From Camelus dromedarius (taxonomy: Eukaryota): DNA of 64,000 nucleotides. The notes below the pieces were generated by a model, which made no database searches, was not told the origin of the DNA, and saw only the letters and a list, made by a program, of their open reading frames with translations. Numbering within the stretch: the stretch's first letter is position 1; the number at the start of each line of letters is the position of its first letter. Both the position numbers and the translations under genes were made by a program. The stretch is taken from positions 4,650,001 to 4,714,000 of the forward strand of contig NC_087436.1 in the NCBI RefSeq assembly GCF_036321535.1, in the 5' to 3' direction. Of the stretch, positions 1 through 64,000 are shown piece after piece.

Positions 1-39
1 GAAGGGCAGGAGTTAATGGCTGTGTCTTGCCCTTTCAAG

Positions 40-173
40 GAAGGATTGCTGGATGTAGAGAAATTAGAGTGTGAGGATGAGCTGACCGGCACCGAGATCA
101 GCTGCTTACGTCTCAAGGGTCAGATGATCTACCTGCCTGAAGCGGACAGCATTCTCTTCCTGTGTTCACCAAG
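40..173 (+). CDS. GUCY1B1: GUCY1B1 internal coding exon (PAS/H-NOBA region), [44 protein letters not shown](S); gene begins upstream of the window
   Basis: Manual translation matches recalled sGC beta-1; tttcaag| acceptor, AG|gtaatc donor; 134 nt, phase 0 to 2. Confidence 0.97.
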
Positions 174-2710
174 GTAATCCTTTTTAGATTAATTATAATG
201 GTTGCAAGTACCCACTGTTAGCTAACAAAGGAATTCGGTGACATTTTATTCAGTCGGGTGCACAAAGTGTAACTAGATTTTACAGCTCTGTTAAACTTCT
301 CTCCATAATGAAGGTACTTTCATTTAACGTTTGTGATAAACTCGGAAGAAATCGTGAATTCTGTTTTATCTGCCATGTCTTAGCAATTTGCGGAGTGTTT
401 ATGCTATTAGATCAGGGGATGCCTGATCTGAAGTTAGTTAATTCTGTGGCTCCGTACCTCCCAGAGAGATGTCACATAGACAACTGATTCTATAAAGCAT
501 CTCGTACGATAGGTGAATATGTGGGTATATTTGGCACCCAAGAGATTACTTTTCTAATTATTTCTGGATTTAAACTTTTATATTAAAAATATTTAGCTAC
601 TTTAACAGAGATACACTATGCAAAATACACTATTAAGTTGAAATTTATTTAAATTATATTATTTATGGTAAACTCCAGAGGGAAATAAAACTGTAAGTTG
701 GTAGTTTCCCAATTTGACAAAGCGTTTTATTGAAAGATGCATAAGAATTCAGAGTTAGAAACCTGTATCGAAATTCACTTTAGGACAGCAGCAATACATA
801 ATTGTAAAACTCAGTGTTAGGTGATATTTTGTGAATTTATTACTTTGTATAACCGAAATCTGGGCACATTGTTCAGTAAACACTCGAGAAAGCATGTTTT
901 GGTGAGCTAGTGATTAAAAATTTAAAGTCCAAATGATCACTTTTTATTTGAAGATACTGTCTTAAAATTTCTGAAAAATCTAATAAATTTTGAAGCAACC
1001 TTCTTTAAAATTATAAATATAGTATTAAAGATTAGACTAATGATGGGTTTCTTCCCCCCTGAGAATATATATTATGGAAATAAAAGAGACAAAATTAGGG
1101 GACCCAAACTCTTTATGGTTTTTAAGCAATAACCTATGTGGCTGTCACTACATCTTCATCTGCTGTGTTTTTTCCTTCTGCCTCTTTCTTAGTTGAGCAT
1201 CAGCAGAATGACAGCTTCTCAACAGGGACAATTTCTGTTCATGGAGAAAAATGATTTCTTTAGAAACATAAGCAGGGAATCTGGAGTCTGTCTGCTAATC
1301 ACCACATGCAGAAATCGATTTCATAGAGACACACTCACAGCTTGATACATGCATGGGGCCTGCTCATGTGTATAGAAAATTTATACTCAAATTAACTAAG
1401 ACAGCAGCTAAAAGCAGTTTTACTTATAAAATAAATAATTCCAAGGTGATAGTTTAAATATAGGAGAAAAGTTAATAGCTCATTAAAATAATAAATAATA
1501 CATAAATTTTTAGAACAATGAGACTTATAATTTGATTAAGTTTTCTGTCTCCATATGAGCATATTTAACCATTCATTTTCATTTTAAGCTTATAATCATT
1601 TTTCCTCTGCTGCTGTCAGGTCTTGTGTACCATTTGGTGGGTGATCTGGCCTCTTTCCCGAGGGGTGTGTGTCAATTATAAACTCTTGGCTCATTTTATT
1701 TTTCTTCATTGGCATGCTAATTTTTGCCTTGATTTATGCACATTCCTGCTGAGAATGCATCACATGGAGACATTTTATTAATCCAAAATTCTTCAGTGAA
1801 GTCACAACTCCATTATGTTGCTTTAGAGAAATGATTATTGCTAATGACCAGACGTAATGACTTTGCATTTAACGAATTCAAGCCAATCATGTAACCGGAA
1901 GCCATTTTAGCCAAAGAATACATTTTTAGAAAGCAGTTAACTTTTCCCTTGCCAGATCTTCACTGAATCAATAAATACCATGTTCTAAAAATGACATAAG
2001 TTGCAAAAACACATACAGCTCAGCCAGAACAAATAATCTTTCCAATAAATGAGAAAAATTAGTCAAAAAAAAAATAAATAAAGAGAGTAGCAGAAGACAT
2101 CAGAGCCTGAAATGAGAAACACAGAAAAATACATGTTAGGAAGTCCTATGTAACGTCCCGTGGGAGATGGGCCACAGATCGCAACGTTTTAATCACTGTG
2201 TCTGAAGGAGAAAAGAGTCACAGAACCCATGAGGCAACAGTGAACGAGTTTCTCAAAACAAACTGTTATTGTCCCTGTTAAAGAGAGTAAAGATGGCTTT
2301 TCCTCCATCTCTCTGTAATGAGGGGAAAATGTGGCAACATCAAATGACAGCCTTGTGTTAAATGAAACCTGAGCAGATTCCACAGGGCAGTTTTTCACAG
2401 TATCTTTCCTTTTCTTTTTTTCTTTTGGATTGAAGTAGTCAGCTTACAGTCAGTTTCTCACAGCATCTTTCAGTTTCGGCTGAGGGCATCAGAAAGTGCA
2501 GCTTGGCCAGGGTGCAGGTCAAGTTCACTGCTCTATTTAGACATTCAAAAGAAGGGCGTCACATTCCTGCTGCTTCCCTCCAGTGTTTGGCTCCCCTTCA
2601 GCCCCGCCCTTTGACGGGTGGGGGACAGGGCTAGGCTCCACGGCGGCGGGCAGGGGTCGGTGCTGCCCGGGGACACCAGGGACTGACTCTGCCTGCTTCT
2701 CTGCGGACAG

Positions 2711-2908
2711 CGTGATGAACCTGGACGACCTGACGCGGAGGGGGCTGTACCTGAGCGACATCCCCCTGCACGATGCCACGCGGGACCTCGTGCTGCTGGG
2801 GGAGCAGTTCCGAGAGGAGTACAAGCTGACCCAGGAGCTGGAGATCCTCACAGACAGGCTGCAGCTCACCTTGCGGGCCCTGGAGGACGAGAAGAAGAAG
2901 ACAGACAC
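2711..2908 (+). CDS. GUCY1B1: GUCY1B1 exon (PAS end and coiled coil), [26 protein letters not shown]...EDEKKKTD(T)
   Basis: Within ORF 2583..2912; gacag| acceptor, AC|gtaaga donor; 198 nt, phase 2 to 2. Confidence 0.98.
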
Positions 2909-4416
2909 GTAAGAATGTCCCCTCGTGGGGAGGAAGTGCGTGGCTCTTACCCCCGTAGCCACCGGCTCTGCTGCTGGCGAGCGCAGGGTCAGACTCTTAA
3001 CCCTGTGGGTCTGGGCAGCAGGGGTCTCTTCCACATCACTTAACAGGGATTTTGTCCACAAGGATAAGTCAGTCTCAGTGATAAAGGGGCAAGGCTTCTA
3101 GTGTGACAAACCAAGTGGAAAGAACGTACACCAAAGCATCCCTCTGAAAGCCACTGGGACAGTTCAGATGCATAGATCAAGTCCAGCTCTCCGTGCACTC
3201 GCGTCTCACACGAGCGGGGTGGGGTGTCCTGAGCATCCTCTCTGTGCCCGGGGCTGGCCAGTGCTGAGGGGGGCACTGAACACGGAGCTTAGTTCGGATT
3301 GGCCGTTATATTATAAAAGATTGATTTTCCTGGACTTGCAGACCATTTTAGGGTTTGGCAGATGTGAATCTGACAGGCTGTAATGTCACCTGGGATGACA
3401 ACAACTCCATTTGTAATGTGCTAAAGGAACAAAAGTACCAAGATAGAGCTATTGTTTGTCTCTGAATGGTGGAGTCAATTGTGAAATATCGGGCAAGGAA
3501 CATTTAAGACAACATTTTATTTTCAAGTAACTCATTTAAACAAGTTCACATCCTTGGCCGCCTTGAGTATATTAAGTAAAGGCACTGAATCTCTGACTTT
3601 GATGGGAGGATCTTACCTAGGGCCTTGTGTGTTCATTTCTAACATTTCTGTAATAGGAAGTCACCTTGTTGGCGAGGTGAGCAGATGTCTCTTCCTGTAA
3701 GAACTGTGTCGCTGCTTGAACACCAGAACTTCGGAACCAGCTTCATTTTCTGCGCTGTTCTTGCTTAGATACGTGTGTTGTTGCCCATGGGTGGGGGAAC
3801 ATATACCTGTCAGCTGTTATCGGGAGCCTGGATGAAACCTTACCTGGCTTGCCCTGCCTTTGTATAATGCAGCTGGAAGCTGTGGTTCTTCTGACGCCAC
3901 TTGATTTTTCCTCATGACCTGAACCGAACCCCTTCATCTTTCCAGGTGTTTTGCAAATTTCCAAAAGGATATGGGATGGGGGCGGGCAACTCACATTCCT
4001 CCTACTTGTGAAAAAACAACACAAAATGTTATATTAGTACGTGGTATAGCTCCATCCGTGAAGAATAACACATATATGGAGCTCATCAGGTAGTGTGTAG
4101 GACTAAGGCTCACAGGGCACATGGATTTGGAAGGCTGAGTTACTCAGGGCCCTGCTCGGGCTGTTATATTAAAAACCACCTCGGTTTCATTTTTTGTTCA
4201 AGGTGATTTAATTCTAAACACTGACTCATCATTTTTGTTGAAACGGAATTGTTCTACTGCCCACATTTAATATTCAAATACAGCTCCCAAATCTTTCATA
4301 AAATGTTCTCTGTTTGAAAGTTAGAAATGGACTGGAGACAAGCCACTGAATCTAGGAACCACAGGCGCTCAGCTCCGTTGGGCACATTGAAAACCGGCAC
4401 TGGATGCTTGGGCTCA

Positions 4417-4588
4417 GGGAGGGAGGGGCCTCGGGGAGGGAGGGGCTGCGGCAAGGGAGGGGGCGCAGGGTGGGATGGGACTGGGGGGAGGAGGCGCAGT
4501 GAGGGAGAGGTTGTGGGAGGGAGGGGGCTCGAGGAGGGAGAGGCGCGGAGAAGGGAAGAGGCGCAGGGAGGCAGGGGCCCAGGGGTGT
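4417..4588 (+). repeat. G/purine-rich low-complexity tract
   Basis: Many GGG(G) runs separated by A or short spacers. Confidence 0.85.
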
Positions 4589-5218
4589 CATTTGTCCCTC
4601 GGGATCGTCTGGTCCGGGGTCGTCGTCTGAAGCCGGTGGTTTCTGTCCAGCGCCCACCCTTGCCCTGCGGTGCTTCCTCTCTGGTCCCCTTGGCACAGCC
4701 CTGGTGCCATCAGTGTGGTCCCGGGTTGTCAGTGGAAACGACTGTCTTGCCTAGACTGTTTGCACCTGCTTTCTCTGTGTCCTGCCTGGGGTTGAGGCAC
4801 GAGGGAGCCAGGGGGTGGGGAGGGGACCTGCTTCTATTAGTGTTGAATGAAGGACACGTGAAGGATCCTGGCACCTGAGAGGCCGCGTGCTCCGGCTGGT
4901 GGTTCCCACAGCCCACAGGGGGCTGTGCGAACAAAGATGCTCTCGCCCGCGAGTGTCGCTGTGGGAGGGCCCAAGTCCGGGACCGCAGATGCAGCTTTGA
5001 CTTCTGCTGTCCGTCCTTTATCTTGTCTCTCTGCTTGTTGGCTTATTCTGATTCGGCTTGAATGCATTTGGATTTGGGGCCGTTTCCTGTGATTCAAACC
5101 AAGTATTCTTTTTTACATTGTCTGTCCCCGACTCACACGTGTGGCTGCTCGGGCGTCCTGGGGGCGCAGGGCGTGGGCCGGCCCTCGGCCCCCTCACGGC
5201 CTGTCCTGCCCCCAACAG

Positions 5219-5456
5219 GCTGCTGTACTCTGTCCTCCCTCCGTCCGTGGCCAACGAGCTGCGACACAAGCGCCCCGTGCCTGCCAAGAGGTACGACAAC
5301 GTGACCATCCTCTTCAGCGGCATCGTGGGCTTCAACGCCTTCTGCAGCAAGCACGCGTCCGGGGAAGGCGCCATGAAGATCGTCAACCTTCTCAACGACC
5401 TCTACACCCGCTTCGACACCCTGACGGATTCCCGGAAAAACCCCTTTGTTTACAAG
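5219..5456 (+). CDS. GUCY1B1: GUCY1B1 exon (start of cyclase domain), [38 protein letters not shown]...KNPFVYK
   Basis: Within ORF 5058..5597; caacag| acceptor; ends at non-canonical AAG|gcaagt donor; 238 nt. Confidence 0.97.
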
Positions 5457-6471
5457 GCAAGTGGGGTCCCCGCCCGCCCTCCGGGCGCCCTTCTGGATTC
5501 TGGGTTTTCAGGCCCGGCTCCCAGGCGCTGCCCGGAGCCCCGCAGTCTCGCTGCAGTCAGCTCGCAGGCCGTGGCTATTTACCATTTTCTTAAATAATTA
5601 CCTCTTGTTCTAAAACACTCCCTTCCTCGTAACCAAGACGGATGGCGCAGACGCTTCCCTAGTTAAAATAAAATGTTCAGCAGCTTACGTGCGATGACAC
5701 GAGTAAGTCCATGCAGGTGGTTTATCCCGCGTAACGTAAACATAGCACTGGCTTCGGTGCTCTGCGAGAGACGTTTTTACTGAAATCTATAAATGATTTG
5801 GACGGTAAAAAAGTCGGGGAGCCTGAGGAGGGTCCTGGGGACTCAGACCTGCTTTCACGTAGCATCAGCTTGAAGACAAACAGTTCTAAGGCCTCTCTGC
5901 CCTTTGTTTCAATTGGAAACAAATATGATCTTGGAAAAATGAAGTCAGTGGAATATTGCCTCATAAAGGCAAGAGTGCACGCTGCAACACCCCCAGGCAT
6001 CTGGAGGCATGTGAGCGCCGCGGGGCGTATTTATTTCATAGACCTCTTCTGAGCTCCAGTGTCACACTTGGTGAGCACATCATATAAATAAACGGCTAAT
6101 GACCAGGATAAATCACTGAACTTCAGGCAGTGCCTCTTGGGCCCTTCAAACCATCCCTGTTTTAGGGGGAAATAGGATCATAAATTGTTCTACTGGATTG
6201 GAAGGGTATCTGAGGTGAGAAACCAGGGCTTCCTGGAGGAGAAGTAATGCTGCGTCTGCACCTGCCTGTAATCAAGGATCTCGAGTGCCAGGTGTGAAAT
6301 TTCAAATAAGGACGAGGTTGCTTCCTGTTGGAGCTGAATGTATCAGATTCACGGGAGGGGAGTTTATAAAGTTACGGATAGCATTGGAAAGATGCTCTGT
6401 GTATCAGGATAGCAAATGAAGCTGTCCTGTTGATAACTACCTGATGCACGTGTAAGTGTCTGTGCTCTTAG

Positions 6472-6612
6472 GTGGAGACCGTTGGTGACAAGTACATGAC
6501 GGTGAGTGGTTTACCAGAGCCCTGCATACACCACGCTAGGTCCATCTGCCACCTGGCCTTGGACATGATGGAAATCGCTGGCCAGGTTCAAGTAGATGGT
6601 GAATCTGTTCAG
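6472..6612 (+). CDS. GUCY1B1: GUCY1B1 exon, [47 protein letters not shown]
   Basis: Manual translation, class III cyclase [10 protein letters not shown] motif; ctcttag| and CAG|gttagt; 141 nt. Confidence 0.98.
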
Positions 6613-7095
6613 GTTAGTACAAAATAGACATCATAACGGTGGTGGTAGACCTTGTCAGACAACTGATTTATATCCTTGATCAGATAATCGTTAATGATGT
6701 ACAAGGAAGAGCATCTTGCCAATGAAGACTGATGTTTTATTGAAGCCACTGTATTGTGTTCTTCCATAGAAATGGAAAATCTTTCCGCCTATCTGAAATT
6801 ACCTAGTTTATTTCATGTGCTGAAAGTCATGAGGATGAGATAAAACCTCCTATCGCTTCTGTTTTTTTTTTTTTAATTTCTTCTCTGTATCTCATATTAA
6901 GTTACCAGATTCTTATCTTTGAAAGCTTCAAACTTTACAGAAAGTCTTGAAAGACAGATTTCGTGAGGGTCTTTGATTCTGTCTAATATATGTGGAATTC
7001 TTGCGGTTTTCATATGATGACATTGTTCCATAATATAAAGTAAGCAAAGAATTTGTGTCGCTGGCGTCACTGAAGCAAAGCTTTGGTCTCGACAG

Positions 7096-7250
7096 ATAAC
7101 AATCGGGATTCATACGGGGGAGGTGGTTACTGGTGTCATCGGGCAGAGGATGCCACGGTACTGTCTTTTCGGAAATACTGTCAACCTCACGAGCAGAACA
7201 GAAACCACTGGAGAAAAAGGAAAAATAAATGTGTCTGAATATACATACAG
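7096..7250 (+). CDS. GUCY1B1: GUCY1B1 exon, [51 protein letters not shown](R)
   Basis: Guanylate cyclase signature [12 protein letters not shown]; gacag| and AG|gtaaga; 155 nt. Confidence 0.98.
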
Positions 7251-7583
7251 GTAAGAGAACACATCCTCGGATTTACTGACTTGAGAAATGCCCCGTTGCC
7301 CATGGTTTGACTCCCTGAGGGGTTTTATTTCCTCTAACAGTGATCACCTCTGCTCCTAGGATGACATTTCTTATTTGAGAAGATTGTGCCATTACTTCCA
7401 TTTTAAATGGTTCTACATTGTCTTAGGAATCTCTGATATGATCATTGTTACTCAAAACTTGAGGTCCCTTCAGATAACTTCAGTGGGTGTCCTGACCGTC
7501 TCAGTTTATAACTTCGGTAGATGTCACTTCCCCATAAGCCACACTCCACCCACCTCTCCCTGCCCCTGTCCCCTGTCTTTCAG

Positions 7584-7710
7584 ATGTCTTATGACACCAG
7601 AGAATTCAGACCCACAGTTCCACTTGGAGCACAGAGGCCCAGTGTCCATGAAGGGCAAAAAGGAGCCAATGCAAGTTTGGTTTCTTTCGAGAAAAAACAC
7701 AGGACCAAAG
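7584..7710 (+). CDS. GUCY1B1: GUCY1B1 penultimate coding exon, [42 protein letters not shown]
   Basis: Within ORF 7375..7716; tctttcag| and AAG|gtatga; 127 nt. Confidence 0.97.
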
Positions 7711-8687
7711 GTATGACTAATCAGAGGGTAATTCCTTCTTTGAGGGCAGAGTATAAATATGGGTGGCTAAATCTTAATCATTGAAAATATGTTGCCTTTG
7801 AAAAGAGTTCTTGCTTCCACGAACCCTTAAGTGAAGCAGCGGAAGCACTGATTCATTAACGAGCTGGTGAGAACAATGCAGAGATCCCAGGGGATTCTTG
7901 GTGGTTGCCGGCTTTTGTCCGCTAATGAATTAGAACCCAGAGCGCTAGATGGAGAAGACCTGTCTTCTGTTCTGAAGACTCAGATCCTTCCAAGGGCCAT
8001 GCTGTCCCCCGGTGGAATGTTTGGGGGTCTTGGACATGCTAGTCCCTCGTGTGTTTTTCCTCGAGAGACAAGTGATGTGTACTGTTCCAGAGTCCATGTG
8101 ATTTCCGTAGGGAAGCTCTCGGTTCATGCTAGAGCTGACCCCAGCCAGAACGCGTGTGCTCGAGGGGCTGGGAACACTGGGGCTCCCCCTGGAGTCCTGG
8201 GACCACAGTGGGTGGCTCCGGACCCTGAGGTCCTGCCCCGCCTGGTTCCCATCACCCTGGGTTGGGTCAGAAACAAGTTTGATACTTTGTCCCCGGATTG
8301 ATGTATTGGTTCCGTAGAGGCAGGGGGGCTGCTTGGTTTTCTCTCTTTTCCTGGATATATGCATTCCCTCAGAATGCTTTCAGGGTAGAAGTCCTAAAAG
8401 GAATGGAATGCCAAGTTTTAAAATATTTATCTTTATCTTCTTTGCACTGTTTTCCCTTTAAATAGCAGTCCTGGCATGCTTACTGGTGTCCTTCTAGGTT
8501 AAACCCTACCTCAAGTGCCGCTCCTTCACTTGGTGCCTGTTTCCTCCAGCATCAGGGTGGGAATGACCTAGAAGAACCGTAGATAGGAATGCAGATCGCG
8601 CTTGTTTAGAAAGGAAATATTTTGGGGGAGTTCGAGAAGCTTTATCATCACTAGAAATTAATCGCGTATTTCTTCCACTTTTTAAAG

Positions 8688-8711
8688 GAGACAGAGCAGG
8701 ATGACGACTGA
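8688..8711 (+). CDS. GUCY1B1: GUCY1B1 last coding exon, ETEQDDD-stop
   Basis: Pyrimidine tract tttcttccactttttaaag| then GAG ACA GAG CAG GAT GAC GAC TGA, like the recalled human C-terminus ETKQDDD. Confidence 0.93.
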   Translation, partial: ETEQDDD

Positions 8712-9824
8712 ATCTTGGACCACGGGGCGAAGAGGACGGAGGTGGGGTTATCCCCACATGACACACGCCAGTCCTAGGGACAGCCGTCCCCTCTGTCCTT
8801 CTCAGTTTTCCCAAGCCTTTCTCCTGGGTGTATCTTTCACTGTTCATTATTCAATTTCAGCTCTGCTTTTGATAATTTTCAAGGTTTAGTATATTACGCC
8901 TTTAGATGTGGACGATGTGAGCTTCACGTGTCTTAAAATCTACTACAGGCATCACCTGCCGTGGTGATTTGCAAGTCGTAGGCACCCAATAGATACTCGA
9001 TGAATTTAATGACGTGAAACTGAACAGTATTTGGCCATGAGCAGTTACACCGTGGTTTTTCCAAATCTGTTGAGTGCTGTCTCTAGATATGTGTATGTAA
9101 ATTTTAATGACAATAACATATAAAAAAGTTCTATCGTGTCGGTGTATATCATTAGAGAAGTCATTTTCTAAAAGAATGAATTCACAATTTTAGAGAAAAA
9201 AAGTGGTTTATTTTCAGACTCCTCAAATAAGAATGAATGTAACCGTGCTGAGAACATGGGGACTGTTTTGAATTGTGCAGACTTTGCTTCAGACAGAGAC
9301 AGCACACTTCTCTGGGACTAAGATGTTTGGTTACTCACTCAGATCACGTGGTGATTATCATCGCTCTAGAATGCTGTCATTTGCATCGTGTTCCTTGTAT
9401 TACGACTCTCAGTAAACCACACACAGCTGTTACAGGGAGCGGTGCTGTTTCACAATGAGCTGTTATGGCAGTTTGGGATACGTTTTAGGGCTCCAACCAC
9501 AGCCAGGGATAGCTCTGGGAAGAATGCTGGGTTTCCCTGGCCTTTTATTTCCAGAAATGAGCTCCTTTCCCTTCGCTTACAAGAATGTGATTATATCCAG
9601 GGCATCAGGTTCAGAAAAGTGACTTTAATTTTGACATAGAATGCATTCCTGTTGGAATCATTGGCCCATTGTCCTTTCTCTCTCTGATAATTTATTCATA
9701 GCCATCCTTCTGAAATCAAGTACAGCTACTTTTGTGTAAAGATGTCTGTCTTGAATTTGAGTATCTCCCATCAGCACACTGACATGTGTGTACATGTTCC
9801 GTGTTCATGCGTAAGAGAACCTGC

Positions 9825-9830
9825 AATAAA
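9825..9830 (+). terminator. Probable GUCY1B1 polyadenylation signal AATAAA (3' UTR about 8712-9850)
   Basis: AATAAA about 1.1 kb after the stop, TGTA upstream, T/GT-rich sequence downstream. Confidence 0.7.
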
Positions 9831-10732
9831 TTATTTTTTCCACTTGTCTCTGGATGGTTTTTAATTCAATACAAATGATATTCAAGTTCTCATTGAGCAT
9901 TTGATCAGTGCCATTTTTGTAAGTCCACTTTATAATTTTAACAAGTGTCAACTTGAATGTTGCTTCCCCGCTGCTGTTGATACAGTTGAACGCCGCCTCT
10001 TCACCGAGCATCTTCTGAAGCGTTTTTCTTTGGTACCAACAAAGTGACAGGAGGAGACTGGACCTGGAGGGATGGACACGCGGATAAACGTAAAGTGATG
10101 CCAGCTCCTGAAAAGTGCCTAGTCTTTTAGGGGTGGAAGACCTGTATAGAGATAACTAAAGTGTCTGATATGGTGATAAAACATTCTCCAGACACAGAAA
10201 AAAGATGTAGAGAATGAGAACCAGGTGGGATGGGAAGGAGGCGGCAGGGGTCCCCTGGATTTTATGATGGTTTAGTTTAAAGGTGAATTAATGGAGCGGA
10301 AGCAGTCTAGAAGCCTGCACTCCGTGTCTGGGGAGTGTGCATCGCTCTAAATAAACTTGCTTTCCCTTTCCTGTGCCTGACTCTTGAATTCGTTCCGTCA
10401 AGAAGCTACTCTCTGGCAACATTTCTGCCAATGGGGCAGGTTTAGTGGTGCCTAATGTGGATACACGGTGCTCATTGCCGGGAGAGGAGGCCAAAGGGCA
10501 GAGAAAGCTTTTCACGGTTAAATTTTTCATGTCTTGCCATAAAATACGGGTTTTATCTCACAGGTAGGAATTTATCAGGTTGAATTGATACATGTACATG
10601 TTTTTTAGATTTTACAGTAGAATAGCAATTTATACACGAACACAGGTATATTTCGGAACCAATTTCTTATTTCATCTTATTAGAATCTGTGATTGTTTCA
10701 CCAGATGACATGTTCTGTTGGCCACTGAAAGG

Positions 10733-11470
10733 TGTGATGCTGCGATTTAGAATGAGAAATACATAGATTTGGTCTTAGTCTGCATCTTCAGTTCTAGCTC
10801 AGGGCTCCTAAAACCCTAGGAATTTCCTCAGTGATGAAAATGACAGTGTCTTTTGCGTTGATGAGGTGGTTCGGGGGCTGCACTTGGGGGTGCGGGTTCC
10901 CAGGAGAACCCACCTTGAGATTAGAGGGTTGGAACTTTCAGTCCCACCCTGACCTCTGACATCTGGGAGGGAAGAGGGTCTGGAGGTCAAATTGTTGCCA
11001 ATAGCCAATGATTTAATCAAACGGGCTTCTGTAGTGAGGTTTCCGTAAACCCTGGAAGGTTGGGAGAGCTTTCGGGGTGGGGAACACGTGGAGATGCAGG
11101 GACAGAGGTGTGCCCAGGGGGCGGGGCCACGAGCTTCCTCCCTCTGGCTTTCCTTTTATGACAAGCTGATCATCTAGTAAGCCAAAGGGCTCTTTGCGTT
11201 GGTGATCCGCTCTAGCAATTTAATCGGCCCCAAACAGGGAGTTGGGGGAACCTTAGCTCTATTGCCAGCTGGTCAGAAGCACAGGTGACAACCTGGCCTT
11301 GCCACTGAGCTCTGACAGCCTTGTAGGACTGAGCCCCACCCTGAGGAATCAGGAGCTAGCTTTGCATAGATGGTGTCAGAATGGAGCTGAACTGGAGGAC
11401 ACCAGGTGGGGTCCTGAGAATTGCTTTGTGGTTGGGGGGGGAACACTCTACATAATACATGGGTGCAGAA
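10733..11470 (+). mobile_element. Solo LTR, MER21-like (ERVL)
   Basis: Begins TGTGAT; ttagagggttggaactttcagtccca and ccaatagccaatgatttaatcaa resemble recalled MER21. Confidence 0.7.
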
Positions 11471-12749
11471 TTCTTAAAGGGGAAAAATAATCCCTTACCT
11501 GCTTCTCTTTAGAGGTCTCTTTGCTGCCCCGATGAGTGGCTCTGGGAGCCTCTAGAGGGCAGCAGAGAACGCTGCTTATTATCTAAGGGGTGGGGGGAGC
11601 GGGGGAACGGGGAACAGGGTCTACCCTGGAGGTGCAGCTCAGTACCCTGGCTGTCAGCTGAAGACCCTTCCTGTCCTTCCTGTGTGCAGTCTTGAGTTTA
11701 TCCCTCCACTCTCCCCTATGTTCGAAGAACTGTCAGGAAAATAGTTGTTTCTAACCTGATAGACATTAAACATTTGCATACTGCAAAATCTGTTCACACA
11801 TATCCTGTTCAGAAATGTCACCCAGATTTTTCCTGCTAATTCTGGAGGAAGCTGTGTACATTGGTTAAAACAGATAATTGGTAACAGAAGCTGTAATTCT
11901 GTACAGAACTATTATAGACAAACTAAGTTGCATCTAGCTCTTGCTGAAAGCTGTCAAATACACGTGAGAAAGCACTGCTTATTCACAAGGAGAAAACTGG
12001 AAAGCCCCATGTTTTGCATTAATAAAAAATGCACTTGAATGATTCGTTCTTGCGACTTCTACTCTATCGAAGAGAGGAAATAGTATAGGATAAATTAACA
12101 AAACAAAAAAAATCACTGTACAGTCGGGAACTGGAATCCAGTCCCGGCCAAAAACCCAAACTTGCGTCCTGACAAGTCATTGGACCCTTTAGGATCCAGT
12201 TTCCTAACCAGTGAAAAGGAGCAGGACCAGACGATTATCTAAAGTTAATCCTTGCCCTCAAATTCCATCATTCCTTGGGTGAGCATTTCAGGGCAGGGAT
12301 ACTATGACTTTGGACTGGACCTTTGGGAATTCTGAGACACTCTGAAGTCTCGGCTGGACTCTTTTTAACAGTCGAGGAACAATGAGTGGATGAGCTGAGA
12401 GATTTTAAAGCGAACGCCTACGAAATACACCACTCTGAGGCAGACACCTGGTGAGGACTTTTGACTTAAGCTAAAATCAGAATGACTAGGTCGTATTAGG
12501 ATGTAAGAGTCTTGCTGTATGTGTTTCTATTCAACATCAGCCCTACAACATTTATCTAAGTACGTTACTCACGTTCAAATCCTCGAATAAAGAGCTGTGT
12601 TTTCGATGCACAAAAAAAAGGGGAGAAAATGTACCTCTCTTTCAAGCAGTAATCCTTTTGAAGTGAAAATAACCCCTTAAACACTGAAGACAGCAAGTAT
12701 CAGTGAGTGTGACATGTAAATGCTTTTATTATTCAATTAAAAAAAAATT

Positions 12750-12872
12750 GGCGGAAGGGGGAGCAGGGAGGTAATTGAGTTTATTTGTTTCTGGAGGAGA
12801 TGCTGGGGGTTGAACCCAGGACCTTGTGCGTGCTGAGCATATGCTCTACCACTTGAGCTATAATGTCTTCCC
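12750..12872 (-). mobile_element. tRNA-derived SINE, camelid Vic-1-like
   Basis: Reverse complement tatagctcaagtggtagagc...gtcctgggttcaaccccc (A and B boxes) with A-rich tail. Confidence 0.85.
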
Positions 12873-12954
12873 TAATGCTTTTATTATTACTAATAAAACG
12901 TATTGCCCACTTTGTGTCAACTTACAAAATATTTCCCATGAAATAAAGAATTCC

Positions 12955-13560
12955 GTAGCAAGACATGGAAACAACCTAGGTATCCATCAGTGGATAAATG
13001 GACAAAGTAAACATGGCATTGCGGGAGGGGATAGCTCAGGGGTAGAGCGTGGGCTTAGCATGCACAAGGTCCTGGGTTCAACCCCCAGTACCTCCGTTTA
13101 AAAAAAGAAAAGAATATATATATATTATATATATATATATATATAATATATATATATATATAATGAAATGTTACGTAGTTTATAAAAAGAAGGAAACCCT
13201 GCCATTTCCAACAATAGCAACGGACCTTGAGGACCTTACGTGAAGTGAAATTAGCCAGACACAGAAAGACAGCTGCTGCATGATCTCACTTCTAGGTAGA
13301 ATCTAAGAAAGTTGGACTCACAGAAATAGAGTGGAAGGGTGGTCGCCAGGGGACAGGAGTTGGAAGAAGGGTACAGGTTTTCAGTCATAGGATGAATACG
13401 TTCCGGAGACGAATATACAGCATGATGTCCCCAGTGAATGACGTATACTAGAAATAACAGTGTGCAAACTGACATGCTAATTAGCTTGATCGTGGTGCTC
13501 ATTTCACAAGGTGTACATACACCAAAGCAGCCCAGTGTACACCTCAAATAGGTATAAAAT
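12955..13560 (+). mobile_element. Old L1 3' end fragment interrupted by a SINE
   Basis: agcaagacatggaaacaacctagg...agtgaaattagccagacacagaaagaca resembles L1 ORF2 end and 3' UTR. Confidence 0.75.
13021..13113 (+). mobile_element. tRNA-derived SINE, camelid Vic-1-like, followed by (TA)n, nested in an L1 fragment
   Basis: gggaggggatagctcaggggtagagc...gcatgcacaaggtcctgggttcaacccccagtacctcc + A tail. Confidence 0.85.
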
Positions 13561-14739
13561 TTCCCTTTCGTGGTTTTCTGCATCACATGAATAAACTTCA
13601 ATGTAACATTTATGTTTAAATACCTTTTAAAAAAGAATTTTTACATAATTTATTTTCCTTAAACAATAATTTGCTACAATCTTGTTGCAAATTTTTAAAA
13701 ATTTTAACACTGTATTAACAGAGGTAGAATTCTTTAGGACAATCAAAATCATGGTGTACTTACAATATATTAACATCAAATTGTGTATAAACAGATAATC
13801 TGATCCTCTCCTTTGAAATGACACGGAGACCATTGTAACTAAGAGTGAATGCACGCATTTGTTCCTCTGTACGGAGACTCATTATATAATCACAACTGTA
13901 ATTTGAATCAAGTTAGGATTCCTGAGAAATACCGACCCGTGGGCACACACACACAACAGACACACACACACACACACACCAGCCACACACATTCACAGGC
14001 AATTTTTATTTGTCATTTATACATAATAAAGCTGAGAAAAATATTTTTACCAACTTTAAAAATAAAATTTTAAAAATCCCTAAATACTTTCCCTTTTGTG
14101 GTTCTCCACATCACATGAATAACCTTCAATATAATTTGTATAGACCCATGATTATAATACAATTATAAAGTTCTGGCAACCATAGCACCGCAACTTGACA
14201 CTGTGAGCTCACATAGCTTTGACTGTATTAGAACAAATAACGTCACCAAAGACGTTTCCGTTGTCTTGATGCAAAGACCATTACAGTGAAGGCCCAGGAT
14301 GAGTCGGAGACTGATTCCTCTGCTTCTGAACAGGCAGGGGCCCTGAGTGGGGTAGGCGGGGTCTGTGTCCTGGAAGCAGAGACACAGGAAAGTGCCAGTC
14401 TCCCAAAGCAGTCAGAATTCAGACTGAGGTCTGAGCAGAAAGTCTGGAGGGCTGTCAAAGGAGCCCCGTGGGGAACGAGCTCTGTGCGGGACAGACTGGG
14501 AGGGAGATGTGTCTGGAGCCCAAGGCCTCTTGCTGGTGCCCAGTGTGTGTGCAATGACGTTTTGCAACATATCTGTTTAATAGTTTTATATCTTCAATTT
14601 CAAGTACAGAACAAGATTTACATAGGCGAGTGGTTGCAATTCCTGGATGGACTAATACAGCTGTTTTTTCCTCCAAAGCACAATTTTTTAAGCCTCTTTA
14701 GAAAACAGCAAGGGTGGGCTCTCTCAGCAGCATGGAGCA

Positions 14740-15345
14740 GCAGTAGAATTGTCCGACAGAGATGCAAGTCACCTAGGAGGTGAACTTTTAAATTTAAAAA
14801 TGTCTAGTAGCCACACTTTAAAAAGTAGAAAGAAACGGGGACATTGGTTTTAATTATATATTTCATTTAACACAATATATCCAAAATACTATCATTTCAT
14901 CAGGTAGTTCATACAAAAAATTATTAATGAAACATTTATATTCTGTGTTTCATCCTAAGATATGCATTTTCTATCTGCAGCACATCTCAGTGTAGACTAA
15001 TGTAAAAGATAAACTGAGGCCTGTCAAAAATTCTAAGGTTTATTTGAGCAAAAATGCAGCACCGACCGGAAGTGGTTAGAAGACATCTTCCTAGCTCGGG
15101 AGAGAATTTCATGGAGAAAAGGTGGAAGCAAAGTAGAGAAATTGTTGATAGGCTGCAGGCTAAAGGCTAGTTGGCCGACTATGACTGGCTGTCCTCACAT
15201 TTCAGTGTTCTAACCATGAGGATTTGCAGTGTCAGAGTTTGGGTTGTTTATGTCGACCACCTCCTTGTTTAATTAATGTAACACCAGCCACTTCTCAAGT
15301 GCTGGCTGATTACGGGAAGTCAGTGGTTGTCGTTGATACACAGGA
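14740..15345. mobile_element. MER33-like hAT relic split by an LTR
   Basis: tctagtagccacactttaaaaagt...cagcacatctcagtgtagact and gccacttctcaagtgct flank the LTR. Confidence 0.65.
15001..15283 (-). mobile_element. Solo ERV1-type LTR
   Basis: TGTAAA...TAACA termini, tttatt (minus-strand AATAAA), degenerate 4-bp flanks CTAA/CCAG. Confidence 0.6.
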
Positions 15346-16045
15346 TGCTCATGGATACAACTGGAAAAAAACTGTAAAAAGCGAATCACCATTTTAGGTA
15401 TTTGTTTTGTTTCCTCCTTGCCAGCACATTGAGTCCTACTTCGTTATTTATAAAAACAAAACAAGAAAGGTAGATGAATAGTTGAAAGTGGTCATTGAAT
15501 AAAGGAAAAAAGTGTATTTTTTCATTTTTCAACATTATACTTTCCAATTTTAATTTATAACATGCAGTTTTGAAAAGAGCATTTCTTTTGAACTTAAACA
15601 CAATTTAAATGGTGATCAGCAGAGTAATAAAGAAAAATGAGTTCTATCTGAGAGATTTTTAGAAAAATATTTAAGGAAAAAGAAATTGGACCTTTTTGTA
15701 AGTCGCTAACATTAGCAACCTAAGGTTTTGAGATGACACAGGACCTTACATTTTCACTTGGCAGTTCTTTTGCAATTTCTGCATAAGAAGCAATTACAAA
15801 GCACCAGCAGCACTGATTATCTTCTGACAAAGCGAGACCCTTTCTAAAGATCTTGCTCGTCATCACCACCCACGCTCCTTTCTCCTTTTCATCTGTATTC
15901 TTGCTGAAGCTTGTTCTTTCCCCCTCGACCCAACCTGCTATTTTTGTACTTTGACAAGAATATTACCAAAGCATTAACTAAAAATGAATACTGCAGAAGA
16001 CTACCACTAGAAGTTTTGCACACGTATATACACGCAGGATTCTGG

Positions 16046-16177
16046 AGGGGGAGGGTATAGTTCAGTGCTTAGCATGCATGAGGTCCTGGGTTCAACCCAC
16101 GGTACCCCCATTAAAAATAAATAAATAAATAAAACTAATTACTGGTCCCACCAAAATAAAAATAATAATTTAAAAAG
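16046..16177 (+). mobile_element. tRNA-derived SINE, Vic-1-like, with internal deletion
   Basis: ggggagggtatagttcagtgcttagcatgcatgaggtcctgggttcaaccc + A-rich tail. Confidence 0.8.
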
Positions 16178-17538
16178 TCTTAATTTTTTAAAAATTTGTG
16201 CTCAACAAAATGTCCCAGAACTGCAGGAACTCTTCAGACTAGCCACAAGACTTTCTCTGTGATTTTACCAAAAAGTTGCTCCTGATGTATGAATTTCTGA
16301 GATTTGAAACTCTTTAAATCCAGGTCCTTTCATTTCTTAACACATAAAGCCTTTTTAAAAAGGAGTTCTTTTTAAAAACGGTGTTAACGCTACAATAAAA
16401 GTTACAAACCCCTTTTGAAAAATGTACACTTCTTTAAATGCTGTCTGTGCTGTAACTGCTAATGTGAACAGGTTCAGATAAGGGGTGATCAGAATCCCCG
16501 CTTTCCCTGAAGCTTATGCCAAAACCCACACCTCCAGGCGGCAACAGGGGGCAATACTACAGTCACTACAGCATGCCCCCATTGCCCAGCATTATTTGAA
16601 ACATTCTGCATGTGTTTAAACCTTGTAGTAACCCATTGAGAAGATATTCTTATCAGCTACATTTTACTTAAAAGGAAACTGGAGCACAGAAAGTTTGGGT
16701 TACTTTCCTAAGGTCAAACAGGGGCCGAGTGGAACAGCCAGTGATTATATGTGGTAACCGGATGCAAAGGTCTGCACTTCCAACCAGCCTGCTCGGCAGC
16801 CTCTCAGATTACAGGTACATACACAGAGCGATTGGCCAGTGAGGAACTTCTGCTGTGTGTCTTGACACCAGAGGACTGTCAGTTTTAGCTGGACAGGTGG
16901 AGAAGGAGTGAGGGAGGGGGATATGACAGGTGGTTTTGGCCCCGAATCTTATGACCAACGCTGGAGAATAGGGTTTGGAGGCCTGGGGCACAGGCAGGGA
17001 CCAGAGTAGGTCTAGAGAAGGACATAAGGCAGCAGTCGTGAGGATGGCACCCACGTGGAGGCATGTCCTACTGGTAATTGGCCCCACTATGCAGAAAACC
17101 AAATTGGCCTTAGGGTTTCAGGTTGTGAGTTTGCTTAATCCCAGAGTGACCTCTGATGGGCTGGTAAAGTAGAAAAAGAAAGTCATTGTTCTGTTCCCAG
17201 AGGCATAGCTGTACCAAATATATATATATATAAAAAGAAAGATTAAAGCTTATTGTCCTCAAGGTTCCACATTCCACTGGCAATGCTCCACCGCAGCGAG
17301 CCCCGGGCCCCCAGATCCCTCCTGGCCCACCTGCTGGGGCCATCAGTTTCCCTTAACCATGGTCTCCAGAAGAAAAACGACAATTTATCATGAACTTGAA
17401 GAAGTTTTAAACTGTTAGCAATTATTCTTAAAATCAGATCAAATACTCTGTATGCATGTGAACAGACTTCAGCACTCAGGAGCATGTGTGCACTTTCTTT
17501 TAAATGGTGTTCTCAAAAAAGAACTTGATTAGCAAAAT

Positions 17539-17572
<34 letters not shown>

Positions 17573-19198
17573 GATGCGTTCATCTTTATATAGGTTCAAT
17601 ATATGTACTCAGTTTGCCTGCTGTAGTAAAATGCCGTCATTTGAGCATAATTTTACAATGTTTTTTAAATTTAAATTCACCTGGACTTCCCCATAAATAC
17701 CTTCACCCACCCACCCACCAGCACAAGTGTGTATGAAAGTGTGCCGATGTATGAGTGAATGTATTTTAGAGAACTTATACGATGTTACTAACCAGATTCA
17801 AGATGACAACTGTGTGTACATGAAGAAACCCAAATCACACTTAGATACAGAGATCTGAATTTGAAAGTCTTGAAAATTTAAGGAGACTCAAAAGCTGGAT
17901 TTTCCTTTACTTTTTATTTTTCCTTAAATAGAACTAAAATTAATAACAACCTGATTTGTTTGACTGTTAACTAAGTGATAATATATGGACTGGACTTTAC
18001 TTTTTCATAGAGTTATAAAAGTTGAAAAAGAGATGCTAACGTTCCTTGATCTCTGGGCTCCAAATAAGCAAGTGCAAGGCAGTCCTGCACATACTGCTGT
18101 CTGGTGCTGACCCCGGGGTCACAAGTTCTTGGTGACACCCTTGGGACCCCCAGTAAACTCGTGGGCGTGAACACAGACCTCACTGCTCAGCACCTGCTGT
18201 GGTGCCGAGTTAAAGGCTTGCTCAGTTTTTGTTGCTATATTTTCCCTCTTCGTTTTAAAGGTACTTGATTAGGAACAATTTGCACTGCATCAGAAATCTG
18301 TATTTAACATAGAGACCAAGGGACTAAAAGGCAAAGTGATGTCTTGTCCCCAGCATTTCATTACCTTTAAAAATACGAGATTCACTAGGCTCTCTGCTAC
18401 CTGGTTGGCAGTTCAATGAATATTTTGTGTATGTTGAATATTTTATACTATTCAGCCTCTTCTTTTTGTCCAAAGCAAAACACCAACCAAGCAGAAACCA
18501 ATCCAAAAAAGCCAAAACCCCAAATTATGCTGACTTTCATTCTGAAACTAAAGTGTATATTAAAATATCTCAGACATTTAAGTTATCCATGATCTCAAAA
18601 TTTAAAAATGTGATGAACTGAGTTTGCCAATTTACTTTGTCTTTCCTTGGGAATTTTTACAGATTTTTGCCACAAGCAACCATCAGTTTAAGTGAAAAGA
18701 TAAAGCCTGTCACCCTCCCAGGTCTCACTGAGTAGTTTAGAAATTACATGTTATTTACATGGCACTGTTGATCTTTATCTACATCTTAATTACTGACTTA
18801 AATCAATTATTAGATGACTATCTACTGTATTATGTTAATTGTTCAAAAAATCATCAAATTGTTAAAAATCATTTTTAAAGTTTTGCTACATTTCAAATTA
18901 AATCATGAGTTAATCTAGATAACAATAAAAACAAAAGTATCAACTTTTAAACATTTCTACCTTGAATAATATTATTTCCATAACACGAAAGTTCTATTTT
19001 TTTCACCATAAGTTATTTATACTGCCAAACTGGACTAAAAACAAATATCTCCATGACACCAAAATATAAAATCTTCACTCATCCTTGGGGTGTTTTCCAA
19101 GAAAAGGAGGGCCCTGACTTCTCCAGTGTTTCTTATTATGAAACTGATTTGAGCAACAAAATAAATAATGATAATATTAGATTATAACCCAAAGTATC

Positions 19199-19229
<31 letters not shown>

Positions 19230-22200
19230 CCTTTCTGAATCCATGTTGATTTAAATAAATGGTTAAAAATTATTAAATATATGAGGGATTTAGGACAAGT
19301 CTTCCTTATGGAATAATTTTGACAGGAATAATTATGAATGAATTAACTCCTTGGGGATAAAAGGGAGAAATCTGGAGAGTCGGAGTAATAGATCTAAAAT
19401 GAAATCAAATTAACTAACAAGTACCTGAAACTAACCTATTGCATATTTTCGGCTAGGAGATTTGTTTGCTGTATAAAGTAGCTGGAGCACTTCAGAATAA
19501 CACTGTGCTACACTCTGTTTAGTATAACAGGAAAGTTACTTTTTCTCAAAATATGCTCAGGGAACAACCCTACACTACACGTGTATTCATAGTATATTTC
19601 CCCGTTTATTGACTTTGTTGTATTAGATTGTACACAATTTTGTATTCTCCCCTTTTGGCTCAATATTCATATGTAAGCATTTTTCCGAGTCTTTGAAGGC
19701 TTCACCGAGTGGCTGTCGAACTGGTGGGAAATGTCATCTGGTGGGTACGCCCGTGTTGTTCTCATCCAGGTTAGCAGGGCCGGGAGCCCCACTCAGTTAG
19801 ACGCGGGGGCGGGCTGAGCGGAGACGCGGCCCCCGGGGCCTGGGGGGGGTGTGCGCACCTGCGGGGGCAGCCCTGCTCCCGCGGGGACCGGCTCATGCAC
19901 GCCCCGGGAGCCCGCAGTCCAGCCGAGGGAGACGGTAAACCCCACATTTAAGATGAAAGTAAGTGAAATGATAGAAGGTGATGCGTTCTGTGGGGGAAAA
20001 GATAAACAAACAACAGAAGGAGGAGGAACTGGTGTGCAGAAATGGGGGTGGTGTTGCTTGCAGTCTGAAAATGGGTCAGTGAGAGGTGAGTGAGCAAATC
20101 CGTGAATGGTGCCAGGTGATCAGTGCACATATTTAGGGGAGTGCAGCCCAGGGAGGGCACCGACAGGCCTGAACCCTGGGCGGGTTCACGTGACATGCGT
20201 CTCAGAAACCGGAAGGATGCTGTGCCCCGAGCAACCAAGCCTTCGGACACGGCCTCGTTTCTTTAGAGAAAGAACTGTCTGTCCCAGGAAGTCTGAGACG
20301 GTTCGTAATTACCCCTTAGGTCAACGTGATGGACAGAAACGTGAAGCACCCAGCATACACTGCTACCCTCAAGCATGAACTTTGGGTGCTTTCTGCAGCT
20401 GCCTGTTCCCAATTTCCTAGGCATGGTCTTTAAAGATTAATTATTATTTCATTATGTAGCTGATCCGCAATTTATTCATAATCCTTCTCTTGCCGGACAT
20501 ACAGTTTAATTCCAATTTCCATTATAAATAATGCTGCAGTCCTTGCTTATAAATTATTGTCTTTGTCGTATTTGTGGCAGATTTTTTTCCAGTTTCTTGC
20601 TTGTTATTGAATGATCTTTATCATATTTTTGACCTACACAATTTTTATGTTGCGAAATATATTATTTTTACCTCTATTATGATTTCTTCTTTGCCTCTCT
20701 ATATAAAAAGCTTTTAAGCATCTGAGGACTATAGACATATTTTCCTGTATTGCCTTTTACGTTTCATGGTTTCTGCTCTTCTATTCATTTTAATTCATGC
20801 TGAGTTTATAATGGTTTGTGGTGAGAAATAAAAAATGAGCTTGTAAAATCCAAATAACTGCCTTTAAAATCAAAGAGCATTTACTCTCCCAATGCTTTGT
20901 AAGGCTAATTTATTCCATGTTGATTTTTCACACATAGTGGGGTTTGTTTTAGGGTTATCTAGCTGTACCGTGTGCCTGTTGGCCATTTGTTGACCTAGAA
21001 CTGAGGTGTTTTTTATTATAATATATTCTTTATAATAATTTTTTAATATTTGGTAAAAATATTAATTAATACATATTAATTACTATGCAGTGTTTCCCCC
21101 CCTAATTTTTATTTCCATTCCTTTTGTAATGTTTATTTTGGTTGAACATTTACTGTTAGTATAGGAACCCAAGAGGTGGATTTCTCTTTCTTGTTTTCAG
21201 ACCTTCCAACAACCTCTGACCATGGAGAGTCATACATCTGTACAGAAGTATTTTATGTGCATTTTTATTTTATTTTATTTGACCGGGATGCCCAGGTCAC
21301 AGAGATTTCTTTCTTTTACAGCTGCCTGCATCATACCTGTAAGAACATGCATCCCCTGTACAGCATGCAGCTGCGTGTCCTTTCTTTCTCTGAGTCATGT
21401 TTAAATATGCCTGTTGTACACATCTTTAAATGAGTCATGCATGCAGTGACGATCGTGCTGCTCCCACGTAGTGGGGGGTAGTTACCTCTTTCTTTCCTTC
21501 CTCTTTCTCTCTCTGTCTCAAAACAAGAACAATAAAGTGCATTTTATTTAAGAAAGCTCCTTTTTGGACTCAGGAGGTTAAGGGGACTAGCTTCAAGGTG
21601 ATTTTGATTTGCTCTTAATAGAGGCAGAAACCTTGCCAGGGCTTTAGAAAGATGTACTGATTTATTCAGACCATTGGAATGGTCACTGACAAAAGTCATG
21701 TTTAATTGCATGGTGTACTATGGTTTGTTAGCATATGAAAAATCTGAATGTCATTTAAAGTTGACCTTTGAATCATCCAAGCTGCTCCTTCCTCTTCCTA
21801 TGGGGTATTTACTTAATGCAGATGCGTAAGAACTCTTAGTTAGAATAATGGATTTGCATAAAAGTTGCCAGATATTATTGTATGGATAGTAACTGACCAT
21901 ATTGTAGAAATTTTTGAGCAACTTTTGTGGGGCTTAATCTTCTTTCTTATTTTCTCATAACCTCAAATTCTGGGAAAAATCTGTCTCAGTTGATTCTAAT
22001 TGGATTTGCAGATTTGAATCCCTTTTTGTGTGACTTGTGATTCCTGCCATTCTCCAGTTTTTATTCTGATTTTGGATACAGGCGTTCCATTAAGACCACT
22101 TTCATTCTTGCTAAGTCTTAGAAGAAAATTTTCTAGCACCTCACATCTAAAAGTAATTACTCACATGCCGACAATCACTTTGCCATCAGAGCTACAAAAG

Positions 22201-24150
22201 CTGCAGGAAGCTTTCACAATTTTAGTAATGAGATGACTTAGCAGAAGTAACAAAGTCCTTACAGTAGATACATTTTTCCAAAGTCAACCAACCGTTCATT
22301 TCTTGCCGGCTAAATGAATTTACTCGTTTTCTGAATGATTTAAAATAACTTTTCTTTCTTTCTTTTTTTTTTTTTCTAGACAGAGTTTTTCATTTACTTT
22401 CTTCATGACAAGAAAAATTGTAATTAACCTTGGGGGGGTGACTGCTCACAGAAGAATGGTCAGAACATGAAACATTGGCCAACAATGTGGGGGAGTAAAT
22501 TCTCATTTAGAACTGGTTTTCCCCCAGGAAGTGTCACACTCACCCTGATTACTCACCACGCCGGAACAACCCAACATTGGCCAGTAGGCGTACTGACTTT
22601 AACCTGAGCACCGAGCAGCACGTGCTTCATCGTGTGGAGCGGCGCGGAGCTTAGGTAGGACTCCCGCCCATCCTGCTGACTCTTTGGGCATCACTAGCTC
22701 CCCAGCAGCTGACTTTAATTCTCAGGTCCAATCAAAGCTGCACAGGCACCTAATTCCATTTCTGCTGCCACCTCTCCTTGCTGTTCCATAATTTCCTGTT
22801 CTCTGGTGCGTCTCAACTTCCATCCTACGAAAATGAGATACCTATGCATATATGTCAGATTGGTCAAAAAAAAACCCCACAAAAATCTCACATTATAATT
22901 TGATGGGAAATACAGTATAATGGGGAACTCAATTCTCTTGCTACTGTTTTCTGTATAAAATGCTAGTTTATGTCAGAGATCAATTTGGCAATAGTCAAGG
23001 GGGAAAGCATATTCCAAACAATTCCATGAGTTTCACTTCTAATAACCAAAGGAAATGTACACAGAGTTTCACTGCAATATCTTTGCTATAGATAAAATAT
23101 TGAAATTATGTAAACACAAATTTGGGGAAAAAAATCAGTCAGTCATGGTGCATTTATTGATGTAATTTTGTGTAACAGATCAGCTGGATCTTCATGTTTT
23201 AACATGAATACACAGTAAACATGTGACATAAAAAAGCAGGTTTTAGATTAACATATATAGCATGATTAAATACATGTAAAATATGAGGGAAATAGGACGA
23301 AATATAATATTAGGTAAATATGAATGGTAGACATATGACTATTTTCTTATTTTCTTAAATTTCAATTTTTCATTATACTTAATAATCAGACAAAAAGAAA
23401 AGTGTCAGTTGCATGTACCTCATTTTCTATGTTAACTTCTGTGTAAAGTGTTTAATTATCTTCTTTCGCTACTGATTTATTGTAATGTTTAAGTAATTAA
23501 AAATGTGTGCTGAATAAACATTTTACTGTGTTTAGACAAAAAGGAACTAAGTAGAGATTGAAAAATCTGGGAGAAAACTAAACAAAGAAGGCATAACCTT
23601 GAAGAATGGGAAAGGTTTCAGAATCTCCCTGAAAAGGAAGGATATTGCTGTTAAAGAGGAGAAGGCGGTGGGGCGTTACTGAGGAACAAATCCTCATGGC
23701 AAAGCTGTGGGTCAGAGAAAGAACTGCCCGGATTAGCCGAGAGAAGGAAGTTTAAAATTGATGCTGAATTTGTAAGATGAGTGGATAGCTTACAGAAGGC
23801 GAGGGGAAAATAGAAACTCTGAAATCATTTGGGATAAGAGAATGTCACAATATAAGAAATAGGTAAGAAACATCATTGTGCTGTAAGTTGTTGAAAGATG
23901 AGTTCCAGGAGACGCTTGTCCAGTTTCAGGAATGAAGGCAGGGTTTGGGGACAAATGACAGAAAGTGAGAAAGGAGAGCAAATATCCGAGGAGAAATGCC
24001 AGGATTCTGTGCTTAGAGGTGGAACACTTACTTGGCAGCAACAGCATTGTCAGAAATCCAGAAATAGCAAAATTAAAACCACCAACACAATAAATAGTAT
24101 TTAGTGAGTATTCAGTGTACAGAGAAGGACAGGTCAAGAACAAGGAGTCT

Positions 24151-24280
24151 GGGGGGAGGGTACAGCTCCGTGGTAGAGTGTGTGCTTAGCATGCACAAGG
24201 TCATGGGTTCATGTGCCTCCATTAAAAAAAGGTTAAACAAATAAACCTGATGACCTGCCCCACCCCCGCCTAAAAAAAAA
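24151..24280 (+). mobile_element. tRNA-derived SINE, Vic-1-like
   Basis: ggggagggtacagctccgtggtagagtg...; degenerate TSD aagaacaaggagtct / aagaactgggagct. Confidence 0.85.
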
Positions 24281-25099
24281 GAACTGGGAGCTTTACAAGA
24301 AATAAGGAAAGTTTCACTTTTGTTCATGAAATAAACCAGCTGAGTTTTGGTTACCTAGTTTAAATGGTTTTGTCTGTTCAGTGAATTCTCCAGTTTAGTT
24401 TCCATCTTGTATTTAATTTTAACAGTGTTCATGCTAACGGCATTGAAGACATCTCGTGACTGCCAGGAATAGTTTCTCACGTGCCCCAGTCTCTCTGCAC
24501 TCAGGATGTGCAGTCACACAGGACAGTTCTGTGGTTTTGCCCACATTTACACTTCACGGGTCATGGAGGGTCTCAGGTGAGTGAGTTCCTGGCCCTACTT
24601 CTGGTGCAGCTCTGCCTTATACACTGTTTCTCGTTGCTCAAAAAACCATCCCAAATGGAGGTGCAGGTGCTTGCTATGATTCACAGTACTTGCCATAATT
24701 CTCAGTTTGGGTCTGCGCTAAGGATACTCCCATATACTTCTTGAGTTTTCAAAGTAATGTGTCCCTGAGGCTGGAGGAGAGGGTATGAAACCAAGACTGA
24801 GTCCTTATTCATTCTTTGTCAGAATTCCTACAGAGATTTCTAAAATTGCATTCCCCATAGAGAGATATTGTGACTGTCCAGTTATTGGCAGCCCATTTGA
24901 TTGGCCATAGAGCAAGGCCTTTGGCGAATCCCATTAGTCCATAAATTTCCAAACATTATTCTGGAGGTGGATTTCCAAGCATCAGTGTTCCCAGACATGC
25001 CCTCTAGAATGGCCATTGTGTGAACTCACTCTTACCTGTGCAACCAAAGTGTTACCATTTGCAGGGTGAAGGGTGGCTGGTTTCCAAACTGACTCATCT

Positions 25100-25765
25100 T
25101 TAATTTCTTTTTCTTTATTTTTTCTCTGTTTATTGAAGTACATAGTTTCAATGTTGTGTCAGTTTCTGGTGTACAGCATCATGTTTCAGTCATACATATA
25201 CATACATACACTCGTTTTTATATTATTTTTCATTACAAGCTACTACAAGATATTGAATATAGTTCCCTGTGCTACACAATAGGACCTTGTTGTTTATCTG
25301 TTTTATATGTATTAGATGGTATCTGCACACCTCAAATTCCCAATTTATCCCTTCCCACCTCCTACCCCCATAACCATAAGTCTGTTTTCTGTGTCTGTGA
25401 GTCTGTTTCTGTTTTGTAAATAAGTTCATTTGTGTCTTTTTTTTTTTTAGATTCCACATATAAGTGATATCATATGGCATTTTTCTTTCTCTTTATGACT
25501 GACTTCACTTAGTATGATGATCTTCAGGTTCATCCACATTGCTGCAAATGGCATTGTTTTATTCTTTTTTATGGCTGAGTAGTATTCCATTGTATAAATA
25601 TACCACAACTTCTTTATCCAGTCATCTGTTGATGGACAGTTAGGTTGCTTCCATGTCTTGGCTATTGTAAATAGTGCTGCTGTGACCATTGGGGTGCATG
25701 TGTCTTTTTGAATTAGAGTCCCCTCTGGATATATGCCCAGGAGTGGGCTTGCTTGGTCACAGGAT
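25100..25765 (-). mobile_element. 5'-truncated L1 (ORF2 C-terminus and 3' UTR)
   Basis: ORF 25447..25689 [40 protein letters not shown] is the L1 ORF2p C-terminus. Confidence 0.92.
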
Positions 25766-26338
25766 ATGACTTACACCTTTCAGTGTATCAGCAACTTGCT
25801 TTGCTACAGCAGAGAGAGCCATGGCATTTAGACTGATCAGCGATTTTGTCATTGGTTTTAAATGAACAGCTACCACCTGTTTTTGGATTTAATTTTCTTC
25901 CTCCCTTCTCCTCCTCCAGAGCTGCCATCAAGTATGCTCCCATAAGAACCACTTCCATTTTCTCAGTTTTCTCAGGATTTCTACTGAGTTGCTCTGTCTT
26001 TGCTGGAAAGTCTCTCTGGTACTGCAGTTATTTTGGGGAGTTTGAATTATTTGATGTCTTAGCGACAGGATCTGTCTTCATAGAAGCTCGGTAACAAATA
26101 ATTAATTCCTTAAAGGATTAGATGTAGTTGCTGCCCCCAGTGACTCCCAGTCCTCAGTGTCCAGTGCTTTGTGCCGAGGTGCAATGTTAGGTTTCTGCCA
26201 GACACTCTAATCTGCATACGTCCACTTGATGATCTATCTATCCAAAATGATGTGTGCTTTAATTAAAGTTAAAATATTCAGCGTGGGTGGAAAGTGGGCA
26301 ATCCTAGAGGTTCTCATTTAGCAGGACAAATTACAATT

Positions 26339-26740
26339 GAGTGAAAGGTGAAACTGCCCTAGAAAGCTATCAGCCAATGATGGCTATCAGCCAAAGCCAT
26401 AAATGCACTGCACTTACGGGCTCAGGTGCACGTGGGGTCACGACAACAGGACTTCCCTGCTTTCTCTCCTATCTGCAGCTCCTTGCTAACCCTAATGGCT
26501 CCCCTGCAGCTGGGCTGTAGCCCCCCAGTTGTCTGTCTGGTTGTCCGACATGGCCTTCCGCAGCTCCTGGTTCTCATATGGCCCCATCCCTCCGCAACAG
26601 GAGATTTATACCAGAGACCCAAACCTTTATTGGCACCTGCCGTGACTTGCCTCAGTGTCGTGTCACTTGAGAGTGACCCACTGCTGGCTTTCATGTCACA
26701 AGCCTAGGGCTGCTTGGACCCTCAAGATTCAAATCCCTCA
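26339..26740. mobile_element. Probable solo LTR (ERVL-type)
   Basis: About 400 bp bounded by TG...CA, with CCAAT and LTR-like composition; family not determined. Confidence 0.4.
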
Positions 26741-27999
26741 GAAGGATGATTCCATTTTTCTGCAGGTGACAGAAACTCGCTGTCTTCCTACCTTGGTCGA
26801 TCCCAAATGAAGTAGCATGCCTACCTTTAACATTCTGGAGAATTGGATGCTGAATATGGCAACGAAGTGAAGATTAATGCTCATCCTGAGCATCTTCTCC
26901 ATTGCCTTGTGTTTACCATCCAATTTTCCACCCTTTGATCGTTTATGCAAAGAAACGAGGACAAAGATTCACAGGCAGTTGATGGTCTTTTCAGCCAAGT
27001 CCAACTCTTCCCTGGTCTGTCTGTCACCATCTGTGGTATTTAGACGGTGCATTTAGTAATAAAGAATCAAAAGAAGTAGCCTCGTGAGGGAACACGCTAT
27101 CTTTCCAAGTTCCCAAGAGAACTTTTGGTGAAAAGATATCCATTTTGTCTGTTTCACATTTGTCTCAATTTTACCTTGTTTTGTGTTTCGTTTTCTTTCC
27201 TGGAAGTGTCACTAGCACTTGTGCATAATTAAGCTTGAAAACAACATCTTTAGATTTTCAGAAGTTAGTCTCATGTGGCCGAGAAGGGAATGAGACCCAG
27301 TAATGCTAGACAGAATGAATTTGGGGTTAGAATTCTGTGACTTGATGGTTATTTCTTCAATGTGTTTGACAGAATTTCTGGACAATTCATCCTTGATTGA
27401 GTATTCTCAGAGACTGAAAGTAGGCTGATTGCATGAGGGGCAATGAGAACATTTCAAGTCTGGAATTTCCTCTCTGGATTAAATAAGAGGAAAAATGATA
27501 AACGCTGTGTACTCTCAGTATAGCACAGATTTATCTTTGCTTTCACATTGATTTATTTTAAGTATCCACCTGTCTAGGAAATGGATACAGATCCTACCCT
27601 TCCCTTCTAGAACTCTCTAGACAAAAGAAAATAAGTCACGTTGAATTTTCCTGGAAATAAAAATTCTCAGAAATTTTCTAAAGCACAAATTCTATGTATT
27701 ATTTCCTGCATAGAAGAGTATCTTGTCTCCTCAAATACAGTTCATTGATCAGGTCTAATTTATACAGTTAGTCATAAAGAATATCTTTTACTATTATGCA
27801 AATATTCATTTATTAAAGAATAGTTCTGAAATGCCTTCTGAGTGAGCCTCTACTGTCTTAGGGGCTGGGAATTCCATGGTGAAAAAAAAACACAAGATGG
27901 TGCTTTTTTCTTTTTTATATATAAATTAATATATATATATATACACTTGGTACAGACACAGACAAGATACCTATGAAGAGATATATATCCACAATGGAT

Positions 28000-28005
28000 T
28001 TTATT
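28000..28005 (-). terminator. Probable ASIC5 polyadenylation signal AATAAA
   Basis: tttatt on +, about 105 nt after the ASIC5 stop. Confidence 0.7.
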
Positions 28006-28110
28006 GAGTCCCCAAAGCTACAATGTAAAGTTACTTAACAGTGAGTTAGTCATGAGTAAATCTGTGGGTATTGTGCAGAGAAAATCAGAAGCCTTTGTCC
28101 CTAGTGGACC

Positions 28111-28301
28111 TCAGCATTCCTCTATGCCATTTTTATTTCCCAGACAATTCTGAGGTGGAGAAGTCCCCTGGGTCATGTCCAGTATCTTCAGGAGGAACAA
28201 AATGCAAAGCCAGTAGACATTGGTGAATATATACTCGATAATTTCTATGATCGTAATCACACTGGCCCCACAAAATAGCCCCAGCTGGCCACCGACATCT
28301 G
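28111..28301 (-). CDS. ASIC5: ASIC5 exon 10 (TM2 with GAS filter, C-terminus), (A)DVGGQLGLFCGASVITIIEIIEYIF...NKNGIEEC-stop
   Basis: GGQLGLFCGAS motif; ttacag| acceptor; TGA at 28113-28111; 191 nt; the ten exons sum to 1518 nt. Confidence 0.97.
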
Positions 28302-28834
28302 CTGTAATAAAGCCAATACAGAAAGTGAATAAATCGTGTTTTTTCCTAAAAAGGAAATTAAATGTTATTAGATTTTAAACTGTAAGCTAATAAGTTAATA
28401 ACAATGGGTATTATACGAATATGAGTTAATGGCATTATTTTAAGTTTGGTATAACGGTGTGACAGCAATTAATACCTTAAATATCTTAAAATAATATTCA
28501 CATAAATTATCTCAAAAAAAGAGAGGCAAAAAACGTAACATTTATTTTCAAAAATGTACCTCAAAGACTTTGGGGGATATTAAATCTAGGCAAAATCATA
28601 AAACATCCTATAAATTCATTTCTAAGTGTTGCATGTAGATCAGAAATTGTACAACAGGATGGCATTATTAGGTAATTATGTTTTCCACAAACGAATTTCC
28701 AAGCAATTTGTGGCTTCAGGTGTCCAAACCATATCTTTTTTAAGCATTTGCAGTATTTCATTAAACTAAAATATAGCACTGCCTTTTTTTTTTAAAGAAG
28801 TTTTAAAAATCTACATGCCTTTATTGTTTGCGCC

Positions 28835-29075
28835 TTTTTGTGGTAAAATGTACATAACATAACATTTCCCATTTTCACCAATTTTAAGCGTGCCGTTCTG
28901 CGGCATTACGTACATTACGTTGTTGTGCAACCGTCACCACCACCTCCCGTGCCCAGAACTTTCTCATCTTCCCAAACTGAAACTCTGTCCCCATCAAACA
29001 CTAACCCTTTACTGCCCCCTCCCCTTGCAACCTCTATCCTACTTTTTGTCTCTATCAATTTGACTCCTGAATCAC
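28835..29075 (-). mobile_element. L1MB-like 3' end
   Basis: gtggtaaaatgtacataacataacattt...ttcccaaactgaaactctgtccccatcaaacact. Confidence 0.75.
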
Positions 29076-29741
29076 TCCCTCTGTAAATAGATAATGTTAT
29101 TAATCCTTTTCTCCCCATCCAAGGCCATTCTTAGGACGATGCTATTTTTGTAACTCATGGCGACGGAGTTCAGGCTTCTGCAAGAACTTTGACGAATGTG
29201 TGTGTTTCCTCCCTGATCAAGGGCTCAGCTGCCAGCGTATGATGGCGGTTGCCTGACTCTGGTACCTGCTCCTGTCCCTGACATGCCCTGCTCTAAGATG
29301 CAGTCAGAACTGGGAAATCGGCGGTGACGTTTGCTAAGGACCGAGTGACGGAGGAGCGCTAGCAGGCAGTGGTCGCATCGGCAGTGCCAGATTTTGCTTG
29401 CCTGGTCTCTTTCAACCCATCTGGGTGGAGCTCTGGGTGGAGTCTGAGAAACCTACGCCAGAACTTCGACCCAGAAAGTGCAACACGCAACAATAGTCCC
29501 TTGCCGGGGCGGTGTCGGAGGGGAGGCGGAATGCTGAGTGTGAGTGTGACAGACACAGCCTGTTCTCTGTGAGCGCTTCTGCAAGTTTGCTGGAGGGTGC
29601 CCAGGGAGTGGAAAAGTGTCAGATTTAAATGGCAGGTGGATGACAATCTCTATTGATTCTTTTCCTCCACTGATAAGCTAAACCTTAAAGATGAAAATAA
29701 AAAATCTGATAGAATATTTTTTAAATTGAGGAACGACTTAC

Positions 29742-29833
29742 CAAGTAGCTCAGACACACTGACTGCTTTCTGCTGTTGGGTAATCTTATAGTTTAAGTCA
29801 CCATAGTTTATTTCAATGTTCACAAGATTCTCC
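29742..29833 (-). CDS. ASIC5: ASIC5 exon 9, ENLVNIEINYGDLNYKITQQQKAVSVSELL(A)
   Basis: Manual translation; ccccag| and G|gtaagt; 92 nt. Confidence 0.96.
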
Positions 29834-30479
29834 CTGGGGGTAAAAACAGAGTTAGTCTAGCTCAAGATTGTCAGCACTCCTTTCAATTCCTCTTTGGCAA
29901 AAGTAGCATTTATTTTTGGTTCAGATGCTGTTTAACATCAGATTTGAGAAACATCCTTGTATTCAGTACTAATCACAAGAGCTTCGTTTGGAAGGCGTTC
30001 GTGTTATGTTGGTATTTAGGGAAAAGAATTTTTCCTCTGATCCAATCATTTTTCTATGCCTCATTCCTGAGAAACTGGAAAAAGACATTAAATGTAAATA
30101 TCTCCTGAGTATATTAGAATATTTACAAGCATCTGAGTGTGTGTCTCATTTTAATTCAAATCTTGGTCCTGTCCCGTGTTACTTCTGTGACTCCTGCAGA
30201 AACCAGGGGGATCTCCTGGGTATCAGCTGTCTTATCTGTAGTCAGGATTTTAGAGCTCTCCAAGACGAAATTAAATAATATATGAAAAGAACTGGCATAG
30301 TGCCTGGCAAATATTGGGTGTTCAATAAATGGTAGTCATTTATCTCAAATCATTAATATATTATTTAGGGCAGAGTCTGCTTTCTTACTGTGACCAGAAG
30401 AGCTAACCACTGTTTTAAAATGATAACTCTCTGTGCCATCTCATGCACCCTCACAGGAGCCCAGAGTTCCACCTTGAAC

Positions 30480-30900
30480 TTCACTGATATACTGAATTGC
30501 CTCTGGTTAGTGCTACTTGGATGTTCAATAGGTATTTCAAATCGAACATATTCCAAGTCAAACTCTTGACATTTCCCGACTTATAATACAATAACACTGC
30601 ACAGCCAACCCATCCATCAGTAAATATTTGCTTTACCTTCAAAATAAACCAGAATCCAAGCTCCTCTCACCCCACCCACCGCTACCACCTTTGCCTAAGC
30701 TTCCATCACCTCTCACTGGATTCCGCAGTAGCTTTCCAGCTGGTCTTCCTGCTTCTGACTTTAAGGTAATCCACCCCACGGATACACACCCTTTGTTCTT
30801 CACACAAAAAGCAAAATAATACTCATACAACTTGCAAATCACCTTACTCACCTGCTCAGAACTCCCCAGAGACTTCCCATTATTTGCCAGTGAAACCCCT
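30480..30900 (+). mobile_element. L2 fragment
   Basis: ctttaccttcaaaataaaccagaatcc...agtagctttccagctggtcttcctgcttc resembles L2 3' region. Confidence 0.65.
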
Positions 30901-31219
30901 CCATGGCCCTTATGGGGTTTCCATCGGCCACCACCTCTTCCCAGTGACTCACACCCAGGCAGTCTTGGCCATCACTTCCTCTGCCTCCTGACACACCAAC
31001 CTCATCCTCAATGAAGAAGGCAGAATGGCAGCTTCAGTGTTCCTCTAGCCATGCACGGGGCGTGCTGTTGGCCTATGACCTCCTTCTGTGTTTGGTTTTC
31101 CCTCCTTCTGAAATGTTCTTTCCTCGTGGAGTGCTGAGGCCCCCTTTAGGGAAGCAGCGTTCACAGTGTGGTCGCAGGACCCTAGGGGCCCCATCATCCT
31201 TTCTGGAGGGTCACAGGGT

Positions 31220-32612
31220 CAACGTCATTCTCATAAAATACTAACACATTATTTGAGATTTTCACTAGGCTTGTTGTTTCACGGAAGCTGCAGTAGCCAC
31301 TTGTTAGACGGAATAGCCTTTCCACAAGAATGAATGAATGACAAACTGTGGTTATTCAGACTTTGGTATCTGGCAGACATTTGCAGCAAAAATGAGCAAA
31401 ACAGCTCTGTGGCATTGAGGAAAACAACAGATAAGACTTGTAGTCAATGATAAATGTCAAGCTTTGATTTTACACTGCATTTAGAATTTTGGAAAATTTG
31501 TGTCTGCTATAATGAGCTCAGCTCCCCACTTTTTAAGGACTTTTATGATAGGATAAGTAATGCTATTAAAATGAAGTGTATATTATATAACAAAGTGGAC
31601 TGATATTTGGAAAATGTGCCATAGCTCGGAGAATTTTTCGAACGTCCGGTAAATGATGCTCTGCATCACATGTTCGAAGTGCAAGATCAATCAATACAAA
31701 TACAATTGCGTCTGAACAGTTCACTGATAGGCTTTGACGTTCCAGGGCGGACAGCTTGCAAATGCTCCCCTTCCCTCTCCTCGTTCCCCAAAGAGTTTGG
31801 CTGATAAGAAAGTACAGGGTTTCTCCTTTGATACCTGGGAAGATTCCAACCACACGAACTCTGGTCCTCATCCGGGACCACTCACCCAAGCCCTGCCTTA
31901 TAACCACATGGGAAGGCAAAGCCATCATCCCCTTCTGTCAGACCCACAGAGGTTCTACTTGGGAGCGTGCCCTACTCTTCCCAGAAAGTGTCATTACGGG
32001 AGCAATAAATAAAATTTTCATATCCTCTTGATGCACCTTTGGCATCATAAATCTCACTAGTCTAATCAAATTTTGAGTGGATAGTTGGTCCCAGTCCCTG
32101 TGGGACAACTGTAAGAAACAAACTGCAATGAACACTGAAGAGAGCACACTCAAGGTTGGATGTGTCATCAAGGAAAAAAATCACAGTTATCCGTAAAGGC
32201 TATTAAAACATACCCCCCCTTTCCAGCTACACATCTGTTTGACACAAGCAACTGTTCTCCAACCAAGCAACATAAACCAACAGGTTAAATGCACAAATGA
32301 GAATCCAGCTTGCTTCTACTAATTAAGCCAGACTCTGAAGCAGTCAACAACCTTCTGAACCAATACCCCTTCTCTTCCAACATTGATTTTGCCTTGGAAA
32401 ATGTTACTGTTTGTAAAAAGCTTTCACTTACATTACCATGCAGTACAAGTATTATTGCTATTTTCAGTGAATTAGTCAAGAAAAGAATTTCACAGCTTAA
32501 ATTTCGAAAATGGCAATTACTGCCACTTACGTCTCACACGAAGAAAAGCTCAGTTGGACTCAGTGATTTTTTTAAGAGTACAAAGTGACCTTGAAGCTAA
32601 AAAGTGTGAGAG
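31220..32612 (+). mobile_element. Charlie1-like hAT transposon relic interrupted by an LTR (about 31735-32110)
   Basis: gacaaactgtggttattcagactttggtatctggcagacattt and cacagttatccgtaaaggctattaaa...atgagaatccagct resemble Charlie1; the insert carries AATAAA. Confidence 0.65.
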
Positions 32613-34513
32613 TATAAATACAGTTGAGTCTGAACAATTCACTGACGTGTTTTGACGTTCCAGGGCTGACAGCTTTCAAATGCCACCTTTCCCTCTCCTC
32701 ATCCCCGAAGAGTTAGGCCGATAAGAAAGCCTAGGGCTTCCCCCTCAGGCACCTGGTTTAGGGCTTTGCTCGGCTGTCACCTCCCAGGAAGACCTCGCTG
32801 GATCATGCTCCTTGGTGCCGAGGACCACCTCCGCCTGACCCGCCTGTACACGCTCACCGTCCATCCTCACCCGGGGGGGAAATGTATCAGGGCAGGGCTT
32901 GTGTTTTACGCTGACATGTCTCTAGCTTTGAGAACACCCTGGAGCCCTGACACACAGTAGGCCCTCCCTGCATATTTGTAAAATGGACAAGTAAGGGAAC
33001 ATGTTGAAGATGAAACCAATGAATGAACAGATAAATATTAATCTGTCTTATAAGCCGAGGTGGAAACCAACCAGCTGATGACTTTCAGAGGCAACAATAA
33101 TTATCATTACGAATAGATCCTATTAGCAAAGTTTCCTGGAATTAGGTGGTGTCAAAATACATCTCAGAAGCATGGCTGCAAATCACTGTCTTGATTATTT
33201 ACCATTTCAGAAATCAATATCCCCAAATAGAATTAATTCAAAATTTATCATTAATGTGTTTACTTAATTTCTATTGGTTTAACCCTGGGCAACAGGAGAA
33301 TGTCCTGTCTTTAAGTAGATAATTGGAGGGTATTGTAATATTTGCAAATAATAAAACAGTTTGCCAAAGTGGAAGAACTAATAAAGTTGTCTTAGGAGCC
33401 CAGAAATTTTAGTAATATTGCGATCTTTTTGTCCTCCACGGTGCTCCTAATTTGCATGTAAACTGATAATTCTGTTTGATTTCCCTAGCACAAAACTTGT
33501 AGCCATTTCCAAGCATTAGTCATTTGTGTTTTTGAGAGAAGAGAATTTCATTCTCTACAAAAACACTGTGACGTGTATTTTCTCAGGCAGGTTACTTGTC
33601 CCGTCTACACCTCATGGTGATAGTGAAACTGTTCAGGGTTTTAGCCCAAGAATATTTGTTTATGTCAGGAGAGGCACAATTATGAAATAAATCTGGATTT
33701 TAATAAGGATGAGAAAATCAAAGAAAAATAGTTCACTGCGTTTACAAAACAAAAATACTTCTGGGTGCTTGAATGTAACTGCTGTATTTAGGGGAATAAA
33801 TTTGTTTTGCATAAAGTAAATAATTTTATACAAATTTTACCTAAGAATGTGTTAAATTAAGGCCAAAAATTTTTTAAAGTTCATTTGTTTTGCTAATGAA
33901 ATTGACCTAAATTCAGCCACAACTGACCGGTCCATTCACTCCCACGTGGCCTGCTTCTGTCAGGCTAAATTCTTATCTTCGTCTTAATGGAATTCAGTCA
34001 CCGCTGTGTGGGGCTCCGGACTGGTCCTGGTCTGGTGTTGCTTTGTTTCAAATGTTCGCAATGCTAAGATTTTATATCTGCTTTCCTGACAAACTACTTG
34101 TATTTTCTGATTTACCACTCTTTGATTTCTGGTCCCCGTGTACAAACTGGTGTTTTAATTTATGTGTGACTTCTAACCACCGGCTCTGACTAGGATCTGG
34201 TCACCCTTGAGTCCAGCTGCGCCGATCCACCACCTGCCTAGTGGCTTCCCCTATCCCAACCATGTATGGGCCACACATGTCAGTTACATGATGAGATTAA
34301 CCAGATAACTACTTCTAATAAAAGTTTTAGGAAAAAACAAGCTATGTTCTCTAGGACCATCTTGTTTCACAATGGATTTCTTTTCTGATTCACCAAAACG
34401 TCTCCAACATCACGCCTACATTCTCTGCATGCTAAATAGGAAACTCAGGGGCTCTCTCAGCCAAAAATCACACAATGTGCTCTTCTCAGTCACAGTTAAA
34501 TAAGGAGTCATAC

Positions 34514-35014
34514 TGTAATAGAGAACAAACCTGACTATATTGGATCTGTTCCTTTAGCTTTAACCACTGTGCCCTGCTTTCTAGGCTTAGCTCTGTACCT
34601 TCTGTAAAACAATGTTGCCTTTAGCCTGAAATGTCCAGGAGAGCCTATTCTCAGGGCTCTGAGCTTTAAGGATGTTAGGTCTTAAGCACTTATGTAGCAA
34701 TGGCAAGTTGCAAAATAGAGAATAACCTCTGTTTTGTTAGAAGTTTACAGGGACATCATGATCTGGCCCACGTGGACGGCTGCAAGAACAAAGAATGCCT
34801 GCAGCAAGAAGTTTGCAACAACCAACCACTTGTATTTTTGTATAGAAGGAGCCCATATTCTGACTGGAGCAGGATGGTTCTCCAAGACATTAGTCTGCCA
34901 TCCTGTCAGTCTGTAAGCTTTCCGAATAAACTCACTATTCCTTGCCCCGACACCTCGTCTCCTGATTTATTGGCCTGTCGTGCAGCGAGCAGAACGAGTT
35001 TGGACTTGGCAACA
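34514..35014 (+). mobile_element. Intact solo ERV1 LTR, MER41-like, in ASIC5 intron 8
   Basis: TGTAA...AACA termini, exact 4-bp TSD ATAC, internal AATAAA, 3' end gatttattggcctgtcgtgcagcgagcag. Confidence 0.8.
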
Positions 35015-36044
35015 ATACTCTAAGTACACCAGTTTCCATATTAAAGTGAAATACAAATAGATATCTGTACTGGAGATCAAAGTGTTAACAAAGATATAAT
35101 TGTGATTTTTCTACTTTACATCTTTTTATCTGCTAAGTGTTTGAAATGATACCTTAGCAACCTTGTCTTGATGAAAATACTTTTTCTTCCTGATTTGAAA
35201 GAATGCTTTACTGTCTAGGCATTTACGCAGGAGAGCGTTTTTAGTTTGTTTGTTTGTCTCATTAAAATAAATACCAGCTTAACACTGGAATCAAAGCATG
35301 CTTTCAGAGTTGGAGCCTTGACTGCATAAAAGTAAATCAGCTTTTAATTAGTTAATATACTTTATTATAATAGCTGTAAGTACAAACACCAAATGTACTG
35401 TGCTGCTATTTCAGGTTTTCAGCTTGAAAATATAAATAAAATACAAAGAGAAATGTTAAGGTTGCTCCCCGACTTAAAAATAGAGAGTTCTTTATGACGT
35501 TTGGTTTGTAATTTCTAAGAGGCATGGTGTAGCAGAAAGAAACCTAACAGAGTCCTCAGTTCATCAAAACTGCCATATGTCTCGGTGGAAATATATTGAG
35601 TCGTGGGCTTTGGGCATAAATTCCTTGTGTGAACTACCTTCACAGGATGGTTTCTCAAAATGCCAGGGTCCTCAGTCCCCTCGTCTGTAAAATGAGGCTA
35701 CTCCATGCTCCGTCTACCTTAAACAGTTCTTAGAAGACTCAACTATAATAATAGACAAGAAAGAGATTTCATGTTTACACAAGTGAACTGATATTAGTCA
35801 GCATTATTCCCGGTTGGGCCAAAAAAAGGTAAGATCATAAGCAAATTACTCAGGCTGGCCTCATTTTACCTTTCGCTCAATTCAATTAATTCAATTTTCT
35901 ACTTTTAGAATTCTAGGCTTCCACCGATCATTCACTAATGTAAGTCATAGCTTCCTTCGGTTGATCAGGATTTCATGTCCCAAGTCTTTGAAAATAAAGA
36001 AAATATGTTAATTACAAATAATTTACCAGACTGAAAAAGGTTAC

Positions 36045-36213
36045 CTGATGTAGTCCCAGCTTCGATTCAACTTCCTGGAAAGATGTTTCAAAGCTTGGTG
36101 ACTTGGAAACATTGAGTAAGAAACAGTAGCAGGGTACTCCGTTTCTTCACAAGGGACAGGGCAGCTGGAATTATGTGTTCCCTTTGTACACAGTCCCTTA
36201 ACTTCAATGTGGT
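36045..36213 (-). CDS. ASIC5: ASIC5 exon 8, (D)HIEVKGLCTKGTHNSSCPVPCEETEYPATVSYSMFPSHQALKHLSRKLNRSWDYI(R)
   Basis: Manual translation; atttcag| and AG|gtaacc; 169 nt. Confidence 0.96.
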
Positions 36214-36517
36214 CTGAAATGAAAATTAACCCAGGAACTCAGAGAAGAGGACTACTCTATTCACAGTGGGCGGAAAGAGCTTTTTAATATTTTGTCATTT
36301 CACTTTCAATGCTTAAAACTGTGGTTAACAAGTTCTATCACTACTTTAACAAATGATATTCATATTTTATTTATATTTTAACTTAATACAGCAAAACCTG
36401 ATTAATGACCAACTTCAGGCTTGTTTTCCAGACTCTATAACATTGCTTCCCCTTCAGGCCCTGACTTTTGTATGTATCCTCTAGTTAGACTACTGGCAAA
36501 ACCCACCACACTTTACT

Positions 36518-36759
36518 ACACACACACACACGTACACACACACGTACACACACACACGTACACACACATATACACGCACGGATGCACACATACATGTATA
36601 CATGCACACACATACACGCACACACGTGTACACACATATGTACACAATACACGATATACATGTACACACACAAACGTACATACATGTACACACATACCCA
36701 GTACACAATACACATACATATACACACATACACGTATACACATGTACACACATACACAC
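36518..36759. repeat. Complex (CA/TA/CG) alternating purine-pyrimidine repeat, about 240 bp
   Basis: Directly visible. Confidence 0.95.
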
Positions 36760-37743
36760 TTTCCTGAGCCCACTATTCCATAATACGTGCATGATTTGTT
36801 TCCCCAAACTTCCCCCACAGCCCCCGGCAGGGGTGTGAAATTACAAGAAATTGACAACGTAACTTTACATCAGTGGTCGGTGATAGGACTTACACGTATT
36901 CAGCTTGCGAGCTATTAAAACCATAAGATCTCTCCCACCCACACCCGTTCCATGAAATATGTTACCGCCCTTGAAAAGAGCCTGTAAGTCTATTCCTGTG
37001 GCCCTGGAGACGTTTTCACGGTGCGTTAGAGCAGCAGGTTTCATAGAAGGGGATATAATATGATTCCATCTCAATGAAATAACCAGGGACCTAAAGTCAT
37101 AAATATGAAGCTGCATTTGTGGAGAAAATTAGGGCTGAGTATTCTAGAGTGTTAACACTGGTTGAAAGTTAAGAGAGATATAAGCAAAAAAATGCTGTTT
37201 AAGAAGGTAAAGGTGGCATGTATGGTTGTGACTCCACTTATGTAAAATTATATCTGTGCACCTAATTATGAAGCACATGTAATGAAATGAAGAGTAAAAG
37301 AACAGTCACCTAAGCTGTGACAGTAACTCTCAAAGCGGTGCTACGTCTGCTGACTCCCACGTGACTCTTTCCTATTTGTGACGTCTGCACTAGTCACAAC
37401 AAGCATGCTTTATTTATGTGATGAGAAAAATCAATGAAGCTATTTTGACTGTAAAGTTTAAATTAAAAAAATTAGAAATAAAACCCAGAGGTCTCTTGCT
37501 GTTACTTTGTCACTGCGTACCTTTAATTCAGATGTATCTTGAAATCACAGGGCTTCCTGTTTCGTTTTACTGTCTGTGTCTATGTAAGCTATAGTTGCTA
37601 ATTTTAAGGACGTTGAAAAATTACCCCTTATAGCCTCTCCTGTTTCATTTCTGAACTATCCACAGTATGATGTAGAGTCTTGTATTGCTCTGAGCAACTT
37701 TCATATAAATCCTGAAAATAAAGGAAGAAATGAAGCCACTTAC

Positions 37744-37800
37744 CGAGTACGGGAGACACACAGTTGTAAAACTTTTGCAGGTCACACTCTACCCCGTTTC
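37744..37800 (-). CDS. ASIC5: ASIC5 exon 7, (G)NGVECDLQKFYNCVSPVL(D)
   Basis: Manual translation; ttttaag| and G|gtaagt; 57 nt. Confidence 0.95.
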
Positions 37801-38402
37801 CTTAAAAATAATAAGTGTAAATATAGACTTTACATTTTATGAAATAAGTGGCATAATGACAAAATACCTTCCATCCATCCATCCATTTATTCTTTTGCAA
37901 AAAAAAACCCCGTGAAAACATAACACCCCGCGGAAATCCACACTGAGAGGAAGGATAACCGTGGTTTTTTTTTTACTTCCACGTTTCTTTCCATCTGTAT
38001 CATTCTAAAATCTTCTTAAGCAGTAATAATAATTTTAAACTGCCCCTAGTTCTGAAATTTAAAATTGCTTTTGAATTTATCATCCCATTCTTTTTCTACT
38101 GTAGTCCAATGATGTGGAAATCATCGTTTTACAAATGAAGAAACCCAGGTTCAGAAAGTGGCCTGAGCAGTTAGGGACGAATGTCCTGTTCATTCTGTTC
38201 ACCTTCCACCCCACGCCCTCTGCTCACTGATTTAAACTGATACGCACTCGCACACCCAGTCGGCTGCATTTCCAGTGGCAGGGTGGGCCAGGGAAGTGCC
38301 AACAGTTGTTAAGCACCTGCTGTGGACCTTGAGACAAAATCAGTATGTACCAGAGCTGGGTTTAATCCCGGGCTGACTTTAAAGACTTAGCCTCTGCATC
38401 TT

Positions 38403-38537
38403 TTTATTGATTTTGGGGGTGGGGTGGGAGAGAGGAGGTAATTAGGTTTACTTATTTTTCAGTGGAGGTACTGGGGACTGAACCCAGGACCTCGTGCATA
38501 CTAAGCACACGCTCTACCTCTGAACTATACCCGCCCG
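38403..38537 (-). mobile_element. tRNA-derived SINE, Vic-1-like, in ASIC5 intron 6
   Basis: Same family; exact TSD ctgcatctt at 38394-38402 and 38538-38546. Confidence 0.9.
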
Positions 38538-39456
38538 CTGCATCTTCATACAGTATTTGTCCATTGCTATAACCCATGTATCACAGGTTAGCCTCAGTGT
38601 GTAGTTAATGGCCCTGAAAATGACCAAAAGAGATCGTCCACTTACAACTTGTGGGTAAGTTCAGTGGACTAAGAGGAAGTGTGCTTTGTGAAGAAGTGAA
38701 AAATGAAAAAAATCTACCTCCACCATTGTTGGTAAATAGCTCTCTTTTCCAAAATGTTCCTTCTTTCTTGCAATGGTATTTCCCCCACTACAAAGAAGGA
38801 TGGAATTCAGGAAATGGCCCATAGCTGAGAGGCTGGCTTTGACAACGTCCTCTACAACGTGTTGGTGGAGATTCTGTAGCGAGTCCGTGTAATAGCTGTA
38901 AATCTCAGTTTCCTCACCGGTAAGTTGACTTAGACGGATGCGTGAGGACCAAACCAAATGACACATTGTCCTGAAAACACTTGATCGACCCTGAAGTTTG
39001 TGCAAATGTCATGCCTGTGTTTCATACTTTCTCTTGCCTAGTTTCTGGTCCATATTACTCAGCTTTTGTTTTGTAAGAAAGGAGACATTTTAAAAATATA
39101 ATATCATTTTCCATCTACCAGTTCAGACTTTTCCCCAGTAACTTTGGAAAGATAATTAGGAATGAGGTCACACTGAGGAAACCCTGATAAGCAGCTTTAG
39201 CTACTCGAGAGCACCCAGCTGAAAATGTGGAAAATGAGACCTGGGGACCAGCTCAGACAACACAGGGCTCTTTCCTTTTCCAGAAATCTCTACTATGAGT
39301 CCATGATGTACAGTCTGCCGGCTGCCATTTGTCAAATGATTGACTTTGCAGCGTAGACTTTCTTAAGCATGGAAAAGAGTTCCATGACACGTTTATCTCC
39401 GTGTCTTGGGTTAAGCACCTAGAAGTCAAGAGGGGACGCAGCCGTTGTCTATTTAC

Positions 39457-39604
39457 CAGGAAGCAGGAAGGGGACGCATCCACACAGCTGCTCTATGTGC
39501 CGAGCTTTGCATTCCTTCAGGCACCCACAGGTGCTGTATGTCCTGAAATTCTGCAGCTGGATGTGAGGGTTGCATTCTCCCCAAGGGTATTCTTGATGCA
39601 CTGT
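39457..39604 (-). CDS. ASIC5: ASIC5 exon 6 (thumb), TVHQEYPWGECNPHIQLQNFRTYSTCGCLKECKARHIEQLCGCVPFLLP(G)
   Basis: Manual translation, PWGEC and CGC motifs; cttaag| and G|gtaaat; 148 nt. Confidence 0.96.
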
Positions 39605-40523
39605 CTTAAGACAAAGTCAACACATGGTTGAGGAGATTTTTCTGAGCTCACTCACGCACCTCCTCCCCAAGAAGAGATACACATCTTCACTTTTCTCTCG
39701 AAGGTCACTGATTTTTTTTTTTCCAGTTGACTGCATTTGTGTATTTTGCCTACTCTGTTAACCTGAAAATCCCTGGAAGTGAGTCTAATCGTTGGCCTTT
39801 AACACACATCCCAACTGCTCTGTGCCTGCAGTGAGTCGATAAAATCAGACCGACTGCTCTAAAAATTAACTCCCACAAGGAAAAGTGGTATCCTTTATGG
39901 AAATGATATTTTAGCATCTCACTCAACCCACGCACAAACCAGCAACCAAAATCACAGAGAAAACCCTGCACTGAGGACCTACTGTGTGCCAGGCAGGATG
40001 CTTAGCGCTTTCTTCGTGTCATTTCACTTGAATTTCCTGATAGCTGTGAAAGGAAGTACCCCCCACCTCCCAGTGTGCAAATAAACGTCCCCTGCTCCGC
40101 AGCCCCCAGTGTGCAGAGAGGAGATGGAAATTCGGGAGGTGAATCGAGGAAGTTACAGGGCAGGGATCTGGCAAGTGGAAACCAGCCAGACACTTCTGAC
40201 CCCAGAAACCCTGCTCCTCCTGCAGACTTTCTCCTTCTCGAATGCCCCTCTGAGAAAACGCACAGTTCAGCCCCCTGGGCATTTCCTCAGACACTGTCCC
40301 TTCCAACTGGAATGACAGTCAAAGTGTAGCTGGACTTGGTGAGGCTGCCAGCGTTCAGTTATATTGTGCATGTGAATTCACTGTTTCATGACATGTGAGC
40401 CTCCCTGTAAGGGATCTGAATGGAACTATGGAATTTCTGGGGTGTCAGAAGGCCTGGGAGAAGGGTGTGTCCACGCAGAGGCATTAGGGATGTCCCTCGG
40501 GCACTGCGTCTGCAGACGCTCAC

Positions 40524-40673
40524 CTTCACCTGGCGGATGGTCACCCGCGCGTGCGTCCCCACTGGCGACAACAAGCCTAAGCCGTCCAGCTGTGGCACCT
40601 TCACGGGCGAATGGATCGCAAAGACGATCCCAGCATCCACAAAACCAAGGGTGGGGTCATCCGTGAATTCCTC
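40524..40673 (-). CDS. ASIC5: ASIC5 exon 5, EEFTDDPTLGFVDAGIVFAIHSPVKVPQLDGLGLLSPVGTHARVTIRQVK
   Basis: ORF 40386..40718; tttcag| and AAG|gtgagc; 150 nt. Confidence 0.97.
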
Positions 40674-41169
40674 CTGAAACCAAAATGTGCTTCTTGTCAA
40701 ACTGCAAGTAGACGTCAATGCTGCATGATTTTAAGATTGCATGTGGTCATCTCAGGAGAGCACTTGCCTTGCTTAAAATCAGGTATCTCGTATCAGGATG
40801 CCATCTCTTTTTATAGGAAAGCGGCGAAAGTTAAACCCCTAAGACATACTTTTCAAGGCTGATTCCCACTTCTAAGCTTGGAAGGTTTCACACGGATGTT
40901 TGTCACCTTAGGGGGCAGTCACAATGCACATCATGACTGCTCCTCGCCTGATGTCCCCGGGCCTCTCCTCCCCTGCTTGCCTGCAGTTGCTTCCTCCTTG
41001 GCTGTTCTCTTTGCTTCATTTGCTTTACAAAATTATTCACCCCACTTCTTCTCTTTGCAACAAAAATATCTGGTCTTACTTAAAAGGCAATTCATTTTCC
41101 CACAAAAGTGAAGACTCACACTACTTCCTTAATGCTTTTATGGGAAAATGAATTTAAGTTTTACAAAAC

Positions 41170-41820
41170 AATTTTTTAAATCATTTTTTAGTTGATTTAC
41201 AATGTTGTTAGTTTCTGATGTACAGCACAGTGATTCAGTCATACATACATATCAATTCTTTTTCAGTTTCTTTTCCATTATATGTTATTACAAGTTACTG
41301 AATGTAGTTGCCTGTGCTCTACAGTAGGGTCTTGTAGTTTATCTAGTTTATATACAGTAGTGTGTCTGCAAACCCCAAAGTCCTAATCTCTCCCTCCCCT
41401 CCCATTTCCCCTGGGGAGCCACAAGTTTGTTTTCTATGTCTGCGTATCTGTCTCTGTTTTGTAAATAAATTCATTTGTGCCATTTTTCAGACTCCACATA
41501 TAGGTGATATTATTTGATGTTTTTTTCTCTGACTTAACTTCATGTAGTATGATAATCTCTAGGTCCATCCACACTGCTACAAATAGCATTATTTCATTCT
41601 TTTTATGATTGAGTAGTATTCCATTACATACATACATATATATATATATATGTATGTATGTCACATCTTCTTTATCCAGTCATCTGTTGATGGACATTTG
41701 GGTTGTTTCCATTCCTTTTATGCCCAGGAGTGGGATTGCTGGATCACATGGTAGGTCTATTTTCAGTTTTTTAAGGAACCTCCATACTGTCCTCCACAGT
41801 GGCTACACCAATTTACTATT
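41170..41820 (-). mobile_element. 5'-truncated L1 3' end
   Basis: Same family as 25100-25765; ORF 41434..41664 has L1-like EIMLFVAVWMDLEIIILHEV. Confidence 0.9.
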
Positions 41821-43117
41821 TACATATACCAAGATTTTCTATAAACCTTCTGTCAGATGAGCCAATTTAAGACTAAACTTCTGGTGCCTTTGCTATTAGC
41901 TGTGATTTCAGGCCACAAGGAGGGGGAGTGGCCTTGCGAATGGGGTGGTTTTTCTTGTCAATGAGTCAACTGCACATGAGATTGCATTTAATAAATATGC
42001 TTCATCTTGCATCTGAAACTCCGGACCCTATTTCCCCTGGTCCTGTCATGACCCTCCAAGGAACACTTAACTGGCTAGTCTGGAGAAATATTTCAGTTCT
42101 ATTTACTTGTGGAATGTTGCGTTGAATTTGCGGATTTTAATTGTATTCTAAAAATATTTGAGAAACTTCAGCTTGTAAAATTAATCATATAAAATTCAAA
42201 GTGACCATCTGGCTAATTCTTAAATAACATGAAAATATTGATGAAGTAGACACAGGAGCAGGGTACCTGCACTGCTTCTGAACATGAAGGAAAGTGTCTT
42301 GAATGGATGCAGGTGGCAGTTACGAAGCACACCTTAAGAGAGATTCCTGGCATGTAACCAGTGGCTTTGTTCACTAGGATTGGGGAGGTGGGTACCTTGC
42401 TGGAATTCAGGGAGGCTAGTTTTATTTCTCATCTTTGCCATCAATTTCTTGTGATTTTGGATACTTCATTCAACAGCATTTCAGACTTTTTGTTTACAAA
42501 ACCGAATACCTCTAAGTGTGTAATGCTAGAAATGATTGTGCAAGACAGAAGGTAAGAATTAACCTTGGGTGAGAGCTCTACCAGGAACTCCTGAAGCGAA
42601 CACCACTGCATTCTCAGGTGTCTGGACACATGCTTCCTTAGAACTTCTTGGACCAACGACACACAGAGCTAGGCAAAGTCCAGTAACACAACACTTTTGC
42701 AAAGCAAGTTTGTCATCAGCGTTTTGGAGTATGGATCCTAGGACTTGCCAAATGTCTGTGTATGGCTTCTTTCTAAACATATTACCTAAAACCTAAGAAT
42801 TATTTTTAAAATGCATAAGGTTGTCTTAAATGAACTATGTGCATTCTGATTTAGAAATCTCTAGTTTCCTTGTTTTGTGGCATGAACATTTCCAGAGTCC
42901 TAATGATGATAGTAAGTAGTACAGCTAAAACTATCCAGGTTCTGCCTCTCAGTTGTGCCTTTTTAATCTCTAAGCCAGTAGTTTGTTCATCCATAAGACT
43001 CTTGGCTAAACTAACAAAAAATGAACTCATGAGAACATCTCCCAAGACAAACGGTTCTGAAACTCCCACACATTGTTCCTGTCCTGAACCCTGGTTCAGT
43101 TTAAGAAAATTCAATAC

Positions 43118-43243
43118 CTGATTGATGTTGAAGAGCAAGCTTAAGCCTCTTCCAGAAACTCCCACTTTTCCCTTTGCTTGGAGGTTGTCGCCATGATTAA
43201 AAGTAAAACAGTTTCCATATTCAGTGAAGACGTGCACAAAGTC
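43118..43243 (-). CDS. ASIC5: ASIC5 exon 4, DFVHVFTEYGNCFTFNHGDNLQAKGKVGVSGRGLSLLFNINQ
   Basis: ORF 42851..43237; YGNCFTFN motif; tttgag| acceptor, CAG|gtattg donor; 126 nt. Confidence 0.95.
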
Positions 43244-43867
43244 CTCAAATACGAAAATAAACCGAAGAAACTACAATCAGCGGGGTGCTCTGGCCACTTT
43301 GGAAGTTTGCATTGCTCTAAAATTCTTTTCTTAATCACAGGGCCTGAAGTGAGAATGAAGAAACAGCAGAAAACACGGCTCACCTGGCCCTTTGGGTTTG
43401 TATCCAGTAACAGTTGTTGGGTTTCGTAAGCCACACTTGTCAATCTGTGCAGGAGTATCTAATTGAGACATTTTCATGCACAGATGGCTCCTGAGCAACA
43501 GGGGAGTGACCTGCATGGGTCCCTTGTTTTCAATAAATGTGCACTAAGTACTCCCCGATCCGGGGTTGGTTGACTCCTTGGCAGGATATAGACAAATGGA
43601 TAAGGTTTTCCTTCCAGAAGGACTATCACCAGAGATGTCTGTTCCCTATTTTTCCCTTTCAAACTGCTTGAAAAAGGCAGTATGTCTCACGTGTATGCTA
43701 TGCCCCTGGTATCATAAGGCTGAACTAATGAAATATAATGAAATATAATCTTTGGTTGATCAAATGCAGACTGATTCTCCATAGGAGTAAACTTTATCTC
43801 AGTGTGAAATGGTGCAATGAAGTAGCTTATTATATTGACGGTATTTGAAGAAATATGGAATCCTTAC

Positions 43868-44105
43868 CTCTGGGCCACATGGCTTTCCAAAGAAGTCGCA
43901 TTCTAACAAAGTGCTCCTGTTGAGATAAAAACCTTTTTTCTTGACGAACTCCGTAATGCTGAAGTTTTGGTGACTTGCGAGAAAATCAATAGCCTCTTTA
44001 GAGCCAGTGGAATTGGTACTGATTTCTTGAAGATGAAGGACTTTGGATACAATGTGCCATAAGAAAAAAATAATGCCAAATTTGGTGGCAGCTTCTGTCT
44101 GGAAC
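43868..44105 (-). CDS. ASIC5: ASIC5 exon 3, FQTEAATKFGIIFFLWHIVSKVLHLQEIS...LLECDFFGKPCGPE
   Basis: Manual translation, open frame; taatag| and GAG|gtaagg; 238 nt. Confidence 0.96.
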
Positions 44106-44419
44106 CTATTAGTGGAGATAAAGGCGGTATTTAGAGGACTCTAGCAGACCATGCCTGGACCCCGTCGTCTCTTCCATCTTATCTCCTCATTTATAATACT
44201 GTGATAAAAAACAGGTCCCTAAGAGGTCTTTGTCGCCTTCTGTAAACTACCTTGTGTTTCTGCACATTGTTTCATTTGCCTAGAATGCCTCCCAGCCCTT
44301 GATCTGGGTACTTCTAAAGGGACCTTCAGGACCCAACATCAAGAGTGGTGGGAATGGGTCACTGCTAAGAATGAGGACTTAGGAGCAGACTTCTAGGTTC
44401 AAATCCAAGCTGGACCGGA

Positions 44420-44616
44420 GGTGGTGACACACATCTACCTTCCTTCTAATCGCCAGTCCTGCTGACTTCGGGTCCAGCCCCAGAAACAGAGGCAGCAGAC
44501 CTACAAGGACTTCTTTCCAGCCCCTGTGATTTAGTGGGGCTCAGCCCCCATGATACATTCTTTATGCTTTGTCCCTCATGGTGGTTCTGCTCGTCTGATC
44601 AAGGCCTGATTTTTAC
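44420..44616 (+). mobile_element. MLT2-like LTR 3' fragment nested in a MIR
   Basis: Ends tggttctgctcgtctgatcaaggcctgatttttaca; MIR-like ggttcaaatcc flank. Confidence 0.45.
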
Positions 44617-44984
44617 AGCCACTTCACAGGGTGACTTAGTACATATTTTCGTTTCACTGTGACTCAGGGTCCTCATGTGTAAATCTAGTGTATGTTAATA
44701 TATGGTACACATCATTCCACTGGTAGGTTTTAATATATCCCATCTCAAAATGTTACTTGTATGGTCAAATTATTTTTTTCCAAAACATTTAGAAGAGTGC
44801 CTGGAATATGGTGAGTGTAAGGCAAATATTTATTCAATAAATGCCTCTTTATTGTCAAAGTGACTTCTTGGCAGTTAAAGTAGAAGTAGTCCGTTTGCTT
44901 AATAAGTACTTTGTTATTTTATTTTGCTGAGCAATTTCTGCCTTGCATTATGTATGGTTCTTTATTTTCATAACTTACATTTCT

Positions 44985-45810
44985 TTTATTTCTTTTTTAT
45001 TTTTTTAATTGACGTGTATAGTCAGTTACAGTGTGTCAGTTTCCAGTGTACAGCATAATGTTTCAGTCATCCATATACATACCTGTATTCCTTTTCATAC
45101 TCTTTTTCATTATAGGTTATTATAAGATATTGAATATAGTTCTCTGTGCTATACAGAAGAAGTTTGGTTTCTTAAATCTATTTTTATATATAGTGGTTAA
45201 CATTTGCAAATCTCAAACTCCCAAATTTATCCCTTCCCATCCCCTTCCCCCACTAACCATAAGATTGTTTACCATGTCTGTGAGTCTGTTTCTGTTTTGT
45301 AGATGAGTTCAGTAGTGTCCTCTTTTTTCTTATTTTAAATTTCACATATGAGTGATATCATATGATATTTTTCTTTCGCTATCTGACTTAACTTCACTTA
45401 GAATGACGATCTCCAGCTCCATCCATATTGCTGCAATATTTTATTCTTTGTTATGGCTGAGTAGTATTCCATTGTATAAATACACCACAACTTCTTTATC
45501 CATTTGCAAACATTTTCTCCCACTCCATAGGCTGTCATTTTGTTTTGTTTATGGTTTCCTTTGCCGAGCAAAAGCATATAAGTTTATTTAGGTCCCATTT
45601 GCTTATTTTTGCTTTTATTTCTATTGCCTGGATAGACTGCCCTGGGAAAACATTGCTAAGATTTGTGTCAGAAAATGTTTCACCTATATTTTCTTCTAGG
45701 AGGTTTAGTGTCTTGCCTTATGTTTACGTCTTTAAGCCATTTTGAGTTTATGTAAATCAATGAAGTTAGAACACTCTCTCACACCATACACAAAAATAAA
45801 CTCAAAAAGG
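44985..45810 (-). mobile_element. L1 3' end with internal deletion and short 5' inversion
   Basis: Antisense L1 to about 45751, then sense ORF2 piece aaatcaatgaagttagaacactctctcacaccatacacaaaaataaactcaaaa. Confidence 0.85.
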
Positions 45811-46899
45811 CCCATTTTTAAATCAAGTTGCTTCTTTTCTAATTTTTAAGGTTTAATCACTCTTTGTATGTTCTTGATGAGTTCTTTACCAGATACATCT
45901 TTTGCAATTATTTTTCTCATTCTGTGGGTTGTCTTTTCATTCTCTTCAGTTCTGTTGTCTTTAATAATATCCTGGGGCATAAGTTGCTTCAGCGTGTAAG
46001 GTAGTTAAATTTGGGCCTTTTCACAGCAGATTTTCAGACCAGTCTTCGAACATTCTTCTGACCCCAGGAGGACTCCTCTTTCTTGGATTCCCACTGTAAA
46101 ACTAGCTAGGCTGTGGTTTATCTTGTTCTTTTTATGGACTTACTAGCCTCATTTTGGTTGTTTACCATCAACATCTGTGGTGTTTTTGAGAGCACCCTTG
46201 GACTTGAGCTTTACAAGTTCTCTGTTACAGGCCAAGGCGAACTTCGCCACGCTCTGTTCTAAGCGGAATTCCCTTAGGGAGAGCCTCATGGCCTGCCTTT
46301 CCCTCCAGGCAAAATATTTACAAGGAGGGTTCTGAGCAGGGGTGTGGCATATGGTCTTCTGACTTTGTCTCTCTCAGTGCAGAACCTCCATCCTTGGGCA
46401 GGTGGAGATGAGGGTGATTATTTCAACCTACCACACCCTAGATAGAGCTTCTGCCTCATAAGCAGGGGTCCCTTAAGGAAGGGAGCCTCCAGCCGCCTAA
46501 CTGTACTCGTCTGGAATTCAGCCTCTGCGACACAGAGAGGGATTGGATGGGGAATGTTGGCAGCCTGCATCCGCCAAGGCACAGGGAGCCCTCGACTGGA
46601 AACTGGGAGGAGAAGGAGCCCCGTCTTCCTGGTCAAACCCACCTGGAGTGGAGCTTCTGTCACACTGAGACAGAAACGGGGAAGGAAGGAGTGGTTTGTG
46701 ACTCAAGTTCTGTAGACTCTGCATGTTCTTGTTGCAATTGCATGCATTTTCTTGAGTAAGTATTTCTGCATTCTCTGTATCCCCTGAGGACAATTTCCAG
46801 ATACTTTAAGTGGTTGTGTATACATGCACACATATATATATGTACACTTTATGATATTCTAATTATTGTAGTAGATATAATAATTTTCTCTTTTTTCTG

Positions 46900-47830
46900 C
46901 TAAATTTTAAAAAGGGTTACCTCCTGTGATAAGAATACTTAGCAGATCGGTCCTCCTAACATTGGAAGTGTGCAGTGCAGTGAAGCTGAGTGTGGGTACA
47001 GTGCTCTACAGCACATCTCTAGAACTCATGCGTCCTAATTAACTGAAACTCTGTGCCCTTTGACCAGAAACTCCTTGCTTCCATTACCCTCGGCCCCAGG
47101 CCCTGGCAGCCACATTGCACTCTGTGGCGCTATGAATTTGACTATATCCAACACCTCACATAAGTGCAGTCACGCAGTATGTGCATTTCTGTTACTGGCT
47201 TATTTAACTTAGCATAACATCCTGAAGGTTGATGCACATGGTCTCATTTTACAGAATTTCCTTTGTTCTAACAGCTGAATACTATTCCACTTTGTGCACA
47301 TTCGACTTTTCTTTTGTCCATTTGTCTGCCAGTGTGCATGTAGATTGTGTCTAGATCTTAGGCAATGCCTATGGGAGTGTTAATATCTTTTCAAGATCCT
47401 GATTTGAATTCTTTTGGATAAAGACTTAGGAGTGAGATTGCTAGATCATATGGTAGATCTATTTTCAATTTCCTAAGGAACCTCCATCCCGCTTTCCGTA
47501 GCAGATGCACCATTTTGCATTCCCACCAACAGTGTGCAAGGGTTCCAAGGTTTTTACATCCTCCTCAACATTTGTTGTCCTTTTGTTTTTTTGATAATGG
47601 CCGTCTGATAGGTGTGAGGTGATATCTAATTGTGGTGTTGATTTGCATTTTTCTGATGCTTTGTGACCCTGAGCATTTTTTCATATACCTGCTGGCCATT
47701 TGTAAGCCTTCTTTGGAACAGTGTCTATTCAAGTCTTGAGTACATTTTAAATTGAGTTCTTAGGAGTTTTGTTTTTGTTTTGTGCTATTGAGTTGTAGGA
47801 ACTCCTTCTATATTTTGGTGATTAACTTCT
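46900..47830 (-). mobile_element. Old L1M 3' fragment
   Basis: gagtgagattgctagatcatatggtag...ccattttgcattcccaccaacagtgtgcaagggttcc. Confidence 0.85.
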
Positions 47831-49262
47831 AAATGGTTGATTTTTTTAAATAAAATTCACCAATTATGGTTGTTTCTCTGGGAAAAGACCTCTGAGGGCC
47901 CTCATACCGCCATTCACAAAATAACACAGGCCTTTCCCTTTAATGAAGGATATTTTCAACGAATCTTTGCTTTTTTTAATGGCTATGGATTCTTTTTTTT
48001 TTTTTTTAACACCTTTATTGTGTTATGGTTCCTGTAAACTACACATATTTCAGATGTGTAATCTGATGGATTTTGATAGGTGTATATACACCAATGAAAC
48101 CACTACCACAATCAAGATAGCTAGCATTTCCATCACTCTAACCAATCTTTGCTTTCGTTAGAACACATACCATTTAAAATACCATGGGGCAATAGCATTG
48201 AAACTCTTTAGGGAGGCATTTGATTGACTCTTTGGGACCTTGATATATACCTTGATACATATCTAACGACCACACAAACAAGCTGTAGTATCTAGTGCAT
48301 ATTGAACACCTGTCCAAAGAACTCCCAGGATGGCACAACTGGTGTCTGTATCACCTCATCTCACGGAACAGCAAACGTGTAATGTAGATGACATCATGTC
48401 ATTTCTTACCTACACAAATTGATGCTTAAAAAGCTGTAATGACTGGCCGATGGTCAAAATAGCCCATTAGTGGTGGATCTGAAGGAAACCACGTCCCTGC
48501 CCCAAGGCGCACCTCCTACCTGTGGTTGTTCAAGTTGACCACAGGCGGTTACAAGGCTCTTCATGGAAGATCTCGTGTGGGAAGGCTGCCCTCCCCACAG
48601 GAGACCTGGCGCACAGGCAGCAAACTGCACTCTTCTGGAGGGAGCTGTGGTCAAGGCCCCCCAAACAGCAGAGCACTGAACCAAGTGCGTGCACAGGTCA
48701 CACACCCTGGGAGCTGGCTGTGCTTCTCTTTGAGTAAGTACCTTGTCCCGAACACATCAGAGATCTCATGTCTCCATCCTTTGCACAGCGGTTCCCTCTT
48801 GGTCCCCCCTGCACACTGGTCATCCTTTGACACCCAGACTTCCAGGACATAGACAGAGACTGTCCCCTGTCCTCTGTTCTCTCAGAGCCCCTGCACACAC
48901 CTTGAGTGTAACGAACAGTTACCACACATATCGCCTTGTGATTACTGATATTTCTTTCCTTTTTACTAATTAACAAGCTTTTTAAATGCAAGGATGAAGA
49001 CTTATACATCTGTGTAACCACAGGGTTTGGTGCTTTGCCTAGCATAAAATTGTGGGAGGAAAGAAAGAAGGAAAAGAGGGAAAATAAAGAAGAAATCAGT
49101 CAGCTTCTTTGCCCCTGAATGTGTGTTTTTAAGGACAATATAAGAACTTCAGTAGTCTTATGTATATTAAATATCACATAATAAACTCTATTTCAGTCAT
49201 CCAAGAAAAGTTATACTAGTGAAGTTATGGAGACTTGTTATTATTGAAAGAGTAGTTTTTAC

Positions 49263-49569
49263 CTGTTTAAATTGCAAAACGTCACAGCCGGGAACTCTAT
49301 ATTTTCCACGTACTGAACCTCCACGGACGTTGTGGTGGGCCAGGTGAAATAGTTGATCAGGCGACCGTAGATCTGCCAGACCAGCAGCAAGACCGAGCCC
49401 AGGACCACCGCCAACCAGACCACCTTGCGAATTTTGCTCCGGTTGTGGACAATGTTGTGTACACCATGGAAGGAAGTGGAGGTGGCAAAGTCGTGGTCCA
49501 GCTTCTCTCGGTCACTGGGAGATGATAGAGATTTCTCTGAAAGGTAGAGCCTTATCTTTTGCAAGAGTC
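49263..49569 (-). CDS. ASIC5: ASIC5 exon 2 (HG motif, TM1, FPAVTFCN)
   Basis: ORF 49259..49564 with STSFHGVHNI and EFPAVTFCNLNR ENaC/DEG motifs; ctcag| and AG|gtaaaa; 307 nt. Confidence 0.97.
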
Positions 49570-50569
49570 CTGAGATTTAAAAATAATAAAACAAACAAAA
49601 AGGTAATGAGTTAGGAAACCCTAATGCTACATGCGAAAAACAAGACCCACGTAAGTTTAAACATGTTACCCTTTTATGTGCCTGCATGAGGACTCAGAAT
49701 TCACCTTGAGTTGCATGGCTCATTTGGGGTCAAGAAATAGAAGTGCTGACTGCAGGGGTCTAATGAGAACATGCCGATGCTCTTCAGAGGATGCTTCTTG
49801 CTGATGCAAACCTCTTGGCGCCATCGTCTTAATGTGCTGGTGTTTTCGGTTTCAATCAATCCACCCTGAATGGGTTGCTTTCGACAGCTCTTAATCTTTA
49901 AAAACTTAGCTTCTGGCCCAGGCACAGTGACATGTGCTACTTTAGCCAATTTTTCAATCTTCCTAAGACTCCGTTTCTCTTCTGTCAGATGGAAGTAACA
50001 GCCTCTGCCTCACGAGTTTGTTGTGAATATTAAATGAATGGGTGGGTGGCTTAGCATGTTACCCGGGCCAGGACAGATCCTCAATTCCTATTAGATATTT
50101 TGTCACTCTGCTCATTTAGTAGTGATGTGATAAATGGCAAAATACTCAAGGATTTTTAAACACTGTCTAAAATTCTCATCTAAGAGTTGAGTTCTTAATG
50201 GTCTCACAAATGCTGGTAACTTGGTGAATTAACTTGTATATCCTTTACTTCAATTCAGAAAGTATTGTTTCTGTCAACTGCTCAGCATGAATGCACTTCT
50301 AAAGGGTTTCATTAAATCATCATCTAATATTTCATAAGTCTAGTCAATTAGCTAAAGTTAAGTCATGAGATATATAGTGATACATACAAGATATATACGT
50401 TTCCTAAGGGACTCCGTTTCATCTGCAAAGTGCTGGGACGCAGTTACAAATTATATTCTGATTATTTTATAGAGGCTGTACACCAAGCAGGAAATTGTGT
50501 GTTAATCTGGTTAGCTTGACTTTGAACTAAGATTTTATACTTGCTCCCCATACTGGGTTCTTAAAAATT

Positions 50570-50885
50570 TAATTTTTATTTTTTATTGAAGTGTAGTCAA
50601 TTTACAATGCTAGCTTCAGGTGTACAGCAAAGCGACTCAGTTATACATGTACATACATATGTATTTTTCATATTCTTTTGTATTACATGTTATTACAAAA
50701 AACTGAATACAGTTTCCTGTGCTATAAAATAGGCCCTTGTTGTTTATCTATTTTATATACAGTAGTGTGTGTCTGCTAATCGCAAACTCCTAACCCATCC
50801 CTCTCAGCTCCTTTCCCTCTTGGTAACCACAGTTTTTCTTCTTTTTTCTGTGAGTCTGGTTCTGGTTTGTAAATAAAATTTGCAT
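50570..50885 (-). mobile_element. L1 3' UTR fragment
   Basis: ttttattgaagtgtagtcaatttacaatg...tgtaaataaa, same family as the other young L1 ends. Confidence 0.8.
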
Positions 50886-51803
50886 ATACTGATTTTTAAA
50901 AAAAAAAATGAATTAAGAGATATATATGTATAAAGTAACTGCACAGTCCCAGAGCAAAATCAGAAATGTAAGAAAAGTTATGGTTATTATCCATAAGCAA
51001 AATAAATTTAATAATGCTCTTTTATGTATAATTTAGCCACTGGCTACAAAGACCTGTGAAGAACTGAGTCTGACAGAAGGCCAACCCGGCCTCTCGGTAT
51101 CTGACACCCTTCCCACCACAATGGAAGAGTAAATGAGTCATCAGTAATTGATCAGCCAAAGTATGGCTGGTTGGAAGCATTACCCTGAAAATATAGATTT
51201 CAAGTTGATCTGTCAAGACCCAGCTCCTTGAATATAAATTTACTCCTTGACGATTACCTTGGCTTTCCCGGCATGTTCTCAATCACTTGCTAAGGGTTTC
51301 GAAAGAGTTCTTAAAACAATATTGTTTTAGGTGGAAGGTGAAGAGACAAGGTGATGTGCTGTTGGGGAGATCAGGATTGGTGTAACGCAGAGCCTGCCAG
51401 CCTGCGAGCCGGCGACGCCTCACCCTCCCGGCTGGAAGTGTGTACTATGCAATCACAGCCAGTGCTCTGGAACTGAACCCTCTTCTTCACAGAAGCACTT
51501 CGGGGAACATGAAACAAGTTCTGCTGTATTTTAAACCGAAAACTGTAGGCACATGATAAATAGAAACCAACAAAACGCAACAAAATAAAACCAAAAGGCA
51601 GCCTAGCATGGAGTAACACTGTGAAACTACATACACGCGACTCCCTCGTACACATTACTCTCCTGCTGTTACTCATACTATACCCGAGCAATATCGGAGA
51701 TCAAATTTCCACAGTGACAAATAGAAGTCCCCTTTCTGTTGCTAATTTCTAGCTTTTAGGGATGCAAATTGTAACTGTTCTGGGGATTTTACCCTTTACC
51801 CAC

Positions 51804-51843
51804 CTTCTCCAACATGAGCTTTTGATTTCTCAGTATGCTCCAT
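51804..51843 (-). CDS. ASIC5: ASIC5 exon 1 coding part, MEHTEKSKAHVGE(G)
   Basis: Reverse complement ATG GAG CAT ACT GAG AAA TCA AAA..., like recalled MEQTEKSK; G|gtgggt donor; 40 nt. Confidence 0.92.
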
Positions 51844-51910
51844 TTCCAGTTTCAGCAAGCTGGAGTCCTGGTGGTGTAACCAATTTTCGTCAGTAACTGT
51901 ACTCATTTTG

Positions 51911-51923
51911 TGACCTTTATATA
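51911..51923 (-). promoter_or_regulatory. ASIC5 TATA box (TATATAAA) overlapping AAAGGTCA
   Basis: Minus strand reads TTTTATATAAAGGTCA, 73-80 nt upstream of the ATG. Confidence 0.65.
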
Positions 51924-54900
51924 AAAGACAGCAGTTGAGGTTGTAAAACTGGGGCAATTTAAATGTTTGTGTTGCTGTGTTTTACCTCATAAAACGCATA
52001 ATCGGCAAACCAAAAATGCGGGCCAAACCAGCTATGGGCATTTATTGACCAAGGAGAAGCTCTCACGGAGGGAAATCAAAAAAACGTAATTAAGGAAATT
52101 GGTTTCTCAGAATTAAAGGGACGATTCTTACAAATAATTGTGGTTCTAGAATCACCTCTAATTGACACTCAGCTAACTCACCTGGCAGAAAGTCTCCTTG
52201 GTTCTTATCTCTCCTCTCGCTTTGTATCACTTTGAATCAAAATGCAGTTGGAATGGGATTTGGGAGGTAGAGACGTCTTGTCTTTGTTGAAGTTTATAAA
52301 TGGCAGATGAAGCTGTTTTAAACAGAAATGATAATCGATGAAAATGACAAAATAAAACACCAGAAAATATCTCCTGGCGAAGAAATGAGTGCTGCAAGGA
52401 TTCAAATTCAATAAAGCACAAATGCTAACCATTTATTCACAGGAACAACTTTTGAGAAATTACTAGAATTCATTGTATTAACAAATAAACTGGAGAATGT
52501 ACATTATGGTGTCTGAAGGGCGCCATCTCTTGACTCGATTAAGGAATTACATGTATCTCTGCTTGGAGCCTTTTAGAGTTGCTGTGGTCATGTTTTATAG
52601 ATAACATCGCTACTAACTAGTAACATGGTTATGTGTGTTGCGTATATTTTCTTGGAAACTCAGGACTCTGAGTTAAAACTAGTCTTATATGGAAGCAAAC
52701 TAAGAGACTTCAAGGGATGTAAGTGAAGGTCTGGAAAGACGTCCCCAACCATCAAGTTACAGATTTCAATCCTACGATGGATGAATTTCTCCCTTAATAA
52801 AGATCTCTTCTTCAGGGTTAATTATGACCTTGGTAACAGTCTGAAAACCCGGCATCCTCTCACTCATCTGTCCTCCCTCCCTTCCCTTGCTGGTCCTCCC
52901 TTCCTTCTTCTCAGCATCTTTCTGCAGCATTGTGCAGGTGACACAACAGTGTCCTGTCCCGTCACTTACTCACTATTAGAACTTCTTGGGTGGAGTCCTT
53001 AGCAGAGTTCAGAGCAGGGCAGGTGGGGACAGGGGTGCCCTGGGGGCGACATCCGGGGAGGGAAATCAAGACAAAGACAGAGAGCCTCGAAAGCTGTATT
53101 TTATCCACATCCCAATTTAACCGAGGCTCAGGCGTAAGTAGAAATTTTCTTACCAATGACGTCATGTTTTCTCTTCTCTCTTCTTGACTCTATTACTTCC
53201 GTATTAGTGCAAAGAGGGGAAAGAGTGGAACAGGTAGAAAGGAAAGACCGCTCCTTCCTTGTTGGCCTCTGCTAGACAGAGAATGATATTAAAGAGCACC
53301 TTGTCTTTGCTCAGTTGTCCTCTCTTCTGTGACTTTCAAACATGGTGCTTGCAGCCCGGTGCTGGCCCTGCTCTGATACCCACCACCTCTCTTCTACTTT
53401 GGAATGAATGTCCCGACATCTCTTCTTTTTCTCCTTATCTCCTCAGTTTCAAGCATGCTTCCCGGTCAGCTCCACCCCATTGGCGACTTTTAGTAAATTC
53501 AAGCCGCATTTTTGTCTAGCGAGGACACCCCGCCCCGCGTTTGCCTTCCTCGTCCCCGCTGGGACTCAGAGCCCTGCATCCTTGTCATCTCAGGCCCCTA
53601 AGATTTCTCATTAAGGACCACAACCTCCCACCTCTTCCTTGTGCCTCCCCCACCCACAGCCCTGGATTTGCACAGTGAGTGCACTTGGCAAAAGACAGAT
53701 CATCAGATTTCTCCCTTCACCACTCCTTAACGTGCACGCAAACATAAAGGCTGGGGACTCCGTGACAAAACCAAATCCAGTGAGCATCTAGAGAGTTCTG
53801 GACAATTGTCACCTACCACCCTTGCCCAAGTAGCACCCACCACAGAAAGCCACTCATGAGTCCTGATTAAATGTAAAAGATGAAGGAAAGAGAGCAGATG
53901 GGGAAAACACTTTCTCTGACTTTGCTTTTGAATCCAGAGCATGAGCAACATTAAGAATTTTATGTAGTATCTAGAGACATATATTCTGGTCCAGTGTCCG
54001 TTGTACAAACACATTTTTATTCTGTTCTTCAAAAAATCTTATTTTTTTATAAAAATTTTGATCTGATTGAATTAGCATATATCTAAAGATATAAAAAAGG
54101 TCCTCTTTAGCTACGACTTTTAAATTCAGCTCTGAATTAAAATTAATAAATTCTTTCTATTTGGGGCAATGCATTAACTGTTAATAGTGATGCAATTTCT
54201 TTTTGATTTAGACAGATTTGATAGAGAGTACAGAGTCTGCAAAGAAGACAGGGTAGAGGATACTTCTGCTTTTATTGGAGGTAGACATTTTTCTTAATCA
54301 TCTTGGAAAGAAAAACAAAGCAAACTCACAACTTAATAAATAAATAATTAGTAATAAATAATAAATAATTCAGTGCTCTTAATAAATAATTCAGTGCTGT
54401 CTTACTTTGGGTTTGTAAGAACACAAAATCAGAACTTTTTCTGTTATGTCATAACGATTTTCTGTTATGCTTTGTGGATTAGTGTCGTGTGTTCATGACA
54501 ATATATAAAATACTTTTTAATAAAATACTAAGTGGAAGAAATTAGCCACTGCATCATATCTATACGAGGCAAATGGTTCACAGATCTGAAATGACAGCAT
54601 TTAGTGCAGAAAGGGAGCTTGTGTTACTAGAAGTCCGGCCCTTCTGCCACCCCCACTTCACACATTTAACAGCAGAGGAGGCTCAGACAGGAGGAGAAAA
54701 CATAGAGTCCACGAAGGCAGGGCTCTGCCTGTTTTTGGTTGATCTACCCAACTGGGTAGAAAAATATTTGGCAGATTGGAGGCAGTCAATAAATATTTGT
54801 TGATTGAATGAAAAGTTTGTCCTAACCTTGTATTTTTTCATTATGCACACTCTATCATGACATAATAAAATTACTGTAATTTTTCCAAACTTGTATTTTG

Positions 54901-55710
54901 AAAAGTGCAAACTTACAGAAAGTTGACAAAACTGAGTGATGAACCCCTATATATGCCATACTGTGATTGTCTAATTTTTATTGTTTTCCCACATTTCCTT
55001 TGTCTTCACGTCTAAATGAACCATCCTCGTATTGCTTAAGGAAAAGGTTGTCCTCTTATGGAAATATATAAAAATCTCACTCAGAAAACTTAGTTTTGAT
55101 ACAGCACCATTATTTAGCATATATTCCGTACTGAATATTTCCAGATTCTCCTCAATCAAACCTTATGTTTTATGTCCCAATCCAAAATCCCATCAAGGAT
55201 GTGGACTACACACCCCTGTCATTTCTGTTTATTCACTTTAAATCCAGAACGGTTCCCTAGCCATTAATTTATTCTTGTTTTTTTGTCTTCTCATTACACT
55301 GCTATTTTTGAAGACTCCCTGTCAGGCGTTTTGCAGAATGCTCCTTGATTCGGGGTTGTCCGGTTCCTGCGTCATAATCAGGCTCAGGTCAAGTGTCTGA
55401 GGTCCCTGGAGAACCATGCAGGCGACGTGTGTCCTCAAGAGGCTGTGACCTCACTTTCCCCTACTGTTGGTAACAGTTAAGTCTTATCTCCTGGCGTAGG
55501 TGGTCAGTCTGAGTTCTCCTTTGTAAATGTGCCTTTTCCCTTTTGTAATTAATAAGTAATCATTGTGATTAGAGTATCTTTTTCCCAACCTTTCACCCAG
55601 TGATTTTAGCATAAATCACTGAATCCTATCTGAATCAGTAATTGTTATGACCTTCACAAAAGCATGCTATTCTCCATCTTCCTTCTGTATTTTTGTTGGC
55701 ACTCGTCTGT

Positions 55711-55870
55711 ACAGGGAAATATACCCAAAATGTTATGATAACTCAGAGAGAAAAAAATGTGACAATGAGTGTGTATATGTCCACGAATGACTGAAAAATT
55801 GTGCTGAACACTAGAATTTGACACAACATTGTAAAATGATTATAAATCAATAAAAAATGTTATAAAAAAA
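55711..55870 (+). mobile_element. Short L1 3' end with poly(A), inside an older antisense L1 (about 54850-55710)
   Basis: acagggaaatatacccaaaatgttatgataac...tataaatcaataaaaaatgttataaaaaaa. Confidence 0.7.
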
Positions 55871-57286
55871 GAGCTTAACTTCTGATCTCTCTTATTTTTT
55901 AAATTAATGAATTATTTTATTAATCTGTACATTAAAACTTATCCCCGTGATTGCTATTTTAAACAGTTCTTTAAATTGGCACCCTTTCTGGAGGGACTAA
56001 CGGAAATAAGTTTACTGTTTCTACTACTGTCAGATTTTTCACAGTTAGCTATTAAAAGTTCGTAACTCAAAACATGAATCTTAGAGGAAAAGCATTGTTA
56101 CTTTGATGATATAAACTTGCGATGCTTTCCACTCGAATCATTCAGTTCCAATCACCAAAATACTCAGCTGTGGAAGAGAAGGTCTGGTTTACGATCATTT
56201 TAGCGATCAGTTATTTGGGTGGCTATTTATAAAAAGTGGGGTAAAACAACATGCAGACATGCTAACTTTTGGATTTTCCCTTTAAGTAACTCAATTTCCT
56301 TCACTATGTTTATTTCATACTTTTTTAGCAGATAATCTAGAAACAAAACTTCTTGAGTCAACACGAAGGTGACCCCCAGACTTTCTGTTTATCCTGTTTC
56401 TGAGTGTCTTCAATAAGGTGTTGGACTTGTTAGCCAAACAGAATCGCTCTGATTTGTGTTTTCATGGGCTGACTGAATGAATGTTCATCCTTGGACCTTT
56501 AAGTACAGGAAGCAACTGTCTGGTAACACATATGGGAGAAATATACACAGGAAAATGTACATATCTGTAACACCCTCATTAGCGGACGTATATTAAATGA
56601 ACATCGGATATAGCCTAACTGTTTACACATTCAAAAAGCCCACCCCAGCTGGTGTGTTCAGCCTTCTGAGAATGAAAGCCCTGGGGATCCTGCCTGCGCG
56701 CTCCCCGCTCCAGTCTCTGCTGGAACCGGCTATTGGCCGGGGCTGTGGGAGGTTTCTGTTTGCCCTCCTGCTGCCACACCATCAGGGAAACAGCCTCTGT
56801 TTAAACACCTCTGCGGTATTCCTCATGGTATTGAAAATGTTCCTGTAATTGGCCTAGGTAGGGGGAAGGACTCCACTAATGCTTAACCTGCAGGCCCCGG
56901 AGGTTGCAAAATCCTGTGTCTGCACCGTACATGACACAGTGGGTCAAGGTTGCCGGGAAAGGGTCAAGTTACCCAAACATTCTACTGGCACTTTTATGTT
57001 CCTGTCTGTTTTCTCAGCTCTGAACTCTTACCTGTTTGTGCCACAGGACATTTGGGGGAAATGGGCCTGCCTTCCAACTACTTAGAACTTGATTTGCCAT
57101 CATTTTCCTACCTCTGGGGACTACACTAAAGAAGGATTAGAAGTTGTGTGCTCAGTGCATCTTCCAAAAAGAAAGCGAAGTGAACTCCAAGGTGGCACAT
57201 GTTTAAGGTGGAACATTCCAGAGGCACAGACCGTCAGAGATCATGTAACGTAAATGACTGAGTTTTCCCATGTGGATTTCACACGC

Positions 57287-57735
57287 TGCAGTGGGATGAG
57301 CAGTGTTCCCCCACACTCAGGTCCCCCCACAGGACCTCAGATGTGACCTTATTTGGAAGCAGAGTCTCTGGCAACGTGATTAGTGAAGTATCTCAAGGTG
57401 AAGTAGTCTTGGATTTGGGGTGGGTCCCAAGTCCAGTGACTGCTGTCTTTACAGAGAACAGAGAAGGAGATTTGGACACGGACTTGCAGAGAACACAGCT
57501 GTGTGGAGATGGAGGAGCGACTGGAGTGATGCTCTCATTAGTCAGGGAGCTCCGCGAGCCACCAGATGCTGGGAGAAGCTGGGAGAACCTTCCCTGGAGC
57601 CTGGGGGAGTGTGGTCCCGGCAGCACCCGCATTTAGGACTTTGGGAGAACTGGAGGAGAATACATTTATTTCTATTGTTGTAAGCCGTCACACTTGGGGT
57701 AAATCGGTATAGCAGGAAACGAGGAAACGAGGCCA
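57287..57735 (+). mobile_element. MLT1 (MaLR) solo LTR
   Basis: acctcagatgtgaccttatttggaa...gccaccagatgctgggaga...ttgttgtaagcc. Confidence 0.8.
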
Positions 57736-58099
57736 CACACTGGAGGGAAATGAGGTGTATTTTTAACTGAGGTTTTGCTAAAAGCTGTGGGTTTCCTTGG
57801 CAACAGAAAGGAATCTGAAGCCTGATGACAGAGTCTAGTTTTCAAAAGTGAGTTTCTGTGGGAGATGGAATTTTTCCGCAGCTCTATGCAGAATACATAT
57901 GACCATGAGGAAGAGTTCCAGCACAGAGGCAGAAGGTGGCAGAAATAATTCATGAAATCTGTGTCACCACGTAAGGCCCAAATCTTTGTCATGTTTACAG
58001 CAGGTCAAAAATCATGGGCAATATTTTTACGCTGTACTTGGGTTTAGCGTTAAATTCCTGGGGATAACTGTCTTCATCCAATGAAGACAGAGTACCTCA

Positions 58100-59870
58100 C
58101 GTGGTCCAGACGTGCTTCGAGCTGAATAGGCTGCATCCACGAGCAAGACAGAGATGCTGATTTTGTGGATCTGCTAGTTTGGCAGGAGGGGACAATAAAC
58201 CTACTCAGCAAGCAGTTACCTGATGAGTTACAGAGTGAAATGTGCTAGAAAAAGAAAAGGAAGTAAAACGTGGCAGGAGAGGTCAAGGGTGCTCAGTCTG
58301 AGGAGACGGCATGGATTATGGTAACGAATGAGGTGATCAGTGCAGGCGTCCTTGGGAAGGTGAAATGCAAACAGAGTCTTGAAGGCAGGAAAGGAGTTAC
58401 TCAAGGAGAGAAGGACGTTCCAGCCACTGCGTAGCTACAGCCAAGGTCCCGGGTGGAAGCTCCTTGCTCCAGGGAGAAAGCAGAGATGAGAAGGCTGGTG
58501 GCGGACACACAATGCTGTGCTTGTAGGCCATTGTCAGGATTTCGTCTTTTATGTTTATGAGATAGAGAATTTTCACAAGTCTTTTAAAAAATGAGTGGCA
58601 TGGTCTAATTTGCATTAATTCTCCCTTAAGGTACAGAGACTTTGTGAGGAGAGGAACAGGTGGTGAGTGGGTGATGGAAAATGTGCAAGATGTTATTAGA
58701 TTCTTCATACATATTTGAAGGTCGAGCCGAAAGGGTTTCCTTGTGAATTGCACGTGAGTTGTAAGAAAGAGATCAGAGTTGAGGATGATGTGAGGATTTT
58801 TGACCTGAGCAACTAGAAGGATGGAATTGCTCCCACTGAGATCAAGAAGGCTTCCTGTAGAGTAGATGTTGTGGACAGGGAAAGCCCAGCTCTGTTCTGG
58901 ATCTGCTGAGTTTGCAATGTCTACGAGACATCCATGTAGAGATGTTGAGTAGGCATTTGAGGACTGGAGTCTGGAGTTCAGAAAGGAGGTCTGGGCTGGA
59001 GATAGACATCGGCAATCAGTGGCAGATGGGTGGTATTTAAGGCCATGAGAATGAGTCACCCAGGCAGGGAGCTTCTCTAGAGAAGATAGGGTGGCCCCCG
59101 AATCTCCAATTTTAAAATTTGTGGGGACAGGGAAAGGCCAACAGGGGTGACCAGTGAGAGTGAGATAATCTTGATGCCAAATGAGGAAAGCTAATCCTGC
59201 TGAGAGAGTGACAAACTGTGTCAGATGCTGCTGATGGTTCCGGCAAGATGAGGCGTGAACACTGACCCCTGAGTTTAGCAACGCGGCAACTCTAGAGAAG
59301 CGATGGGGCTACCATTCCAGTAGTGCCGAGAGAATTCAAGGAGAAAAGATGAGACAGTGCACATCACCAACTCTCTTGGGAACTTTTAGTTTCAGAACAA
59401 TGAAAACAGTGAAGACACGCAAGGTGTGATGGATAAAAATTCTCATACGTTTCAGAAATAATAGCACGCTTGAAAGCTTACAGGTACCACACACAGGAGT
59501 GAGAACGTGAGGATGTGGGAGAAAGAGGGCTTGACAGTTGGAGCAAAGTTTGTGAGGAGTCAGGGTGGATGACGACGGAACATGCATGTGGAGAGGCTGG
59601 TAGGACTCTGGTCTGGGCAGCAAGGGGCGGGGACAGAGTGCGTGGGAAGACACGTCAGGAGGGATGGAAGTCAAAACGGAAATACTCCTCTGAGTGTTTC
59701 AGATTTCTCAGTGAACATGTGATTAAAATCATCAGCTGAGATTATAAATGGGGCAGGATAGAGAGAGGGGCAGACGGCTGAGAGAGAGGGGTAGAACGGA
59801 TGGTCTGGGAATGCATCGTCTGATGTTCCCGCAACGTGCACAGACCACCTGAGGTTCAGGGCTGTGATTC
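58100..59870 (-). mobile_element. Long L2 relic including RT-domain remnant
   Basis: ORF 58397..59281 contains HSHGLKYH and NSILLVAQVKNPHIILNSDLFLTTHVQ, resembling L2 ORF2. Confidence 0.8.
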
Positions 59871-59901
59871 TGAAGTGAATCCAGTGGCATGGCACTAGTA
59901 C

Positions 59902-60420
59902 TGTAACCCCCAAAAGAAGAGGAAAGACCCCAGCTCTTGTCACACTTGAAAGATACAATTACAGTCAGGAGCCGGTGTATTGTGTAGCGAAAGATTTATT
60001 CAGGAAAGGAAAAGTGCACCTGGAAGAACGGGAGGCGGGCTGATCCGAGAGGGGGAAAGGGTGGTTTCTGTCCCCCCCCCCATACCCTGGCTTAGAGGGG
60101 GGTCTCTTGCTTGATTGGCAGCTCTTGCCCCTGGAGTGCTCAGCCGTGTTTGCCCCTTGGCGCTTGTCCTTAGCCATGGTGCACGCAGAGAAGCCCGTGG
60201 AGGGGGTGGGGCCAAGCCGCGGTGTTCACTATAATACAGTGAGCACTGGGTCATGTGTGCTCAGGTCCTTGTCACCACCGTACAGTTGTGACTGTCGGGT
60301 TCTAACCGGTTTCTTGCTGGCACTCGTTTCTTGCTGGAGGCTGGAATAACACCATCTTCTGGACCCTCCTCCCTCTCCTCCTCCTGTCTGCCCGGTGCCC
60401 CACTCATCTAACTACCTAAA
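59902..60420 (-). mobile_element. Solo LTR
   Basis: Starts TGTAAC, tttatt near 59996, degenerate flanks GTAC/GTAT. Confidence 0.55.
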
Positions 60421-60690
60421 GTATGCGACACAGTTGTCATTTTAAGTTCTTTTGTAGATGTAAAAAAGGAGAAAGAGGTGAAATTAATTTTAATAATCGA
60501 TCTTACGAAACAAAATAGTTCAAAGAGTTATTTGGACTGGTAATCAACGTAAGAAGTATTAAGGAGACATTTTTCCATTTTTCTACCAAATTTGGTGTAT
60601 GTTTCACACTCACATCTCTGTTTGGACCAAACACATTTCACGTGTCCAGTAGCCACAAGTGTCTAACAGCGACTGAGTTGGTGGTGCAGG
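60421..60690. mobile_element. MER33-like hAT relic
   Basis: ggtgaaattaattttaataat...cacatttcacgtgtccagtagccacaagtg. Confidence 0.65.
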
Positions 60691-61505
60691 CGTAGTGACG
60701 ACTGCAGGAGAGGCTGACTGCGGGAGTGGGTTCAAGATCGTGAGACAGGAAGGAGAGGCTGGGGAACTGGACCGCCAGGCTGCTGGTGGGATCCACAGAA
60801 CATTTTGAGGGCACACAGAGGAGGGCTTTTGACGAGAATGACAGTAGTCAGGTAGGTGAAGTCACTGAGAAACAGGAGAGGGTGGAGGAGGATTCTGAGC
60901 AAAGACCCCTTGAGGAGAAAGGAGGCCTTTAGGAAGAAAGGAAGAAGGGTCTGAAAACAGGAATAAAGAAGTGAGTGGACTGTCCCTCGCTCCCCGTGGT
61001 ACAGGGCTCGGGGGAGAAAGCGGCACGTTGGAGGGGACTCCTTTGGGGGTGCGTATCCTGGGGGAGGTTTTCAGCAGCGTGAAACCGACCAGTCCAGTGA
61101 GACTTACCGGTTTGCTTGCAGCTCTTCGGAAGGGATGTGTCTTTGCTGGGGGGAAAATATCGCATAATAGAAATTGACAAATACACACGTATTTACATTT
61201 TTCAGTGGAAGTAAAGAAAGATTTGCCTAAATTTACAATATTAAAGACAACTGATTTCTAGACATGGGAAAATCGAGGGCACGTAAGACCCAGTGACTGG
61301 TTCTTTCTGGGAAGTGGAGCCCTGGTAACTTTCATTCTTGGCTTGGTGCCTGCTTGTGCTGATACTGTGTTACAACATGACGTTCTTGTTTGAATAAAGA
61401 AAAAGGCAGAGACCTATTCTTTCCTGGAGGTCTTTTAATTTGATAGAACCTCTGTCCTGAAGAAAACATTGGATTTTCAAAAGAATCGCTAAGTGAACGA
61501 GATTG

Positions 61506-61508
<3 letters not shown>

Positions 61509-61552
<44 letters not shown>
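61509..61552. repeat. (TG)22 microsatellite
   Basis: Directly visible perfect repeat. Confidence 0.97.
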
Positions 61553-61556
<4 letters not shown>

Positions 61557-63589
61557 GTTAAATGTTGAGTTAGGTGATAAGCAAATTTGGACAACCAAGG
61601 TGATCAAATAGTCAATAATGAAGGAAAGTCCAGATGTATATCACCTCAAATATGCTGCTTTGATAAAAAAAAAATTACATAAATGTAGAAAAAGCTCCCC
61701 ATTTTCTGTCTTGAGGCAGGAAACAAATTCTCCTTTTCCTGTATTCAGATCCTTATCAGCCCAGAGAAGTCACCAGAGGAGTCTGCAAACGAACCTGATT
61801 CCTCTCACCCTTACCTTCCCAGTTACTGCTTCACATTACCACCGCCAACCCCTCGGTCTTGTCAATTCTTCACACACTACTTGTTTCTTGGTCTAAAAAA
61901 TGTAAGAGCTGCCTGCTCTGGTTACTTCAAGGCTTCATTCTCTAATGAAGTCTCCCATGTACATGTACAAATCCAGCAACATCTGCGCACTTTTCTCCTC
62001 TTGGTCTTTGTCAGTTTCATTTTCAGACCCAGCCAGGGACCCTCAGAGGGTCGAGGGACACGTTTTCCTCCCCGAGGACATTGTCCTGAGCGCTCACTGA
62101 ACACGAAGCTGAAACCAGCCTCCACCAGGACAAACACATTTCTCAGCCCGGACACCAACGCAGGCGGCTAACACAGAGGGACTCCGTTGGTATAAGGTGT
62201 TCGCTCCCTCAAATCAGATATAATTCAACTTAACCAAAAGCTTATAATTGCTGTTCTTTTTCGGTCTGTTTTTACAGAACTGATGATTACAATTCATCAG
62301 GTTGGTTACACTCTGTCCACCAGTTTGAACAAATATCGAGATAATAATCTCTCACAGGAGCCAAAGTTAGTTTATTAATGGAAGGCAGGGTGACAGAGTA
62401 GAAACAGCATGGTGCTGGCAATGGACCCGCTCAACCACTAACTGGGCGCGTAGCCAGGAGAGGTCGCTAAGGTTCGGCTTCTCCTTCCCCACGGTCAGTG
62501 CAATGGTGTTTCATAAAGTCGTCCACGAATTAAACTAAGTAACGCGTCCGCTGCAGGGTGAACTCAATGCACGTTAACAATTACCGTTATGGATTAGCCC
62601 ATGTTGTCAATTAGGAATCACTTGTACAAGGTTTTTTTTTTTTTGCTGTAAGATTGACAATAATTATAATTACAAGCATATGCTCCTAATTGTTGGATAG
62701 AAAGATGTCTTCAATTTTCAAAGTCGTATACAGTCTTCAGTCTTTTTGTTTGTATGTTTGTTTGCTTGCTTTTTAGGGTCATTAAGAAAACCTATTTTTT
62801 TAGTGATCAAATCCATCCTGTAATAATATCATTAAACCAAATTCATAGAACTCATAGGGTCTCTCTTGAGTAGGATGAGTAAGTAAGTACCTGCTCCTTG
62901 GAGGATGTGAAATCTGCTCTCTGACGCAGAGAGAAAGCAAACACCTGTCAGAGGAATCTTGTAAGTAACAGAGGGTCCGAAGTCACAGGGAATCAGTTCC
63001 CTGTGGGCTGACAGCGCTGCGAGAAGACATCACGATAAAGGGAGGATGTCAGTCAGCCTTGAGAACAAAGGACTGCGTTCAGAGATGGTCCTTGTCATTT
63101 TGCACCATGTGATGACTTCCTGCGAAGCTGGGTGTTTTACTCGCTGCTGCAAAGGAAACGATGAACTCAGATTTTCCTTCCACGAACATGAGAGACTCCC
63201 ACTCCTCCAGCGAAGACCCCTGACCCACATGGTCCTCCTGCCTCTGGATGAAAACCCCGCTGCCCCATCACCCGTCCTGGAATGCTGTGTAATCACAGCA
63301 CGTCTCCTCCCTGTATTTCCTTTGTTTTACACGTTTGACACAGAAAAACTCTTCCACCAAAGATTTCCCAGGTGAGATGTCAAGACTCTGATGAGAGGAA
63401 AGCAGTATTTTGGATTTTCAGTACCCGATTCCCCAAATCAGTTCTATTTCATACTAATCCTTTGATATATTTCTGTGGCTTTTTAAAAAGACACTCCAGT
63501 CATCCAGCAAATTACAGGGTTTCAGGGGCTGTGTCAGGAGCTGGGGTCAAACACCAGATATTAGAACAAAAGCTGCTCTGAGTACTCTT

Positions 63590-63826
63590 TTTTTTTTTTT
63601 TTTTGATTTTTTGTTTGTTTGTTTGTTTTTGTTTTCATTTTTCTTTATTGAAGTACAGTCAGTTTCCAATGTGGCATCAATTTCTGGTGCACAGCATCAT
63701 GTACCAGTCAGACATATACACACCTAGATTCACTTCCATATTCTTTTTCGTTATAAGTTACTACAAGGTATTGAATCTAGTTCCCTGGGTCGTACAGTGG
63801 GTCCTTGTTGTTAATCCATTTTACCT
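63590..63826 (-). mobile_element. Short L1 3' UTR insertion with TSD
   Basis: Poly(T) tail; exact TSD agtactctt at 63581-63589 and 63827-63835. Confidence 0.88.
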
Positions 63827-64000
63827 AGTACTCTTGTCATTTAAGAATTACAAGGATGTCGAGAGCTCTGGGCAGAGACCAGCATATATTTTCTCCTATC
63901 TCACAGAACGTTGTTAAAGTCTAAGGGCTGGGAGTTCCAAGGCAGCTGGTGCAGGAGAAAAGGGAAACAGTGAGAGTCTTTGGTTTAAGTTTGGCTCTGT

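Follow-up and report, generated by a model that had tools for sequence, protein, structure and literature searches.

The CAGCAG tandem acceptor between intron 9 and exon 10 of the dromedary ASIC5 (BASIC) gene is best explained as an incidental tandem, in which the intron-proximal site dominates and any use of the distal site is stochastic (probability about 0.8). As it stands, it is an ordinary member of a catalogued class. The gene lies in the 64,000-nucleotide stretch of DNA analysed here, referred to as the window, and the choice between the two sites would decide whether a single residue, Ala443 at the degenerin position of the channel, is kept. To our knowledge, no mammalian DEG/ENaC channel is less well understood than BASIC/ASIC5; its resting activity varies among species, for reasons that are only partly explained.

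Gene model and the two possible joins

Alpaca ASIC5 (P0001), the best match of a protein search, was aligned to the window by tblastn and gave ten collinear pieces from 51843 to 28114 on the minus strand. With the same protein as template, a protein-constrained splice-site search yielded a spliced model with GT-AG at all nine introns, a CDS of 1518 nt and a product of 505 aa that is identical to the alpaca protein at 487 of 505 residues. The following features are used below.

28111..51843, minus strand: ASIC5/BASIC coding region, starting with the ATG at 51843 and comprising 10 exons and 505 codons, modelled on alpaca P0001
29742..29833, minus strand: exon 9, 92 nt, with donor G/gtaagt; its last base, G, is the first base of codon 443
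28302..29741, minus strand: intron 9, 1440 nt, phase 1
28302..28304, minus strand: intron-proximal CAG, serving as acceptor in the standard mRNA, with exon 10 starting at 28301; this model fits alpaca ASIC5 and keeps Ala443
28299..28301, minus strand: intron-distal CAG, made of the last two bases of Ala443 and the first base of Asp444, as seen in the sequence and the translated joins
28111..28301, minus strand: coding part of exon 10, for TM2 (ADVGGQLGLFCGAS...) and the C-terminus; the stop codon occupies 28113-28111
28320..28326, minus strand: predicted branch point A and pyrimidine run, proposed from consensus and pattern counts
28000..28005, minus strand: AATAAA, by its sequence a likely poly(A) signal, about 105 nt past the stop codon

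Three of the four exon translations tested, exon 10 among them, matched PF00858 (86.1, 25.5 and 31.1 bits; cut-off 23.6 bits). The best PDB match of the exon 10 peptide was 'Acid-sensing ion channel 5' (505 aa, E 2.9e-29), with far weaker matches to ASIC2 (8.7e-05) and ASIC1 (about 1e-4). ASIC paralogs from the same genome shared only 58% identity with the window ASIC5 across TM2. The window gene is thus an intact, ordinary ASIC5/BASIC gene of the DEG/ENaC family and not one of ASIC1-4. A scan of prokaryote genomes (bacterial and archaeal) for contaminating orthologs gave two matches, both of them chance bacterial ones. A TA-repeat and A-rich low-complexity stretch at about 27895-27945 (minus strand) lies just downstream of the likely ASIC5 poly(A) site.

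On the minus strand, the boundary between intron 9 and exon 10 reads ...ggctttatta CAG CAG ATGTCGGTGG... (in a longer read, ATGTCGGTGGCCAGCTGGGG), and exon 9 ends ...GAGCTACTTG/gtaagt with its final base G at 29742. This motif, the end of exon 9 and the two junctions 29742->28301 and 29742->28298 had been described in the initial annotation and proved exact to the base. Likewise, its figure of 1327 nt ahead of exon 10 is exact in the spliced model, and together with the 505-aa product this count makes the Ala443 numbering right for the window gene. Translation of both joins also bore out the proposed frame. In the proximal join, G (29742) and CA (28301-28300) form Ala443 and the peptide runs Ala-Asp-Val-Gly-Gly-Gln... 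from there, with Asp444 next to Ala443. In the distal join, with exon 10 starting at 28298, G and AT form Asp and the peptide is the same without Ala443; this one residue is lost in frame and no stop is made. With AGs 3 nt apart and C as both N bases, the acceptor belongs to the NAGNAG class, subclass HAGHAG/YAGYAG ('plausible').

Origin and earlier record of the tandem

The presence of a CAGCAG tandem at exon 10 is not beyond chance. About 6% of human acceptors are of the NAGNAG type according to the TassDB paper, and in the window ASIC5 two of nine are (CAGGAG at exon 5, CAGCAG at exon 10). Because G begins the codon after the one that phase-1 intron 9 interrupts, a second CAG arises whenever the Ala codon is GCA. 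The exon 5 acceptor (cag/GAG, 40671-40676, minus strand) is the second NAGNAG of the gene; it is expected to be constitutive, since the row for human ACCN5 exon 5 (N2=G) in the table described below gives P(E)=0.99.

Orthologous and paralogous acceptors were compared with that of the window. A sauropsid-like ASIC5 last exon (locus L001) has the acceptor tattacag/CTGATG, which encodes the same Ala-Asp with GCT and forms no tandem. It occupies positions 1-629 of a metagenome contig and shares 78-80% identity with the proteins of monitor lizard and turtle; this vertebrate exon inside a metagenome record is presumably host DNA. Since the sauropsid-like exon has CAG/CTG, the tandem is not pan-vertebrate. 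Among the three orthologous acceptors compared, it was found in human (in a published table) and in the camelid window and was absent from L001; being common to human and camelid, it is at least tolerated. In two ASIC paralogs on other contigs of the same genome (L003 and L004), the codon of the degenerin-site Gly is split at the same place, in phase 1. One of these has the acceptor CAG/GAG (a weak tandem) and the other CAG/GTG, both with strong polypyrimidine tracts upstream. As judged from these sequences, the intron position is old and the tandem depends on the third base of codon 443.

The tandem is already known, as its human ortholog has stood in a public table, with a prediction, since 2009. 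In supplement file 3 of Sinha et al. 2009 (PMC2699507), which is derived from TassDB, human ACCN5 is entered twice, for exons 5 and 10. The exon 10 row gives N1=C, N2=C, phase 1, the bases T and A ahead of the tandem, A behind it, and G at the upstream exon's final position. It counts two proximal and no distal ESTs and carries the label E, while the Bayesian network predicts P(EI)=0.65, P(E)=0.34 and P(I)=0.01. The window agrees with this row in 13 of 14 features (eight of nine upstream bases and five others), if 'posK' denotes the base K positions upstream of the tandem. On that reading, the two orthologous acceptors differ in one of the nine upstream feature bases (G for T, 15 bases upstream). 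As the human motif had been tabulated with a prediction, it is less new than the initial annotation implied. The table entry holds only the prediction and the 2:0 ESTs, and the degenerin position of the residue goes unmentioned in it. Our literature searches retrieved no paper tying the ASIC5 tandem to the degenerin residue and none reporting an ASIC5 splice form.

The degenerin residue and the predicted effect of its loss

In alignments to solved structures, the exon 10 peptide begins at D444 of the human ASIC5 chain. The Asp at this position, next after Ala443, is matched with residue 433 in full-length chicken ASIC1. The residue before it, G432 of chicken ASIC1, corresponds to G433 of human ASIC1a and is the 'degenerin' site according to PMC5309578. 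Ala443 is therefore the degenerin-site residue, and the assignment of residue 443 to the Deg position in the initial annotation is upheld by this alignment. The degenerin substitutions at chicken ASIC1 G432 and human ASIC1a G433 concern the same aligned residue, before a conserved Asp in outer TM2. Known degenerin variants are side-chain substitutions that alter gating, whereas the window case would be a deletion, with the register of the helix shifted.

Substitutions of A443 are said to have opened BLINaC/INaC in work by Sakai et al. in 1999, and a study by Ilyaskin et al. in 2018 reportedly concerns the degenerin region of human BASIC. In the literature searched, no deletion data for the degenerin residue of DEG/ENaC channels were found. 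PMC4216111, PMC10148893 and PMC8536179 contained nothing on the degenerin residue of BASIC; the 'A443' in PMC8536179 refers to mouse ASIC1a.

According to PMC12283945, which describes the surroundings of the residue, the blocking Ca2+ of human BASIC is bound just above the G447 gate by two carboxyl rings, which E440 and D444 (TM2a) form; once Ca2+ is taken away, TM2a rotates and the pore opens. E440, A443, D444 and G447 are all kept in the window protein. The same paper discusses neither variants nor splice forms at residue 443, and 'A443' occurs in it 0 times. From the geometry of a helix we infer that deletion of Ala443 would change the spacing of E440 and D444 from i/i+4 to i/i+3, and would put the rest of TM2 out of register with the extracellular domain, by about 100 degrees and 1.5 Å. 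Such a perturbation would be coarse; conceivably, Ca2+ would no longer block, the channel would leak or the subunit would misfold. Because the spacing of the Ca2+ rings changes, the deletion is likelier to be damaging than to act as fine-tuning.

Use of the distal site and competing readings

The splicing cues at the ASIC5 tandem are mixed. The predicted branch point is the A at 28326 (ttcAc), 25 nt from the end of the intron. The sole pyrimidine run of at least five bases by pattern counts is CTTTCT (28325-28320), 19-24 nt upstream, and the polypyrimidine tract is weak and interrupted by purines (14 pyrimidines in 20 bases). The nearest upstream AG in the intron 9 acceptor region is at -46, and the base preceding the first CAG is A (28305). 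According to Bradley et al. (PMC3250501), splicing has an inherent preference for the proximal site, a purine ahead of the tandem drove minigenes strongly towards that site, and short, distant polypyrimidine tracts were associated with more distal use. That CAGCAG belongs to a much-used alternative class, as the initial annotation had it, agrees with PMC2875228, where it is a strong wobble motif, and with the TassDB paper, where 39% of HAGHAG sites are EST-confirmed.

The window tandem shares with NAGNAG/YAGYAG acceptors in general, as treated by Hiller, Bradley, Tsai and co-workers, the two AGs 3 nt apart, C at -3 and a single-residue indel. As for these, which site is chosen is expected to depend on the bases at -3, the one that precedes the tandem and how far away the branch point lies. 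It differs in its location, since used NAGNAGs typically lie in polar, exposed or disordered regions and the window tandem is located where a pore-lining helix begins. Ordered protein regions are depleted of plausible NAGNAGs, which prefer exposed, polar contexts (PMC2279118). The persistence of a tandem at the head of the pore helix is, on these grounds, most simply explained if it is little used.

There is no sound evidence for use of the distal CAG; the site in use is what we infer from spliced models and transcripts. Residue 443 was compared over 63 ASIC5 proteins (Ala in 58, Gly in two, Ser in two, absent in one). Two of these are open frames on unspliced DNA, which leaves 61 spliced models, and residue 443 is kept in 60 of them (Ala 56, Gly 2, Ser 2). 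The four proteins with a residue other than Ala are P0005, P0063, P0054 and P0060, of which two have Gly (a pangolin, a shark) and two have Ser (both frogs). The one model without the residue, P0026 of the tiger, was rejected as evidence of a deletion because it is a poor model and irregular at several other places; compared to the lion model, it lacks about 83 N-terminal residues and has a 16-residue insertion as well as gaps of 11 residues and one residue.

Further, 32 short protein fragments were inspected. The exon 9/10 junction is spanned by two of them, P0064 (a spliced Logan fragment) and P0070, and Ala is kept in both. Ten others run from the intron into exon 10, 19 run from exon 9 into the intron, and the remaining one is P0074. 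This Logan-derived fragment continues from exon 9, after ...ELL, into a short and unrelated tail with a stop, and was set aside. The tail has no counterpart within the window, and the fragment hints that some species have an alternative or cryptic last exon. Exon 10 sequence occurs in 13 sequencing runs from five studies, with two of the runs recorded as RNA, which is no evidence of expression or of either junction. ACCN5/ASIC5 was not found in seven supplement files of Bradley 2012, a tissue RNA-seq study of NAGNAGs, nor was ASIC5 in nine supplement files of Mironov 2021 (PMC8055015), a GTEx-based catalogue. These absences are uninformative because ASIC5 is so narrowly expressed and because the full Mironov table lay outside the search. 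Since transcript sampling is tiny (two ESTs, two fragments), a minor form of 5-20% would easily be missed; that the distal form reaches at least 4% in some tissue is possible, at somewhat less than even odds.

According to the preferred reading of an incidental tandem, the YAGYAG motif exists because Ala443 happens to have the codon GCA, with the first G of the codon for Asp444 next to it. For the main mRNA the spliceosome would take the intron-proximal CAG, giving Ala443-Asp444, and the distal CAG, 3 nt further on, would at most compete at the second catalytic step. Distal choice would then yield a minority of transcripts without Ala443 by stochastic 'wobble' splicing, and the product lacking Ala443 would be an unregulated by-product, probably an impaired subunit, and no gating switch. 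The incidental nature of the tandem is argued for by the facts that GCA alone suffices, that L001 is without it and that the paralogs split the same codon without CAGCAG. Dominance of the proximal site is argued for by the 60 of 61 models, both junction fragments and the 2:0 human ESTs, all of which keep the proximal form; the inherent proximal preference, the A ahead of the tandem and the depletion of NAGNAGs in ordered regions point the same way. The human P(EI)=0.65, the 13 of 14 shared features, the validation rate given below and the short, distant tract speak against this reading, as do the tiny transcript sampling, the sharing of the motif by human and camelid and the tiger model. In a second reading, the distal site would be used constantly and substantially but without regulation, the subunit lacking Ala443 being a poison or leaky partner in the trimer and a tolerated cost. 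In PMC2699507, predictions in the 0.5-0.69 band were confirmed (minor form at least 4%) in five of ten tested cases, and its authors conclude that the NAGNAG mechanism is simple and stochastic; both statements, with the network prediction and the weak, distant polypyrimidine tract, favour constant distal use. However, neither the two human ESTs nor the two fragments contain a distal transcript, and a harmful form present at a high level would be purged by a synonymous change of GCA to GCN, as in L001 (compare PMC2279118). We regard constant distal use as unlikely.

A regulated 3-nt switch, in which the distal CAG is used in dependence on tissue or state and a functional subunit lacking Ala443 tunes resting BASIC activity through a changed Ca2+ block or open probability, is very unlikely. 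The gating-tuning interpretation of the initial annotation is a legitimate hypothesis: the strong wobble motif (PMC2875228) is common to human and camelid, the human ortholog is predicted to be alternatively used (P(EI)=0.65, PMC2699507), and a change at residue 443, between the Ca2+-binding E440 and D444, would be felt (PMC12283945). Yet neither a transcript nor a sound protein model with the deletion is present among 61 models, two fragments and two human ESTs, and the sauropsid-like ortholog has no tandem. The purine ahead of the tandem favours the proximal site (PMC3250501), tandem acceptors avoid structured regions (PMC2279118), and a deletion in the helix would turn everything beyond it by about 100 degrees, a coarse and not a fine change. 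ACCN5 is also absent from the Bradley supplements, which may only reflect low expression. In a more specific form, mammals would use the distal CAG in dependence on cell type (cholangiocytes, unipolar brush cells, enterocytes or islet alpha cells, for instance), Ca2+ would block less well at the i/i+3 rings, and the splice choice would set the resting open probability; this form is slightly less likely still, and a regulated gating switch overall is given a small chance. If true, it would be a natural 'degenerin' variant that arises from splicing and not from mutation. A real splice form without the degenerin residue would give cells a built-in means to alter Ca2+ block and gating, and a used NAGNAG within a pore helix would be a rare case.

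Apart from the tandem, the TM2 sequence of two big cats stood out among the aligned proteins. The tiger and lion models (P0026, P0027) read GGQLDLF, with Asp replacing a conserved TM2 Gly, and all of the other 61 ASIC5 proteins read GGQLGLF; the big-cat sequence may reflect either a genuine change in that lineage or decay of the gene.
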